From: Candidatus Eremiobacteria bacterium
GTDB lineage: Bacteria > Vulcanimicrobiota > Vulcanimicrobiia > Vulcanimicrobiales > Vulcanimicrobiaceae
Reading direction: 5' to 3'
DNA: 64,000 nt
Assembly: GCA_963758295.1 (NCBI GenBank)
Contig: CAVWUU010000001.1
Location: 352,001-416,000 of the forward strand
Numbering within the stretch: position 1 is the stretch's first letter; every line of letters begins with the position of its first letter. This document shows, in pieces, positions 1-64,000 of this stretch. The notes beneath the pieces were generated by a model, which saw only the letters and a list, made by a program, of their open reading frames with translations, had not been told where the DNA came from and searched no databases. The position numbers and the translations under genes were made by a program.

Positions 1-5
1 CGGAA

Positions 6-755
6 CTACACACTCGTTCCGGCCGCCGGAAGCTCGAAAAAGAAGTCTCGCGTCAGATTGCCGCTGCTGCACGCGGCGTGCACCACTTGGTAGGTGGAAC
101 CTTTTTGGAGCGAATGCGTGGAAACGGTCTCCCAATGCCCGTCATTGTCGCACCCGTTGAGCGCAAGGTAGGCGTGAATCCACTCGTCTTGCGGCGCGGA
201 AACGACCACGGCGTCCGTGGTGGATGCGCCGCCATGGGGATCGACCGCGGAGGCCGGAGGGTATGCGTCTTGTTTTGTGTGCGGCGCGAGCAGTTGTTCG
301 AACATGAGACGGTCGCCTAGGAACTCATAAATCAACACGGCGTCGCTGGAGCGGTACCAAAGATCGATCGATCCGTCGTCGGCATTGCGGCTGACGCGTT
401 GCGGTTGTCCGAGCGCTTTGGTTACATCGTCGGCTCCCATGCCGAACGTAATGCCATATTGGTCGGTAAAAGCGGCCGTTTTCGTATACTTTGCGACGGT
501 TATCGAGATCGCAATGCCGTTGCTTTCGAGCACGTCGAGAAACCGGTTGCCGTTCTCGAGAAATCGCCAGATGCGCTGGGCATCTTTAGGAATCTCTTGC
601 GTTGCGACCGGGTCGCCGAAGCGGTCTCGCAATTCGGAAAGCGGTTCGCCGAGTTTGACCGCGTCCAAGACGGGCGCTACGGGTGGAGCGGACGACGGCG
701 AAACGGCCGGCGACGCTGATGCGGCGAAGGCGAGCAGAACCACGGCGGCAAGCAT
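6..755 (-). CDS. Secreted hypothetical protein with two BamE/SmpA-OmlA-like repeats and a C-terminal two-Cys domain
   Basis: ATG at 755 gives a signal-like N-terminus MLAAVVLLAFAASA; repeats VKLGEPLSELRDRFGDP and ITFGMGADDVTKALGQP. Confidence 0.6.
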   Translation of the reverse strand: MLAAVVLLAFAASASPAVSPSSAPPVAPVLDAVKLGEPLSELRDRFGDPVATQEIPKDAQRIWRFLENGNRFLDVLESNGIAISITVAKYTKTAAFTDQYGITFGMGADDVTKALGQPQRVSRNADDGSIDLWYRSSDAVLIYEFLGDRLMFEQLLAPHTKQDAYPPASAVDPHGGASTTDAVVVSAPQDEWIHAYLALNGCDNDGHWETVSTHSLQKGSTYQVVHAACSSGNLTRDFFFELPAAGTSV

Positions 756-765
756 GAGGGTGCTT

Positions 766-1632
766 TCATGTCGGAAGGTGTGCGAGCTTCTCGGGATTGC
801 GCACGATATATACCGCACAAATGCGATCGTCCCGCGTTTCGATTGCGAGCGTCTGATCGACGCCCTCGCGATTGTAGGCGACAAAACCGGGCAGCCCGTT
901 GATTGTGGCGGGAACGATCGCCGTGATCGTATCCCGGTTTTTCGTGACGACACCCGCGAAGAAACGCGCGATGCGATCGCTGCCGTGAAGCGGATTGATC
1001 GCCGCCGGGCGCTTTCCGCCGCCGTCGCTCAAAAGCACCGCATCTTCCGTCAACAGCGCGACCAAGTCCTCAACGTTTGCTCTCCCGAGCGCCTCGGCGA
1101 AACGATCGCGTAGTGCTTGCGCGTCGTGCGGTTTGGCGATACGCCGATGATGCGAGGAGTGAATATGTTCGCGGGCGCGCGACGCCAAACGGCGCACGCT
1201 CTCTTCAGATCGCTCGAGAATGCCGGCGATTTCAGCGAACGGAATATCGAGCGCGTCGTGCAGCAAAAAAGCGGCACGCTCCAGCGGAGACAATCGCTCC
1301 AGCGCGAGCAGAAACGCGAACGACACGTCTTCGGCGAGGGTAACGACGTGTTCTGGGACGGTAGTTTGATCGTCGACCACCGGTTCCGGAAGCCACGGAC
1401 CGATGTAGGTTTCGCGCGATGCGCGAGCAGCGCGAAGCCGGTCGATGGCGATGCGCGTGACGATCGTGCGAAGATACGCTGCTGCGTCGCGCACCTTCTC
1501 CCGTTCGGCTGATTCCCAGCGAATGAAGGCGTCTTGCACGACGTCTTCTGCATCGGTCCACGTGCCTAGCATGTGATAGGCGTGGCGAAGTAACGACGGA
1601 CGAAGCGATTCATACAGGGCCGCGCTGGTCAC
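766..1632 (-). CDS. sigJ: ECF sigma factor, ECF41/SigJ type with C-terminal SnoaL-like domain
   Basis: DAEDVVQDAF region 2, YIGPWLPEP, LSPLERAAFLL region 4, DGGGK and NPEKL signatures; GTG start at 1632 inferred. Confidence 0.9.
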   Translation of the reverse strand: MTSAALYESLRPSLLRHAYHMLGTWTDAEDVVQDAFIRWESAEREKVRDAAAYLRTIVTRIAIDRLRAARASRETYIGPWLPEPVVDDQTTVPEHVVTLAEDVSFAFLLALERLSPLERAAFLLHDALDIPFAEIAGILERSEESVRRLASRAREHIHSSHHRRIAKPHDAQALRDRFAEALGRANVEDLVALLTEDAVLLSDGGGKRPAAINPLHGSDRIARFFAGVVTKNRDTITAIVPATINGLPGFVAYNREGVDQTLAIETRDDRICAVYIVRNPEKLAHLPT

Positions 1633-1670
1633 TTCACCGGGGGTTGCGCGTATTTTATCCACGCTACCTC

Positions 1671-1697
1671 GACGGCGCCCGCCCTTAAAACGTGACC
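1671..1697 (-). promoter_or_regulatory. Candidate ECF41-dependent autoregulatory promoter
   Basis: Minus strand GGTCACG-N16-CGTC versus the ECF41 consensus TGTCACA-N16-CGTC as recalled; about 40 nt upstream of the sigma start. Confidence 0.55.
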
Positions 1698-1745
1698 TCA
1701 CCGCTCTATCTGGAGGTGAGCCGTTGGACCGCGCGCAGCCCAGCT

Positions 1746-2681
1746 TCACATTTTGTAGCTGTGCAGGCCGCTTATCCAGATGTTCACGCCCAAGTACGTG
1801 AAGATTACAAGGAAAAAGCCGAAGAAGCTCACCCAGTTGGTGCGCAAGCCGCGCCACCCGTTGCGCGTGTGTAAGTGCATGTAAGCGAGGTAAATAATCC
1901 AGGTCGACAAGGCGGCCGTTTCTTTCGGATCCCACTGCCAGTACGCGCCCCAGGCTTCTTTCGCCCACGCAGCGCCGGTGATGATGCCGATCGAAATCAG
2001 CGGCAGCCCGATCGCCACCGCGCGATAGACCACGACGTCGAGCTGCGCGAGTGATGGAAGCGTGGAAAGCCACTGCGCGAGCGGGCTTCCCGACGCGGCG
2101 GCCGCTTCAAGCGACGGCGTGTCGCCTCTTACTCGCATGGTCAAGCCCGTGCCTGCGAACTCGACGTTGGCGGCGGCGCTCGCAATGCGCGCTTCGGCGT
2201 AGTATTTGATGAGATAGATCGATGAAAAAACAAACGCCACTAGAAACGCCGCGTACGACGAAACGACAAGCGGCACGTGAATCTTCGCCCAGTACGATTG
2301 CAGCGACGGGACGGGCGGCATCGTGCCTTCATTCCACGTTACTCCATAGGCGAGGAAAATGGCCGCAATTGCGAGCACGAAGCCGCCCGCGAACCAGAGC
2401 TTATAGCGTACGGCAAAGCCGATGAAAATTGCGACGGACATGGCGGCGAACAAGGATAGGGACCCGTAGAGGTTCAGCAGCGGCCACACGTGCGTCAGTT
2501 CGTAGCGCACGAGCAATTGCGCGAATTGGGCGACGCAGCCCACGATCGCAAGCGGCGCGCCGAGATTACGCAGCCACTCTTCGCGAGAGAAGAAGTACAC
2601 GCCGAGAGCAAGCGCGCCCAGCACGTAACACGCGATCGACACGATCATCAGGAGTTCGTCGGCTTGCAAGTGTCCGTTCAT
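1746..2681 (-). CDS. ccsA: Cytochrome c biogenesis protein CcsA/ResC (System II)
   Basis: Trp-rich WWD motif WGAYWQWDPKET, conserved His residues, C-terminal GLHSY, multiple TM segments. Confidence 0.95.
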   Translation of the reverse strand: MNGHLQADELLMIVSIACYVLGALALGVYFFSREEWLRNLGAPLAIVGCVAQFAQLLVRYELTHVWPLLNLYGSLSLFAAMSVAIFIGFAVRYKLWFAGGFVLAIAAIFLAYGVTWNEGTMPPVPSLQSYWAKIHVPLVVSSYAAFLVAFVFSSIYLIKYYAEARIASAAANVEFAGTGLTMRVRGDTPSLEAAAASGSPLAQWLSTLPSLAQLDVVVYRAVAIGLPLISIGIITGAAWAKEAWGAYWQWDPKETAALSTWIIYLAYMHLHTRNGWRGLRTNWVSFFGFFLVIFTYLGVNIWISGLHSYKM

Positions 2682-2683
2682 GC

Positions 2684-4067
2684 TTAGAATGCCTCCGCCG
2701 GAGTGAAATCGGTGCGCGGCCCGGGCGGCTCCATCGAGCGCCGCAGTTCTTCCACCAACTCTTGGAATTGAACCGCAAAAATATCGTAGCCCTTTACGGT
2801 TGTCGCCGCGAGGCCGACGCTGCAGCCCGTTGCCGTTTCTTCGACGCGAACGTACAAGCGCGCGGGCAAGAAGTAAAACGAAACGATCAATCCGGCGAGC
2901 AAGACGAGCGCGCCGATCGCGACGAGCGGAATTCCGGGATCGTACCGATACTGAAATCCGCTATAGAGCACGTATTGCTGCGGAATCACGCGCCAGCCGC
3001 TGCCGAGATCGATCCACGTTCGTAACGGAACGAGCGCGGAGCCGGCGCTGCCGCCTTCTTGCGCGACGCTTAGAACGGCCGCGGGATCGTTCACGCGCGG
3101 GTCCGCCGAGGGCATACCGCTCTGCCGGTCGACCGTTGGAACGAACCGGTCGTAGCTTACGCGTCGTGCGCGTGCCCGGAATGTCGAACGAGTCGCCCTC
3201 TTCGAGTATTCGATCCGACAACGTCGCAACGCGTTTTCCGTTATGCGTCACGAGAAAGCGCATCGCGAAGCCGTAACTCGCCTGGTAATACAGCGTGCCG
3301 TCCACGTCGATCGGGTGATTGACTCGCACCGTCATGTTTTTCGGAATGCCGTCGTTGCCGGTAACGGTTACGTGGGAAACGTAGTCGACCGGCTGGTAAA
3401 CGATGCCGCTCTTCGTCATGATGGGTGAAATGCGGTAATGAAAATCATTCAGGCGTACGACGGCATGCGTTTGCGGAATCTCGGCCGCCTGGCCGGTGAC
3501 GATGGCGGTTTCGCCGGAGAAGCCGCGAGCCCAGTACAGCGTCGTGCCTGCGGCGATGATGACGAATCCGAGATGCGCGATCAGCACGCCGCGGCGAGCC
3601 CAATTGTGCTTGTCCGCGAAAGTCCACTCGGTGCCGTCGAATTCGCGTTTGCGCACGTTCCAGTGACGCGATCGGAAGAACGCATCGACGCGAGCGGCGA
3701 CGTCGCTCTGCGCTCCATGCATGCCGATCGACGCGTTCAGCGGAATTTTATCGATCTTCACCGGACGCAGCGGCGGCAGCCGCGCGGGGATCACACGTTT
3801 GAACGTACAGACGGTGAGCGAAACGAGAATCAGGGCGATGATGCCGATGTACCACGGCGAGTGGTACATGTTGTCGAACCCGAGCCGCACCAGCGCGCGC
3901 GCAATCGGTGCCGGATACGCGGCGAAGTACGAGGCGGCATCCTTGTTTTGGTCGACCACGACGCCGATGAGCGTGAGGACGCCCCAAACCAGAAAGAGAC
4001 AGACCGCGAAAAGAACGTTGCTGAACGTTCGCAGAAAATCTTCGTACGTGCTGCGTGCTTGAACCAT
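2684..4067 (-). pseudogene. resB: Cytochrome c biogenesis protein ResB/CcsB, split by a frameshift near 3161 (likely sequencing error)
   Basis: Frame 1 has LGFDNMYHSPWY and AHLGFVII; frame 2 continues VSYDRFVP...YSGFQYRYDPGIPLV; adjacent to ccsA. Confidence 0.85.
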
Positions 4068-4079
4068 CGCCCGCTTAGC

Positions 4080-4880
4080 CTAGGCCGAGCGTTCCGTGCG
4101 CCGCCACGACTTCTCAAGCACGACGATGAGCCACAACGACGCTTCGTAAAGGATGTACATCGGCAAAGCAAGCAGCGCCATCGTGAGCGGATTGCCGTCG
4201 GGAGCCGCGATTCCGCCGGCAACGACAAAGCCGAAGAGCGCGTGGCGGCGGTACTTCGAAAGCCACTGTCCGCTGATGATGCCGAGCCGGGCAAGACCCA
4301 CGAGCAAGATCGGCAGCTGAAAGATCAGCGCAAACAAGCCCAGCAGAATCAGCACGAAGTTTAAGGTTTCCGCGACGCCGAATGTAGGCGTCGCGATCTC
4401 GTTGGTGATACCGATCAGGGCGCCCACCACGCGTGGAATCACGATGAAGTGCGCGAAGGCAAGGCCAAGCGCCGCGAGGACAATCGAAGGCAGAATGAAG
4501 GCGTAGACCATGCGGCGCGTCCGCGGGTGAACCGCCGGCACCACGAACATCCACGTCTGATACACCAGCATGGGCAATCCGACGACGATGCCTGCAATGA
4601 CCGAAAACTTGAATTCCGTGAAGATGACATCCGCGGGACCGAACGCGTGCAACTGGATGCCGTGAAAGTAAGCCTGTACCATCCAGCGGATCGCAAACTG
4701 CGATGGCCAAAAGACGAGGAGCGCAATGACGCCTACGGTCCCGATGGCAAATAGAAGACGCGCACGGAGCTCCCGAAGGTGCTCCGTAAACGGCATTTCC
4801 TTTTGATCCCATGCGGCTTCGGCCGATGCTCCGTTCGAATCCGTGGCCGAACCGTAGCGTTCCGGGATCGATTGCGTCAT
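4080..4880 (-). CDS. tatC: Twin-arginine translocase subunit TatC
   Basis: EMPFTEHLRELRARL, YQTWMFVVPAVHP, KYRRHA, six TM segments, LYEASL. Confidence 0.95.
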   Translation of the reverse strand: MTQSIPERYGSATDSNGASAEAAWDQKEMPFTEHLRELRARLLFAIGTVGVIALLVFWPSQFAIRWMVQAYFHGIQLHAFGPADVIFTEFKFSVIAGIVVGLPMLVYQTWMFVVPAVHPRTRRMVYAFILPSIVLAALGLAFAHFIVIPRVVGALIGITNEIATPTFGVAETLNFVLILLGLFALIFQLPILLVGLARLGIISGQWLSKYRRHALFGFVVAGGIAAPDGNPLTMALLALPMYILYEASLWLIVVLEKSWRRTERSA

Positions 4881-4891
4881 TTCGACGAAGC

Positions 4892-5191
4892 CTATGCGCT
4901 AGGCGTGCCTTCGCCGGGCGTCGGCGGCGGCACCGGCTGGCCGGCGGCGCTGCCCGCTTCGACGTTCGACATCACATCCGACTGCGCGGTGGCGGCTCGG
5001 GTGCGAGCTTCTTCGCGCGCCTTGATTGCGGCTTCATCAGCCTCGATCTGCCCCATGACAAACTCTTTTTTCGCTTGGCCGGCGCTGCGCGCGAGCTTCG
5101 GAAGTTTGTCTGCGCCAAAGAGCAGCGCACCGACGACCAAGATTCCAATGATGATCGGTGCGTCGATGAATGCGAACACGGGGTGAATCAT
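4892..5191 (-). CDS. tatA: Twin-arginine translocase subunit TatA
   Basis: TM helix followed by LLFGADKLPKLARSAGQAKKEF amphipathic helix; upstream of tatC. Confidence 0.93.
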   Translation of the reverse strand: MIHPVFAFIDAPIIIGILVVGALLFGADKLPKLARSAGQAKKEFVMGQIEADEAAIKAREEARTRAATAQSDVMSNVEAGSAAGQPVPPPTPGEGTPSA

Positions 5192-5213
5192 TGTTTCTGC
5201 GTTCTCCTTTTAC

Positions 5214-6170
5214 TCAAACGAGCACTGCGCTCGCGAGTTTCGCAAGCTCATCCTTCGCCGGTGATGCGCTAATGGGCTGCAAGGCACCAATTGCACGTTC
5301 TACAAAGCGAGCGACCTCGGCTCGGGTTCGCTCCAGACCGCGGTGCGCAGCGATCCCGTCGATAATCCGCTGAATTCCGTCGGTCGAACTTCCACGATAG
5401 AAGCGCTCGACGTCGGCCCGGAATTCGGCATCGCCGGAGCGCAACGCCATGATCAGCGGAATCGTCATCTTTCGCTCGGTCAAGTCGTTGCCCACCGGTT
5501 TGCCGACCGATTGTTCGTCGGCGGTAACGTCCAGCAGGTCGTCTTGCATTTGGAACGCCACGCCGTAAAGGTCACCGAACTCGCGGAGCGCGGCGACTTC
5601 GCGGACGGATCCGCCGCCCATGATTGCCCCGCACTCGGCCGACGCGGCGAAGAGCGACGCGGTTTTCTTTCGTGCTACTTCTATATATGCTTCAACCGGG
5701 AGTTCCAGTTCGCCCATGGCGCGTAATTGCAGCACTTCCCCGTCACAGATATCCGCGAGCGTAGCCGACAAGATATTGGGGACCGGGTGGGGATACCCCG
5801 CGGTGACGTTCTTGAAGATCCACGCGAAGAGGTAGTCACCGGCCAGAACGCTCACGCGGTTGCCGTAGTCCACGGCGGTCGCGTTGACGCCGCGGCGCGT
5901 TTGCGCGTTGTCGACGACGTCGTCGTGAATGAGGGTTGCGACGTGGATCAGCTCCATGTACGCGGCCAGATGCAGATGCTCTACGGCGATGCCGCCGCAC
6001 GCCGCCGCACAGAGAAGCGTAATGCGCGGACGCAGACGCTTGCCGCCTGCGGCGAGCATACGCTTTACGGCTTCGGTGATAATCGGATTATCGGTTGAAA
6101 ATTTCTCCCGGAAAAACGACTCGACCAGCGTGTAGAGATTCGACTCGTCGCTCTGTATCGCGTCGATCAT
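5214..6170 (-). CDS. Polyprenyl diphosphate synthase (HepT/IspB family)
   Basis: GGKRLRP, LIHDDVVD and FQMQDDLLD aspartate-rich motifs, KKTASLF. Confidence 0.95.
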   Translation of the reverse strand: MIDAIQSDESNLYTLVESFFREKFSTDNPIITEAVKRMLAAGGKRLRPRITLLCAAACGGIAVEHLHLAAYMELIHVATLIHDDVVDNAQTRRGVNATAVDYGNRVSVLAGDYLFAWIFKNVTAGYPHPVPNILSATLADICDGEVLQLRAMGELELPVEAYIEVARKKTASLFAASAECGAIMGGGSVREVAALREFGDLYGVAFQMQDDLLDVTADEQSVGKPVGNDLTERKMTIPLIMALRSGDAEFRADVERFYRGSSTDGIQRIIDGIAAHRGLERTRAEVARFVERAIGALQPISASPAKDELAKLASAVLV

Positions 6171-6892
6171 CGCGTTCCGTAATGGATGCAGATGGCGCCG
6201 CCCATCAAACGCAGGAAGCCCGCATCGTGGAAGCCGGCGCGCGTGAAGCGCTCGCGCAGCTCCTCGGCGTTCGGATGGTGCGTCAGCGAATTCGGCAAAT
6301 ACGTATAGGCTTGTTTCGATCCGCCTACGAGGCCGCCGACGATCGGCACCATCTTATAGAAGTACAGATCGAAAAGGCGCTTCCATAACGCGTTGGGCGC
6401 TTTGCTTACGTCCAGATTCACGAAGCGCGCTCCCGGGCGCAACACGCGGCGCACTTCACGAAGCACCTGATCGATGTCTACCACATTGCGCAAGCTGAAA
6501 CCCATCGTCACGCCGTCGAAGGTCGCGTCGCCAAACGGCAGTCCCATCGCATCGGCTTCCACGAATGCCGCGTCTCCTCGAGCCTCTTTCACCGCTCTTG
6601 CGCGCGCGCCGTCGAGCATGGGCGCGCAGAAATCGGCGCCGGTTACATGCAGCGTCGGATCGGTGCGAAGCAAATGGAAAACGACGTCGCCCGTTCCGCA
6701 GCAGAGATCGAGCACATTTCCGCCAGGCGGCGCGCCGAGAATGGCGATAGCGCGCTTGCGCCAGCGCTCGTCCATTCCTGCAGTGAGCACTCGATTGGCT
6801 TTATCGTAACGCGGCGCGATTCGGGCGAACATGTCGCGAACGAACGTGCCTTTGTCGCCGGCCGGCGGGCGAGACATCGGGGTCGAGGTCAT
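6167..6892 (-). CDS. menG: Demethylmenaquinone methyltransferase UbiE/MenG
   Basis: MFARIAPRYD, VLDLCCGTGD, GFSLRNV, AYTYLPNS; ATGA overlap with the prenyl synthase. Confidence 0.92.
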   Translation of the reverse strand: MTSTPMSRPPAGDKGTFVRDMFARIAPRYDKANRVLTAGMDERWRKRAIAILGAPPGGNVLDLCCGTGDVVFHLLRTDPTLHVTGADFCAPMLDGARARAVKEARGDAAFVEADAMGLPFGDATFDGVTMGFSLRNVVDIDQVLREVRRVLRPGARFVNLDVSKAPNALWKRLFDLYFYKMVPIVGGLVGGSKQAYTYLPNSLTHHPNAEELRERFTRAGFHDAGFLRLMGGAICIHYGTR

Positions 6893-6955
6893 GGGCTGCT
6901 CGCTCTTTCCAAGTCTTACGCGCCTTCACCCGCCGGAGGCTAGCGAACGCGACCT

Positions 6956-7870
6956 TTGTCGGGATGTATTGAAGTGATCATCCTCAGTTCTGCCGATGAA
7001 GTCGTCGCCGCGTTGCATACCGCTCGAAACATCGCGCTCGCCGCCTATACGCTGCGGCCCGGCCCCGTCGAACGAGCGCTGATCGCCGCGGCGCGGCGCG
7101 GTGCGCACGTCCGCGTGAGGCTCGAGGGCCGCCCGTTCAACGACGCGCAAGGTCAGCTGCTTACCGAAAACCGCCATACCGTCGCTGCACTCCGTGCGGC
7201 GGGCGCCGACGCGCGCCTGGTAGACGAAAAGGCCGGAAGCGGCGCCCCGCTTCACGCCAAAGCGGCGGTAGTCGACGAACGAGTCTTTCTCGACGACCGC
7301 AATTGGGCCGACGACGGCGCCGAGACGATCGTGCAAGATACGTTTACGGCCGATCGCGATGCGGCGAAGGACGCGGTGCAGGACGAGGGCGATTCGCCGG
7401 AACGTTGGTTCGCGACCCGCAAGCACGACGCCCTGACATTGGAGGCGCGTTTACTACGCGGAGCGTTGAAGGACGAAGACGTTGTGGTCGAAAGCGAGTC
7501 GTTCGGAACGGCCAACGGCGTGTATTCGGCATTGGATGCGCTCGCAAGGAGCGGCGCACGCCCGCGCCTCCTCGTTTCTTCAAGAGATTTGGTCGAGAAT
7601 GTTCGAGAACGTAAAGCGCTCGACACACTGCAACGCGACGGCGTGCAAGTCAGAACGATCGACAGCGACGAAAAATTTGCGCTTGCCGGATCGCGCGCAT
7701 GGTTGGGATCCGCGAATGCCACTGCGGCGTTCGCTAAGCCCGACCAAATCGACTGGGGAGTTCGCACCGACGACGGCGCGCTGATTGCTCATCTGCGCAA
7801 AACGTTCGAGGATCGTTGGAGCGTCTCAACGCCTCTTTTACAAGAGGAGCCCGCTAATGCGCAAACTTGA
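6956..7870 (+). CDS. Phospholipase D superfamily protein with two PLD half-domains (start uncertain)
   Basis: LHAKAAVVD HKD motif; second repeat DEKFALAG...WLGSANAT. Confidence 0.8.
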   Translation: MSGCIEVIILSSADEVVAALHTARNIALAAYTLRPGPVERALIAAARRGAHVRVRLEGRPFNDAQGQLLTENRHTVAALRAAGADARLVDEKAGSGAPLHAKAAVVDERVFLDDRNWADDGAETIVQDTFTADRDAAKDAVQDEGDSPERWFATRKHDALTLEARLLRGALKDEDVVVESESFGTANGVYSALDALARSGARPRLLVSSRDLVENVRERKALDTLQRDGVQVRTIDSDEKFALAGSRAWLGSANATAAFAKPDQIDWGVRTDDGALIAHLRKTFEDRWSVSTPLLQEEPANAQT

Positions 7871-8621
7871 AAAGTTCGCGCGCGTTACGATCGGTTGTTT
7901 CAGCGACCTCGCTGACTGAAAGCCTCAGAATGTCGGCAACTTTAGCGGCGGCGTCGTTTACGTACATCGGTTCGTTCCGTTTTCCGCGATGCGGAACCGG
8001 GGTGAGATAAGGGCAGTCCGTTTCCATCACGAGCGGCGAAAGGCCGACGGCCTTTACGGCCTCGCGAACCGGTTCGGCTGTTTTGAATGTCACGACCCCG
8101 CCGATGCCGAGGAGTAAGCCGAAGTCGTTTACGTAGGTTCGAGCCTGTTCTGCATCGCCCGTGAAGCAGTGGATTACGCCGCGCATGCCGGCGGTGAATT
8201 CTTCGCGCAGAATGGCCACGAAGTCGTCGTAGGCGTCACGGTGGTGAAAGATGACCGGCATGTTGCGCTCGCGGGCGATGCGCAATTGTTTGCGAAGAAC
8301 CTCCCGCTGAACGTCTCGCGGGCTGTGATCGTAGTAGTAGTCCAGGCCCGTTTCGCCAACGGCTACGATCCGTTCGTCTTCGAAGAACGGCGCGAATGCC
8401 GAAGCGAGGTCTTCCGGTGCGTCGATCGCTTCGTGCGGATGCACGCCTACGGACGCTAAGCAATCGTAGTCTCGAGCGATTTTCAACGCGCGTTCGCTGT
8501 CGGCGAGGTCGCAGCCGACGTTGACGATGCGTGAGATTCCGGCTTCGCGCGCTCGAGAAAAAACCTCGGCGCGGTCTGCGTCGAATTTTTTGTCGTGAAC
8601 GTGGGCGTGGGTGTCGATCAT
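7854..8621 (-). CDS. tatD: TatD family nuclease
   Basis: MIDTHAH, GVHPH, VGETGLDY, IHCFTG, ETDCPY. Confidence 0.95.
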   Translation of the reverse strand: MIDTHAHVHDKKFDADRAEVFSRAREAGISRIVNVGCDLADSERALKIARDYDCLASVGVHPHEAIDAPEDLASAFAPFFEDERIVAVGETGLDYYYDHSPRDVQREVLRKQLRIARERNMPVIFHHRDAYDDFVAILREEFTAGMRGVIHCFTGDAEQARTYVNDFGLLLGIGGVVTFKTAEPVREAVKAVGLSPLVMETDCPYLTPVPHRGKRNEPMYVNDAAAKVADILRLSVSEVAETTDRNARELFKFAH

Positions 8622-8640
8622 CGCAGACGCGCGTTCGTGG

Positions 8641-10338
8641 TTAGGCGGTTTCTTCCGTCTCTTCGACGATGCGGTTTCGCCCTTGACGTTTCGCTTCGTA
8701 AAGCGCCTTGTCGGCGCGCGCGAGCAACGCTTCGGGAGTATCGCCGGTTGTGGCCGCGGCGACGCCGATAGATGTGGTAACCGGATCGCCGCCGGCATAC
8801 CGCATGCCGCCCAGAGAGATGGCCAATCGTAAGCGTTCGCCGACGGTTAACGCCACGTCGCGCGTGGCGCCCGGCATCACGATGAGAAACTCCTCGCCGC
8901 CTATGCGTCCGGCCGTATCGCCGGAGCGCACGGTGCCGCGCACGATTTCACCGATTTTGCGCAAGCATTCGTCGCCGGCGCCGTGGCCTAGTTGATCGTT
9001 GATCGCTTTGAAGTGGTCGATGTCGAGCAAGAGGACTGCGCCGTGTCCCGCTATCGCGCCAAGCTCCTCGAGCATGGCCTGCAGGCGGTCCATCGTTGCG
9101 CTGCGATTGTACAGCCCGGTAAGGCCGTCCGTCGTTGCGGCGCTTTGCGCAGCAGCGATCGAACGCATGTCACGCAGCAGCGGCGCAAGCTCGTGTGCAG
9201 CGTTGGTGAACTGGGAAACTTGCTCTGTCGTTAAGGGCCGGTCGTTCCGGCGGTGCACGACCATCGCGCCGTGAATGTCGCTTTCGCCGATTTTTGCCGC
9301 GAATGCATAAGCTACGTAGTACTCGTCACGCAACGTCGTGCTCGGACGTCCGCTAAACTTGAGGCGGGCCAGGATGCGACGCCGCAATTCGTCCCCCGCG
9401 GGCGTGAGCGCAGGTCCTAGCGTCGTTACGGTGCGCCAGGCGTCCGTGCGCGCGCCCGTCGCGGCCAGCACCGTCACGGTTTCGTCGAATGCCGGCACGC
9501 GCAGCGTTGCAAGAATCGCATTGATTTGCGGCAGCGGGTCGCGATCGCCGAGCATTGCCTGCACGGCATCGCGAACGAGCCTCAGACGGTGCAATTCCGC
9601 GTGTTGCTCGTCAATCGTCTTTAGCAGGAGCGCCGCAACCGCAACCGGCAGCCACATCGCGATCGCAAGCACGTAATGCCCGCGGAGCAGCGGTTCTCTT
9701 ACGACGCCGGCCCATACGACGTTGCCGGCTGCGACGATCCAGGTGCGCGGATCCCCAAGCACGCGCGTCCAAACGCGCGACAGCGAGATGTGGTACGTCA
9801 ATGCCGAGAGCGGCGCGGAGATTGTTAAGACGAAGGCGGCATTTGCGACGGCGACCAGCCCGGCAAACGCAACCACGCCGAGCGCCGGCGTCACGGACTG
9901 CAGCACCGGCGGAAAGTTTTCCACGAATGGGAGAAACGCGAGCGCGGCGAGCGTTCGCGTTACGCCGTGGCGGAGAAGTTCGGTCGGGGATTTCGAGCGG
10001 CCGATCAACGCAGCCGCGACGTATCCGGCGCTTAAGGCGATCACTACCGCGGTACCGCCGACCATTCCGCCGAGCGCGTACAGCGGCGTTACCACCGAAA
10101 GATCGAGCACGACCGCTTCGGCGTTAAGGCCGTTGCGTTTCATGCGCAGGCCGCGAATCGGCAACGCGTTTATTGCAACGAACGCGATCGTAAGCGCAGC
10201 ACACGCCGTCACGATCCAGTCCTGAATCGTAAAGTTACGATAGAACAGCGCAATCACGATGGCCTCGCCCGCTACGGCGATGGTGCCGCCGCCGGCGGTT
10301 ACAAGGCGGCTTGGCGCCGCGCCGTCACGCGCCGCCAT
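8641..10338 (-). CDS. Membrane-bound diguanylate cyclase (multi-TM, GAF-like region, GGDEF)
   Basis: TDGLTGLYNR, DIDHFKAINDQLGH, RSGD I-site, GGEEF, ADKALYEAK. Confidence 0.93.
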   Translation of the reverse strand: MAARDGAAPSRLVTAGGGTIAVAGEAIVIALFYRNFTIQDWIVTACAALTIAFVAINALPIRGLRMKRNGLNAEAVVLDLSVVTPLYALGGMVGGTAVVIALSAGYVAAALIGRSKSPTELLRHGVTRTLAALAFLPFVENFPPVLQSVTPALGVVAFAGLVAVANAAFVLTISAPLSALTYHISLSRVWTRVLGDPRTWIVAAGNVVWAGVVREPLLRGHYVLAIAMWLPVAVAALLLKTIDEQHAELHRLRLVRDAVQAMLGDRDPLPQINAILATLRVPAFDETVTVLAATGARTDAWRTVTTLGPALTPAGDELRRRILARLKFSGRPSTTLRDEYYVAYAFAAKIGESDIHGAMVVHRRNDRPLTTEQVSQFTNAAHELAPLLRDMRSIAAAQSAATTDGLTGLYNRSATMDRLQAMLEELGAIAGHGAVLLLDIDHFKAINDQLGHGAGDECLRKIGEIVRGTVRSGDTAGRIGGEEFLIVMPGATRDVALTVGERLRLAISLGGMRYAGGDPVTTSIGVAAATTGDTPEALLARADKALYEAKRQGRNRIVEETEETA

Positions 10339-11876
10339 TAACCGGCTTCGACCAGTTCTATGCGCGGAAACAGCGCATCACCGACGGTGGTTTGCGTTCC
10401 GGGTTCTAGTTTTCCCCAAACAAGCGCTTCGCTCCAGTCGGCGCCCATCGGCCCTTGAATGCCGAGTTGGCGCCAAATCTCCGCGGTGCGCTCCGGCATT
10501 ACCGGATGCAACAACATCGCCAGCCACCGCAAGCCTTCGACCAGATCGTACAGCAGCTCATCGAGCTCGTTATCGCGGCCTTCTTTAGCGAGCGCCCAAG
10601 GCTTGCGTTCATCGATTGCGCGATTGAGCCCGGTCACGAGATCCCACACGGACTCAAGCGCCCCGCGGAACTCGAGCGAAAGAATCTGATGGCGCACGCG
10701 TTCCGGCAAGGCCGCGAAACGCTCGGCAAATTCTTTGGATTGCGAGCGTTGCGGCACGACGCCGTTGCGATATTTCTGGAGCATGGAAAGCGAACGGCGA
10801 ACGAGGTTGCCCAGATCGTTTCCGAGGTCGCTGTTATGACGTTGCGCGATTTTCTCTTCGGAATACGAGAAGTCGCTGCCGAAAGGCGCTTCCCGCAGGA
10901 GGAAATATCGCAGCGAATCCGCGCCGAAGCGCTCGGCGAGCGCGAACGGATCGACGGCGTTGCCGAGGCTCTTTCCGATCTTCTGTCCGTCGAGCGTGAT
11001 CCAGCCGTGCGCAAAGACGAGTTCGGGTGCCTCTTCACCGAGCGCCCACAACAGCGCGGGCCAAATGATGGTATGGAAGCGCGCGATCTCTTTGCCGATC
11101 AATTGCGTCGAAGCCGGCCACAGCTCGTGGAAACGCTCGTCGTCTTCGCTCCAGCCGATCGCGGTGATGTAGTTGAGCAGTGCGTCGAACCAAACGTAGA
11201 TGACGCCCCCGCTATGCCCGGAATCGGTCGATTGGGGTACCGGAATGCCCCAGTCGAAGTTGGTACGCGAAATGGAAAGATCTTCAAGGCCTTCCTCGAG
11301 GATCGCCATCATTTCGTTGTAGACACTGCGCGGACGCACCCATTGCGGGTTCGCGCGGAAATGCTCTATTAGGCGGTCCCGATACGCGGAAAGCCGGAAG
11401 AACCAATCGTCTTCGGAGATCCACTGCACTTCGCGGCCGCACGTGGGGCACTTGCCGTTGACGAGCTTCGACTCGAGCCAAAACGTCTCGTCGTAGACGC
11501 AGTACCAGCCCTCGTACTTCCCGAGGTAGATGTCGCCGCGTTCGCGGAGCTTTTCGAACACGCGCTGCACCTTCGTTTCGTGGCGCGGTTCGGTCGTACG
11601 AATGAAGTCGTCGTATTCCACGTGGTACGTTTCGAAGAGCGACTTCCAGCGCGGCACGAGCGCATCGCACCATGCTTGCGGGTCTTTTCCGGCCGCAGCG
11701 GCCGCGTTCGCGACCTTTTGCCCGTGCTCGTCGGTACCCGTGAGGAAAAAGGCCGGCCCGGCGGTCCGTGCCGTGCGCGACAAAACGTCGGCCACCACGG
11801 TCGTGTACGCGTGGCCAATATGGGGGTTGCCCGAGATGTAATAAATGGGTGTAGTAACGTAATAAGCGGACTTCAT
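10338..11876 (-). CDS. metG: Methionine--tRNA ligase (short form lacking the C-terminal dimerisation domain)
   Basis: YYVTTPIYY, HIGH, LTGTDEHG, YVWFDAL; KIGKS in place of KMSKS. Confidence 0.97.
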   Translation of the reverse strand: MKSAYYVTTPIYYISGNPHIGHAYTTVVADVLSRTARTAGPAFFLTGTDEHGQKVANAAAAAGKDPQAWCDALVPRWKSLFETYHVEYDDFIRTTEPRHETKVQRVFEKLRERGDIYLGKYEGWYCVYDETFWLESKLVNGKCPTCGREVQWISEDDWFFRLSAYRDRLIEHFRANPQWVRPRSVYNEMMAILEEGLEDLSISRTNFDWGIPVPQSTDSGHSGGVIYVWFDALLNYITAIGWSEDDERFHELWPASTQLIGKEIARFHTIIWPALLWALGEEAPELVFAHGWITLDGQKIGKSLGNAVDPFALAERFGADSLRYFLLREAPFGSDFSYSEEKIAQRHNSDLGNDLGNLVRRSLSMLQKYRNGVVPQRSQSKEFAERFAALPERVRHQILSLEFRGALESVWDLVTGLNRAIDERKPWALAKEGRDNELDELLYDLVEGLRWLAMLLHPVMPERTAEIWRQLGIQGPMGADWSEALVWGKLEPGTQTTVGDALFPRIELVEAG

Positions 11877-12742
11877 TCGGAGCCTTCATCTTCGGCAGCC
11901 GCGCTTGTGCCCATGCCACGTGCGCGCTTCCGTGCGCTCGCTTGGCTGTAAAGTTCCCGCTTTTCCCCGAGACCCCGCTCTGCGAGCTGCTTGGCGATGT
12001 CTCGTACGCTTTCTCCACGGCCGAGCAGCTCGTCGATGGCTTCCGCCGGATCGCCCGCGTCAGACTCAGGCCGGACGCCTTCGAACGGGGCCACCGCGAA
12101 CGAAATCTCACCCCTAACGGGTTGCTCCAGCCCCGCGGAAACCTCCGCCGGCGTTCCAAGGAGCTGCTGCTCGAACTTCTTTGTATACTCCCGTACCAAA
12201 AAGACTTCGGAGGCCGGCGCGACGTTCGCAAGGTCTGCGAGAGCGGGAACGATGCGCTGGGGCGATTCGTACCAAATCGTGGTGACGCGCTCCGAAAGCG
12301 CGTTCCGGAACGCCGTGCGCCGGGCGCCGCTCGAGCGCGGCGGAAAGCCTTCGAAGATGAAGCGCCGCAGCGGGAAGCCCGAGAGCACGGCTACGCCGAG
12401 CGCTGCGCTCGGCCCCGGAAGCACGTCCACTGCTACGCCCGCTTCACGAGCGGCCCGAACCAGTTCGCTTCCCGGGTCCGATACGCCGGGCATGCCGGCG
12501 TCGCTTACGACGGCCACAAGTTGCTCTCGAGCGCGTTCCAGAATGCCGTTTGTCACGGCTCCCGCGTTCTGTTCTCGATAGCTCCAGAGGTCTTTGGAAC
12601 CAATCTTCAGCGCGTAGAGCAACGACCGTGCGACGCGCGTGTCTTCGGCGACGACCAAATCTGCGTTACGCAGCGTTTCAAGCGCGCGCACCGTGATGTC
12701 GCCGAGATTGCCAAGCGGCGTCGGGACGAAAACGAGCGGCAT
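11873..12742 (-). CDS. rsmI: 16S rRNA (cytidine1402-2'-O)-methyltransferase
   Basis: PTPLGNLGDIT, AEDTR, SDAGMPGVSDPG, YESPQR, REYTKKFE. Confidence 0.95.
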   Translation of the reverse strand: MPLVFVPTPLGNLGDITVRALETLRNADLVVAEDTRVARSLLYALKIGSKDLWSYREQNAGAVTNGILERAREQLVAVVSDAGMPGVSDPGSELVRAAREAGVAVDVLPGPSAALGVAVLSGFPLRRFIFEGFPPRSSGARRTAFRNALSERVTTIWYESPQRIVPALADLANVAPASEVFLVREYTKKFEQQLLGTPAEVSAGLEQPVRGEISFAVAPFEGVRPESDAGDPAEAIDELLGRGESVRDIAKQLAERGLGEKRELYSQASARKRARGMGTSAAAEDEGSE

Positions 12743-12745
12743 CCG

Positions 12746-13981
12746 TTACGACCGGATGACGCTCCAGATTTGCGACAACTTGGGCGTGCGTCCGTAAAGC
12801 AGCATGCCAACCCGGTAAATGCGTCCTGCAAGGACAGCGATTGCCCATAGCGCGACGATGTTGATTCCGAGCGAAAGCACGATTTGCCAAACCGGCACCG
12901 TGCCGACGGCAATTCGCGCAAACATTACGAACGCCGAGATCAACGGCACGAAGCTGCAGGCAACGGCCCACGGCGCGTCGGGCGTACCAAGCGCTCCGAT
13001 CGCAACGAAGAGTGCACCGACGACCGCAAAAATGAGCGGCGTGCTTATGCTGCCGAGATCTTCGGTGCGGTTCACGAGCGATGCGATTGCCGCGAACATC
13101 GTCGAAAGCTGGAACAGCCCGATCACGAAAAACAACAAGAACGCGAACACGACGCCGGGTGTAATGACGTCGAACATGCCGGCGAATGAAAACGCGTTAC
13201 TACTAGCGGACGACGCCGTTGCTGCGGAAGCGCCTCCAGCGGGATTTCCGCCGAGCAAAACCATTGCGCCGAACCAGACGACCATTTGCATCACCGCGAG
13301 CGTTACCGCGGCCAAGATTTTCCCGGTCAGCAGCGCGGATGGATCTACGGAGGCAACGAGCAGTTCGGCGATGCGGCTCGTTTTTTCTTCAGCCACCGAA
13401 CTCATGACCAGCTGGCTGTTCATTAGAATCAAAATGTACAGGAAGAAGATCAGCGTGTAGGCGATGACGCGCGCCTCGGCAGCTTGATCCGACGAGGAAA
13501 ATTTCGATGCAACCGTTTGCACGTCGATCGGAATGGTCGTGATGCGTTTGACGTCCGCGGCCGATCGCTGCGTAACGATCTGCAGTTGCAACGGAAGCAG
13601 GTCGCGATTGATTCGTGTGGGTTCCATGCTGCCCGGATCTGCTGCGCGCACGGTTACGCGCAGGCCGCTCGCTGTTTTTGCAAGCATAATCGCGGCGCTT
13701 GCGTGGTGATTTTTGAGCGACGCTTTATCGATTGCTTGCGGAGGCAGTTCGGCCTTGATCGTGTAGTCGTGTTCGAGCAACGGACGCGCCGCGCTCGTAA
13801 CCGGCGCAGAGCCGACAAGAACGATCGAGTTTGAGCCCTCGAAGGCATTCTCGAAAAGGTGCGGCAATTTCGTGAAAATCAGAATGAATACAACGCCGAC
13901 CGCGAGGCCGATCACGAACGGCTTCGATTTGAGACGGCGCGCAAGCTCCGCGCTGTAAACGGTGCCGACGGCATCAAACAC
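12746..13981 (-). CDS. ABC-2 type exporter permease (NatB/YhaP-like)
   Basis: VAEEKTSRIAELL, GKIL, IYRVGMLLYG; GTG start overlaps the ATPase stop. Confidence 0.88.
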   Translation of the reverse strand: MFDAVGTVYSAELARRLKSKPFVIGLAVGVVFILIFTKLPHLFENAFEGSNSIVLVGSAPVTSAARPLLEHDYTIKAELPPQAIDKASLKNHHASAAIMLAKTASGLRVTVRAADPGSMEPTRINRDLLPLQLQIVTQRSAADVKRITTIPIDVQTVASKFSSSDQAAEARVIAYTLIFFLYILILMNSQLVMSSVAEEKTSRIAELLVASVDPSALLTGKILAAVTLAVMQMVVWFGAMVLLGGNPAGGASAATASSASSNAFSFAGMFDVITPGVVFAFLLFFVIGLFQLSTMFAAIASLVNRTEDLGSISTPLIFAVVGALFVAIGALGTPDAPWAVACSFVPLISAFVMFARIAVGTVPVWQIVLSLGINIVALWAIAVLAGRIYRVGMLLYGRTPKLSQIWSVIRS

Positions 13982-14876
13982 TGGCGTTTTCTCCGATTGC
14001 TCGTAAGTAGATCTCGTGAAGCGATGGTTCCATCGCCTCGAATTGCGTGATGCCTTCAGCCGAAACGAGTGCGCGCAGAAGCGCTGCAAAATCGGTATCG
14101 GCCGGAACGACGTAGTTGACTTCGCCGTTCTGTCGCGTCGGCTTGGCTCCGGGCACGTTACCGAGGATGGCGTTTACTGCGGCGCTTCCCGGTGAGACGC
14201 GAACGACCCGAGTCGGCCACATGTTGCGAAGTTCCTGAAGCGTTCCGCTCGCGCGGTTCTCGCCGCCTGCGATAATCGTAAATTCGCTACACAGAGCCTC
14301 GAGCTGCCACATTTGGTGGCTGGAGAGCACGAGCGACGTTCCTGCCGCTTTGATCTCGTTGAGAACGGAAAGCAGCATGTCGGCATTCACCGGGTCCAGA
14401 CCCGAGAATGGTTCGTCGAGCACGAGGAGTTCCGGCTTGTGCACCGCGGCGCATGCTACTTGCACTTTTTGCTGGTTGCCTTTGGAGAGTTCCGAGCACG
14501 GCCGGTCCGTATAGGCGTTCAGCTCCAGGCGCTCGATCCAGCGCGCCACGTTCGGCTGGATATTCGGTTCTCGCATGCCGTGCAGTTTTGCGAAGTACGC
14601 GATCTGCTCGCGAACTTTCATCTTTCCGTACAAACCGCGTTCTTCGGGGAGATAGCCGAAATGCCGGCGCATCTTGTTGTCTACGGGTTTACCGTTCCAC
14701 CGAATGCTGCCGCCATCGGGCATGAGAATGCCGAGAATCATGCGCATCGTCGTCGTCTTCCCTGCGCCGTTTGGCCCAAGCAGTCCGAAGGTGGTACCGT
14801 CTCCGACGGTCAGCGAAACGTCCCGGACGGCACGAATCGAGCCGAACTCTTTACGAACGTGATCGACCTCTAACAT
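13974..14876 (-). CDS. ABC transporter ATP-binding protein (YhaQ-like)
   Basis: GPNGAGKT, LSKGNQQK, LLVLDEPFSGLD, EPSLHEIY. Confidence 0.95.
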   Translation of the reverse strand: MLEVDHVRKEFGSIRAVRDVSLTVGDGTTFGLLGPNGAGKTTTMRMILGILMPDGGSIRWNGKPVDNKMRRHFGYLPEERGLYGKMKVREQIAYFAKLHGMREPNIQPNVARWIERLELNAYTDRPCSELSKGNQQKVQVACAAVHKPELLVLDEPFSGLDPVNADMLLSVLNEIKAAGTSLVLSSHQMWQLEALCSEFTIIAGGENRASGTLQELRNMWPTRVVRVSPGSAAVNAILGNVPGAKPTRQNGEVNYVVPADTDFAALLRALVSAEGITQFEAMEPSLHEIYLRAIGENASV

Positions 14877-14897
14877 GTGGGCGCCATTCAATGAAGG

Positions 14898-16265
14898 GTG
14901 CTCGGTCTCTTGCGACCGAAAACGCGCCCGGTGAACGATCCACAGCTCGTACCGCTCGGTACGGACTTGCCCACGACCACGCGCGACGCCGAGCGTTCCA
15001 GAAGTGGCCGTTCGCTTTTGGTCCATCAGACGGACGCCGGTTCGATTCACGCGTCATTGCGCTTCGCCCGCGTGCGGCGGATGCATATTGAGTTCACGCT
15101 GGACGTGGTGAATGCGACCGACGAACCGTTGCTAGCGACGATCTACGCAATGGCTAAGTCGGGCGATGAGATTCCGGTGGCTCCCTTCGCCTTTTGGATC
15201 GATAAGCGAACGGAAGCATATGTCGATCTGCCCGTCTCGTGGCTCGCCGCGCTCTCATGCAGCGCCGTTTCCGTGCGGCTGCAGAGCCGTAGCGCGCATC
15301 AGCGGCTGGAAGCCGCCATGCCGCGACCTGCCGCCATCGGATGGTTTGCGGCCGGTCTTGCTCTCGCGGCGGTCGCGGCACTGACGTTCACGCTTGCGCA
15401 ACCGCGAGTCATCAGCATGGCTGCGCCGGCTGCAGCGGTTGCGGGCAGCCGTATCAACGTGGCCTACGCGTTCGGAGGCATCGGAAGGCACGAATGGGAG
15501 GTCGACGACCTTTCCGGCGCCCGCGTTGACGGCGGACCGGTGGCAGGATCACAAGACGCTTTGACCATCCCCGTTCCGAACGTCAGCACCCAAACCGTCT
15601 TTGCATTGCGTTTGATAAACCGCGGCCCCCTCGGTACGGCGGCCGAAGAGCGTCCGCTTGTCGTTGCGACGGCGCGTCCATCTGCAGCGCCGCCCGAAAT
15701 CGCATCGCTAGCCTTGGAGAACTCGCAAGTCGCGGACGGCGGTTCCGTCACGGTGCGATATAAAGCATCGGGTCAGTACGGCGACGTCAGCGCCGTCGAC
15801 GCGCAGGGAATCGTATGGGCGCACAAAGCGCTCGATTCGCGCGGCGTAACGACCTTGCAATTGCCGCGCTTCGGCCGTGACAAGGAATTGCAGGTGCGCG
15901 TGGTCGCTCGCCGCGGCGATGCCGAAAGTACTTCCGGCGTGGGCCTGCAAGTTTTAGCCTCTGCTACCCCAACCCCCGCGCCGGCGCCGCAGCCGTCCAA
16001 CGGCAATTCAGCGGTTGAAGTCCTCGATGATGCGGTGAGTCCCGGCGGAATGTTGCATCTCTCCGTATCGGGCGATGCGACCGATCTTTTTGTCACAATG
16101 TCCACGGAGTCCGGAGCAGTGCTTGCGCAGGCAACGCCGGAAATCGCGGGCGGTCAATGCGTCGTTGCCGTTCCGCTCACCGCGAGCGGCAAACTCGTGG
16201 TGGTTGCAAAATATCGCCGCGGCGCTCGTGAAGAGGCTATTGTAAGGGCCGTTCCGGTACGCTAA
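14898..16265 (+). CDS. Hypothetical single-pass membrane protein with beta-rich extracytoplasmic repeats (start uncertain)
   Basis: Long ORF filling the gap between ABC and Tad genes; one TM (IGWFAAGLALAAVAALTFTLA) and Pro-rich linkers. Confidence 0.65.
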   Translation: MLGLLRPKTRPVNDPQLVPLGTDLPTTTRDAERSRSGRSLLVHQTDAGSIHASLRFARVRRMHIEFTLDVVNATDEPLLATIYAMAKSGDEIPVAPFAFWIDKRTEAYVDLPVSWLAALSCSAVSVRLQSRSAHQRLEAAMPRPAAIGWFAAGLALAAVAALTFTLAQPRVISMAAPAAAVAGSRINVAYAFGGIGRHEWEVDDLSGARVDGGPVAGSQDALTIPVPNVSTQTVFALRLINRGPLGTAAEERPLVVATARPSAAPPEIASLALENSQVADGGSVTVRYKASGQYGDVSAVDAQGIVWAHKALDSRGVTTLQLPRFGRDKELQVRVVARRGDAESTSGVGLQVLASATPTPAPAPQPSNGNSAVEVLDDAVSPGGMLHLSVSGDATDLFVTMSTESGAVLAQATPEIAGGQCVVAVPLTASGKLVVVAKYRRGAREEAIVRAVPVR

Positions 16266-16924
16266 CAGGCGCCGGGAGTCAACGGCGCGGTCGACGGAAA
16301 TTGCGGCAACGGAAGCGGCGGCGCAAGCTGGTTCAATTTGGCGTTAACGATCGAATCTTGAATCGTATTGCCGAGTTCCGGATAACACGCCATTAGGCTC
16401 GCGACATCGGGCGTACGTAGAATATTTTGCTGCGCGGTTACCGTGGAGAACGCGCCGCTGAAAATTGCCGGCGGCCGCATCTGCGTGATGAGCGCGGATT
16501 GCGTGTGCGTAAAAAGTGCGGGCTCGGGCAGGCCGTTCGCTGAGATAGCAAGCCGGCCCTGATTGCACGAGCCGTTGACATTGCCGATCAGTGAGGCGTT
16601 GTACCACAACTGAGCGGTAATCGGTCCCGGAAACGTAGCGGGCGAGTTATCGAGCGCGTCCGATGTAGGCTTGATGCACTGCGCTTGCGGCATCCGGGCC
16701 GAGTTCGGCAAGCTGTTGTACAAGGTGTACAAGCTGTACTGCATCATTGGATTGGCTTGATTCGAAATCAGGCCTGAATAGCGCACCGCGACTTGCGAGC
16801 GTTCTCCCATCACGGTCAGTTGCATCGCCCAGATCACGCCGAAGAGCAACAACAAGAAGATCGGCACCATGATGGCCGTTTCGGCCAAGGCCTGGCCGCG
16901 CATTGCGTGGCGACGGTTCGTCAT
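16262..16924 (-). CDS. TadE/TadF-like pseudopilin
   Basis: RGQALAETAIMVPIFLLLLFGVI prepilin motif; ATGA coupling to the upstream gene. Confidence 0.85.
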   Translation of the reverse strand: MTNRRHAMRGQALAETAIMVPIFLLLLFGVIWAMQLTVMGERSQVAVRYSGLISNQANPMMQYSLYTLYNSLPNSARMPQAQCIKPTSDALDNSPATFPGPITAQLWYNASLIGNVNGSCNQGRLAISANGLPEPALFTHTQSALITQMRPPAIFSGAFSTVTAQQNILRTPDVASLMACYPELGNTIQDSIVNAKLNQLAPPLPLPQFPSTAPLTPGAC

Positions 16925-17970
16925 TTGCACGCGAAGTCGGCTCCTTCGGTCACGGCGTACGGCAGCGGTTTGATCGCGAGCGACGTCCACCACCCGGTAA
17001 AAACCAGCATCCCCTGATCTTCTTGAGCGCCGTTTCCGACGAACAAGCCATTGGAGAAAGCCGTGAACGGGGAGCCGTAGTTATCGGGATTGTTTGGGTT
17101 GCCGCCGAAATCGATGCGATACTGAGGATCGTGATTGCTGAAAAGCGCGCGATTCTGCGCACTTTCCGGGTACTCCGTCGGCTGAAAGACCTTGTTGCCG
17201 TTCAAGTTGTTTTGGAGCGATCCGGCGTACATGAACTCTTGCGTCGCCATGATGCTCGTCGCGGCGGCGCGGCCGACAACGGTTGTCGGTGCCGCGTTGA
17301 AGTTGAGGAAGTGGGCGAACGGCGCTGGAACTTTCGCGCAGGTAATTACTTCGAGCTCCATCGGCGTTAGATCTTCGGTTGGAGCGCTGCGCGAGCCGCC
17401 GCCCACGGTAGAACTGTTCGCATCGGAGTAGACGTCTTCCAAATAATCGTCTGCGCGGCTCTGCGCGTGGACCAGAGCGTAATCGAACGCGCAATCGCCG
17501 CCCTTGGCGGTGCCGCAATTCGTCTGGTAAGTGCCTAAGATCGCTTTCATTGCGGCGATCTGAGCGGGATAGGTTTGCGTGGAAACCCGTTGCAGGATTT
17601 GGATGTCGTTCGTGTATCGTGTCACGGCATCGAAATATTCGCCCCGAAGCGTTTGGTAGATCGCATCGCAGCCCGTTGATCCCGAGGAGCTGTCGCAACC
17701 GCCGACGCCATGCACGACCTGCAGAATATCGTTGATCAAGAACCGGATTCGATACTCTTCCACGGCAGCCGCATGCAGCGTCGCAAGTTCTTCGTTCCAT
17801 TGTGAGGTTTGCACCGTCAGCAAGCCCTGGGCCGCCGCGTCGGCGGCATTTTGAGCGCGCATCTGCCACATCAGCATGTTGCCATAGTTGATAGCAAGTG
17901 CAAGCAGCGATAAGACGGTTAGCATTCCGAACGCCCAAAGCGGCATCGTTTGTCCACGTTGGCCGTTCAT
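16921..17970 (-). CDS. TadG-like pilus assembly protein
   Basis: QRGQTMPLW, then TM, then AQNAADAAA N-terminal TadG motif. Confidence 0.82.
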   Translation of the reverse strand: MNGQRGQTMPLWAFGMLTVLSLLALAINYGNMLMWQMRAQNAADAAAQGLLTVQTSQWNEELATLHAAAVEEYRIRFLINDILQVVHGVGGCDSSSGSTGCDAIYQTLRGEYFDAVTRYTNDIQILQRVSTQTYPAQIAAMKAILGTYQTNCGTAKGGDCAFDYALVHAQSRADDYLEDVYSDANSSTVGGGSRSAPTEDLTPMELEVITCAKVPAPFAHFLNFNAAPTTVVGRAAATSIMATQEFMYAGSLQNNLNGNKVFQPTEYPESAQNRALFSNHDPQYRIDFGGNPNNPDNYGSPFTAFSNGLFVGNGAQEDQGMLVFTGWWTSLAIKPLPYAVTEGADFACK

Positions 17971-18950
17971 TAGCAGCCGATCTCCGGATGCAGCGGCGAG
18001 AATTGCCCGTAGAACCCTTTACCTACGATCTTCGGATGCGTGGCTTGGTCCCAGGTGTAAACCAGCCGAAACGAATAGGGCGCGAGCAGCGGCGAAGAAG
18101 CCGCCATTGGACCCGTGGGCGTTTCGTTCCAATCACTGTTGCCGGCGAAGTCGGAAGGCTTGGTAGAAACCGGACGCGCGGGATTGGCAAACAAGAACGC
18201 GCCGATTGCCGCGTAAACGCGCTGATGGCAACCCATCAAGTAAAAGGGTCCGCCCGGGCCAACGCCGGCGGCGACGCTCTTGTTATAGTTGTCGTCTTTC
18301 AAAAACTCCGCCATGCCGAGCGTTTCAAGGGACATGCCGCTGCAGAGTCCGGGTGTCGTTTGTGAAACCCAGCTGCCGCAATAGCGCATATCCGCGATAT
18401 TGAAGTAATACGGTGGGACGTTCTGGTCGTCTTGGAGCAGCGGATCGACCATTGAAGCGTAGACGCCCGGTGAGTTGTATCCCAACCCTTGCGCGTCATC
18501 GTCGTGGTTGCCGACCATCAAACGCCCGTCGACGTTGCCTGAATAGAGCTTAATGCTGTTGCCGAATACCGAAAAAGCGCCGGTCGTAAAATTCAATGAA
18601 GTGCCCAGCCGTTGCGGGCGGATTAGTGCCGCGCCGCCGTAGCGCAGCGACTGACTTCCCCACTGCGTATAATTTACGGGCTGGTTCGTACTCGGCGGCG
18701 GCATCGCAGCTTCGACGATGCTCGAAGTGACGATCGACGGGAAAAGCCGCTGCAGCGTCGCAGCGAGAGTCGCCTGATTTGTAGCACCGGCGGAATATTG
18801 CTGCGCGTAAAAGAACGTGCCGCCGTCCAGCTGCACCTGGTAGAACGAAAGAAGCGCCACTTGCATCGTTCCGAGCAAGAGAAGCATCGTGAAACTCAAG
18901 ACGATGGCCGTCTCTGCGAGTCCGGCACCCCGAATACGGTGCCCTTTCAT
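17970..18950 (-). CDS. TadE-like pseudopilin with a large C-terminal domain
   Basis: RGAGLAETAIVLSFTMLLLLG prepilin motif. Confidence 0.78.
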   Translation of the reverse strand: MKGHRIRGAGLAETAIVLSFTMLLLLGTMQVALLSFYQVQLDGGTFFYAQQYSAGATNQATLAATLQRLFPSIVTSSIVEAAMPPPSTNQPVNYTQWGSQSLRYGGAALIRPQRLGTSLNFTTGAFSVFGNSIKLYSGNVDGRLMVGNHDDDAQGLGYNSPGVYASMVDPLLQDDQNVPPYYFNIADMRYCGSWVSQTTPGLCSGMSLETLGMAEFLKDDNYNKSVAAGVGPGGPFYLMGCHQRVYAAIGAFLFANPARPVSTKPSDFAGNSDWNETPTGPMAASSPLLAPYSFRLVYTWDQATHPKIVGKGFYGQFSPLHPEIGC

Positions 18951-19138
18951 TGGTCCGGGACCCGCGTATTATAGTCGAGAAACTCGCTCTGCGACTGATT
19001 GTACGTGGTATTGCCGGCGCTCGAAATAGCGAGCAGTACGGCTACGCATCCGAGGGCCAGCAATGAAAAGATGAGCCCGTATTCAACGAGCGTCACGCCG
19101 GAATCGTCACCGGCGAGGTGACGAAGCCGCGCGATCAT
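18947..19138 (-). CDS. flp: Flp family type IVb (minor) pilin
   Basis: DDSGVTLVEYGL followed by a hydrophobic helix. Confidence 0.88.
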   Translation of the reverse strand: MIARLRHLAGDDSGVTLVEYGLIFSLLALGCVAVLLAISSAGNTTYNQSQSEFLDYNTRVPDQ

Positions 19139-20598
19139 TGATTGATGATTTCCGGCGTCATCACGAAGACGACGTCGGTCTTGGACTCTTGATAGTCCGT
19201 CGACTGGAAGAGCTTGCCTAAGATCGGAATATCGGCAAGACCCGGAATCTTGGTGATCGTTTTTTGATCGACGTGACGCAGCAGGCCGCCCATGACGATG
19301 CTTTGGCCCGGCGTCGTGATCACGTCGGTCGTGATCGTGCTTTCTTTGAGAGCCGGTAGCACGAAGCCGTTAAGCCGCACGGCATTTTCGTAATCAAGGT
19401 CCGTAATATCCGGATTAATCTTTGTTTCGATAGAGCCGTTCGGCAACACATCCGGCGTGACGTTCAATTGCACGCCGTAGTTCTTGAAGTCCACCGTTAC
19501 TTGGCCAAGCCCCGTCGAATAGACGTATGGGATTTCGCCGCCGACGAGAAATTTTGCGGCGGCACCGGGCAGCGCGACGAGGTTCGGCTCGGAGAGAATC
19601 CGGGCGTGCCCGTTCTGTACGAGCAGATTGATTGTGGGGGCCAGCGCCGTCGAGCGGAAAAACGGGCCGACGTTGAGCGCCTTGCCGAGCGCCGCCGATT
19701 GCGGACCTTCGATGATCGGGAAGCTGGGCGTCGTCAAAGTGTAGACGCCGGGCTGCGTTGGGTCCGGCACGGCCGACTGCAACTGCACGCCAAGATTCGA
19801 TAGCGCGGTGCGGTCCACTTCGAGCACGTAGACCTTCACGTCGATTTGAGTCGCGTACTGATAGGTCAAACGGTCTATCACTTTGCCGTCTGCTGCCAGG
19901 TACGGACCGGCCACCGACTGGGCGCGATTGAGAACTTTGCGGCCCTCGATCTTGTCGCGCACGTTGCCGCTGACGATGACGTTGCCTTTGCCGTCGGGCT
20001 CGATGGACAGATCGCTGATCGTCTTGCTCGACGCAAACTCGTGCTGAAGCGTGTCGAGTGAGTGCGCCACGGTTACGGCATTGACCACGGTGTACTTCTC
20101 GAGCTTCTCCATCTCGTCGAAGCGGGAGACGATGTCGCCGACGCGGGCGAAGCGCGCCATATCGGGGACCGTGCCTTTGAGCACAATGGCATGATCGAAG
20201 CTCACCACGGAGATGCCGGGATCGTCGATCGCGGTGCGAAGCATGCTCGCGAGATCGTTCATGGTTTGGTTGGAGACGTCGACGATGTAGGTCGCGCGCG
20301 TTCCGTTTTCCAACCACACGAACACCGACGTTTCGCCGGCTGCGCGGCCGTTTACAAGGAGCTGCGAGGTTCCGATCGGCATGACGCCGGCAATCTTGCC
20401 GTCGCCGACCGAGACGCGCCGCAGGCCTGGAGTCTTTATGACTATCGAGTGGCCACTCTCGAGCGCAAGGTGAGGGACGGCCTGTTCTTCGGCCGGAGCG
20501 GCGAACGGCTGCAGCGCGAGCGTTAAAAGCAACGCGCGCGCGAAGACCGGCTTCATCCATGATTGCAACTTCATGCCCGGTAAGTATGCCACGTTCAC
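19135..20598 (-). CDS. cpaC: Tad secretin RcpA/CpaC with N-terminal pilus-formation and BON-like domains (start may be 20574)
   Basis: ARILSEPNL, FLVGGEIP, YGVQLNVTP, KIPGLADIPILGKLF, VFVMTPEII. Confidence 0.93.
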   Translation of the reverse strand: MNVAYLPGMKLQSWMKPVFARALLLTLALQPFAAPAEEQAVPHLALESGHSIVIKTPGLRRVSVGDGKIAGVMPIGTSQLLVNGRAAGETSVFVWLENGTRATYIVDVSNQTMNDLASMLRTAIDDPGISVVSFDHAIVLKGTVPDMARFARVGDIVSRFDEMEKLEKYTVVNAVTVAHSLDTLQHEFASSKTISDLSIEPDGKGNVIVSGNVRDKIEGRKVLNRAQSVAGPYLAADGKVIDRLTYQYATQIDVKVYVLEVDRTALSNLGVQLQSAVPDPTQPGVYTLTTPSFPIIEGPQSAALGKALNVGPFFRSTALAPTINLLVQNGHARILSEPNLVALPGAAAKFLVGGEIPYVYSTGLGQVTVDFKNYGVQLNVTPDVLPNGSIETKINPDITDLDYENAVRLNGFVLPALKESTITTDVITTPGQSIVMGGLLRHVDQKTITKIPGLADIPILGKLFQSTDYQESKTDVVFVMTPEIINQ

Positions 20599-20653
20599 AA
20601 CTTGTTAACGCGTCAACGCGTGGGCAACGTCTGTAAAGATTGCCGGCTCGCCA

Positions 20654-20682
20654 TTTCAAGAACGTTTGCGTTCCCGTATGAT
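20654..20682 (+). promoter_or_regulatory. Possible sigma70-type promoter for the rightward tad operon
   Basis: TTTCAA-N17-TATGAT, 25 nt before ATG 20708. Confidence 0.35.
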
Positions 20683-20707
20683 TTTCGCACTTACGAAGGG
20701 AGTCCTC

Positions 20708-21112
20708 ATGATCGTTACGGCGCTGTTTTCAGCGATCGTCGCGGCGGCTTCTCAAGCGGCACCGCCTGCGGAGTCCGTTCAGCCGGTGTCGATCGTTGCG
20801 AAGCAACACGACGGTATGGAAGCCGTCGACGTAACGGGTAAAGCCCCCGCGGGCTCGCTCGTTACGGTCGTAGAGTCCGCGAAAATGTCGGTCGATCTTC
20901 CAATCGTCGTGCTTCGGCGAGTGGAAGCTATCGCGTCTTCCTCGGGCGATTTCGTCATGCAAATTCCCATCGCTCCGGTTTTCACCCGAGGAGCGGAGCT
21001 TCGTTTTACCGCGAGTGCGCCGGGGGCGCAACCGGCGGCGGTCCGATTCATAATCGGCCGGCCGACGTCGGAACCGATCGTCAACAGCATGGACGATCTC
21101 AACGTCCAGTAG
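20708..21112 (+). CDS. Small secreted beta-rich hypothetical protein
   Basis: GGGAG SD; signal-like MIVTALFSAIVAAASQA; alternating beta-strand pattern. Confidence 0.65.
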   Translation: MIVTALFSAIVAAASQAAPPAESVQPVSIVAKQHDGMEAVDVTGKAPAGSLVTVVESAKMSVDLPIVVLRRVEAIASSSGDFVMQIPIAPVFTRGAELRFTASAPGAQPAAVRFIIGRPTSEPIVNSMDDLNVQ

Positions 21113-21143
21113 ATCTTCACTTACTCGAGAGGATGCAACAGCA

Positions 21144-21302
21144 ATGAACGCTCTGAAACAACTCATCAAGGACGACAGCGGTGCGACGCTCGTCGAGTAC
21201 GGTCTCGTCATCGCCCTTATCGCCGTCGTTTGCGTCGGCGTGGTAGCCGCGCTCGGCAAAAACCTGAAGGCGATGTTCACGGGCATCGGCACCGACATTT
21301 AA
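21144..21302 (+). CDS. flp: Flp/Fap major pilin, 52 aa (missing from the ORF track)
   Basis: Hand translation MNALKQLIKDDSGATLVEYGLVIALIAVVCVGVVAALGKNLKAMFTGIGTDI; GAGAGGA SD. Confidence 0.95.
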   Translation: MNALKQLIKDDSGATLVEYGLVIALIAVVCVGVVAALGKNLKAMFTGIGTDI

Positions 21303-21314
21303 GCAACAAGGTAA

Positions 21315-21356
21315 CGGTGCGACATCGCCAAAGCGTTGTCGCACCGGCGATTTTTG
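21315..21356 (+). terminator. Stem-loop after the major pilin (partial terminator or mRNA stabiliser)
   Basis: CGGTGCGACA...TGTCGCACCG 10-bp perfect stem, followed by GCGATTTTTG. Confidence 0.6.
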
Positions 21357-21890
21357 ATATTGCAGACGCTTCCATGGGCTGCCGGCCTGCTCGCGTGCGC
21401 CATCGCTGCCTGGACCGACGTTAAAACGCGCCGCGTTCCAAACTGGCTGACCATTCCGCTTGCCGCTTCGGCGCCTTTTTTAATGGCGGTGAACGGTTGG
21501 CACGCTTTCACGGTTGCATGGTTGGTTTTCGCCGGTGCGCTTGTCGCGGGAATGATGTTACACGGTGCCGGCATGTTCGGAGGCGGTGACGTGAAGCTGC
21601 TCGTGGGTATCGCCATTCTGGCCGGCGTCCCCGGCTGCTTTGAATTCGCCTTGTACACGGCGCTTGCCGGCGGCATCATCGCGCTGGTGGTGCTTCTCGT
21701 GAAACGGCAGACCCGGTTGGCCGGCTACGTCTTTACGCGTTTTACTTATTCGATAACGACCGGCGCACTTGGCACGGCCATAGCTGCTGAATCCGACGAA
21801 CGAATGCCGTATGCCCTCGCTATTTTTGCGGGATTTTTAACCGTCACGCTGGCGCATAGCGCCGTGCCGCTTCTGAGGATTATCCGGTGA
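21336..21890 (+). CDS. cpaA: Prepilin peptidase CpaA/TadV, family A24 (start may be 21360)
   Basis: WTDVKTRRVPNW, FGGGDVKL, MPYALAI. Confidence 0.92.
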   Translation: MSHRRFLILQTLPWAAGLLACAIAAWTDVKTRRVPNWLTIPLAASAPFLMAVNGWHAFTVAWLVFAGALVAGMMLHGAGMFGGGDVKLLVGIAILAGVPGCFEFALYTALAGGIIALVVLLVKRQTRLAGYVFTRFTYSITTGALGTAIAAESDERMPYALAIFAGFLTVTLAHSAVPLLRIIR

Positions 21891-22759
21891 ACAGACGGAC
21901 GACATTGCTTACCGCGGCTGGAGTGCTTGCGGCCGGCGCAGGACTGCTGACCTTCAACTACATCCAGAACGCGACTAAGTCGGCGGAAACCGCGCCGCCT
22001 CGAACGGTACTGGTTGCCGCGCACGAGATCCCGGCGCACACTGCGCTTACCGCAGACATGGTTCGGGTCGTTTCACGTCCGTCCGACATGGTGGATCCCG
22101 ATGCGCTCGGATCGCTTTCGGACGCGAGCGGCGAAACCGCGCAAGTAGCGATTCCGGCCGGCGCCACTATCACGAGCGCTACCGTCTCGCGAGCGGATCT
22201 CGGGCCTGTCGCCGTGCGAATCGAGCCCGGCAAACGCGCCGTGAGCATCCCGGTTGACGACGTAAAAGATGTGTCGGGGCTCGTCCAAGTCGGCGATCGG
22301 GTCGACGTAATTGCGGTGCCGCCGCGCACCGGCGATGCAACGCCCACGGCGTCAACGATCCTTCGCGACATTCGCGTGCTCGCTGTCGGTGGTATCGCCC
22401 GCGTTCCGCAACCGGTTGCAACCGCAGGATCGGATCCCAATGCGCCGGCTACACCATTGCCCGAAGTACGCACGGTCACGCTGGAAGTCTCGCCGTCGCA
22501 GAGCGATCTGCTCGCGCTCGCCGACTTGAACGCGACGTTGCGCTTAGCGTTGCGTGCGCCGCACGACCGGCTCGAGGTACCGACGGAACCCTTATCATTT
22601 CCCGCAGCGGCTCTAGCTGCAGCCCCCGCAGCGGCGCCCCCGCGCGCTGCGGTCGATCCGCCGGCTCCTCGCAGAGAGCGCCCCAGCTCGGGCGTGATTG
22701 TGATTGACGACGCGCGGCTCGCGGGTTCGGATGCATCGCAAGACGGCGGCCAACGCTAA
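21887..22759 (+). CDS. cpaB: Flp pilus assembly protein CpaB/RcpC (SAF domain)
   Basis: VLVAAHEIPA, PGKRAVSIPV, GDRVDVI, VTLEVSP, LRLALR. Confidence 0.93.
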   Translation: MNRRTTLLTAAGVLAAGAGLLTFNYIQNATKSAETAPPRTVLVAAHEIPAHTALTADMVRVVSRPSDMVDPDALGSLSDASGETAQVAIPAGATITSATVSRADLGPVAVRIEPGKRAVSIPVDDVKDVSGLVQVGDRVDVIAVPPRTGDATPTASTILRDIRVLAVGGIARVPQPVATAGSDPNAPATPLPEVRTVTLEVSPSQSDLLALADLNATLRLALRAPHDRLEVPTEPLSFPAAALAAAPAAAPPRAAVDPPAPRRERPSSGVIVIDDARLAGSDASQDGGQR

Positions 22760-24831
22760 TGCCCGACGTCATTTTTATCGTCGGTGGCAAGGGCGGTGTC
22801 GGAGCCACGCACTTAGCGGTGGAAACGGCGAAGCACTTCGCGCAAACGCGTTCTACGCTGCTCGTAGACGGCGACTTAGCCGGGCGCAGAAGCGTCGCTA
22901 TCCTGTTCAATTCGATCGCCCGGCTCGACGAACGCCGCATCAGTGAAGAGTTCGCTTTGGTCGATCTTGCGCCGCAACTCTCGCTCTTTGAGTTAGCCGG
23001 CAGCATTCACGGCGGATTTACCGTGAAATCGGATGACGTCGAAGGGCTCTATAAACGCGTCGCTCCCCACGTCGAAATGGTCATTGTCGACGCTTCGCAG
23101 CCCTTTGCGGCCGCAGTTCGGCCTTTCGCCGTTCGCTCGTCCAACTTCATCGTTGTCGTCGAGCCGTCGATGCTCGGGGTAACGGGCGCCCGAGTGATGC
23201 AGCACGAACTTTCGAAGTTCGGCGTGCCGCCCAGCCGTTTGAATGCGGTAGTTCTGGTGCGCGAGCCTCGCCCGAAACTCGCGACCGCGGAAATAGAACG
23301 CGCGCTTGGGATGCCGATTCTTGGAGAAATCCCGGTTCTGGACGACAAGCGCCGGGAACGTGCCGTGCTCGGATTCGTGAACAACGTTCATGCGTCGCTC
23401 GTGCGCAGCGACGAGTTGCTGACGCTTCAGCCGTCGACGTCCACGCCGCTCGGCGAACGGCGTCTCGGGAAACGCGGTGCAATCGAGGAGCCGGCTAACG
23501 CGCTGCAGAGCGATCAGCGCCAAAAAGCCGTGTCGTTGGAGCGAGACGCGCGCGAGACGGTGAAGGCCGAGGTGCATCGCGAAATCTCACGCCGCATCGA
23601 CGTTGCCGCGTTGACCGGAGGCGACCATCTCAAAATCGAGGAGCTGAAGGCCGAGATCGAGGGGACCATCGCCGATCTCGTCGGCACCCGAACCGATATC
23701 GGCTCGGCAGAAGAGATTGCGCGCTTACGGCGTGAGATCATCGACGAGGTGCTCGGGTACGGGCCGCTCGAGGAATTGATGGCCGACGACAGCGTGTCTG
23801 AAATCATGGTGAACGGTCCGGACACCATTTACGTGGAGCGCCGCGGCGTGCTCGAGCGAACGAAACGGCGCTTCAACGACTCCAAGCAGCTGCGGCTGAT
23901 CATCGAGCGAATCATTACGCCGCTTGGCCGTCACATCGACGAGGCCTCGCCGATGGTCGACGCGCGTTTACCGGACGGCTCCCGTGTCAACGCAACGGTT
24001 GAGCCCTTGAGTCTAGACGGACCGACATTAACGATTCGCCGTTTCGCCAAGGAGCGGATGAACGCAAGCGACCTCATCGGCAAAGGATCGATGACGCCGG
24101 CGATGGCCGATCTCTTGCGTGCTGCAGTAGAAGCGCGCCTGAACATCGTCATTAGCGGCGGAACGGGCTCCGGTAAAACGACGCTTTTGAACGTCATTTC
24201 GAATTACATTCCCGACGGCGAACGTATTGTGACGATTGAAGACGCGGCCGAACTGCAAATCAATCGCGAACACGTCGTTCGGCTGGAGGCGCGCCCGGCA
24301 AATGCCGAAGGCCACGGCGAAATTCGCATTCGCGATCTCGTTAAGAATTCGCTACGCATGCGGCCGGACCGCATCGTCGTCGGCGAGTGCCGCGGCGGTG
24401 AAGCGCTGGACATGCTTCAGGCGATGAATACGGGGCATGACGGATCGCTCACGACGATTCATGCCAATACGCCTCGCGACTGTCTCTCGCGCATCGAAAC
24501 GATGGTTATGATGGCGGGCTACGATCTGCCTATTCGCGCCATTCGCGAGCAGGTGAGCGGTGCCGTCGATTTGGTCGTTCAGACGGCACGAATGCGCGAC
24601 GGCTCTCGCAAGATCGTGAGCATCAGTGAAGTCGTCGGCATGGAGAGCGACGTCGTAACCACCCAGGAACTCGTGCGCTTCGATCAGCGCGGCCTTGGCA
24701 AAGACGGGGCCGTCGCGGGCGCGTTCGTGTACACCGGCGTTCAGCCGATGTTCCTTCCACGCCTTGAAGAGTACGGCATTACTTTCGAAGTGGAGCGGCT
24801 CTCCGAAATGCAACTCGCGGTCGCCTGGTGA
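22759..24831 (+). CDS. cpaF: Fused CpaE/TadZ-like MinD domain and CpaF/TadA assembly ATPase
   Basis: N-terminal GGKGGVGAT deviant P-loop; C-terminal GGTGSGKT, RMRPDRIVVGE and GHDGSLTTIH. Confidence 0.92.
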   Translation: MPDVIFIVGGKGGVGATHLAVETAKHFAQTRSTLLVDGDLAGRRSVAILFNSIARLDERRISEEFALVDLAPQLSLFELAGSIHGGFTVKSDDVEGLYKRVAPHVEMVIVDASQPFAAAVRPFAVRSSNFIVVVEPSMLGVTGARVMQHELSKFGVPPSRLNAVVLVREPRPKLATAEIERALGMPILGEIPVLDDKRRERAVLGFVNNVHASLVRSDELLTLQPSTSTPLGERRLGKRGAIEEPANALQSDQRQKAVSLERDARETVKAEVHREISRRIDVAALTGGDHLKIEELKAEIEGTIADLVGTRTDIGSAEEIARLRREIIDEVLGYGPLEELMADDSVSEIMVNGPDTIYVERRGVLERTKRRFNDSKQLRLIIERIITPLGRHIDEASPMVDARLPDGSRVNATVEPLSLDGPTLTIRRFAKERMNASDLIGKGSMTPAMADLLRAAVEARLNIVISGGTGSGKTTLLNVISNYIPDGERIVTIEDAAELQINREHVVRLEARPANAEGHGEIRIRDLVKNSLRMRPDRIVVGECRGGEALDMLQAMNTGHDGSLTTIHANTPRDCLSRIETMVMMAGYDLPIRAIREQVSGAVDLVVQTARMRDGSRKIVSISEVVGMESDVVTTQELVRFDQRGLGKDGAVAGAFVYTGVQPMFLPRLEEYGITFEVERLSEMQLAVAW

Positions 24832-25691
24832 TGACGGGAACGGCACCGCTTCTGGTCTTTCTTGGCGTCGCCGGCGCGGTTGCGCTGGCGTTCGTCGCGT
24901 TCTGGGACCGGCTGCTCCAATCGCTTTCGCGAATCACCACGCCGTACCAACGGGTACTCGAGCGCGGCGGCATCCCGATCAAAGCCGAAGAATTGACTAT
25001 CGGCATCGTCCTTTCGTCCGTGGCGCTTTGGGGTTTCCTAATCGTGTTCCTCAAGCCCGGTCCGTTGCTGGGAGTCGTTTACCTAGCGGTTTGCTTCGGG
25101 ATCTCGGTGCTTGGCGCGCGGACGTATGTAAATCGCCGCGTTAAAAAACGCATGGCGGCGTTCAACGACCAACTCGAGATGGTTCTGCGACTGATCTCGA
25201 GCGCGCTCAAAGTTGGCCTCGGCCTTCGGCAAGCGCTCGTGACCGTCGTTTCGGATATGGCCGATCCGGCTCGCGTCGAATTTTCGCGCGTACTCACGCA
25301 AACGCAAATCGGCGTGAGCATCTTCGATGCGCTCGACCAGTTGGCGGAGCGCATGCCGTCGGCTGAAACGCAAATGCTTACGCGAGCCATTCGGTTGCAG
25401 GGTCAAACGGGCGGCAACTTGACGCGCGTCTTGGAGAACCTCGCAGAAACCATCAAACAGCGGCGGCGCCTCAAGCGAAAGATCAAGGCCATCACTTCGG
25501 AATCCGTCGGCACGAAATACATCATCACCGCGCTGCCGGTTTTTGTTGGCACCTTTATCCTAATATTCGAGCCGGACATGCGCTCCGGCCTCATCGGTAC
25601 GTTGCTCGGGCGGATTTGCTTGGGAACGGTCCTGGTCTTGCTGAGCATCGGCTGGGTAGCGTTCGATAAACTTTCGGTAGTGGATTCATAA
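24828..25691 (+). CDS. tadB: Tad inner-membrane platform protein TadB (T2SSF domain)
   Basis: FNDQL...LKVGLGLRQAL, QTGGNLTRVLENLAETIKQR. Confidence 0.9.
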   Translation: MMTGTAPLLVFLGVAGAVALAFVAFWDRLLQSLSRITTPYQRVLERGGIPIKAEELTIGIVLSSVALWGFLIVFLKPGPLLGVVYLAVCFGISVLGARTYVNRRVKKRMAAFNDQLEMVLRLISSALKVGLGLRQALVTVVSDMADPARVEFSRVLTQTQIGVSIFDALDQLAERMPSAETQMLTRAIRLQGQTGGNLTRVLENLAETIKQRRRLKRKIKAITSESVGTKYIITALPVFVGTFILIFEPDMRSGLIGTLLGRICLGTVLVLLSIGWVAFDKLSVVDS

Positions 25692-26534
25692 ATGGGCATA
25701 GCGCTCGGCGTTGCCGTTCTCGTTTTGGGTATCGTCGTGCTTTTGATCGTTGCACTGACGGGAAGCGATTCCGGCGTGGGTGAACGATTGGCGGCGCTTG
25801 ATGCTTCGATCGGGACGGAGCATGCCCAGTCGTCGATTCTTCAACGCATGTTGGACGACAGCCAACGGCAGAAGCTAACGAGCCAGTTCTTAGAGGCCGG
25901 ATGGCACACGGCGACGCCGCAAAAATTCACCGTGCAATGCGTGCTTCAAGGCGCCGCCGGCGCCGGGCTTGGAGTGTTGGCCGGCCTCGTACTTCACTTG
26001 CAATTACCGCTGCTCGGATCGCTAACGGGAATTCTCGCATTCTTCGGCGGTTACCGGCCGTATGCGGCATTGGCCGCGACCGTCGTGAAACGCAAGCGCG
26101 AAGTGCATCGTGCGTTGCCTGATTTCCTTGATATGCTTTCGACGACCATCGAAGCGGGCGTCGCATTGAATAACGCGATTGCGATATCGCTCGACGCCAT
26201 CGACGGACCGTTGCACGAAGAACTGGCTATGGCCATGCACGACGTTCGCTTGGGGCGTTCGCGCGCGGACGCGCTGGTAGCAATGGCGCAACGAGTCCGG
26301 GAAACCGACCTTTCTACCGTCGTGACCGCTATCGTGCAGTCGGAACGTTTAGGCGGCAGTATCGCCCAAGTTTTACGCAACCTCTCGACCGAGTCGCGTG
26401 AGGCCCGAATCATTCATGCCGAAGAAGTTGCGGCTCAGCTTCCGAACAAGCTGGTTTTCCCGATGGCCTTATGCATGTTGCCGGCGTTGCTGATCATGAT
26501 TTTCGGCGGCGTGCTTTCCCAGTTCGTTAAATGA
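25692..26534 (+). CDS. tadC: Tad inner-membrane platform protein TadC
   Basis: LPDFLDML, EAGVAL, QSERLGGSI, AEEVAAQLPNKLVFPM. Confidence 0.92.
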   Translation: MGIALGVAVLVLGIVVLLIVALTGSDSGVGERLAALDASIGTEHAQSSILQRMLDDSQRQKLTSQFLEAGWHTATPQKFTVQCVLQGAAGAGLGVLAGLVLHLQLPLLGSLTGILAFFGGYRPYAALAATVVKRKREVHRALPDFLDMLSTTIEAGVALNNAIAISLDAIDGPLHEELAMAMHDVRLGRSRADALVAMAQRVRETDLSTVVTAIVQSERLGGSIAQVLRNLSTESREARIIHAEEVAAQLPNKLVFPMALCMLPALLIMIFGGVLSQFVK

Positions 26535-27148
26535 GCACCCTATTTATTGTCGCCGCTGCGGCGTTTTTCTGCGGGTGCGCGGCGGCATGCGGGATCATTG
26601 TTTCGACGCTGTTGTGCGCGAGGATCGAGGCGTTTGAAGACGGTCCGGTCCCGCGCTCGCTTCACCCGGCGATTCCAATCGCCACCGTGTCGGTGCTTGG
26701 CGCGCTCATTGCGCTCCGCGGAGCGACCCCCGCGCAGCTCGGGATCGTAGCGCTCATTGCTCTTCCCCTTGCCGGTATTTGGTATGCCGATTCGCGAAAG
26801 GGCATCGTCCCGGACGCCTTCACCCTTGTTCCGCTTGGCGTTATTGCGGTCGTCGTAGTTTTGCGGCATTCGTGGTTCGTCGGCATTTCGGCGCTAGTGG
26901 TTTTCGTGGTTTTTGCGGCAGGCGCAGCGCTTTCGAAAGGCCGGGGAATGGGATGGGGCGACGCGAAACTAGCCGCGCTCGTGGGGGCGGTCCTGGGCTT
27001 ACAGGGATCGCTTCTCACCTTAGCCCTCGCATGTTTCGCTGCAACGATCGTTTCGGTGGTGCGTGATCGCGGGACGCGCCCGATTGCGTTCGGGCCATAC
27101 ATCGTCGTGGCCACCCTGCTAGCAATCGTTACGACGATTCATGGGTGA
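26531..27148 (+). CDS. Second A24 prepilin peptidase (PilD C-terminal-like)
   Basis: YADSRKGIVPD, GMGWGDAKL, IAFGPYI. Confidence 0.88.
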   Translation: MSTLFIVAAAAFFCGCAAACGIIVSTLLCARIEAFEDGPVPRSLHPAIPIATVSVLGALIALRGATPAQLGIVALIALPLAGIWYADSRKGIVPDAFTLVPLGVIAVVVVLRHSWFVGISALVVFVVFAAGAALSKGRGMGWGDAKLAALVGAVLGLQGSLLTLALACFAATIVSVVRDRGTRPIAFGPYIVVATLLAIVTTIHG

Positions 27149-27500
27149 AGGGCTCGTCCTGCTCCGCAACGGTAAACGAACGATGCTGGATTTCTTTATC
27201 GAGCGTCCGCGTGGTGCTCTGGGTCGGTGCCTTGGACTGATGGGTCGCGCGCCGCTTGCGGAAAATGAGGGGATGTGGCTTACGCGCACGTCGGCGATTC
27301 ACACGCTCGCGATGCGCGGATCTATCGACGTGGTGTTTCTTGGCGCAAACGGTCGCATTCTGCGCGCCGTTCCCAACGTCGCGCCAAACCGTCTTTATGT
27401 GGGGATGCTCGGCGCATCGGGCGTCCTGGAACTCGCGGCAGGAACCGTCGAACGTCTTGGCCTTGGCGCCGGAGACGCGCTTTTCTTAGAGCCGCACTAA
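27141..27500 (+). CDS. DUF192 (UPF0127) family protein
   Basis: GLMGR, EGMW, IHTLAM, IDVVFL, VLELAAG. Confidence 0.88.
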   Translation: MGEGLVLLRNGKRTMLDFFIERPRGALGRCLGLMGRAPLAENEGMWLTRTSAIHTLAMRGSIDVVFLGANGRILRAVPNVAPNRLYVGMLGASGVLELAAGTVERLGLGAGDALFLEPH

Positions 27501-29011
27501 CCCGCTGCCGCGACCGGCGCGTCGATCGTTAGTAGAATCGTCTGCAATTCTCGAAACGTCGCTTCCACCGATCGTGCCACGTTTTGATGAAATTCGTCGG
27601 CCGCATCGACGATGAAAGGGCCGCCGTAAAGCTTTCGCGCCGAAGCAGCATACTCCAAAGCCGCTTCGAGCTGTCCGGATGCATACGATTCGCGCGCGCG
27701 CAAAACGTAATGCAGAAATTCGTCCAAATCGACTTGGAACGCAGCGGCACGAAGGACGACGCTGTTGTCTTCCGCCGTGAGATACGGCACGTCTTCGCCG
27801 GTCTTGAGCGAATGGCGAATAGCGGCCCGAACATTACTGAGTGCCGTGCGAAGATTTTGGTTTGCTTGTGCGGGATCGTGCGAGGGCCAAAACGCTCGCA
27901 TGAGCTCTTCTCGCGTAGCGCGATGACCGCTCTGTAACAACAAATACTTGAAGATCTGACCGTCGCGGCGGCGCATCCAGTCGATCGGCGTACCGCCGAT
28001 GGAAACGGAAAACGAGCCGAGCACCTTCGCTTCGATGACTTTTAGGCCGGATTCGGAAGCAGCCGGTGTACTACCATCAAAAAAGGCGCGTTCCGCGGCG
28101 CGCAAAATCCGCGGCGCGCCCGCACGGCAATACGCAAAAAGATCGCGCTCTTCAAGTTGGCGTAGGCGCTGCCAACTGACGTCGCTGCCGTTCAGTGCGC
28201 CCTCGAGAAGCTTTCGGTCTTCGGCAGTGGGTGTTGCTTCAACGATTGTTTGTCGCAATGCACCCGCGTAGTGGTCGAACCATTTGATCGCGCCGTGCTC
28301 GAGCGGCATGCGGTTGATGGAGGCGAAGCGAAGAATTGCCGAAGCAACGATTGGCCAGCCTTCGGCCGCGTGTTGAAGGGCCGCAATCGCAGCATCCGAC
28401 GGCTCGATCCCGAATGCGGTGGTCAACGCGCGGACTTCCTCTTCATCGAAGGCAAGATTGGCCATCCAGAGCGCCTCGATGATGCCTTCCATAATCCACC
28501 GGGGATCCCGAATGACGCTGCGATTTCTCGCCGTCATGACGAACGAAAGCTGCGGGGGCCCATCCGCCAGAAATTTATAGAGCGCGTCCATAGCGCATTC
28601 CGGCAGCAAGTGCGCGTCGTCGATGAAAATCGTCGTTTCGTCGATTCCGTCGAGCAACGAAATCAGTTCTTCAGCGCCGGTGAACGACGCGGGAACCTCA
28701 CAACGGCTTGCAATCTCTTCGAGCAGCTCGGATGAGGTTATCGCGGAACACCCGCGGATTATTCGTGCGGGATGAACCGCGAATTGCTGCAATAGCGTGC
28801 TCTTACCGAAGCCCGCCGGAGCGATAAGCATCCGAATTGGGGCGCCCTCGTGCCGGTCCAGCCACGTCAAAATACGCTCGCGTCTAATGAGCGTACAAGA
28901 CCTCCGGCTCGACCCACGGTTTGGCAGGCTGATAACTCCCCTACGTGCCGATTGGACGGCAGCTAGCTTCTGTGACTCTAGATATAACACAGGAGCGCTA
29001 GGGCCAAACAT
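27497..29011 (-). CDS. MalT-like NTPase fused to winged-helix/BTAD-type transcriptional regulator (start uncertain)
   Basis: APAGFGKS, IFIDDAH, LAFDEEE, AEGWP, then VLGSFSV, TREELMRAFWP, NLRTALSNVR, VDLDEF. Confidence 0.82.
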   Translation of the reverse strand: MFGPSAPVLYLESQKLAAVQSARRGVISLPNRGSSRRSCTLIRRERILTWLDRHEGAPIRMLIAPAGFGKSTLLQQFAVHPARIIRGCSAITSSELLEEIASRCEVPASFTGAEELISLLDGIDETTIFIDDAHLLPECAMDALYKFLADGPPQLSFVMTARNRSVIRDPRWIMEGIIEALWMANLAFDEEEVRALTTAFGIEPSDAAIAALQHAAEGWPIVASAILRFASINRMPLEHGAIKWFDHYAGALRQTIVEATPTAEDRKLLEGALNGSDVSWQRLRQLEERDLFAYCRAGAPRILRAAERAFFDGSTPAASESGLKVIEAKVLGSFSVSIGGTPIDWMRRRDGQIFKYLLLQSGHRATREELMRAFWPSHDPAQANQNLRTALSNVRAAIRHSLKTGEDVPYLTAEDNSVVLRAAAFQVDLDEFLHYVLRARESYASGQLEAALEYAASARKLYGGPFIVDAADEFHQNVARSVEATFRELQTILLTIDAPVAAAG

Positions 29012-29028
29012 CCCATTTTGTGGGGGTA

Positions 29029-30447
29029 TTAGAGAGAAGCTGCCGTGGTGTGAACGGGAACATGGGCCTTTTGGCTCATCACAGCGTACGTCACAGCCCA
29101 GGCGGCGATGACCGAAAGTGACAGCCATGCCGGTGTCTTGATGAGCCAAAGCGGCCACGCTGAGGCCGCGAAGTGCTGACCGATAAACAACGCCCAAGCA
29201 TGTTGTGTGGCATTTGTCGGAAGCGTCAGAACCGCCGGCGTGCCGAAGTGCAGTCCCGTTTTGATGATAAGGACCGCGCACATTGCAACGTACGAAACGC
29301 ACGCAGCCGTTCCCCATAATGCGCCCCGGACGTTACCATACGACGCGAAGAGTACGAGCAAAGCCGCGGAAGCTGCGGCCGGAAACAGTGAAGGCATTAC
29401 GAACAAAGGCAACACCGGCACCGTCAGAGCGAGCGCTGCAAAAGTTCCGGCGATTTTACCGTTCGGTCGCGAAGTCGCAATTGCTAGCGCGGCCGGCAGC
29501 GCGAGCAGCAAGTGATCGAGGTGCAGAAACGGCGATCCGAGCATCGCGAAGACCGGTGCACAAAGCATGGCGCGCTCCGGGCGACGCGATGCGAAAGGCG
29601 TCGTGCAAATCCAGCAGATCGCGCATAAGCACGCAAGGTACGTTGCACGCGAAATCGCAATCGCTTCATAACCGGATAAGCCCATAGAATAAAGAGCCCA
29701 CGCGATGCTGTATTGACCGACGTTCGGCAATTCCGCCGCAATGTGTTGCGGCAGAACCGACACGATATAGTCGATATTTGCGTTCATGCCGACTGCGGCA
29801 AGCGAAAGCGTCGCAAGGGCTAGGCACGTGACGGTTGCCGCAACGACGTGGCGGCGCAGAAACACGAACGTCAGAAACACCGCGACACCGGTCTGCGGCT
29901 CGACCATACTTAGTGCGAGGCCAAAACTAGCCATTACCGCGTTGTTGTTTTTAAGGCTGGACGCGGCGAGCGCTAACCCAAGTAAGGCGATAGGCGGCAA
30001 TTCGCCGACCGGAAGAATGACGTCCGCGAGAATCATTGCCAAACCTGCAACGATCGCATACGGCGGTGCAACGTTAAGCCGAACGAAGAAGACGAAAGCG
30101 AGAGCGACCGCGCCTATAAGCAGCAGCTCGTAGAGCGCTGCGGCAACGGGGAACGTAAGCAAGGCCAGCGGCGCAAAGGCGAGCGCGACGTAACCGGGCA
30201 CGGGGGCCGGCAAAATTTCCCCGCGCTTTGCCGTGTAGAACTGTGGGGGCACATTGGCAGCCGATTCACACGAAGCTATAGGGCCTGCGCCGTATGGGCT
30301 GGCACGGTGCAAAACGGCACTTCCGGCGCAGTAGAACGCACGAAAGTCGCCCATCGCGATACGGCGTTGCCCGACGGCATGCCCGCTTACGGCGAAAACG
30401 GCGAATACTACCAGGCAGGCTGCAACAAGAGCCAGGCGTTGCCTCAT
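29029..30447 (-). CDS. GT87/DUF2029-like polytopic membrane glycosyltransferase
   Basis: GDFRAFYCAG...SPY motif after the first TM; about 11-12 TM segments. Confidence 0.7.
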   Translation of the reverse strand: MRQRLALVAACLVVFAVFAVSGHAVGQRRIAMGDFRAFYCAGSAVLHRASPYGAGPIASCESAANVPPQFYTAKRGEILPAPVPGYVALAFAPLALLTFPVAAALYELLLIGAVALAFVFFVRLNVAPPYAIVAGLAMILADVILPVGELPPIALLGLALAASSLKNNNAVMASFGLALSMVEPQTGVAVFLTFVFLRRHVVAATVTCLALATLSLAAVGMNANIDYIVSVLPQHIAAELPNVGQYSIAWALYSMGLSGYEAIAISRATYLACLCAICWICTTPFASRRPERAMLCAPVFAMLGSPFLHLDHLLLALPAALAIATSRPNGKIAGTFAALALTVPVLPLFVMPSLFPAAASAALLVLFASYGNVRGALWGTAACVSYVAMCAVLIIKTGLHFGTPAVLTLPTNATQHAWALFIGQHFAASAWPLWLIKTPAWLSLSVIAAWAVTYAVMSQKAHVPVHTTAASL

Positions 30448-30527
30448 GTTTCCGTTATCGGCTCGACAGCCCCGAATCGCCCGTATAAACTAAGGGCAGG
30501 TAACAACCTCGACTTTGGAGGCTGCTA

Positions 30528-30800
30528 ATGGACCACGATACTCCGAACGCCCTTGCCGGTTTGATGGCCGGCGGTTTTGTGATGACGATCCTGCTTGTGA
30601 CGCTGGCCTTTTCGGTGTTCTTTGTTTGGCTCTTTTGGCGCGTTTTCACCAAAGCGGGCTACAACGGCGCACTTGGGCTGCTTTGCTTGGTTCCGTCGAT
30701 CGGCGTTTTCGTGTGCATGCTGATTTTGGCATTCGGAACGTGGCCGATCGAAGAACGGCGCGGGGTCGTGGGGCCGGTGATTACGCCGGCCGTTCAGTAA
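30528..30800 (+). CDS. Small membrane protein (2-3 TM)
   Basis: GGAGG SD; WRVFTKAGY...LVP...LAFGTWP pattern. Confidence 0.8.
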   Translation: MDHDTPNALAGLMAGGFVMTILLVTLAFSVFFVWLFWRVFTKAGYNGALGLLCLVPSIGVFVCMLILAFGTWPIEERRGVVGPVITPAVQ

Positions 30801-32223
30801 TCTCGGCGATCCAGCGCTCCACGTCGCTGCTCTTCGAAGGCAGAATCGCCGAGAGATTCTCACGGCCGCGCGCGGTAACGAGAATGTCGTCTTCGATGCG
30901 CACGCCGATGCCGCGGAAGCGGTCGGGCACCGTGGCATCATCGGGCTGGAAGTAAAGTCCGGGTTCGACGGTGAGCACCATGCCTTCGCGCAGCGCTCCG
31001 TACCGGTAATGCTCGGCGCGAGCTTGGGCGCAGTCGTGAACGTCTAGCCCGAGCATGTGGCTGACGTTGTGCAGCGTGTAGCGGCGATAGAACTGATTCT
31101 CGGGATCGAGTGCTTCGTCGAGCGACCCGCTCAGAATGCCGAGGTCGCGAAGTCCTTCGGCAAGCACGCGCATTGCGCGTCGATTCGGTTCAAGGAAGTC
31201 ATTGCCCGGTGTAACTGCGTCGATCCCGGCACGTTGCGCTTCCCAAACGATGTCGTAAACCGCGCGCTGCTCGGCGGTATACTTGCCGGAGATCGGCAAC
31301 GTGCGCGTGATATCCGCAGTGTAGAGCGAGTCGCACTCGACCCCGGCATCGAGCAAAAGCATGCCGTTGCGCTGAACCTTGCCGTCATTGCGCGTCCAGT
31401 GCAGCGTGCACGCATGATGGCCCGACGCCGCAATCGTTAAATAGCCCACGTCGTTTGCTTCGATGCGGGCGCGGCGCCAGAACGCTGCTTCCACTTCACG
31501 CTCGCTCGCGAGGTTCGGGAAAAGACGAATGACGTCTTCGAATCCGCGCTTCGTTATTTCGCAGGCTTTGCGCAGTTCGGCGATTTCGTACTCGTCTTTG
31601 ACCAGACGCATCTCGGAAAGATGCGTGGCAAATTCCAAATCGTCTTGACGCCGGTCGAAGTGACCGTCGATCGAGTCGTTGTGCCCGCGCACGACACGTA
31701 GCGGATATCGGCGATTCCGAAGATCCGAAAGATACGCCGGCATGTCTTGCAGCGGCAGCGCGCGATCGACCCCGTAGTACGTTTGGCTTTCGTCGACTCC
31801 GCGGTGCCGTCCAACCCACAGCTCGCCGTGGACGCGGTCGGTGAAGAACTCCGCCTTTCCCCGATTGTGGTCGGGAACGAAGAGCACCGTCCGGTGCGAT
31901 GCTCCGTCGGGCTCCATGACGAGCAGTCCACCGGGTTCGCCGTCGCCCATAAGATAAACGAAATCGCTTGACGGACGAAACCGGAAGTTCGTGTCGTTGG
32001 CGCGTACGCGCTCGTGGCCCGCCGGAATCACCAGATACTCGCCGGGAAAAGATCGCGAAAGTTCATCGCGTCGCGATCGCAGCCGTGCCAATTGCGGATG
32101 CGGCCCGGCGCCGCTCGGAACGTCGATCCAACCACCCGACATGAAGTCGACGAGGTTTTTCGGCGTATCGCTGTCGTGCGAAGCCCGGGTTTGTTCTGCG
32201 GGCGGGTTTTGCGTTTCGGACAT
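30781..32223 (-). CDS. pepP: Xaa-Pro aminopeptidase (M24B)
   Basis: FRPSSDFVYL, LLDAG, YTADITRT, HMLGLDVHD, TVEPGLY, GVRIEDD. Confidence 0.95.
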   Translation of the reverse strand: MSETQNPPAEQTRASHDSDTPKNLVDFMSGGWIDVPSGAGPHPQLARLRSRRDELSRSFPGEYLVIPAGHERVRANDTNFRFRPSSDFVYLMGDGEPGGLLVMEPDGASHRTVLFVPDHNRGKAEFFTDRVHGELWVGRHRGVDESQTYYGVDRALPLQDMPAYLSDLRNRRYPLRVVRGHNDSIDGHFDRRQDDLEFATHLSEMRLVKDEYEIAELRKACEITKRGFEDVIRLFPNLASEREVEAAFWRRARIEANDVGYLTIAASGHHACTLHWTRNDGKVQRNGMLLLDAGVECDSLYTADITRTLPISGKYTAEQRAVYDIVWEAQRAGIDAVTPGNDFLEPNRRAMRVLAEGLRDLGILSGSLDEALDPENQFYRRYTLHNVSHMLGLDVHDCAQARAEHYRYGALREGMVLTVEPGLYFQPDDATVPDRFRGIGVRIEDDILVTARGRENLSAILPSKSSDVERWIAEITERPA

Positions 32224-32226
32224 GAT

Positions 32227-32248
32227 AAAGGCGGCTTTCGCCGCCTTT
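32227..32248 (-). terminator. GNRA-capped hairpin between nadC and pepP
   Basis: Minus strand AAAGGCGGC-GAAA-GCCGCCTTT, ending 3 nt before the pepP ATG. Confidence 0.55.
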
Positions 32249-32271
32249 CTGCTTCGCGCATCCCGAGAACG

Positions 32272-33159
32272 TTAAAGCGCGATGTCCAAGCCTAAATCCA
32301 GGGCGGGCGCGCCATGCGTAAGCCATCCGACGGAGATCAGATCGACGCCGGCTTCCGCGACGGCGCGAATGGTCTCAGTACGGATGCCGCCGCTCGCCTC
32401 GGTAAGGATGCGACCGTCAACGATCCTCACCGCTTCGGCGAGCGTTGCAAGCGGCATGTTGTCCAGCAGCACCGCATCGATGTTTTGCCGGAGGGCTTCC
32501 TGTAATTGCTCGAGCGTGTCGACTTCGACTTCGATCTTGACCATGTGCCCTGCGTGCTCGCGCGCACGCGCAACGGCGTTCGCGATGGAGCCCGCCAATG
32601 CCAGATGGTTATCTTTGATGAGCATTGCGTCGTCTAAGCCGAAGCGATGGTTGCTGCCGCCGCCGCAACGCACCGCGTACTTTTCAAGAGCTCGCAGCCC
32701 CGGCGTCGTTTTGCGGGTGTCGGCGACATGGGCGCGCGTGCCGGTGACCGCGTCCACCAGCGAACGCGTTGCGGTTGCAGTCCCGCACAGCCGCGAAAGA
32801 AGATTCAACATCGTACGTTCGCCGGTCAACAACGTCCGCGCCCGGCCCGCTATCGTGATGACGGCGTCGCCCGCTTGCACCCGTTCGCCGTCATCGACGT
32901 GTACTTGCAACGATACTGCACCGGGATCGAGCAGCTCGAACGTAAGCATTGCCGCGTCTATTCCCGCGATCACGCCGTTCTCGCGAGCCATGACGCGTGC
33001 GGTCGTGCGAAGGCCTTCGGGCACGATCGAATCGGTAGTCAGATCCGCGCCGTGCGCGAGATCTTCAAGGAGCGCCGTACGGATCAGCGGCTCGATGACG
33101 AGCCGCGCCGGTTTAAGCGGGGCTGAGGTGCGTGAACGAACGTTTTGCAAGAGCTTCAT
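32272..33159 (-). CDS. nadC: Nicotinate-nucleotide pyrophosphorylase (QPRTase)
   Basis: ALLED, DTRKTTPG, HRFGL, IKDNH, EVEV, LLDNM, EASGGI. Confidence 0.96.
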   Translation of the reverse strand: MKLLQNVRSRTSAPLKPARLVIEPLIRTALLEDLAHGADLTTDSIVPEGLRTTARVMARENGVIAGIDAAMLTFELLDPGAVSLQVHVDDGERVQAGDAVITIAGRARTLLTGERTMLNLLSRLCGTATATRSLVDAVTGTRAHVADTRKTTPGLRALEKYAVRCGGGSNHRFGLDDAMLIKDNHLALAGSIANAVARAREHAGHMVKIEVEVDTLEQLQEALRQNIDAVLLDNMPLATLAEAVRIVDGRILTEASGGIRTETIRAVAEAGVDLISVGWLTHGAPALDLGLDIAL

Positions 33160-34642
33160 CCGTCTGCGGATAGTCGGTGCGATAGTGGCTTCCGCGGCTT
33201 TCGTGCCGGGCAAATGCTGCTTCGACGATGAGACGCGCAACCACGAGCAGGTTGCGTAATTCGTTTCCGGCGCGCGGAAAAGCAAACGCAAGGTCCGTGA
33301 CGCGTGCATGCGCTTCTCGCAAACCCGCGCCGGTGCGAAGCAGGCCGACGTTAGCGTACATTACGTTGCGCAAATCGCTCGTAGCCTGCGTTTCGCCGCG
33401 CGCCTTTCCCGTGACGGCGGCCGGATTGGTTAATCGCGGCGCTAATTCCAAACTCGGATGTGTCTGCTGAATGCTGGTCGCGACGCGCGCGCCGTACACT
33501 AAGGCTTCGAGCAACGAATTGCTTGCGAGACGATTTGCCCCGTGAACGCCGGTGGCGCTCGCTTCGCCGCAGGCCCACAGTCCTGGAATCGAAGCGCGGC
33601 CCCATTCGTCGACGGCGATCCCGCCCATATGATAATGCGCGGCCGGCGCAACGGGAATACGCTCGACGCGCGGATCGATTCCGGCCGAACGGCAGAAGCC
33701 GAAGACCGTGGGAAACTCCGTGGGGAAGGCATCGCCGATCGTTTCGCGGGCATCGAGTCCGACGGTGCGCCCGCGTTGCAGCTGCTCGAAGATCGCACGC
33801 GCAACGACGTCGCGCGGCGCAAGCTCGGCCTCCGAATGAACGTCCAGCATGAAGCGTTCGCCGAGATCGTTTATCAGCGACGCGCCTTCACCGCGAACGG
33901 CTTCGGTGACGAGCGGCATGGGATCGCGCCCGATTGCGAGTGCCGTCGGGTGAAATTGGACGAATTCCATGTCGGCGAGCGTTGCGCCGGCACGCGCAGC
34001 GATGGCAATGCCGTCGCCGGTCGCTTCGATGGGATTGGTCGTGTAACGGTAGATCCTCCCGATACCGCCCGTTGCAAGAATGACGGCAGGCGCAACGTAC
34101 GCCGTCATTTTCCCGCTCGCGTTATCGCGCGCATAGACGCCCTGCACGCGGTCGTCCTCGCGGATCAAATCGAACGCCGTCGTATCTTCCACTACTTCGA
34201 TCGATGGTATTGCGCCGATTGCAAGAATGAGCGTCTTTAAGATTTCGTGTCCGGTTGCATCGCCGCCCGCTTTCACGATGCGCCGGCGTTGATGAGCGGC
34301 TTCTCTGCCAAGGGCGAGTTCGCCCGAATCGGTGCGGTCGAAGGCCGCACCGAGTGCAAGCAGTTCTTCAATGCGCGCGGGCGCGTCATACGTCAAAATC
34401 TCGACGATCTTCTCGTCGTTGATGCCGGCACCGGCGAGATGCGTATCTAGCGCATGCAGTGAAGGCGAATCGTCTTTCCCGATGGCGGCCGCGATGCCGC
34501 CCTGCGCCCAATCCGTCGCAGCGCCGAAGCCGAGGCGCGTTTTACAAATCACGGTCACGCGCATCGGCGCTAACTTGATCGCCGCCATCAATCCCGCGAT
34601 TCCGGCGCCGACGACGACGGCGTCGCTTTTACGAGCGTCCAT
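33113..34642 (-). CDS. nadB: L-aspartate oxidase
   Basis: GAGIAGL, WAQGGI, QFHPT, TEAVRGEG, AHYHMGG, HGANRLASNSL, ESRGSH. Confidence 0.96.
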   Translation of the reverse strand: MDARKSDAVVVGAGIAGLMAAIKLAPMRVTVICKTRLGFGAATDWAQGGIAAAIGKDDSPSLHALDTHLAGAGINDEKIVEILTYDAPARIEELLALGAAFDRTDSGELALGREAAHQRRRIVKAGGDATGHEILKTLILAIGAIPSIEVVEDTTAFDLIREDDRVQGVYARDNASGKMTAYVAPAVILATGGIGRIYRYTTNPIEATGDGIAIAARAGATLADMEFVQFHPTALAIGRDPMPLVTEAVRGEGASLINDLGERFMLDVHSEAELAPRDVVARAIFEQLQRGRTVGLDARETIGDAFPTEFPTVFGFCRSAGIDPRVERIPVAPAAHYHMGGIAVDEWGRASIPGLWACGEASATGVHGANRLASNSLLEALVYGARVATSIQQTHPSLELAPRLTNPAAVTGKARGETQATSDLRNVMYANVGLLRTGAGLREAHARVTDLAFAFPRAGNELRNLLVVARLIVEAAFARHESRGSHYRTDYPQTDEALAKRSFTHLSPA

Positions 34643-34644
34643 GC

Positions 34645-35667
34645 CTACGCCTTGACGGCGCGACTGAACTCCAACATCCGCTCTACGGCAGCGCGGGCGC
34701 GTCCGGCAACGCCTGGATCGACGGTCACTTCGTACTGCATCGTCTCGAGGCTGTGCAGAATCTTCGGAAGGTTGTTGCGTTTCATATGCGGACAGAGGTT
34801 GCACGGGCGGACGAACTCGACGTCCGGATACGAACCTGCAACATTGTCGGCCATGGAACATTCGGTAATGAGCAGCACTCGCGGATGGTTCGGCGCGTTC
34901 TCCGCGACGAAGTCGGACATGCCTTGCGTCGAACCAACGTAATCCGCTTCGGCCAGCACGTCGGGCGGACACTCGGGGTGCGCGATGACAACGAGCTTCT
35001 CATCGCCTTCGCGGTAGCGTCGGATATCTGCACCGGTGAAGCGCTCGTGAACTTCGCAGTGACCCTTCCACGCGATGATTTCGGTCTTTGTCTTCGAGGC
35101 CACGTACTTCGCGAGATACTCGTCGGGCAAGAAGATGACCCGCGGGACGTTCAAGGCCTCGACGATCTGCACGGCGTTGCCGCTCGTTACGCAGATATCC
35201 GATTCGGCTTTGACGTCGGCCGACGTATTGACGTAGGTGACGACCGGAACGCCGGGATACCGTTCGCGCAGCAGACGGACGTCGGCGGCGGTAATCGAGT
35301 CGGCCAACGAGCAGCCGGCCTTCAGATCGGGTACGAGCACGGTCTTTTCCGGATTGACGAGCTTCGCGGTTTCGGCCATGAAATGAACGCCGCACAGGAC
35401 AATCGTGTCCGCCGTGGTCTCGGCGGCCCTCATGGCAAGCGCGAGCGAATCACCAACGATGTCCGCCACCGTATGATAGATCTCGGGCACTTGATAGTTG
35501 TGCGCGAGAATCACCGCGTTTCGTTCGCGTTTCAAACGATTGATCGCGGCGACGTACGGCGCGTGCAGCGGCCACTCCACACGCGGAATGACGTGTTCGA
35601 CGCGCTCGAAGAGCTGGGACGTCTCGCGTTCGACGTCTCGGGTATACGGCAATTCGATGAGGTTCAT
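34645..35667 (-). CDS. nadA: Quinolinate synthase
   Basis: [38 protein letters not shown]. Confidence 0.97.
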
Positions 35668-35728
35668 TGGGTTGCTGTCGAGGTTGCGGTTGGAGGGCCG
35701 GGGACCCTGCCTGTTGCACTTCCGGCGG

Positions 35729-37456
35729 ATGCGGATGCTCCGCTACCTTCTAGTACACGTGCTTTGCGCAATAGTTTGCGCTTTTGCCCCGCTGCCGGCG
35801 GCGGCGCAACTTCTGCCCAGCCTTCCGAAAGCGTCGCCGGTCCCTCCCGTTCCCGGCATCAGGCAGGAGGGGCTTTTTCTTACCGGACCGGTGACTGTAG
35901 ACGGGACCCCGGTCTTTCGCATCGCCTCTCCGGTGGCGCCGGCCGGCGGCGAACTGCCGATCAACGTGCGTTTGCTCTACGTGCAAAACGCCATTTCGCA
36001 ACTTTTGGCCGTAACGGATGGCGGCACGGTCTTCGATCCGGACAGCTTCAAGGTGCTGGTCGATCGCGTCGGCCAGCAAGAGACGCTTGTTGCGACAGAC
36101 GGCAAACATAACGGTGAAGCGGGCGAAGTGCCGATCCTTACCGTGACGTCGGCCGACACTCAGTATGCGAACGTCCCGGCCTCGATCTTGGCGGAGCAGT
36201 GGCGCAATCAGCTCCAAAGCGCGCTTAAAGCGGCGCTCAACAAACGGCAGCCGCAAGAGATTCGCCACAATTTAACTGCGCTATTGCGCACGGTCGTCGC
36301 TTTGCTTGTCCTTACGGTGTTGGGCTTTGCCGCGTTGGCGTTGCTGCGCCGTCGTGAAGCGGTGCTGAAACAGCGCGTGGCCGAGCGCCACCGGAAGATC
36401 GGGCAAGCTCAGGCCGACGCGTCGAGCGAGGGCCCTACGAATGATCGTCATCGGCGAAGGTTTTTAGCATTGGCGATGCGTGCGGCAGGGCCGGAACAGC
36501 GGCTACAACGCGTGCATGCTTATTCCGGGTTCATCTTAGCGGTGCTCGTTCTGTTGTGGCTCGGAACGGTAACGTGGGCGCTGTTGCTTTTCCCGCAGAC
36601 GACACCGTACGGTGAACTCGTAAAGCGAAGTGCCCTGAACGTGCTCTTCATCTGGATCGCTGCCGTTTTACTCACGAAGATCGGCGATCTAATCATCGTA
36701 CCGTTCTCGGAAGCTTACGCGAGGCGCGGGACAAACACCGAAGACCGAGCCCGCCATCTTGTCCGTGCACCGACGATATCGCGTTCGCTCATCGGCTTCA
36801 AAAGCTTCATCATCGCCTTCGTCGCTGCGCTGGCGACGCTCTCCGCGCTAAATATCCCGGTTGCGTCGGTCGTTACAATCGGCGGTGTGGCGGCGCTCGC
36901 CATCGGCTTCGCAGCGCAGAGTTTGGTACGCGATTTTCTGAACGGAATGCTCGTGATCTTCGAGGACCAGTACGTCGTCGGCGACTATATCATGGTCGGT
37001 GACTACAACGGCATCGTCGAGAACTTGAGCTTGCGGGTCGTTCAGATCCGGGATGTCCGCGGCCACCTCATCACGATTCCGCACAGTGCCGTGACGCAAG
37101 TTGTCAACGCTTCGCGGAACTGGTCGCGAATCGACTTCCGCATTCCGGTCGATCCGGCGGCCGACGTAAAAAAAGCTTACGAAACCCTGCGTGAAACGAT
37201 CGAAACCGTCGCCCTGGAACCGGAATGGCGCGATGCTTTCTTGAAGCCGATCGAATGGATGGGCATGGAAAATCCGTCGAAGAACGGTCTCGTGCTGCGC
37301 GTTTCGGTGCGTACGGCGCCGCTTCGGCAATTCGAATTGAATCGCGTGTTGAACGAACGAGTATGCGGTGCATTTCACGAGGCAGGTATCCCGCTCGGAA
37401 CCGATCCGCTCGCAATTCCCGCACCGCCCGTTCAGGGCAGTCCAAGTCCGCTCTAG
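35729..37456 (+). CDS. Small-conductance mechanosensitive channel (MscS family) with a large N-terminal periplasmic domain
   Basis: [37 protein letters not shown]; signal-like N-terminus. Confidence 0.9.
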
Positions 37457-37475
37457 CGGCAGGCGGGTAGACGGC

Positions 37476-39215
37476 GTGCGAGTCACGGCCCGGTTCGTCC
37501 TGTTCGCGATTACGGCGATGGCGATCGTCATCTTCTACGGGCCGTTAGGGCATGACGACTACACCGGCCGCTGGGGTGGCGGCACCTACGGCTTTGAGAC
37601 GCGCCGGGGAGTTACGGGCTCCAACGCCGTTGCCGGTGTGCTCGCGGGCTCGCCGGCGCAGCGAAGCGGCGTTCGGATCGACGACACGATCGCTCTACGG
37701 CCGTTCGATCAAAATTCGTTCCGGCTGGCCTATCCGCGCGCAGGCGACCACGGTACCTTCACGTTCGTGCGTCCGGACGGCTCTCGATTCACGGTAGCGA
37801 TGACGGCAGTGCCTGTTCCTCATTTCACCGCGTGGGATCGGCTCACCGGAATCCTCGCGATGTTGCCGCCGACGGTGTTTCTCATCGTCGCTTTCATGCT
37901 GGTTTATCTCCGGCCGAATGTGATGACGTGGTCGTTCTACGCTTTCGGCCTCGGATATTTTTCCACAGCGCCGTCGTACCAGTACTTTGCCACGCAGTTG
38001 CCGCCGGGCGTGTTCCTTCCGCTCACATTCGTGCTCTCGACGTTTTTCGGAAACTTCGCCGTCATGCCGCTGCTGCCGTTCGTGCTGCGCTTTCCCGACG
38101 GAAACGTCACGGGAATCCGGCGGCGCTACAATCGCGCAATCTGGATTGCGATCGTCTGCGCTTTTGCGGCGTACTCGTTCCAGTGGTGGTACGAAAATGT
38201 GACCGGCGAACCGCCGTCGTTCCGCGACGTTCTCGATACGTGGTTGCCGCTGGCGTCGTTTTCCTTTGCATCCTTGATCGTCGTCAAGAAGTATAAGACG
38301 GCCTCGCCCGCGATTAGGCAGCGCTTCGGATTTCTCGTCATTGGGCTCATCGTGTCGTTCCTGGCCTACGCGATCTACTTCGTCCCCGGCGTCCCGGTGA
38401 GTGTCGCGCAGATTGCTGGATACGCGGTCGTCATCATGCCTATTGCCGTTGCCTACGGCGTGCTGCGGCATCGCGTGCTGGACGTAAATTTCGTCTTGAA
38501 TCGCGCGATCGTCTACGGCTTGCTTTCGATCTTCGTGATTGCGGTAGTCTCGCTGCTGGATTGGTTCTTCGCGATGATCGTTTCCAGGCAGCATCTTGCC
38601 CTTGCCGGCGAATTGCTCGCTACGATCGCGATCGGCTTTTTGCTCGACCGAATCAACAAAGGCATCGAACGGATGGTCGAATCGGTTTTCTTTCGTCACC
38701 GGCAGCTGGCTGAAATTCATCTGCGCCGAGTCGCCAAGGCCCTCCCTTATGCAACGGAGGAGGAAGCGGTGACCGACGGTCTCGTGCAAGTTCCGGTCGA
38801 TGCGCTGCATTTAAGTGCCGCGGCGCATTATCGGCGCTCGACGGACGGATCCCGCTTCGAAGGCGTTGGCACCTCACACGATACGCCCATGGCTCCGGCA
38901 GGGTTTAACGCAAACCACTTGCTGGTACGGCTGTTGCAAGCTAACGAGGATCGGGTTTGGCTCGACGAATTGCGTTCGCAATTGGATCGCGACAACGCAG
39001 CGATTTACGTTATCGCCATCCCGGTCGCCGTGCGGCATGAGCTCGTCTCTTTCACCCTTTATGGCGCGCATAAAAACGGCGCGCAGCTCGACCCCGATGA
39101 GCTCGAGCTGCTATGCCTGCTTTCCGATGAAGCCTCGCGCGCCTACGATCATATCGACGCAGTGCGTACGCGCGAACGTTACGACGGCCTTATAACTGCG
39201 CGAGAAACTGCGTGA
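37476..39215 (+). CDS. Membrane sensor-like protein: PDZ-like domain, 7-8 TM, C-terminal GAF-like domain
   Basis: VLAGSPAQRSGVRIDDTI (PDZ-like); AYGVLRHRVLDV; AIPVAVRHELVSFTLYG...DELELL (GAF-like). Confidence 0.72.
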   Translation: MRVTARFVLFAITAMAIVIFYGPLGHDDYTGRWGGGTYGFETRRGVTGSNAVAGVLAGSPAQRSGVRIDDTIALRPFDQNSFRLAYPRAGDHGTFTFVRPDGSRFTVAMTAVPVPHFTAWDRLTGILAMLPPTVFLIVAFMLVYLRPNVMTWSFYAFGLGYFSTAPSYQYFATQLPPGVFLPLTFVLSTFFGNFAVMPLLPFVLRFPDGNVTGIRRRYNRAIWIAIVCAFAAYSFQWWYENVTGEPPSFRDVLDTWLPLASFSFASLIVVKKYKTASPAIRQRFGFLVIGLIVSFLAYAIYFVPGVPVSVAQIAGYAVVIMPIAVAYGVLRHRVLDVNFVLNRAIVYGLLSIFVIAVVSLLDWFFAMIVSRQHLALAGELLATIAIGFLLDRINKGIERMVESVFFRHRQLAEIHLRRVAKALPYATEEEAVTDGLVQVPVDALHLSAAAHYRRSTDGSRFEGVGTSHDTPMAPAGFNANHLLVRLLQANEDRVWLDELRSQLDRDNAAIYVIAIPVAVRHELVSFTLYGAHKNGAQLDPDELELLCLLSDEASRAYDHIDAVRTRERYDGLITARETA

Positions 39216-40108
39216 GCGTTTCGTCGAACTTTTGCGGCTGGTCCAGCATCACGTAGTGTCGCGCCGCGGTAATCGGCAACGACTTGCGCTTTCGGCGCAC
39301 CCGCTACGAGCATCTTGTAGAATGTCAGCGTATCGCTTTCCGAATACGGGCTGGGCGAGGCGTACGGCATGATCTCTTCGAACGGGATGGTCACCTTCGC
39401 GAGCTGCGGACGGAGATCGGTCGTTAGATCGGCCGCGGCCCATGCTCCCACCGCTTTCGGATCGCTCTTTGAGACGAGATCGCCGAGTGACGGGGCAAAT
39501 GCAGCGTCGGTGGTGCCGATCGTCGCCATGTAATTGCGCTCGTATTGGACGAAGCTGGCGTGCTGCATTGAATCGAGTTGTGTGGTGATGCCTTTTGCCA
39601 TGGAGGCGCGCTGATCGGCCGTCGATTGAGCCGCCGCCGGAAAGACCGGAAGCCCGTCTGCCGCTACGATGCCGGCGAGGCGGTCGGGGTGCTGTTCTGC
39701 GAGCAGAATCGCAAGCGTTCCGCCGAGGCTGTGCCCGATCACAACCGGTTTATCGATGTGCCGCTGCTCGAGCAGCGACCAAAAATCACGTGTGAAGCCG
39801 GCCAGCAAATCGCTTTCGTTAGACGCTGCTCGGCCGTCGAATCCCGGTAGCGTGATTGCGTAGATCGTATAGTTCGGCGAAAAGTGCGCGATCTGTTCGT
39901 ACCACGTCCAGGTTCCACTCGCGAGTCCCGGAATGAACACGAGCGTTTTCGGCCCGGAGCCGTAGCGATCGACATGAAGCATCCCGCTGTCGAACGATTC
40001 CGTGGGATGCGGTGCCGGTGCAATGGCCGCCGCGAGGGCCGGCTGCGACGCAAAGGCGACGTTGAAGAACAGCGCCGCGGCGAGCAGCGCGCGAAAGGTG
40101 CGAATCAT
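39190..40108 (-). pseudogene. Secreted alpha/beta hydrolase; frameshift near 39277 removes the catalytic His from the called ORF
   Basis: IPGLAS, LPGF, GHSLGG; alternate frame PITAARHYVMLDQPQKFDETLTQFLAQL-stop at 39190. Confidence 0.85.
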
Positions 40109-40124
40109 GGTTGCTCCTGTAAGT

Positions 40125-40325
40125 TTAGTCTAATGAGCCGGCGTCAAAGACATCCTCGACGCTCTTGGAAAAGAGTTTTGAAATCTTGAATGCGAGCGGC
40201 AAGCTTGGTGCGTACTTGCCGGCTTCGAGCGCAACGACCGTTTGCCGCGCGATGCCAAGTTTCTCGGCGAGTTCGGCTTGTGAAAGATCTTGCTCCACAC
40301 GCAAGAGCTTGATCCGGTTTTTCAT
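40125..40325 (-). CDS. XRE-family helix-turn-helix regulator (66 aa)
   Basis: MKNRIKLLR...LSQAELAEKLGIARQTVVALEAGKYAPSLPLAFKI. Confidence 0.93.
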   Translation of the reverse strand: MKNRIKLLRVEQDLSQAELAEKLGIARQTVVALEAGKYAPSLPLAFKISKLFSKSVEDVFDAGSLD

Positions 40326-40717
40326 CGATAGCGCAGGCGCAGTACGATCGAGGACATGAGCCATGCCGCTGCCATCACCGGCCATACCGCAAACATGCTC
40401 AAGCGCGGAAAGCCGGCTCCCTCCAGAAATCCGTACGTAAACGTGATGAACGCCGTGGCGCCGACGGTTACGGCAAGAGACGTCAATTGTATCTGGCGTT
40501 CGAGTTCGTCGCAGGCCGAGAGATACCGGACGATTGCGGCGACCGTGAAAATCACCGGAATCATCGGCGTCACGGCAAGCACGATAAGAAGCGGACGGTT
40601 TGCCGTGCCGATTCGATCCGCGATGAGATTCACCGCCACGAGCAGCACTATGTAAACGGCCAGCGATCCGAATAGCTCGATGAAATAGCGCCGGTTGACT
40701 TGCTGCTGGGTTTTCAT
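40322..40717 (-). CDS. Four-TM membrane protein of the type found next to small XRE regulators
   Basis: Four hydrophobic segments, DELERQI motif; ATGA coupling to the XRE gene. Confidence 0.8.
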   Translation of the reverse strand: MKTQQQVNRRYFIELFGSLAVYIVLLVAVNLIADRIGTANRPLLIVLAVTPMIPVIFTVAAIVRYLSACDELERQIQLTSLAVTVGATAFITFTYGFLEGAGFPRLSMFAVWPVMAAAWLMSSIVLRLRYR

Positions 40718-40815
40718 CGCGGCGCCGCAAGGACTGGAAACGGCACGAATGCGGCTTCGGGCGTGCCCGTGCTGGGACTGTGCGGCATGACCGTGGGAAC
40801 GTGGAACCAGTGCAT
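40714..40815 (-). CDS. Unannotated 33-aa small ORF MHWFHVPTVMPHSPSTGTPEAAFVPFPVLAAPR
   Basis: AAAGGAGG SD 7 nt before ATG; its TGA overlaps the next ATG (ATGA). Confidence 0.6.
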   Translation of the reverse strand: MHWFHVPTVMPHSPSTGTPEAAFVPFPVLAAPR

Positions 40816-40837
40816 TCCCTACCCTCCTTTACCGTGA

Positions 40838-40878
40838 AATGTACGGCATAAGTGACACAATGTCAATCATAAGCGACA
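40838..40878 (-). promoter_or_regulatory. Sigma70 promoter overlapped by two 18-bp operator-like sites
   Basis: Minus strand TTGACA-N17-TACATT (40866-40838); TGTACGGCATAAGTGACA (40840-40857) and TGTCAATCATAAGCGACA (40861-40878), 21 bp apart. Confidence 0.75.
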
Positions 40879-40918
40879 TTTTGTCTTCTTGGTGCGACTC
40901 CTGGCATTAAATCATGTC

Positions 40919-40935
40919 GTGAAAGTCATTTTCAC
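40919..40935 (+). promoter_or_regulatory. Fur/PerR/Zur-family-like 7-1-7 box upstream of the peroxiredoxin
   Basis: GTGAAAGTCATTTTCAC inverted repeat with one mismatch. Confidence 0.55.
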
Positions 40936-41005
40936 TTTTGTGCGGATCGGGTAGAGTGAGCTTCAGAACATCACTCGCTTTCAGCAAAAGGTGGAACTAC
41001 TCATA

Positions 41006-41560
41006 ATGTTGGCGCAAGTCGGCAAACAGGCACCCGATTTCAAACTTCCGAGCACCAAAGGCGCGACCGGAGCGAAGGACCTCGGCAAAGAGATCAAGCT
41101 CTCCGACTATCGCGGCAAATGGCTCGTGTTCTTCTTTTATCCACTGGACTTTACGTTTGTGTGTCCGACCGAAATCACGGCACTTTCGGACCGTGCAGAC
41201 GAGTTCAAAGAGTTTGATACCGAGATCCTCGGCGCGTCGACTGATTCGGTGCACAGCCACTGGGCATGGATCAACACGCCGCGTGAGAAGAACGGCATCG
41301 CGGGTCTGAACTACCCGCTAGTCGCCGACTACACGAAGGAAACGGCGCGTGCCTACGGCGTTCTCGACGAAGCGTCGGGCGTCGCGCAACGCGGGCTCTT
41401 CATTATTGATCCGGAAGGCGTGCTCAAATACGCGGTGGTGACCGACGACAACGTCGGACGTAGCGTAGAAGAAACGCTTCGCGTTCTGCAGGCTCTTCAG
41501 ACCGGTGGTCTTTGCCCGGCTGAATGGAAACCCGGCAAAGCGCTGCTCCAGAAGGCATAA
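41006..41560 (+). CDS. ahpC: 2-Cys peroxiredoxin (AhpC/YkuU-like)
   Basis: FYPLDFTFVCPTE, RGLFIIDP, GRSVEE, LCPAEW. Confidence 0.96.
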   Translation: MLAQVGKQAPDFKLPSTKGATGAKDLGKEIKLSDYRGKWLVFFFYPLDFTFVCPTEITALSDRADEFKEFDTEILGASTDSVHSHWAWINTPREKNGIAGLNYPLVADYTKETARAYGVLDEASGVAQRGLFIIDPEGVLKYAVVTDDNVGRSVEETLRVLQALQTGGLCPAEWKPGKALLQKA

Positions 41561-42037
41561 ATGGCACTACGCATGCGCAGCCCTCTTCCTTCGCTGGAGG
41601 GGGCTGCCGCGTGGCTCAACGGTGAAGTAAAGTCCGAAGAGCTGCGCGGACTTCCCGTCGTTGTCTCCTTTTGGTCGAAGAGCTGTTACATCTGCCATGA
41701 CACCGCCGAGCAATTCGCGCAGTGGCGCGATAAATACGCAAAGCACGGTGTCGCCTTTCTTTCGGTGCATCAGCCGCGTTCCGAGGACGAACTCGACGTC
41801 GAAGCAGTGAAAAAAGATGCCGTCGAAGAGATGAAGCTTACTCAGCCCACGGCGATCGACAACGATCACGCGCTTGTGGAGCGCTTCCAAAACCAATTCG
41901 TGCCGGCGTTTTACGTCTTCAACCGAAAGCACGAATTGCGTCACTTTCAAGCGGGCGGCAAAGGCTTCGAGCGTATCGAAGCGGCGATCGACCGCGTATT
42001 GAACGAGACGCCGGAGGAAGAAGAACTGAACGCTTAG
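41561..42037 (+). CDS. TlpA-like thiol-disulfide oxidoreductase (Bacillus YkuV-like)
   Basis: AWLNG, FWSKSCYIC CxxC, VHQPRSE, VPAFYVF, LRHFQAGG. Confidence 0.9.
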   Translation: MALRMRSPLPSLEGAAAWLNGEVKSEELRGLPVVVSFWSKSCYICHDTAEQFAQWRDKYAKHGVAFLSVHQPRSEDELDVEAVKKDAVEEMKLTQPTAIDNDHALVERFQNQFVPAFYVFNRKHELRHFQAGGKGFERIEAAIDRVLNETPEEEELNA

Positions 42038-42075
42038 CATGCGTTCTTAAATTTCGGTGAAAAGTATTCGCTAAA

Positions 42076-42110
42076 CGGCCCACCGCGCAAGCGGTGGGTC
42101 GTCGCGTTTT
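42076..42110 (+). terminator. GNRA-capped hairpin downstream of the redoxin pair
   Basis: CGGCCCACCGC-GCAA-GCGGTGGGTCG followed by a short, offset T tract. Confidence 0.5.
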
Positions 42111-42157
42111 ACTGCTCTTAGCACCGGGTAATGGGCCACCGCTGGGAGGATCAATAC

Positions 42158-42439
42158 ATGAATAAAAGATTCGCAAGTTTTGTCGTGCTCGGAGCTCTTG
42201 CGGCCACTGCCTCTATAGCGGCAGTTGACGCAAAGACCGCCGCACCGACATCATCTGCAACGGCCTGTCCAAGCTCGTCACCAATGGCCTCCACATCCAA
42301 CACGATGAGCGAAGACAGTACGAAAATGGAAAACTGCGCCTCGCCCTCACCCGGAGCGATGAGCAGCATGGCTCCCGGAGCAAAGGCAAGCCCCGGAACC
42401 ATGGGCAGCGCAGCGCCGACCTACACAGCTCGTCCCTAA
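42158..42439 (+). CDS. Small secreted Ser/Thr/Pro/Met-rich low-complexity protein with two Cys
   Basis: GGAGGA SD; signal peptide MNKRFASFVVLGALAATASIAAVDA. Confidence 0.75.
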   Translation: MNKRFASFVVLGALAATASIAAVDAKTAAPTSSATACPSSSPMASTSNTMSEDSTKMENCASPSPGAMSSMAPGAKASPGTMGSAAPTYTARP

Positions 42440-42496
42440 ACTGTAACTCCGCAACGACCGGAGGTCGATGCACGCGCCGCCGCTAACGACAGGCGC

Positions 42497-44446
42497 GTGC
42501 ACGACGGGTCTTTCCGCCTCGCCGTTTTTTGCGGGCCATCGTTGCCTCAATGCGATCGTCTGGCCGACGACCGCGTAACGTATCTGCCGCCGGCATCGCG
42601 CGGCGACGTTCTTCGTGCCGCTAAAGACTACGACGCCGTCCTGCTTATCGACGGCCTCTTCCATCACGATCTCGCGCCTGCGCCGAAAGAATGTTACGAA
42701 TCGACGCTGCACGCCCGAATGTTCGGCGCATCGAGTATGGGCGCGCTGCGCGCGGCCGAATGCGCGCCATACGGTTTTGTGGCGCTTGGCGCTATTGCTG
42801 GTTGGTACGTTCGTGAATCGATCGATGGTGACGATGAAGTCGCGGTGTTAACGCATCCGCAGTCCGGCCGCGCGATCACCGTTCCCGTGGTGAACGTGCG
42901 GCACGTGGCGCGGCTAGCTCGGCGTCGCGGACTGCTTTCGCGTGCGGGCGAGGCGCAGTTCATCGCTAGCGCACGCGAGATTTACTACATGGACCGGAGT
43001 TGGGACGGCGTCATTGCATGCGCGCCTCCGTCGATTGCCAAGCAGTTACACGAACTCATTATGGAGTCAGGAGATCTAAAGCGCCTCGATGCGCGCTTTG
43101 CACTTCGGACGGTGATAAGAACGCTTCAGCGCACAAAAGACGCACGGATTCCATTCGTTACGAAGCGCCCTGCATGCGAATCGGCGCGCGAGTCCGGCGA
43201 AGTGCGACTGCCCTCGACTTCTCCGAAAGATCCCTCGACGTACGATCGCGCGACCAGCTATGCCAGCACGCTCGATCTTGCTCCGGAATTGCGGCGTCGT
43301 TTTGGAATCACTCGCATAGCGGATATAACGAACCTCGACCGGGTCGGCATCCCGGTCTATTCAACGCTCGTTCCGCGTTCGCCCGACATGCTCGGCGTCT
43401 ACAACGGGAAAGGGCTAACGCGCGACGCGTCCATCGCGAGCGCGATCATGGAGGCCGCAGAACGGCAGATCGCCGCCAACGTGCGCCTTCCGGCTTTCGA
43501 GGAAACGGTTGAAGCGGTTTCGCAGCACATCGATCTTCCCGAACTCGGAATGATTGACGTAGCGCCGTCAATGCCGGTACAGTGCGTTCGCGGGACGGAA
43601 TTGCTCTCGGGCGATTCGGTTGCGATTCCGCTTGCACTCGTCCAATGTCCGTGGTTCGGAGAGAAGCTCTTCGATGTCACCAGCACGAACGGGCTCGCGT
43701 CAGGCAACAATATAGCGGAAGCTGTTTATCATGCCTTGTGCGAATTGGTCGAGCGCCACGCCTGGGCGATGTATCACGTACGTTCGTCACTTGTTCCGCG
43801 GCTGTTCGGCGGAACGAACGCGATGGATCGCAGCGTCGCTCCGCAGCTAAAGCTGCCGACGGGCGACCGAGTCGTCGACGCGCTGATCGAAAAAATCGAA
43901 TCCGCCCGACTCGTGTTGCGAGCATTCTTGCTCGAAGAGGCGGAGCTGCCCTATACGGTATTCGTCTCGATTTTTGAGCCGGATCTCGAACCGCCGATGG
44001 TGCACATGGGCATGGGCTGTTCGCTTTCCCCCGCGCATGCGCTGGTACGGGCGCTGACCGAGGCCGTGCAGAGCCGTGCGATCGACATTCAGGGGGCGCG
44101 CGAAGACATGTTGCGTCCCGACGATCCACCGACAAATATGGGCGAACATAATCGACGCCGCAAAGAGTTACCAAAAGATCGTTGGTATTTCGACTTGCCG
44201 GCTCGAGAGATCGAGCTTTCGGGCTTCGTCGATCGTTCGAGCGATGACGTCGCACAAGATGTCCGCACGACGCTCGGCGCGCTCGCCGGTTACGGAATCC
44301 GAAAGATCTTTGCGGTCGAACTAGCGCCGGCGGATTTGTCCGTCAGCGTCGTGCGAGCGATCGTCCCGGGGTTGGAATCGTTTATGTACAGCGGGCGGCT
44401 CGGATCGCGAACTCGGGCGCTGCTCAACCCATTCGCGGTCGCCTGA
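42497..44446 (+). CDS. TfuA-YcaO fusion protein (putative peptide backbone thioamide synthetase)
   Basis: TfuA motifs VFCGPSL, LPPASRGD, IDGLF, GASSMGALRAAE, DDEVAV, DLKRLDA; YcaO motifs GITRIADITNLDRVGIPV, NGKG, MEAAER, TNGLASGN, ELVER, RALTEAVQSR, VRAIVPGLE. Confidence 0.92.
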   Translation: MHDGSFRLAVFCGPSLPQCDRLADDRVTYLPPASRGDVLRAAKDYDAVLLIDGLFHHDLAPAPKECYESTLHARMFGASSMGALRAAECAPYGFVALGAIAGWYVRESIDGDDEVAVLTHPQSGRAITVPVVNVRHVARLARRRGLLSRAGEAQFIASAREIYYMDRSWDGVIACAPPSIAKQLHELIMESGDLKRLDARFALRTVIRTLQRTKDARIPFVTKRPACESARESGEVRLPSTSPKDPSTYDRATSYASTLDLAPELRRRFGITRIADITNLDRVGIPVYSTLVPRSPDMLGVYNGKGLTRDASIASAIMEAAERQIAANVRLPAFEETVEAVSQHIDLPELGMIDVAPSMPVQCVRGTELLSGDSVAIPLALVQCPWFGEKLFDVTSTNGLASGNNIAEAVYHALCELVERHAWAMYHVRSSLVPRLFGGTNAMDRSVAPQLKLPTGDRVVDALIEKIESARLVLRAFLLEEAELPYTVFVSIFEPDLEPPMVHMGMGCSLSPAHALVRALTEAVQSRAIDIQGAREDMLRPDDPPTNMGEHNRRRKELPKDRWYFDLPAREIELSGFVDRSSDDVAQDVRTTLGALAGYGIRKIFAVELAPADLSVSVVRAIVPGLESFMYSGRLGSRTRALLNPFAVA

Positions 44447-45297
44447 TGGAAAACCAAGACGGGTTACTCGCGCGGGTTTTACGCGGTGATTCGGCCGAGC
44501 GGCACCACTGGGACGAATACTACCGGACATTCCATGCGATGCGGCCGCGCACGACGTCGACGTACGCGGGAAGGCTCCGAACCGAAGATGCTAAGAGTTC
44601 CTATGATGTTTTGGCGGATGCGCTTGCGCCGGTCCGGTCGGTCCTGGATATAGGATGCGGGGACGGGGTGCTGCTCGCCGCAATTCACGAACGCTTTCCG
44701 AGCGCAGTCCTTTCGGGCGTGGACCTCGGCGAAGTGGATCTCGAGTTTGCGAGAGAGCGTCTGCATAACGTGCCGATCGGGACGCTCGCCGTTGAAAATG
44801 CATTAGATCTTCCGTTTGGCGATGAGTCGTTCGATGCGGTCGTCTCTCACATGGTCTTCATGCTGATTCCGGAGTTGGACGACGTGTTGCGCCAGGCGAG
44901 ACGCGTCTTAAAAGAGGACGGGACCGTTGCGTTTGTCGTCGGCGATCCGGCAGCTACCGAAGGTCATATGCGCCGATTTTTTACCTCGGTCAACGAAGCG
45001 ATTCGTACGGAGCATCCAAAGTTCACTCCCCTCAATCCCGCCGATCCGCGAATCTTCGATACGAACGGCATCCGGGAAGCGATGGAGGGCCAGGGCTTCA
45101 CGAACGTCGCGCAAGTTCGGTTCAAATGCGCAGCGCAGCTCGATGCGGATAGCGTTTACGAACAACTCTTGCTACGCTACTACACAGGATCGCTCGGCGA
45201 ACTCGATCTCCAACGAATCAAGGACGTCGCCGGCGCTTTCGCATCGCCGTCGTTCCGCTACACCGAATCACTGCGTCTTGTGACCGCAAATCGTTAA
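44446..45297 (+). CDS. Class I SAM-dependent methyltransferase
   Basis: VLDIGCGDG, GVD, LPFGDESFDAVVS, RRVLKEDG; TGATG overlap with tfuA-ycaO. Confidence 0.92.
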   Translation: MENQDGLLARVLRGDSAERHHWDEYYRTFHAMRPRTTSTYAGRLRTEDAKSSYDVLADALAPVRSVLDIGCGDGVLLAAIHERFPSAVLSGVDLGEVDLEFARERLHNVPIGTLAVENALDLPFGDESFDAVVSHMVFMLIPELDDVLRQARRVLKEDGTVAFVVGDPAATEGHMRRFFTSVNEAIRTEHPKFTPLNPADPRIFDTNGIREAMEGQGFTNVAQVRFKCAAQLDADSVYEQLLLRYYTGSLGELDLQRIKDVAGAFASPSFRYTESLRLVTANR

Positions 45298-45362
45298 AGC
45301 GGCCGCCTGTTTGTCCGATAGATTCCTAGAGCCGAACTAACTACTGCTTCAGCGAGGATTTC

Positions 45363-45641
45363 ATGGCGACAGTTCAACAGAAGGCGATTGCCGCCGGGTT
45401 TTTGCATGCATTGCAAGATCCCGCGGTGTTGGAAAAGTGGCAAGATGCCAAAGGCGATAGCATGAAGCTTCGCACGCTGATCAAAGACACGCTCGGGCTC
45501 TCGCAACTCCCCTCAGAGGCCGATCTGGATGCCATGCGCGGCCACGCCGAGGAAGCGCTTCAAGAAGAACACAAGACACTGCTCGAGCATCAAGAGCATG
45601 CGCCACACGTAGTCGGAAACGGATTTACCGTACAGCAGTAG
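45363..45641 (+). CDS. 92-aa small protein, candidate RiPP precursor with a Nif11/NHLP-like helical leader
   Basis: GAGGA SD; co-oriented after the methyltransferase; [14 protein letters not shown] and [12 protein letters not shown] leader-like motifs. Confidence 0.65.
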
Positions 45642-48245
45642 ACTGGCTCAGAACCCAGGTCGCGATCTGAGTTCGTTTCGAAACGCCGAGCTTGTTGAAG
45701 ATGTTGGCGACGTGGCCTTCGATGGTACGTTCGCTCAAAACCAACTGCTCGGCGATTTCTTTATTGCTTCTTCCCTCCGAAATCAGATCCGCGATCTGAC
45801 GTTCGCGCGCCGTGAGCGAGCCGCCCGTTTTGCCATCGGCCAGCGTAGTTTGCGTTTGGAACCACGAGACGCCGCGCTCAGCGAGCCCTTTGGCGGCGTC
45901 GCGTTGTTCGGTGCCGCGCCCGCACGCGGCGAGCAACAAAAACCGTGCCAGCGTCATGCCCAAATACTCGCATTGCGTTGCGAGCGCTCCGATCGATCCC
46001 GAGAGCTGGCGGCCCAAGAAATGATTGGCGAGGGCACCCGTAACGCTGCGTTCCGCTGCGGAAAGGGGCTGCATGTCGGCCCAAAAGGCGGAACCGTCTG
46101 CCGCTCGAGCCAGAACGTCTTTTCGCTTCAGCCTTTGAGCTGCAAGTGCGATAGGCAGGCGCCACTGGAAAAGGTATGGGTCTTGCGAACTCGCCGCATA
46201 CGGAAGGGCGGCGTCGAGAAGCCGCGAGCTCGTTTGATCGTCCAGAAGTCCTGAAGCAGCCGACCATACCGCCATGTTATATAACACAGCCGATTTTTCG
46301 CCCGCGGCGAATCGCAGCGCTTCCGCCTCGATCGTCTTCCAATAAGAACCCGGCGATCCGCGCAGCGCATAGAGCGCCGCCGCACTGCCCAGAATACGTC
46401 CCCGCTCGGAGCCCTCCAGCGGCCGGCGCAACGAGTCTTCGATGCTAAGCGATGCCTCATCGAGACGCGCGCTCTGAATTTTTGAATGCAGAACGAACTG
46501 CGTGAGCTCCGGATTGCGCACGTCGTTCAATTGCATCCGGATGAAGCCGTTATCGCGCGTTCCGAACTGCATGTACCGAATGTAGGCGTCGACAACCACG
46601 GCATGATTGCTATTAGTCGAATGGAGGGACTTGGCGATCTCCGTTATGAGAGGTAGACGCTTGCGCGCCGCTTCATAATCGCCCGACCTGCTCTCGACGA
46701 ATGCTTGCGCAATCTCCGCTCGCATTCGGACCGGGGCCGGAAGCTCGATGTCCAGGTTCTCGATGTGTTGCAAAGTTCGCTGTAAGCCTTCAACGTCGTG
46801 TTCGCAAACGTTAAACCAAAGCGCTGCCCCGTGGAGCATCGATAAGTCAAGCGGATCGCTAAATACCGAAGCGTAGTGCCGATAGGTCAGTTTAGCCGAC
46901 TCATACCGGTCGCCAAAGAATTGTGACAAGACGAGTTGCGCCGCAAGTGCACCGAGATTCGGAAGCTTACGATATTGCGCTTCGCTTAGCGCATGAAGCA
47001 AGACGGTTTCCGCCCGGCGATCCATCGTCGAAAAGCTCAGCGCTTTTGCAAAATTTCCGTAGAACTCCAAAAAGGCGTCGTCCGGCGGCTCGCCAAGCTC
47101 CATGTGGCTTTCCGAGGCGGAAATAACCATGCGAAAAAGATTTTTTTCGTTAGCTTGCGATGAAAGCGCAAGATACGTTTCCTGCGCGAGTTTGCGGTCT
47201 CCGGCGGATAGCGCCTGTTCGGCTATTAGTAAGCGGTCTTCGACTCGCAATCGATCCGCTCGGGAAATCGCTTCGATGATCGGCGGTGCAGCGGGATCTT
47301 GATCGGAATCGTTTCCAGCACCGCTTCGCCCACAAGCGCGTGTCTGAAGCGTAGCGTCGCGCCTTCCTGAACGAGATACTGCGCGGCCGATTGCGCGATG
47401 TATTCGCCGAGTTCGGTGCTGTTCGTCCACAGGCGTGCCAACAGATCGTACTCGATCGGCTCGGGAAGGAGGGACACGATTTGAAGAAACGTGCGAAACC
47501 CGGAGCTTAGACCCTGGATACGACGAGCAATTAACGAACGCGTGCTTCTCTCAACGTCGCCCGCGTTGTGCGCATCGTTTTCGGCCGCTGCTTCGGCGAG
47601 CGCCGTGAGATCGAGCGGAACACCGCCCGAGTGCTCGATGATCCGGTCGATGACGGCCGTTTCCGCGTGCGGCAGCGATTGCTCGACGAGTTCTCTTGCG
47701 CGACGCGCATCCAGCGTGCCAAGACCGATCGTTTCGTCTACTGCCAGAGGGACGTCTGAAGCCATCTCGTCGCTTCGGCGCGCGAGAACGAGAAGGAGCG
47801 GCGAACTTGCAAACTGCGGAACGATAGCATCCAGCGCCGACAGCGTTTCTTCATCAGCCCACTGCGCGTCGTCCAATAGCAACGCGACCGGACGGTCAAG
47901 AAGAATGCCTTCGAGCGCTGTTGATAACGCAATTGCCGGATCGTGCCCTGCACCGTCCGCCGCGAAGTAGCGCGTTGAGTCCGGGCCCAAAGCGTTCGCG
48001 ATTTGCGAAAGCATGCGCGAAAGCGAGGCGTACGGAACGGTCGCCTGGATCCGAAAAGCGGCCGTGCCTACCACGAGCGCCCCTTGCTGTTGAAGCCGGC
48101 CGGCAAGCTCTGCCATAACAGCGCTCTTGCCGATGCCGCTCGGTCCCTCAACGAGCAAGACTCGGGGCACCGGCGTGGTAACGGCCGTTTTGAAAAGATC
48201 CAGGGCGGACGCGATTTCCCGTTCGCGGCCGATGAGGGAAGACAT
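45625..48245 (-). pseudogene. Large ATP-binding LuxR-family regulator (AAA_16 plus C-terminal HTH), frameshifted near 47280
   Basis: LIGREREI, GPSGIGKS, LLDDAQWAD, GGVPL, FRHAL in frame 1; LTARERQIA...[20 protein letters not shown] in frame 2. Confidence 0.88.
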
Positions 48246-48370
48246 GACCTCTCACGGTCCTGGTTGCCCGCCTGATTTTCCTTCTAATTTGACTTCATCA
48301 TAACCAGGGGTTTCCACGGGCGACCCGGGGGTGTTTGCCCTGCTAGGCTTAGCGCGTGGAGGAGCTTTCT

Positions 48371-48730
48371 ATGTATGCACCCGCGCTGACCCTGACCGGT
48401 TTTCCGGATCACCGCCCGAGGAGCACGCGCATGCGATCGTCCGTTCCGTACTGCTTCATCTTGGACGACACGTACCGGATCGTGATGGCCGGCCCGTCGG
48501 GCGGAGAAGACCCGCTTGCTCCCTACTACGCCTCCGACTCAGAACCCGATGTGTTACCCGGTCCCGTCGACCGCGTCGTACGCGCCCTCACGGCGGCCTG
48601 GCGTTCAACGAGAGCCGCTGCAAGCGCATCGGCATCGGTTAACGAGTTGCAGGTAACCGTGGCGCCCCTTCACGGAACCGACGGACGAAAGATCGCGGTT
48701 TTCGTGCAGCGATCCGACGAACAGAAGTAA
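48371..48730 (+). CDS. Hypothetical small protein, possibly a stand-alone PAS-like fold
   Basis: GGAGGAG SD; CFILDDTYRIV...LQVTVAPL...IAVFVQR pattern. Confidence 0.7.
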   Translation: MYAPALTLTGFPDHRPRSTRMRSSVPYCFILDDTYRIVMAGPSGGEDPLAPYYASDSEPDVLPGPVDRVVRALTAAWRSTRAAASASASVNELQVTVAPLHGTDGRKIAVFVQRSDEQK

Positions 48731-48776
48731 GTAAAAAGGCGCAGGCGCGCGGGACGCGCCTGCCGCTCCAGCGTAC

Positions 48777-50720
48777 TTGCTGGCTGTGCGAATTGAATTA
48801 ACCGCCCGCGGCCTTCTGCTCGGCGGCCTTATTACGCTGGTTTTTACCGCAGCCAACGTTTATCTCGGCCTCAGGGTCGGCCTCACATTTGCATCTTCCA
48901 TCCCAGCCGCTGTCATTTCGATGGCGGTTCTTCGTATGTTCCGCAACTCGACGATTTGGGAAAACAACATCGTTCAGACGGTGGCGTCGGCGGCCGGGAC
49001 GCTCTCCTCGGTAATCTTCGTTCTGCCGGGTCTCGTGATGGTAGGCTGGTGGACGGGCTTTCCGTTCTGGGAATCGTTCGGCATTTGCGCCGTCGGCGGA
49101 ATTCTGGGCGTAATGTACAGCGTGCCGCTGCGTCGTGCGCTCGTAACGTATTCCGATCTGCCGTATCCGGAAGGCGTTGCAGCCGCCGAAGTATTGCGCG
49201 TCGGGGCGGGCGAGGGCGCGACCGAAGCGCAAGCCGAGAATCGCCTTGGGCTCATCGCGCTAGTTGTAAGTTCCGTCGCATCGGCGGCCGTGCAGCTCGG
49301 CGTTGCCTTTCGTTTGTTTGCCGCCGACCTCACGGCATTCTTCCGTGCGGGTAAATCCTCGACGGGTATCGATTTTTCGCTTTCGCTCGCGCTGATCGGC
49401 GCCGGCCACCTAATCGGGCTCACCGTTGGTATGGCAATATTCGCCGGGCTGATCATTGCGTGGGGAATCGCGATTCCGATTCTCACGGCGATGCATCCGA
49501 TGCCTGGGCCGGCAGCCGACGTGGCAAATTACGTTTGGTCGCATTACGTGCGATTCATCGGCGCGGGGGCGATCGGTATCTCGGCCATTTGGACGCTCGG
49601 CAAACTCGCTGCGCCGGTGTGGAACGGCGTCGCTTCCGCTATCGCGGCGTCCCGTCATCGCGCCCAAGTCGGCGCCGAAAGCCTGCCCATCACCGAGCAA
49701 GATTTGCCGATCGGGATCGTGGCGATGATTTCGACCGTCTGCCTGCTGCCGATCGTCATCCTGTTGTGGGCCTTTCTCTCGGGGACGGCGATCGTGGGCA
49801 TGGGGCCGGTGCTAATTATCGGTGCCGTGTTGTACATCGTGCTCGCCGGTTTTCTGGTTGCTGCCGCAACCGGCTATATGGCCGGACTTATCGGCTCTTC
49901 AAACAGTCCGGTTTCCGGCATGGCGATTCTCTCGGTAATCGGCGCGTCGTTGCTGTTGCTCGTGCTTTCGCATGGTGCGGATAAATCGTCGGCGCCCGCG
50001 CTCGTCGCCTATGCATTGTTTGTTACGGCGCTGTTGATCAACGTCGCAACCATTTCGAACGATAACTTGCAAGATTTGAAGACCGGCCAGCTCGTTGGAG
50101 CAACGCCATGGCGGCAGCAAGTCGCGCTGATGGTCGGCGTGATTTTTGGCGCAATCGTGATTCCGCCGGTCCTTGTTGTGCTCAACAAGGCCTACGGCTT
50201 CGGCGGTCCGCACGGGTTGCCGGCTCCGCAAGCGACGTTGATCTCCACGCTCGCCAAGGGCGTGATTCAGGGGCAGATCGACTGGAGTTTGATCGGGATC
50301 GGCGTGCTCGTCGGTATCGGGATCATCATCATCGATGAAGCGGGCCGCATCAGTGGACGTTTCCGTCTGCCGCCGCTGGCTGTCGGCCTGGGGATTTACT
50401 TGCCGACCAGCGCGACGGCCCCCGTGGTAGTCGGTGCGGTCTTCGGCAAGATTTACAACACTTGGGTCGCGACCAAACCGAACGGCGACGCAGCGCGCCG
50501 TCTCGGCGTGCTGGTCGCGTCGGGATTGATCGTCGGAGAAAGTGTTTTCGGCGTCTTCTTGGCCGGGCTTATCTACGTCTCGAATAAGCCGTCGCCGCTT
50601 GCGATCTTCGGCGATTCTTTTGCGGGCTGGGCGTTAGGCCTTGGAGCGATCGCGTTCGTCGCGATACCGTTTGCACTTTATCGCTGGATCGGCCGAAGCG
50701 CGCAAACGCTCGAAGCCTAA
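48777..50720 (+). CDS. OPT/YSL family oligopeptide transporter
   Basis: ELTARGL, ANVYLGL, SIPAAVIS, ENNIVQT, LPYPEG, NSPVSG, LQDLKTG, PAPQA. Confidence 0.95.
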   Translation: MLAVRIELTARGLLLGGLITLVFTAANVYLGLRVGLTFASSIPAAVISMAVLRMFRNSTIWENNIVQTVASAAGTLSSVIFVLPGLVMVGWWTGFPFWESFGICAVGGILGVMYSVPLRRALVTYSDLPYPEGVAAAEVLRVGAGEGATEAQAENRLGLIALVVSSVASAAVQLGVAFRLFAADLTAFFRAGKSSTGIDFSLSLALIGAGHLIGLTVGMAIFAGLIIAWGIAIPILTAMHPMPGPAADVANYVWSHYVRFIGAGAIGISAIWTLGKLAAPVWNGVASAIAASRHRAQVGAESLPITEQDLPIGIVAMISTVCLLPIVILLWAFLSGTAIVGMGPVLIIGAVLYIVLAGFLVAAATGYMAGLIGSSNSPVSGMAILSVIGASLLLLVLSHGADKSSAPALVAYALFVTALLINVATISNDNLQDLKTGQLVGATPWRQQVALMVGVIFGAIVIPPVLVVLNKAYGFGGPHGLPAPQATLISTLAKGVIQGQIDWSLIGIGVLVGIGIIIIDEAGRISGRFRLPPLAVGLGIYLPTSATAPVVVGAVFGKIYNTWVATKPNGDAARRLGVLVASGLIVGESVFGVFLAGLIYVSNKPSPLAIFGDSFAGWALGLGAIAFVAIPFALYRWIGRSAQTLEA

Positions 50721-50723
50721 ACG

Positions 50724-50930
50724 CTACGCCGTCTGAACGGGGCTGCGCTCGTCGCGCAGTCCCTGTTTCAACTGCGCCGCCAATTCCGGCGAATCGGCAT
50801 GGCCATGTGCGCCAACTGCGTGTTGTTTAGCCGCGGTCAAGACTTCATCTTCGGTTCCCGAGATATACAGCGAGCAATTCTTCTCGCTCGGGTAGTCACG
50901 GCAATCGATGTACTTGCGGTTCGTATCCAT
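50724..50930 (-). CDS. DUF1059 small Cys/His metal-binding protein
   Basis: CRDYPSEKNC...GTEDEVL...HAVGAHG; start may be 50957. Confidence 0.8.
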   Translation of the reverse strand: MDTNRKYIDCRDYPSEKNCSLYISGTEDEVLTAAKQHAVGAHGHADSPELAAQLKQGLRDERSPVQTA

Positions 50931-51005
50931 CTGTGCTCTCACAAACTCGTCGCTCACACCGCGTAATTCACGATACGCCGCGCCGGCGGCCCCGTCAATG
51001 CGACC

Positions 51006-53261
51006 TTACGTGCCCTTCTCCGCACCGAGGTAGTGTATCCACTTGACGATCCACTGCGGCACGGTTGATAGCTGGCTCGCATCGCCATACGCGAAATAGT
51101 ACTCGTCGTGCGGGTTGCGTTTGTGGTAGGCGAACGAGAGGTTCCACGCTCCGGTGCACGGCGTGTTCGAAGGCGGGTTCGCCAGGTAGGTCACGCACGA
51201 AGCCGGCGAGTTCGTTACGATATAGGGCGCAATGCCGATGATCCGTCGAACCCCGAGAGAAATTGATTCGTCGGGACCGAGCGCATAGGTATAGCCGGCG
51301 CGCTCGAGCCACTGGACGTTGGTAGGCCCGGAATCCAAGTGCTGTCGCGTGTCGTCGGCTTCGAGTAAAAGCGTTGCCCGTTTTCCGACGCGCATAGTGC
51401 TGCTGCGCGTCCACGAATCGACGCGTCCCGGTCCGAAGCGTCCGGTGTTGTACGTAACCGTGGTCGGCGTCGACGAGGATCCGTGATTTGGGAAGTCTCC
51501 TGGACTGTTGAAGCTGCCGCTGTGCCACGTTAGACCGAGGCCCGCCTGAGTGATCGGCGTCAAGACTTGGCATCCGCGGTACTGCGCGTAGTTCATCGGA
51601 TCCACCGTAATCAAATTGCCGGGCGACGTCGCACAGTTGTTCGCGAGCAGAAACGACGAGCCGAGATTGATCTGCGCGTCGATGCGATTGCGCATGAGCA
51701 CGTCGAAGGTGAAATTCTGGTCGGTCTGATCGAGATCGCCCGCGGCGTTGTGATACCGGTCGACGGAGCCGCTCACGCCCATCGAGTTGATCGCGTCGTT
51801 TCCACTAAAGAGCCAATACTTGGCGAGATAACCGGCGTAGCCGGCGATATCCGGGTGCTGCACGAGCCCGTCCGCCGGATCGTAGTAGTAGCCGACTTTT
51901 CGCATCGAAAACGCGGCGCCGAAGGTATTCGTGTAAACGTACGTCCCGCCGTCATAGCGCTGTGCCTTATTGCCGAGCAGGACGTTACTCCCGCTGTCGC
52001 TTCCGTAGTTGAAGTACGCGCTGAAGTGTTTGCTGTCGTTGTACCGGACGCCATCGGTTATCGTATCGTCGTGTACGGACGAACTCGAGTAGCCGTCGCA
52101 CGTTTGCAGCACCGGCTGGTTGCAGTCGGCAGCGATGCGTTGCGCGGTCAGTCCCCATTTGTCGTCTTGGGAACGCCACTGGAGGGCCTGTGCCGAATCC
52201 GAACGCCCATCGTTCAAGGCGTTGAAGGCGCCGAACGAAATCGGCCCTTGTTTCCCTTCCACGGCATATCCGTCGCGCGGCGTCGGGATGTTCGGCGTGT
52301 AGAGCTGGCTGATTCCAGGGCACGCGTCGCAGTCGAAGCTGTCATAGTAGCTGGCACCCTGCGTAAAAAACGGGCGTACTTCATTGAAGAAGCGCGCGAA
52401 CGCCGTCGGCGAAATCGTTTCTTGGTCCACTTCGACGTTTGAGTAATCCGGGTGGAACGTCGAGTAGAACGATGACGTAGCAGTAATCGGTATAGAGAGA
52501 TCGGCGCCCACGCGAGAGGTCGAAAGGCCCTGTTTCGCCGGACCGAGCGCTCCGAGCCCATAGATGCCTAGGCGCGGCTGCGGTCGAGTTGCCGCGGCGG
52601 GCGAGAGCCCACGGAGCGCGCCGGCATAAATAACGTCGTCGCCGTTGGTTTGAGCGGGGCCGTACGACCAGATCTGTCGTTCGCCCGTGGACCGCACGAC
52701 GCGAACGAACTGGGCCTTCCACCCGCCGGCTCCGCCGGAGCCGCGAATTACGCGAAGTGGAATCTTCATCGTAATCGTAAACCCGCCGCTATAAGCGTTG
52801 CCGTACGATTCCCACGTCGGCGCGTACGCCGTATTCTCCGATGAATACTGAAAATGCGTACCGTTCGAAGTGGCTGCGAACTGATAGAAGAATCCGTTGG
52901 AGCCGTTAGGCCAGAGGTCGATCCAGACTTCGTCGTCCGTTCCGTCGCCGACATTGTTGGTGTGTTGCTGGGCCATCAAGCCTTCGCGTTGCTTCACGTC
53001 GAAGCGCAAATAGAGCGACGCGTTGTCGCTGAGGACGCGAGCCGTCGAGGTTTCACTTGCGGGATGCTGATGCTGGACGTCCCACGCAAGCGTGACGACG
53101 GTCGCCGTTTTCCACGTCGCGAGATCGTCGTGCGGATTCAACGACGGCGGGTCGCTGCTCACCGCAACGTTCAACGTTGCAATTTTGGACTGTTCCGCCG
53201 CATGCGCTGTTGCGGGGCAGAACAAAAGCGCCGTCAGCGCGATAAGCGCGAGAACCTTCAT
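51006..53261 (-). CDS. Secreted protein with a CBM9/DOMON-like N-terminus and a putative outer-membrane beta-barrel (DUF5916-like)
   Basis: Signal peptide, LYLRFD, DDEVWIDL, MKIPL, HPDYSNVEVDQ, EVRPFFTQG; aromatic-rich beta strands. Confidence 0.65.
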   Translation of the reverse strand: MKVLALIALTALLFCPATAHAAEQSKIATLNVAVSSDPPSLNPHDDLATWKTATVVTLAWDVQHQHPASETSTARVLSDNASLYLRFDVKQREGLMAQQHTNNVGDGTDDEVWIDLWPNGSNGFFYQFAATSNGTHFQYSSENTAYAPTWESYGNAYSGGFTITMKIPLRVIRGSGGAGGWKAQFVRVVRSTGERQIWSYGPAQTNGDDVIYAGALRGLSPAAATRPQPRLGIYGLGALGPAKQGLSTSRVGADLSIPITATSSFYSTFHPDYSNVEVDQETISPTAFARFFNEVRPFFTQGASYYDSFDCDACPGISQLYTPNIPTPRDGYAVEGKQGPISFGAFNALNDGRSDSAQALQWRSQDDKWGLTAQRIAADCNQPVLQTCDGYSSSSVHDDTITDGVRYNDSKHFSAYFNYGSDSGSNVLLGNKAQRYDGGTYVYTNTFGAAFSMRKVGYYYDPADGLVQHPDIAGYAGYLAKYWLFSGNDAINSMGVSGSVDRYHNAAGDLDQTDQNFTFDVLMRNRIDAQINLGSSFLLANNCATSPGNLITVDPMNYAQYRGCQVLTPITQAGLGLTWHSGSFNSPGDFPNHGSSSTPTTVTYNTGRFGPGRVDSWTRSSTMRVGKRATLLLEADDTRQHLDSGPTNVQWLERAGYTYALGPDESISLGVRRIIGIAPYIVTNSPASCVTYLANPPSNTPCTGAWNLSFAYHKRNPHDEYYFAYGDASQLSTVPQWIVKWIHYLGAEKGT

Positions 53262-53342
53262 GAAAAAGCCGCCGTGGAAAGGTCGCTACCGGGGGATTCG
53301 GTTGCAGTCTACCGCGTGCGCCTGCTCAAGTCAACTAATTGA

Positions 53343-54836
53343 TTAGTTTTTGATATTTATTAATCGCTTGTGCGCTCGGCGGATGCGTCTCCACCCGCGG
53401 CGCCACTTAGCGCGTGACGATTTCGCTTCTTGGAGAAACAGCATAGCCAGTTCGCCCGCAGCGAAAACGGCTTCCGTTTCGCTCGCGGTTTCCCGAAGCC
53501 GTTTGACCATGACGACCGAATCGTGTTCAGTGCCAAGCAACGTTTGTAGGCGCTGCGCTTCGCGTGCGAGCAACTTGGCCCGTTTTCCAGCAGATTCCGA
53601 AAACGCTTCGGATGCATAACGGAGATGCTTAGCCTTGATACGTATCGCGTGCAGCTCGCGATCGCTCGGCGGTAGGCCCGCCGCGCGTACGGCTTTGCGA
53701 ACTTTTTTATAAACGGATTGGATCAATGTGGGCGCGATGCCGGCGGCCGGCACTTCGGGGTCGCCGGTGAAGCGCGGATTGGCCGCCGCTTGCACCAGGT
53801 CTTCCAGCAACTCGCGGTATCGCTGTTCTCGTAAGGCTTCACGCAACTGCTCGTGTTCACGTTTAAGCCGTTTGCGCAGGTCGTCAACGATGCACCGGGC
53901 GCGTTGTGCATCGGAGGCCGGAAGCTCTTCGGCAAAATCCGCAAGGCGTTCCGTCAGAACGTCGGTGTCTCGAACGGGTGATAACCGGTCCTGGAGCCAT
54001 GAAAGACGCTCGCGCAAATCGCATGCCCACGGTTTTTCGAGCAGCGGCAAAAACGTGCGGAGATTGGAACGCAAACGGCGTACGGCAACGCGAGCCTGAT
54101 GGACGGCTTCCCCGTCCTCACGCAAACGCATTTTCGCATCGTTACGCAGCAGTTGGATCGCCGATTGAGAGAGCGCGGCGCGTATCGTTTGTCCGATGGA
54201 GGAATTAGAAGATACGCTGGGGACCGCGATTTCCGGCGCAATGCCGTTCGAGCTAAGGGCCATAACGTTTTTCGGCGTCTGATTCGGCTTGCCGGCGCCT
54301 TGACTCTGCAGCGCGCCGGCGATGGCGTCTCCCGTGCCCGTTTCTATTCCGTCTTCCAATTCGATTTCCAATTGTTGGAAGCGATTTTGAACGCTCGCAC
54401 CATCAACGACGCGCACGTCGTCTTCTACCACCTCGGCGAGATCGTCGCCGCTTTGCGACTGAAACTCACGTTTTACGCGCAGCGTACGAAGTTCCGCAAC
54501 GCGCCGTACCGGCGCGCCGCGAAGATTCGCGGTCGCAAGTTCAAGAGCAGCGTTGGGCGGGCGGTCGGGGGCACCATCGAAAACGTGCTCCTCGCGCTCG
54601 AGCGCTTTGTTTTTATTAAGTACGGGAATCTTTAGCGTCCAGCCCTCGCCATGGCGGTACCGTAAGCTGCAATCCCAGCGTGTCAGACGCAGATCTTCGG
54701 AGTCGTAATAAATTGTGTGGAGTCGCTGGAATCGAGCGGCCGAGGCTACGAAGGTCTTTAGCTCGCGCGGCAGGCGGGCGAGTGAAAACCCTTGCGGCAC
54801 CGCGAGTTTTAGCTCGCGCTCCAGATTCGTGCTCAT
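53343..54836 (-). CDS. CYTH plus CHAD domain protein (polyphosphate-associated)
   Basis: ERELK and YYDSEDLRL (CYTH); VHQARVAVRRLRS, RDTDV, LHAIRIKAKHLRY, LQTLLG-EHD (CHAD). Confidence 0.9.
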   Translation of the reverse strand: MSTNLERELKLAVPQGFSLARLPRELKTFVASAARFQRLHTIYYDSEDLRLTRWDCSLRYRHGEGWTLKIPVLNKNKALEREEHVFDGAPDRPPNAALELATANLRGAPVRRVAELRTLRVKREFQSQSGDDLAEVVEDDVRVVDGASVQNRFQQLEIELEDGIETGTGDAIAGALQSQGAGKPNQTPKNVMALSSNGIAPEIAVPSVSSNSSIGQTIRAALSQSAIQLLRNDAKMRLREDGEAVHQARVAVRRLRSNLRTFLPLLEKPWACDLRERLSWLQDRLSPVRDTDVLTERLADFAEELPASDAQRARCIVDDLRKRLKREHEQLREALREQRYRELLEDLVQAAANPRFTGDPEVPAAGIAPTLIQSVYKKVRKAVRAAGLPPSDRELHAIRIKAKHLRYASEAFSESAGKRAKLLAREAQRLQTLLGTEHDSVVMVKRLRETASETEAVFAAGELAMLFLQEAKSSRAKWRRGWRRIRRAHKRLINIKN

Positions 54837-54993
54837 ACCGTAGTACGTTCCATTTTAGTACAAAGTCCAAGCCGGGCTCAAAAAAAATCGCTATTTTTAC
54901 GCAAAAATCCGCAGGACAACGGGCGAAAATACGGTACTCCGCATTGCGATAGGCGCGCGTTCGCGCCAGTGTGCAACAGCATAAGAGGAGCAG

Positions 54994-55473
54994 ATGAATA
55001 AGGTCGATTTGGTCCGTTCTGCTATGGAACGGCACGAGATGTCTCGCAAGGATGCGCTCGCATTGGTCGATGGCCTTTTCGAGGATATTCAAGATGCGGT
55101 TCTGGCCGGCGAGCCGGTGAAGATTCCGGGATTCGGTCAATTCAAAGTGCGCGATCGCGCTGCGCGTATCGCACGCAACCCCGCGACGGGCGAACCGGTG
55201 AAAGTTCCGGCGAAGCGCGTCTTCAAATTCTTGCCGGCAAAGGCGCTCAAAGACGCCATCATGGCGAAGAAGGGCGGCGGCAGCCGTAAGGCAGCAGCGT
55301 CAGGCCGTAAGGCAGCTGCGAAGCCGGCGGCACAGAAGAGCACCGCAAAGAAGAGCACTGCAAAGAAGAGCACGGCAAAGAAGAGCACCGCAGCGAAGGG
55401 CGCAACGCGTAAAGCGGCGGCTCCCGCACGCAAAGGTGCAGCGAAGAAGTCGAACGGCCGCAAGCGCCGCTAG
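54994..55473 (+). CDS. hup: HU family nucleoid protein with a Lys/Ala-rich C-terminal tail
   Basis: MNKVDL, IPGFGQF, RAARIARNPATGE, FLPAKALKD; GAGGAG SD. Confidence 0.95.
   Translation: MNKVDLVRSAMERHEMSRKDALALVDGLFEDIQDAVLAGEPVKIPGFGQFKVRDRAARIARNPATGEPVKVPAKRVFKFLPAKALKDAIMAKKGGGSRKAAASGRKAAAKPAAQKSTAKKSTAKKSTAKKSTAAKGATRKAAAPARKGAAKKSNGRKRR
55333..55392 (+). repeat. Four tandem 15-bp repeats encoding (K/Q)KSTA
   Basis: (A/C)AGAAGAGCACNGCA four times within the hup tail. Confidence 0.9.
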
Positions 55474-55495
55474 AGCTTCCCAGTAGCGAAACATT

Positions 55496-55524
55496 AAGGC
55501 TAGGCAGTGCGCCTAGCCTTTTTT
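55496..55524 (+). terminator. Rho-independent terminator of hup
   Basis: AAGGCTAGGC-AGTGC-GCCTAGCCTT followed by TTTT. Confidence 0.88.
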
Positions 55525-55729
55525 CGTTCGCGCTTCCGGCGGGTACGAAGCGCCAATGGAACAGATGGCTGTTTTTGAAGACGGCGTGCAGGCTCAACAG
55601 ACCGCCCGCGTCGCTTTATCAGCGACGCGAGCTTTCAGGCTGTGGCGGCGGTCGTGAGATGCCGATAGTCAATCGTTCGATAATGCCGTAACAATTCACC
55701 GCGGCCGTGTTATTTCAGGAACGGCGTAA

Positions 55730-56812
55730 TTACCGCCCGAGCTCCGTTCCAAGGGGAGCAAACCCGCCCGAGGTAAAGGACTGCGCCGCATGCGGCGTGC
55801 TCAAACGGATGCGGCGATTGCGATAGTCGACGTTGCGGATCGAAACTTCAACTTTTTCGCCAATTTCGTAATCGCTCGGATCCGCTTCGCGGTCGCCGAG
55901 CGTGCCGCTAACGCCCGGAGCGATTTCGATTGTAAGACGCGGTTCTTTTGCGACAACGGTTCCTTCGACGACGTTGCCCTGACGAAGCACGTCGGCGTGA
56001 TCGCGCCATGGATCGTCCAACGCGCCCTTGCGCGAAACAGCGATCTTCTTGCCGTTCTCATCGATGCGCAAAACGCGCACTTTTAGTTTGTCACCCGGAT
56101 GCACGACGTCGGAAGCCTTCTCAACGCGCTCGAAAGCCAGTTCGCCAAGGGGAATCAATGCATCGATGCCGCCGAGATCCACGAAGGCGCCGAAGTCCGC
56201 AAGCCGCACGACGGTAGCCTCACGTTCTTCGCCGACGCGAAGCGATTGGAGCAGTTGCGAACGCGCGCTTCGGCGTTCCTCTTCCATCGCGCGGCGGTGC
56301 GAAACGACGACGCGTTTGCGCTGTTCGTCCACGTCGATGATTTTCACCGGAATCGTCGTATTGACGAGAGTGTCGAGCGCCGTTCCTTTCGGAACGCGGA
56401 CGTGCGATGCAGGCAGAAATCCGCGGTAGCCGTCGATATCGAGCAGCGCGCCGCCTTTGACCGGCGACTTCACCGTGCCCGTGATCGTTTCGCCGGAATC
56501 TTTGGCCTTGACGAGCCGTTCCCACGCAGCCTGCGCTTTACGCCGGCCCTCGCTCAGTTCCGGCGTTTCCGGCTTCTCGGGCGTCTCCGCCTTTTCGGAC
56601 GTTTCCGCCTTCGCAGTCTCGGGCTCCGCCTCTCCGGTCGCGGTTACCGCCTTTGCGGTCTCGAACTCCGCCCCTTCGGTGGTCGGAGTTTCGGGGTCTG
56701 CGGGCGCGATTTCCGGCGGCGCCATTACCGCATCTTCGGCAGGCGCCTGGAGCGCCTCGTCAAGGGGCTGAGCGGGCTGCTGCGATTCGGGAGTCAGGCT
56801 ATCTTCGTTCAT
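55730..56812 (-). CDS. Ribosomal protein bS1-like protein with three S1 domains and an acidic N-terminal tail
   Basis: VKGGALLDIDGYRGFLPASH, VVVSHR, ADFGAFVDLGGIDALIP, IAVSRK, RIRLS. Confidence 0.85.
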   Translation of the reverse strand: MNEDSLTPESQQPAQPLDEALQAPAEDAVMAPPEIAPADPETPTTEGAEFETAKAVTATGEAEPETAKAETSEKAETPEKPETPELSEGRRKAQAAWERLVKAKDSGETITGTVKSPVKGGALLDIDGYRGFLPASHVRVPKGTALDTLVNTTIPVKIIDVDEQRKRVVVSHRRAMEEERRSARSQLLQSLRVGEEREATVVRLADFGAFVDLGGIDALIPLGELAFERVEKASDVVHPGDKLKVRVLRIDENGKKIAVSRKGALDDPWRDHADVLRQGNVVEGTVVAKEPRLTIEIAPGVSGTLGDREADPSDYEIGEKVEVSIRNVDYRNRRIRLSTPHAAQSFTSGGFAPLGTELGR

Positions 56813-57003
56813 GATTGGCGGCCCGAATATTCGTTTGCGGAACCACCGTCCCCTAGTTTTCCGACGAGCGCACCGCCGCAATTGGGACATTGAAAGCGCA
56901 TTGCCGCCGAGCATTCGGCGCAGAAGGTGCATTCGTGCGAGCACGCATACCCGGCCGCACGAGGCCCGAGCGGCGTCCCGCATTTCTCACATGACGCCTT
57001 CAT
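56809..57003 (-). CDS. DUF1272 Cys-rich zinc-finger protein
   Basis: CEKC, CSHECTFCAEC, CPNCGG; ATGA coupling to the S1 gene. Confidence 0.85.
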   Translation of the reverse strand: MKASCEKCGTPLGPRAAGYACSHECTFCAECSAAMRFQCPNCGGALVGKLGDGGSANEYSGRQS

Positions 57004-57016
57004 CAGCGATTTCTCC

Positions 57017-60000
57017 TTACAACGCTACGCGAGTTGAGATATCTGTTGCCCGATCCGCCGGAAGAAGAATGCCGGCTAGATTGAGCGGATCGTATGCACT
57101 TACAACGGGCAATGCTTCTTCATCGTTACTGCGACGCGAGGCGCGAAGCGCATCAACGGCTTCCGGAAGCGCGAACTGTTCGCCGACATACCCGCTCACG
57201 AAACGGCCTCCGCGAATCTCACCGCGCGACTCCATTCGCCGGAGCGAGAGCAGCAGTTCTCGCCAGCGAGGTGCCAGACTCTCTCGTTGCACGACGTCGC
57301 GAAATACGACGCCCCAACGATTCAGCAGCCGCCGCGCGAAGGCTTCAGGGTCGATCCGTTCCGTCGATGATTCAATGATCGTCCAGCGTCCGCCGGAAGA
57401 ACGTGGTCTCGCGCGCTGGCCTTTTTCGCCAAGGCGCCGTTTGGAATCGATCAACGAGCGCAGTGCATCGAAACCATCGGCGGTTACGAGTCCCGCCGCG
57501 ACCAGTTGCCACAACGCGTCTTCAACCTCGCTCGGTAAACGTCTGGTCCCGCGTACGATGTCGGCGAAGAATGGCGCGCCACGGCGCCCGATCTCTTCCA
57601 AAACTTCACGCGAGGCATGAGAAAGGCCGTTTGTGCCGCACTCGTCGCGCACGATCAATTCGTGGGCATTTTCCCTCGTGATGAGCGAAACCGGCGCGAG
57701 TTTCGTCGGACGGATTCGCCGCTCGCGTTCGTCTTCGGCATCAAGCGCCGGATGCGCGCTCAATCGGCCCCACATTACTTCGCCCGAATAACAGAGCTGA
57801 TCGAGATATTCGCGCCGGTAGCCCGCGACACGTGCCGGAAGAACTTGCGCTTCCCACGCCGCGGCGGGAATCTCATATCCTTCCAGCTGGCGAATGACGT
57901 GCAGCGTTCCTTCGACGCCGTGCAAACGGGCAAGCGGGGCCGCATGTTGCCAGCGATACAGAAAGCGGACGAACTGTGCGGACGTGACCGGTTCGATTTC
58001 CCGGCGCAAACGTCCGATCGTGCGGCGGTGAATGCGCGCCAGGACACGCCGGTTACACCACTCTTCTTCCGTGCCGCGATACCGTCCGCGAAGCAACTGG
58101 CCCTGACTCTCGAGTCGCAGCAACGCCGTATCGACGTCGTCGCCCGCGATGCCGAAACGCTCGCATAATTCAATGGAACTTACGGGGCCGCCGGATTCCA
58201 TCCAGCCGCGCAGCATTTCAGCGACCGCGTCTTCGCGCGATTCCGCCGCATTTAGCATCGGCGCTGCCTCTATCGCCGGTTCGAGGACGCCACTCGGGTA
58301 GATCAGTCTTGCCGCGCTCAAACGCTCGGCCGACGTCCAGAATTGAAGCCCGGGCAAAACCACCGTCGTTGCGCGCCGTTGCGAGACGAGCTCTTCAAAC
58401 CACGCGCGCCATTGCGCAACGGGCGGCAGGGCAACGAGTGTTGCCAATGCGTCGTGCAGCTCATCGGCGTTGCGGACGACGGGCCACGATTCCGCCGCGA
58501 CTTCGTCGATAATCGCCGCGTCGAGGATCCCGGCACCGTCGATGTCGTCGCGAATGGTGCGCCGGAGCTGCACCGCGCGTGCCCGCCGCTCTTCCAGCGG
58601 CGCGTCGTCGAGATACGCATACGGATTGGCGTTCAGAATTTCATGGCAGAACGGCGACGGCTCGGGTGTGTCGATCGCAACGGTGCGCAGTTCGCCCGCT
58701 TCCAGTTGCTGAAGGACCGCCGTGAGCCCGTCGAGGTCCATGGCTTCGCGCAAGCAGTTGTCGATCGTTTCGCGCACGAGCACGTGATCGGGGATGCGAA
58801 TCGGTCCGGAAAGGTTTTCGGCGCACGCCGCCTGATCGGGAAATACGGCGGCTATCAAATCGTCGGCGCGCATGCGTTGCAGTTGCGGAGCCACTTTCCG
58901 TCCGCCGCGCATGCGCATGATCGCAAGGGCTCGAGTGGCGTTCCAACGCCAACGCGCTCCGAACATGGGTGCTGCCAGCAAGGCTTGCTTCAGGACGTAT
59001 TCAACGCTCGCGGCCTTGACGTATTCGAAGACGATGTCCAACGGAAACGCGTGTTGCTCCGTCAACGACAGCACGATGCCGTTGTCCGTTGCGGCCGCTT
59101 GCAGCTCGACGTTGAAGGACCGGCAGAAACGTTTGCGCAGGGCGAGGCCCCATGCGCGATTGATGCGCGCGCCGAAGGGCGTATGCAGGATCAACTGCAT
59201 TCCGCCGCCTTCGTCAAAAAAGCGTTCGGCGACGAGCGTCTTACATGTCGGAACGACGCCAAGAACTTTTTTGCCGGCCCGTACGTATGCAATCGCCTGA
59301 TCTGCGCCCGCTTCATCTAAGCCGCACTCAGCCATCAAAAACTCCCGCGCGCTTCGATCGCTGCGTTCGTCGATTTCCATGCGGATTGCGCTTACCTCGC
59401 GCGAAAGTTCGATCGTGCGGCCGGGTCCTTCGCCGTTCCAAAACGGCACGGTCGGCGGCGCGCCGCTCGCATCTTCGACGCGCACGACGCCGGGTTCGAC
59501 GCGTTTTATTCGCCAAGACGTCGTGCCCAACATGAAAATATCGCCTGCGAGACTCTCGACGGCGAAGTCTTCGTCGAGGGTGCCCACGACGTGCCCGTCC
59601 GGTTCAGCGACGACGTTATAATTTGCCGTTTCGGGAATTGCGCCGCCCGACGTGATGGCGGCCATGCGAGCGCCGCGGCGTCCGCGCAAGCGGTTATTCA
59701 CGCGATCGTAATGCAAGAATGCGCCGCTGCGTCCGCGGGAGGTCGCAACGCCGTCCGCCAGCATCGTTAGCACGTCTTCGAAGTCTTTGTCGCTTAGCTC
59801 GCGATAGGGATAAGCCGTCTTCACCGTGGCGAGCAGCTCGGCCACTGCCCATTCGTCTGCACCGCATGCCGCGACGATTTGTTGCGCCAGAATATCGAGC
59901 GGCGCGACCGGAATCTTCAAGGCATCCATTGCGCCGTTGCGCATTCCATACACCAACGCGGCGCACTCGAGCAATTCGTCGCGCGTTGCCGGGAAAAGCC

Positions 60001-61111
60001 GCCCTTCCGGGCGAGCGCCGACCCAGTGGCCGGAGCGTCCAATGCGTTGCAGCGCGACGGCGATCGAACGCGGCGTGCCCATTTGCACCACCAAATCGAT
60101 GGACCCGATGTCTATCCCTAGCTCGAGCGACGCCGTAGCTACGACCGCTTTCAATTGGCCGGTCTTCAGGCGGTGTTCTGCATCGAATCGCAGTTCTTTT
60201 GAGAGGCTGCCGTGGTGTGGTAAGACCGTGCCTGGGCCGAGGCGCTCGGCAAGGGCGAATGCCACGCGTTCGCTCATGCGGCGGGTGCCGACGAAAATGA
60301 GAGTCGTGCGATTCTGCCTGATGAGTTCCGCGACGCGATCGTACGTTTCGCCCCACAGCTCGTTGCTTGCGACCGGCCCAAGTTCGTCTTTTGGTACTTC
60401 GACCGCGAGCGTCATTGCGCGCCGGCTGCCCACGTCGATGATCTTGGCTTGGGGGCTCAAGAATGCCGCGACATCTTCCAGGGGACGCACGGTCGCGGAA
60501 AGGCCGATTCTTTGCGGCTTGCGACCGGAGTGATCTTGCACCAATCGATCGAGACGCGCAAGCGTCAATGCGAGATGCGAACCGCGTTTATCGGCAGCCA
60601 TCGCGTGGATTTCGTCGACAATAATCGTCGTCACGTTATGGAAGAGCGCGCGTGATTTTTCGGCGGTGAGCAGAATAAACAGCGATTCCGGCGTGGTAAC
60701 CAACACGTGCGGCGGCGTACGCAACATCTTTTGACGCTCGCTTTGCGTCGTATCGCCGGTCCGTACGGCCGTTCGAATTTGCGGAAGTCCCAGGTTGCGC
60801 TCTTCGGCCAGCTGCATGATTTCGCCGACCGGAATTTGCAGATTTTTGCGTACGTCGTTCGTGAGCGCTTTCAACGGCGACACGTAGACGACGAGCGTTT
60901 CATCCGGCAAATCCGCTTGAAATGCGCGTCTGACGAGATCGTCAAGACAAATAGAAAACGCGGCGAGCGTTTTTCCGGAACCGGTCGGCGCCGAAACCAA
61001 AACGTCTTCGCCGTTGCGAATCACCGGCCAGCTCTGGAGCTGGGGCTCGGTCGGCGCGCCGTAGCGGGTAGCAAACCACTCGCCGAGCAGCGGGTGGAAT
61101 TGATCGATCAC
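57017..61111 (-). CDS. lhr: Lhr-type ATP-dependent SF2 helicase (long form)
   Basis: APTGSGKT, SPLKAL, TTPESL, DEIH, GLSAT, HHGSLS, SLELGIDIG, QRIGRSGH; C-terminal GEIRGGRFV...GEQFALP. Confidence 0.93.
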   Translation of the reverse strand: MIDQFHPLLGEWFATRYGAPTEPQLQSWPVIRNGEDVLVSAPTGSGKTLAAFSICLDDLVRRAFQADLPDETLVVYVSPLKALTNDVRKNLQIPVGEIMQLAEERNLGLPQIRTAVRTGDTTQSERQKMLRTPPHVLVTTPESLFILLTAEKSRALFHNVTTIIVDEIHAMAADKRGSHLALTLARLDRLVQDHSGRKPQRIGLSATVRPLEDVAAFLSPQAKIIDVGSRRAMTLAVEVPKDELGPVASNELWGETYDRVAELIRQNRTTLIFVGTRRMSERVAFALAERLGPGTVLPHHGSLSKELRFDAEHRLKTGQLKAVVATASLELGIDIGSIDLVVQMGTPRSIAVALQRIGRSGHWVGARPEGRLFPATRDELLECAALVYGMRNGAMDALKIPVAPLDILAQQIVAACGADEWAVAELLATVKTAYPYRELSDKDFEDVLTMLADGVATSRGRSGAFLHYDRVNNRLRGRRGARMAAITSGGAIPETANYNVVAEPDGHVVGTLDEDFAVESLAGDIFMLGTTSWRIKRVEPGVVRVEDASGAPPTVPFWNGEGPGRTIELSREVSAIRMEIDERSDRSAREFLMAECGLDEAGADQAIAYVRAGKKVLGVVPTCKTLVAERFFDEGGGMQLILHTPFGARINRAWGLALRKRFCRSFNVELQAAATDNGIVLSLTEQHAFPLDIVFEYVKAASVEYVLKQALLAAPMFGARWRWNATRALAIMRMRGGRKVAPQLQRMRADDLIAAVFPDQAACAENLSGPIRIPDHVLVRETIDNCLREAMDLDGLTAVLQQLEAGELRTVAIDTPEPSPFCHEILNANPYAYLDDAPLEERRARAVQLRRTIRDDIDGAGILDAAIIDEVAAESWPVVRNADELHDALATLVALPPVAQWRAWFEELVSQRRATTVVLPGLQFWTSAERLSAARLIYPSGVLEPAIEAAPMLNAAESREDAVAEMLRGWMESGGPVSSIELCERFGIAGDDVDTALLRLESQGQLLRGRYRGTEEEWCNRRVLARIHRRTIGRLRREIEPVTSAQFVRFLYRWQHAAPLARLHGVEGTLHVIRQLEGYEIPAAAWEAQVLPARVAGYRREYLDQLCYSGEVMWGRLSAHPALDAEDERERRIRPTKLAPVSLITRENAHELIVRDECGTNGLSHASREVLEEIGRRGAPFFADIVRGTRRLPSEVEDALWQLVAAGLVTADGFDALRSLIDSKRRLGEKGQRARPRSSGGRWTIIESSTERIDPEAFARRLLNRWGVVFRDVVQRESLAPRWRELLLSLRRMESRGEIRGGRFVSGYVGEQFALPEAVDALRASRRSNDEEALPVVSAYDPLNLAGILLPADRATDISTRVAL

Positions 61112-61118
61112 AGGCTGC

Positions 61119-61745
61119 TCATAACCCCGCGGCGCGCACGCGGGTTTCTTTATGCTCTTGCAAGACGGCAACGACGCGCTCAAGCCGCATTCCGCCCTTG
61201 GCGGACGTTCCGTCCAGCGTGTAATAATAGCCTTCCAACAGGTCGGCTTCGCGCAGTTCCAACACGCAAAAGCCCATGTGGTGCTTTGCGGTTGGGTCCA
61301 GGATCTCGGGCTGCGTTTCGTACTCGTATCGCAGCTCTTGATCTTCGATGCGTACGCCGGCGAGTTTGGAGCGCGTTACGCCATGCGCGGTTTTGCCGCG
61401 AACTTCGATGCCGGACCAAGTTTGCCGGATGCGCACGTCCACCGGAATCTCGCGCTGCTCCTGAGTTGCAGAGACGGCAAAGATCGTGCCGCTCCAAGAA
61501 CCGGAGAAATCGGGAATGGGACTGAAGCGGAAGCCGAGGACATTCGTCCGCCAAAGCCACCGATCGTAAGCGACGTTCGTGACTCCGAACCAGACCGCGA
61601 ACGAGGGAGCCGCGAGCCACCACGGCATCTCGAACGGAAGCACGTGTTCGGCCTGACGCGCAAGGTATGCGAGAATGACGGAAACTATGGCGAGCATGAT
61701 ATAAACGCCGCTGCGGCCTTGACCGTCGATCGAGTATTGCTCCAC
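61119..61745 (-). CDS. Cap15-like 2TM plus beta-barrel protein (SMODS-associating 2TM beta-strand-rich effector)
   Basis: Two TM segments, then YDRWLWR, PDFSGSWSG, IRQTW, LRYEY-P, HMG, LEGYYYT; start GTG 61745 or ATG 61766. Confidence 0.75.
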   Translation of the reverse strand: MEQYSIDGQGRSGVYIMLAIVSVILAYLARQAEHVLPFEMPWWLAAPSFAVWFGVTNVAYDRWLWRTNVLGFRFSPIPDFSGSWSGTIFAVSATQEQREIPVDVRIRQTWSGIEVRGKTAHGVTRSKLAGVRIEDQELRYEYETQPEILDPTAKHHMGFCVLELREADLLEGYYYTLDGTSAKGGMRLERVVAVLQEHKETRVRAAGL

Positions 61746-61848
61746 GCGTAGCGATGTTCCGCGCATAGCCCCGGGCGCGCCTTTCGGATAGCAAGCAGGC
61801 GCCAAGGGATCTTTGTAACTCTGCCGTTGAGTCGAGGTATCGCACGCC

Positions 61849-62418
61849 ATGGACGCCGCTTCCCAATACGCCCTCGCCTATGCGCTCACCACAAGCGCGG
61901 GCGTTCGGGCATTGGTGCCGCTCGTGGCGCTTTCGCTCGCGGCGCACTTCGGCTACCTGCATCCGCCTCAGCCGTTTGAGTGGCTAGGATCGACCGCCGT
62001 TACGATCGCCCTAGCCGCCGTCGCGATCGCGGAGCTCTTGGCCGACAAAATTCCACTCCTCGATCACTCGCTCCATTTCGTCCAGATTGCAACGAAGCCG
62101 GCGTCGGCCGCCATTCTCGTAGCCGGCGTTGCACATCCGCAAAGTCACCAGGTGCTTGTCGGTTTGATGATTCTCGGCGCACTGAATGCGCTCGGAATTC
62201 ATGCGTTGACGTCTTCGATTCGCCTCGGTTCAACCGCAATGACCGCCGGTATCGCGAATCCGTTTCTTAGCACCGGTGAAGACGTCGCATCTATCGGAAC
62301 GACAATCTTGGCTTTCGTCGCGCCTTTTTTGGCTGCCGCAATAGCGCTCGTGCTGGCGGTAATCGTCATTCGTTTGCTGCGTAAAACGTATCGCCGCGCT
62401 CGTGTCGGTGCGCGTTGA
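61849..62418 (+). CDS. DUF4126 family membrane protein
   Basis: SAGVRALVPL, ELLADKIP, ANPFLSTGED. Confidence 0.88.
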   Translation: MDAASQYALAYALTTSAGVRALVPLVALSLAAHFGYLHPPQPFEWLGSTAVTIALAAVAIAELLADKIPLLDHSLHFVQIATKPASAAILVAGVAHPQSHQVLVGLMILGALNALGIHALTSSIRLGSTAMTAGIANPFLSTGEDVASIGTTILAFVAPFLAAAIALVLAVIVIRLLRKTYRRARVGAR

Positions 62419-62528
62419 AACGGCAGGCCGCTTACTCGGCCGCCCCCTGGATTTACAGGAGTGCGCTGGAAGAAAATCTCGCTAGAATGGGTTGAGTTGC
62501 AGCAAACCAGCCAGCGGAGCCGTTCACG

Positions 62529-63917
62529 ATGAAGTTTTTACCCATTGTGATGACCGCGCTACTCTCAATATTGCTTTCCAGTTGTAGCCACTCGTCATCA
62601 ACCCCCGGACCTCTCCCCGCAACCGAAGACCAGCCCATGACGATCGACGCGCAGCAGCCTCTAAGTAGTAGGCTGAGCGCTGATGCCGTTACCAGCACGG
62701 CCGCGCGAATCGGCATAGCTCATATTTTCGACAACGGAATTACGACAACGCAGATCGCCGCCTATCCGAACCGCTATGACGTGGTTTGGGGATCGTTCAA
62801 CCCCGGCCCGTGGCGCGCCGCGAATCCGAGCGCGCTCGTGTCGCTCTATTACATCCTGGAAGAAGACAACGTCTCGTATTCCAAGCACACGCTAGCGTGG
62901 TGGCAGGCAAACCATCCCGACTGGATTCTCTATTCGTGCAGTGCGAGCGGGACCCCGTCGAAAGAAGTCGCGTACACGCCCGGCGTTGGCTTTGCCGACA
63001 TTCCGCTGGACATTCACAATCCGAGCGTCGTGGCGTACCAGCAAAAGACGAGCCTGATCCCGTACGTGCTCGCGCATGGTTATAACGCGATTGCGCTCGA
63101 TGAAGTCGTTCTTTCCAATATCATGCTCGGCGGTAATCCGCGGCTGGGCCAAAGCGTCATCTCCGGCTATTACGGCTGCGGCATTTGGCAAGGCACGAAG
63201 TTCGTCCGCCGCTACGCAAGCAAGACGGACCCCGCATGGACCGCCGACGTCGTCAATTGGGTGAAAACGCTTCATACGACGCTGAAGAGCGATGTGACGA
63301 TTGCGCCGCACCATTTGGCGCTTATCATCAATCACCCGGCTAACGGCGTGAACGCAAGCGAGGAAACGCTGCTCGCCAACACGGACGTGGATCTGAACGA
63401 GACCGGTTACTCCGATTACGGTTACTACACGCTAGCGAACCGGGCAAATTATTTCGGAATGACCGTCGCTTGGACCAACTACGCGCAAGCTCACGGTGTA
63501 CGGGTGATCACGACCGACAAGTTCACGACGACGGCGTCGATATCAACCTCGCAGCTCGACTTCGCGCTGGCGACCTATCTAATGTCCAACCAGGGCCTGT
63601 CGGATCTCGTCGTAGCCGGCAAAACCTACAGCGTGCAGCCGTACTACTCGCAGTTTGCGACGAGTCTCGGCACGGCATGCGCGCCGATGTACGGCGGCGC
63701 AAACTACGATAAAACGAACCCGCAGATTTACTATCGCCGGTTCAGCAACGGCATTGCGGTGGTGAACTCCGGATCTTTGCCTCGTACCAGCGAAGTCGCG
63801 CATCTGCCGACGAATCACGTCTATAAAGACGTTCTGGGCCGCGTCGTGTCCAACACTATGTCGGTTGCATCGAGCGATGCCTTTACCATGAAGACAACCG
63901 GCTCGGGATGCATTTAG
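62529..63917 (+). CDS. Lipoprotein with a putative glycoside-hydrolase-like TIM barrel (GHL15-like)
   Basis: Lipobox LLSSC; HPDWILY, GYNAIALDE, LATYL, YYRRFSNGIAVVN. Confidence 0.6.
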   Translation: MKFLPIVMTALLSILLSSCSHSSSTPGPLPATEDQPMTIDAQQPLSSRLSADAVTSTAARIGIAHIFDNGITTTQIAAYPNRYDVVWGSFNPGPWRAANPSALVSLYYILEEDNVSYSKHTLAWWQANHPDWILYSCSASGTPSKEVAYTPGVGFADIPLDIHNPSVVAYQQKTSLIPYVLAHGYNAIALDEVVLSNIMLGGNPRLGQSVISGYYGCGIWQGTKFVRRYASKTDPAWTADVVNWVKTLHTTLKSDVTIAPHHLALIINHPANGVNASEETLLANTDVDLNETGYSDYGYYTLANRANYFGMTVAWTNYAQAHGVRVITTDKFTTTASISTSQLDFALATYLMSNQGLSDLVVAGKTYSVQPYYSQFATSLGTACAPMYGGANYDKTNPQIYYRRFSNGIAVVNSGSLPRTSEVAHLPTNHVYKDVLGRVVSNTMSVASSDAFTMKTTGSGCI

Positions 63918-64000
63918 CGCAATCCTAAACAAGCGTGCGCGCCGCCATATCAACGAGCGTTGATGAGGCGGCCCGCATTGCCTAGGTCTTTAGGCTATTT

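Follow-up and report, generated by a model that had tools for sequence, protein, structure and literature searches.

A gene that encodes TfuA and YcaO in one chain, followed by a methyltransferase gene and a short open reading frame, raises the question of what so compact a locus makes in an uncultured soil bacterium of the Eremiobacterota (Vulcanimicrobiota). The locus lies in a stretch of DNA of 64,000 nt (the window), and all coordinates given here are positions in that window. The results of the current analysis indicate that the island is probably a biosynthetic cluster specific to the Eremiobacterota lineage, which would make a ribosomal peptide with a thioamidated backbone. The most likely product is a short peptide, modified with sulfur and derived from a precursor of 92 residues (p92), the family of which is without a name; we infer both the thioamidation and the methylation of this peptide from sequence. 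The features of the island are as follows.

42497-44446, plus strand: single-chain TfuA-YcaO enzyme, 649 aa, GTG start (open reading frame; Pfam, NCBIfam and solved-structure matches)
42497-43141, plus strand: TfuA domain, about residues 1-215 (6xp8 aligned to residues 7-211; NF033432 to residues 9-206)
43244-44446, plus strand: YcaO domain, about residues 250-649 (TIGR03266 aligned to residues 251-630)
44446-45297, plus strand: class I SAM-dependent methyltransferase, 283 aa (Methyltransf_11, E 1.3e-20)
45363-45641, plus strand: p92 precursor gene, 92 aa plus stop (open reading frame; own ribosome-binding site)
45363-45599, plus strand: putative p92 leader, residues 1-79 (predicted helices; invariant residues)
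45600-45638, plus strand: putative p92 core, residues 80-92, 13 residues (predicted disorder; hypervariable cassette; tandem repeats in relatives)
45625-48245, minus strand: LAL-type regulator, STAND/AAA ATPase with LuxR helix-turn-helix (AAA_16, E 3.1e-22; GerE, E 5.2e-19)
48356-48730, plus strand: h124, small conserved protein, 124 aa (homologues in 32 loci; AlphaFold2 pLDDT 75)

The fusion enzyme and its island

The open reading frame of 649 aa is intact and contains a full TfuA and a full YcaO domain, as originally predicted: PF07812 is matched at residues 52-168 (E 5.7e-27, profile positions 1-119 of 119) and PF02624 at residues 303-627 (E 2.2e-54, profile positions 1-325 of 325). The motifs MEAAER, ELVER and RALTEAVQSR and the C-terminal RALLNPFAVA, on which that prediction had drawn, are present in the translation. 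Across 40 fused relatives, E319, E322, E416, E419, E522, Q525, S526 and R527, the ATP/Mg-binding glutamates among them, are invariant, and the linker (about residues 216-249) has no column consensus. The best solved structures are the McrA-type YcaO MJ1094 (6pe3) for residues 255-632 and 6xp8 for residues 7-211. The top NCBIfam matches are the YcaO and TfuA models for thioamidation of the McrA glycine (TIGR03266 and NF033432), both under their equivalog cut-offs (209.9 against 365 bits and 135 against 235.2 bits, respectively), and the fusion is therefore a relative of the McrA enzyme and not that enzyme itself. The SagD-type model of NCBIfam reaches 90.9 bits against a cut-off of 219. The fusion is the only YcaO gene in the genome. 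Its database gene call (P0001, 575 aa) begins at Met75, inside TfuA; the alignments of relatives begin at residues 1-8, which favours the GTG at 42497 as the start.

Both domains occur in one protein in 79 of the 120 homologue clusters, among the matches listed, and TfuA lies in an open frame of at least 630 aa in 33 of 77 TfuA-positive genomes. According to the tree, the fusion arose once within the Eremiobacterota lineage, inside an unfused Eremiobacterota clade. A fused tfuA-ycaO gene has already been published for Burkholderia thailandensis (Malit et al. 2021, PMC8120280); because the fusion described here is nested in that unfused clade, the two are probably independent.

The methyltransferase gene is coupled to the enzyme gene by a TGATG overlap, in agreement with the original prediction, the YcaO stop occupying 44444-44446 and the methyltransferase ATG 44446-44448. 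The best solved relative of its product is LahSB (6uak; E 1e-11, residues 66-223). All 11 genome loci contain a homologue, but in other architectures the gene is absent or moved, so that on comparative grounds the methyltransferase is an accessory part of the unit. The proposal of a minimal unit of three genes thus held for the enzyme and p92, but the methyltransferase is accessory and the unit itself is larger, as it extends to the LAL regulator and h124.

These last two genes appear to belong to the unit, since they travel with the island. In most loci with DNA of sufficient length, the regulator and p92 are convergent. Here the 3' end of the regulator gene shares 17 nt with p92, the stop codon included. 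The regulator is missing from the intervals between the thioredoxin-like and OPT genes (trx-OPT intervals) that have no island. It is a single frame in three other loci (L002, L003 and L005), and here it is divided into two open reading frames (47226-48245 and 45625-47430), as one base is missing near 47283 in comparison with L005 and L002; the island may therefore be silent or deregulated in this genome, provided that the assembly is correct at this point. The h124 gene adjoins the relocated cluster in L021 and is likewise absent from island-free intervals. Its product matches no family in Pfam or NCBIfam and only unnamed clusters in the ESM Atlas. Weak matches to PAS/roadblock-like folds were obtained with Foldseek (E 6e-3 to 4e-2), and an RRE-like fold was unsupported by the Foldseek and ESM Atlas searches. 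The trx-OPT interval is free of any island gene in G131, G079, G114, G234 and G095, and in G234 the cluster lies about 95 kb away from it. Additional tailoring genes vary among relatives and include a B12-radical SAM enzyme, a GNAT acetyltransferase and other methyltransferases. A scan of 40700-48900 for promoters and terminators gave chance-level results (4 promoter-like sites against a shuffle mean of 2.2, and 11 terminator-like sites against 10.2).

The Pfam scan of 13 neighbouring proteins detected no E1-like/Ocin-ThiF partner, azoline dehydrogenase, protease or exporter, aside from an OPT transporter (48777-50720) and a secreted alpha/beta hydrolase (39179-40108). The claim that no such gene is adjacent therefore stands for the pathway, with the qualification that these two genes lie nearby, both of them backbone genes. 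The peroxiredoxin, thioredoxin-like and OPT genes were rejected as pathway parts and assigned to the flanks, because they are still mutually adjacent where the island is missing. The secreted hydrolase was rejected as a leader protease because its gene belongs to the backbone, with a counterpart of 51% identity in L023; another hydrolase, with only 26% identity over 109 residues, adjoins TfuA in L016. No protease or exporter was found inside the unit in any inspected locus, which accords with the expectation that the protease would be encoded outside the cluster. The supply of ThiS in trans is also plausible, in that a ThiS gene is located elsewhere in the genome, adjoining thiG in a thiO-thiS-thiG operon.

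The p92 family and its linkage with the enzyme

The predicted peptide gene of 92 codons after the methyltransferase is confirmed as an open reading frame with a Shine-Dalgarno sequence, GAGGA, 7 nt 5' of its ATG. Its product matches no family in Pfam or NCBIfam, and the p92 family consists of 83 representatives among 1.84 billion, nearly all of them 88-125 aa long. AlphaFold2 predicts helices at residues 4-16, 20-29, 33-44 and 52-76, with pLDDT of 71-86 over the block of residues 1-50 and of 75 over residues 51-60, and in the model the first 60 residues form a folded domain of helices. Residues 76-92 are predicted to be disordered (pLDDT below 50). Such length and folding are unusual in a leader peptide. 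Twelve residues of the modelled leader are invariant (A10, F13, H15, W26, K30, D32, G45, L46, P50, D54, M58 and L66). A Foldseek search against the PDB gave a best E of 3.7, and the ESM Atlas gave only unnamed clusters with low recognition. A leader of the Nif11 (PF07862) or NHLP type was rejected: one member out of 12 (E 0.0089) and one out of 58 (E 0.029) matched Nif11, which is the chance level, and there were zero NCBIfam matches.

In the core, G85 is invariant in the family and four hypervariable residues follow the VG, between the conserved flanks P-x-H-V-G and M/V-Q-Q. Among 13 precursor pairs with leaders 80-90% identical, these four residues are 42% identical and the flanks 90%. In at least nine relatives a single leader is followed by two to five cores in tandem (P0124, P0136, P0148, P0150, P0153, P0155, P0166, P0174 and P0203). 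P0148 is a five-core form of the window's own core type; the longest contig has 9055 bases both for P0148 and for P0002, the closest fused enzyme among the matches listed, which suggests that the two share a contig. Most cores of the family lack Cys, and many lack all three of Cys, Ser and Thr and thus cannot be converted to azolines. In some relatives a follower sequence stands after the core. As regards removal of the leader, no protease family occurs in the unit, and the sole recurring motif before the core, (A/x)-P-x-H-V-G, has no assigned enzyme. At the level of comparative genomics, p92 is shown to behave as a RiPP precursor. The original prediction of a dedicated precursor is further backed by the multi-core relatives and the hypervariable cassette.

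The same protein could be read differently, i.e. as a small intracellular protein that is thioamidated, and perhaps methylated, and is never cleaved or exported, and that might, for instance, bind to or act together with the LAL regulator and h124. Such a role would suit a unit without protease or exporter in the inspected loci, the modelled folded domain of the N-terminal 60 residues and the regulator genes that accompany p92 in most loci with enough DNA, and thioamidation at the level of proteins has a precedent in McrA and uL16, as described in PMC5589413 and PMC13063428. However, tandem cores in two to five copies with a hypervariable four-residue cassette are hallmarks of released peptides and not of a structural protein, the tailoring enzymes around the core genes vary, and the thiovarsolin cluster is described as having no protease either, yet it releases peptides (PMC6511847). 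We therefore regard the intracellular role as unlikely and prefer the reading of p92 as a precursor from which a peptide is released.

The linkage of p92 with the enzyme is close. Among 401 genomes of the phylum, TfuA is present in all 52 that are positive for p92, p92 is found in 0 of the 324 without TfuA, and the two genes lie at most 3.5 kb apart in 45 of the 47 genomes that have both on one contig; the genomes are kin, and the co-occurrence counts therefore overstate independence. Conservation of the small open reading frame beside homologues of the fusion, a test named with the original prediction, was observed in 11 of 11 genome loci. The adjacency survives at least five gene orders, in which the enzyme is fused or split and the methyltransferase is present, moved or absent. 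A metagenome search with the p92 pattern as sole query, derived from one alignment (A1) and reaching close relatives only, gave 21 loci; YcaO lies upstream in 16 of them, and the other five have at most 478 nt of upstream DNA. In 25 TfuA-positive genomes there was no match to p92; some of these have clearly different TfuA types, and in one the gene is at a contig end. Complex prediction points weakly to docking of p92 on the enzyme, with a score of 0.51 (runs of 0.51, 0.54 and 0.50) against 0.00 for the best control, contact agreement of at least 84% and partner pLDDT of at least 78. Of 157 solved complexes, 116 attained the pass mark, as did 2 of 215 mismatched pairs; passing scores no higher than 0.60 came from 18 of the 157 and from both mismatches. 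These counts hold only roughly here because the docking was run on custom alignments.

These data bear on whether the enzyme might instead modify an unlinked protein, as in methanogens or E. coli, with p92 as an unrelated small neighbour, e.g. a regulatory protein. The best family matches are enzymes of the McrA type, whose substrate gene is described as non-adjacent (PMC5589413), and p92 matches no known family. Against this stand the strict co-occurrence and an adjacency kept across rearranged gene orders, the multi-core forms of p92 and, weakly, its modelled binding to the enzyme. Furthermore, TfuA is present in only 77 of the 401 genomes, which argues that no housekeeping substrate is served. 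An unlinked substrate is thus highly improbable, and p92 remains the preferred substrate.

Proposed pathway

We propose a series of linked steps, most of which draw on knowledge of the enzyme families. The precursor p92 would consist of a helical leader (residues 1-79) and a floppy C-terminal tail as the core, and would be docked by the single-chain enzyme, as the complex model suggests. The YcaO domain would activate a backbone amide with ATP, and the TfuA domain would supply sulfide from a thiocarboxylated carrier of the ThiS type, encoded in the thiO-thiS-thiG operon. Sulfur would thereby take the place of at least one amide oxygen of the core, probably beside the invariant V-G, a site that is a guess. 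The co-translated methyltransferase might then methylate a feature common to all cores, such as the C-terminal carboxylate (LahSB-like), the thioamide sulfur or the new N-terminus; we hold this step with low confidence. Methylation of His is disfavoured as its conserved role, as loci with the methyltransferase (L016, L020, L035 and L036) have no His before V-G, and methylation of Gln is disfavoured since the core Gln is missing in the methyltransferase loci L016 and L023. Given their absence from the unit, removal of the leader and export would fall to unlinked functions. The convergent LAL regulator and h124 may control expression, as their co-travel suggests.

Chemistry of another kind at the activated amide (an amidine or another nucleophile in place of sulfur) would be in line with the several amide-activation outcomes described for YcaO enzymes (PMC6511847) and with scores under the equivalog cut-offs, but TfuA, whose described role is sulfide delivery for thioamidation (PMC13063428), is covalently fused to YcaO and conserved, and the cores often have no Cys, Ser or Thr, lie C-terminal to the leader and have no free amine nearby, which leaves it a very small probability beside thioamidation.

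A bolder form of our proposal, which we put forward tentatively and judge possible but doubtful, is that the p92 family constitutes a new structural class of thioamide peptides. The folded leader of about 79 residues would then be a recognition module of its own for the single-chain TfuA-YcaO, and the hypervariable four-residue cassette, in up to five copies per precursor, would be thioamidated and subsequently methylated in a manner not yet seen in RiPPs, e.g. by S-methylation of the thioamide to a thioimidate.

Ribosomal thioamidated peptides are few and several of them are bioactive. The system combines a one-chain thioamidation enzyme with a precursor family named by no database, in a phylum with almost no cultured members, and displays a naturally diversified cassette of four residues as well as multi-core precursors. 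Since two or three genes make up the minimal set, co-expression offers a direct test. New compounds could come from the system, as could a compact biocatalyst for introducing thioamides into peptides. The understanding of thioamidation itself is unchanged; the system is a good natural-product lead and not a new biological principle.

Comparison with known systems

In the thioamitides (thioviridamide, thiostreptamide), a YcaO-TfuA pair and a methyltransferase act on a ribosomal peptide. The hallmarks of that class, an AviCys-forming decarboxylase and dehydration enzymes, were not among the scanned neighbours of the island, and most p92 cores have no Cys. LahSB, to which the island methyltransferase is akin, is described as a class I C-terminal carboxyl O-methyltransferase of a lanthipeptide RiPP pathway (PMC11285071); the similarity is modest and mainly concerns the SAM-binding fold, and the follower sequences in some p92 relatives imply that the core does not in every case end in a free carboxylate before cleavage.

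The YcaO of E. coli and other Pseudomonadota carries out the same type of reaction on the backbone of ribosomal protein uL16 but is described as working without TfuA and as widespread in Pseudomonadota (PMC13063428); the corresponding model, NF040716, has a cut-off of 700 bits and matches the window protein at only 21 bits (E 7.7e-05). The McrA thioglycine system of methanogens (MJ1094, 6pe3; TfuA, 6xp8; TIGR03266 and NF033432) provides the top-scoring characterised homologues of both domains and presumably shares the chemistry. It differs in having separate genes in the order ycaO-tfuA and a large enzyme as substrate, encoded elsewhere, according to PMC5589413.

In Burkholderia thailandensis, TfuA and YcaO are likewise one gene, in a predicted cluster for a thioamidated RiPP, but that cluster is described as having two radical SAM proteins and belongs to another phylum (PMC8120280); it is by this description that we set it apart. 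In the literature on Eremiobacterota we found no relevant account of such a system, and further fused clusters may be present in the supplementary figures of PMC8120280.

The thiovarsolin pathway of Streptomyces varsoviensis (VarA/VarY/VarT) also uses YcaO and TfuA, and its precursor has relatives with one to five cores (PMC6511847). According to the same source, precursor, YcaO and TfuA are a sufficient minimal set and the cluster has no protease. It differs in its two separate enzyme genes, its actinobacterial host, its N-acetylated APR tripeptide product and its heme-oxygenase-like tailoring (PMC6511847). In contrast, and with VarA compared by its description, the island has a one-chain enzyme, a putative leader of about 79 residues, a V-G-x4-(M/V)-Q-Q core, a methyltransferase and a LAL regulator.

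The fused enzyme and its predicted chemistry

The putative thioamide-RiPP system in the window is a real feature, and the reading of a TfuA-YcaO enzyme, a methyltransferase and a dedicated precursor is supported at gene level by the features of the precursor and by its linkage to the enzyme across gene orders. The genes concerned are as follows.

42497-44446, + strand: TfuA-YcaO fused enzyme, a single unbroken ORF of 649 aa with a GTG start
44446-45297, + strand: class I SAM methyltransferase, 283 aa (Methyltransf_11, E 1.3e-20), its ATG overlapping the stop of the fused-enzyme gene (TGATG)
45363-45641, + strand: p92, the proposed precursor of 92 aa, after a 65-nt gap, with GAGGA 7 nt upstream of the ATG
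45625-48245, - strand: LAL regulator, with an N-terminal STAND/AAA ATPase and a C-terminal LuxR helix-turn-helix
48356-48730, + strand: h124, a protein of 124 aa

The source genome comprises 3.03 Mb in 6 contigs and is 82% complete; relatives carry the taxon labels Eremiobacterota, Vulcanimicrobiota or Candidatus Aquilonibacter. The original prediction described one ORF with full TfuA and YcaO domains, coupled through TGATG to a SAM methyltransferase and followed by a 92-aa gene, and the sequence bears this out on every point. Both Pfam domains are complete (TfuA, residues 52-168, E 5.7e-27; YcaO, residues 303-627, E 2.2e-54), and residues 7-211 and 255-632 align with the solved TfuA 6xp8 and the McrA-type YcaO MJ1094 (6pe3), respectively. 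The database gene call starts at Met75, within TfuA, and gives 575 aa; the GTG at 42497 is preferable, because relatives align from the first residues. The top NCBIfam models are two McrA-glycine thioamidation families, whose equivalog cut-offs are not reached (209.9 vs 365 bits; 135 vs 235.2 bits), which indicates a relative of the McrA-glycine thioamidation enzymes rather than that enzyme itself. The source genome has no other YcaO.

By analogy, the YcaO domain would activate a backbone amide with ATP, and the TfuA domain would deliver sulfide from a thiocarboxylated ThiS-type carrier, a role given to TfuA in the discussion of PMC13063428. Only one ThiS gene was found, on another contig, as part of a thiO-thiS-thiG operon. 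Many precursor cores have no Cys, Ser or Thr, which excludes azoline formation on those cores and fits thioamidation; the obvious candidate for the modified position is the invariant Gly (G85) beside the variable cassette. Complex prediction for the enzyme and p92, using custom alignments, scored 0.51 (runs 0.51, 0.54 and 0.50), with a contact agreement of at least 84% and a partner pLDDT of at least 78; the highest score among three controls was 0.00. Of the solved complexes, 116 of 157 reached the pass mark, as did 2 of 215 mismatches; these counts are rough for custom alignments. Scores at the pass mark but of 0.60 or under were given by only 18 of the 157 solved complexes and by both mismatches. 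The model thus hints that the enzyme docks p92.

The closest solved relative of the methyltransferase is LahSB (E 1e-11), described as a C-terminal carboxyl methyltransferase of lanthipeptides (PMC11285071). Some p92 relatives have a follower sequence behind the core, so carboxyl methylation there would need prior cleavage. His or Gln is unlikely as the target, being absent from the core in some methyltransferase-containing loci. The methyltransferase is an accessory part of the unit, because the same core type occurs locally without it (locus L018).

The p92 precursor family and its linkage to the enzyme

p92 has no family match in Pfam or NCBIfam. A profile built from 12 homologues and searched against 1.84 billion representatives matched 83 proteins at an E-value cut-off of 1e-3 and 47 at one of 1e-10; nearly all of the 83 have 88-125 aa. 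The N-terminal ~80 residues are common to all members and are followed by a C-terminal unit of P-x-x-(V/A)-G, about five mostly hydrophobic residues and then Q, which is repeated in tandem, in 2-5 copies, in at least nine members (P0124, P0136, P0148, P0150, P0153, P0155, P0166, P0174 of locus L017, P0203). In P0148 the window's core type (H-A-V-G-x-G-F-T-V-Q-D) occurs five times. The longest contig of P0148 and that of P0002, the closest fused enzyme, are both 9055 bases, which suggests, rather than demonstrates, that the two are located together. Other sub-groups keep the leader and differ in their cores ((Y/C)-x-F-N-G type; Cys-containing types). A comparison of 31 unique single-core precursors shows far faster variation in the four residues behind V-G than elsewhere in the sequence.

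Identity of the four variable residues and their flanks, by leader identity
Leader 80-90% identical (13 pairs): variable residues 42%, flanks 90%
Leader 60-80% identical (109 pairs): variable residues 28%, flanks 78%

An AlphaFold2 model of p92 (12-row alignment, mean pLDDT 70) has helices at 4-16, 20-29, 33-44 and 52-76 and a disordered tail at 76-92. With a conserved leader, a flexible hypervariable core and relatives that hold several cores in tandem, p92 looks like a RiPP precursor.

The follower in some precursors is conserved (D-x-x-L-R-E-L-L-E-L-S-R-L-T; P0123, P0124, P0131; L019:6060-6416), and in P0123 the entire leader-plus-core unit is repeated inside one ORF. P0163 is a 164-aa database protein in which an N-terminal piece of YcaO runs into the C-terminus of a p92; a chimeric or frameshifted gene call probably accounts for it.

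The expectation that methyltransferase and small ORF are kept beside fusion homologues was confirmed, both lying downstream of the fused enzyme in 11 of 11 genome loci. A YcaO match lies just upstream in 16 of 21 metagenome loci found by the p92 pattern alone (15 of the 16 also with a methyltransferase), and the other five have upstream DNA of at most 478 nt. Within the phylum, p92 matches occur in 52 of 401 genomes and TfuA matches in 77; all 52 p92-positive genomes have TfuA, and p92 is absent from all 324 TfuA-negative ones. The two share a contig in 47 genomes (45 within 3.5 kb, two at 6.1 and 6.7 kb) and lie on separate contigs in five fragmented assemblies. The 401 sampled genomes are kin and these counts overstate independence, so adjacency that survives rearrangement weighs more.

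Gene orders (MT, methyltransferase)
Window: fusion-MT-p92
L019, L020: fusion-p92-MT-p92
L010, L023, L027, L035: TfuA-MT-YcaO-p92
L013, L021, L022: TfuA-YcaO-p92, without methyltransferase; likewise L018, with three tandem p92 genes
L017: TfuA-multicore p92-YcaO-MT-YcaO-p92

Extra tailoring genes also change between loci, namely a B12-radical SAM enzyme (L016), a GNAT acetyltransferase adjoining p92 (L015) and other methyltransferases (L014, L024), a pattern typical of a diversifying biosynthetic cluster. The p92 profile has no match in 25 of the 77 TfuA-positive genomes; in some of these TfuA is plainly of another type, and in one the fused gene is at a contig end.

In L016 (G214:C11, 7506-9446 and 11555-12646), the B12-binding radical SAM enzyme lies between methyltransferase and TfuA, and directly next to TfuA is an S33-like alpha/beta hydrolase; either enzyme may serve that variant in additional tailoring or processing. 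In L017, the region upstream of the two-YcaO, two-precursor cluster (G118:C26, the region being ~1607-4252) encodes a BlaI-type repressor and a BlaR1-type M56 peptidase that carries fused pentapeptide repeats.

Extent of the unit and state of the regulator

Conservation is far higher (~75-95% identity) in the flanking genes (peroxiredoxin and thioredoxin-like upstream, OPT transporter downstream) than in those of the island, and the flanking genes are still neighbours where the island is missing. The thioredoxin-like-to-OPT interval is 1.9-5.7 kb in genomes G131, G079, G114, G234 and G095, and within it TfuA, YcaO, methyltransferase, p92, regulator and h124 have no match; G234 carries h124-TfuA-YcaO-p92-regulator ~95 kb away. 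The tallies of island-free intervals took in further genomes flagged unpublished. In one of the same genus, G213 (also flagged unpublished, depositors' permission needed), 459 nt separate both flanks; the delimitation of the unit does not depend on it. Since the flanks stay neighbours without the regulator or h124 where the island is missing, the unit spans window 42497-48730 and comprises TfuA-YcaO, the methyltransferase where present, p92, the LAL regulator and h124. The gene set first proposed, of enzyme, methyltransferase and p92, is present in full and is to be enlarged by the other two genes. Neither a protease nor an exporter belongs to the unit.

The regulator is convergent to p92 in most loci with enough DNA. 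h124, near the cluster in 32 loci, belongs to no known family; its model is a small alpha/beta protein (pLDDT 75) whose matches to PAS- or roadblock-like folds are no more than weak (E 6e-3 to 4e-2), and a regulatory role is our guess.

In the window, the regulator gene is broken into two ORFs (47226-48245 and 45625-47430) that overlap and are read in different frames. Compared with L005 and L002, the window has one base fewer near 47283, in the stretch CACCGCCG-ATCATC, either through an assembly error or through real inactivation. The 3' ends of p92 (+) and the regulator (-) overlap by 17 nt (45625-45641); relatives show this convergent, abutting layout too, and it may give rise to antisense or interference effects.

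Upstream, the peroxiredoxin (AhpC/TSA) and thioredoxin-like genes (40991-42037) abut at 41560/41561; most island loci have this pair alongside, with 67-97% identity, and it is also present in island-free genomes. Between the thioredoxin-like and TfuA-YcaO genes, there is a 102-aa ORF (42131-42439) of no family. Its start resembles a signal peptide and its tail is rich in Ser, Pro, Ala and Met; conservation is confined to the closest loci (86% in L005, 49% in L002).

Origin of the fusion and comparison with known systems

In a maximum-likelihood tree of 36 YcaO domains, all 21 fused forms and one split form (L005) make up one group (100/100 support), nested among unfused forms with the same precursor family, so the fusion arose once within this lineage. 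L005 is sister to the window and L002, and its TfuA and YcaO lie in overlapping, different frames inside the unconserved linker; the split either came about secondarily or stems from an assembly error. L006 and L011, on contigs labelled Candidatus Acidoferrum and Alphaproteobacteria, have the same syntenic locus, and in the tree their YcaO domains are placed beside those of metagenome loci L030 and L046, with near-zero branch lengths. Mistaken binning probably explains the labels.

The island is a good natural-product lead, its chemistry being predicted from genes. A search of openly accessible articles, with PMC8120280 covered by its main text, found no description of the cluster or precursor family in Eremiobacterota. 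A TfuA-YcaO fusion as such is not new, since a fused tfuA-ycaO gene with two radical SAM genes is in print for Burkholderia thailandensis (PMC8120280). The kind of system, a TfuA/YcaO thioamidated RiPP, is already known, and the thiovarsolin precursor family, as described in PMC6511847, has the same one-to-five-repeat pattern as the p92 family; new are the precursor family, its leader architecture and hypervariable cassette, the pairing with a regulator and the host phylum.
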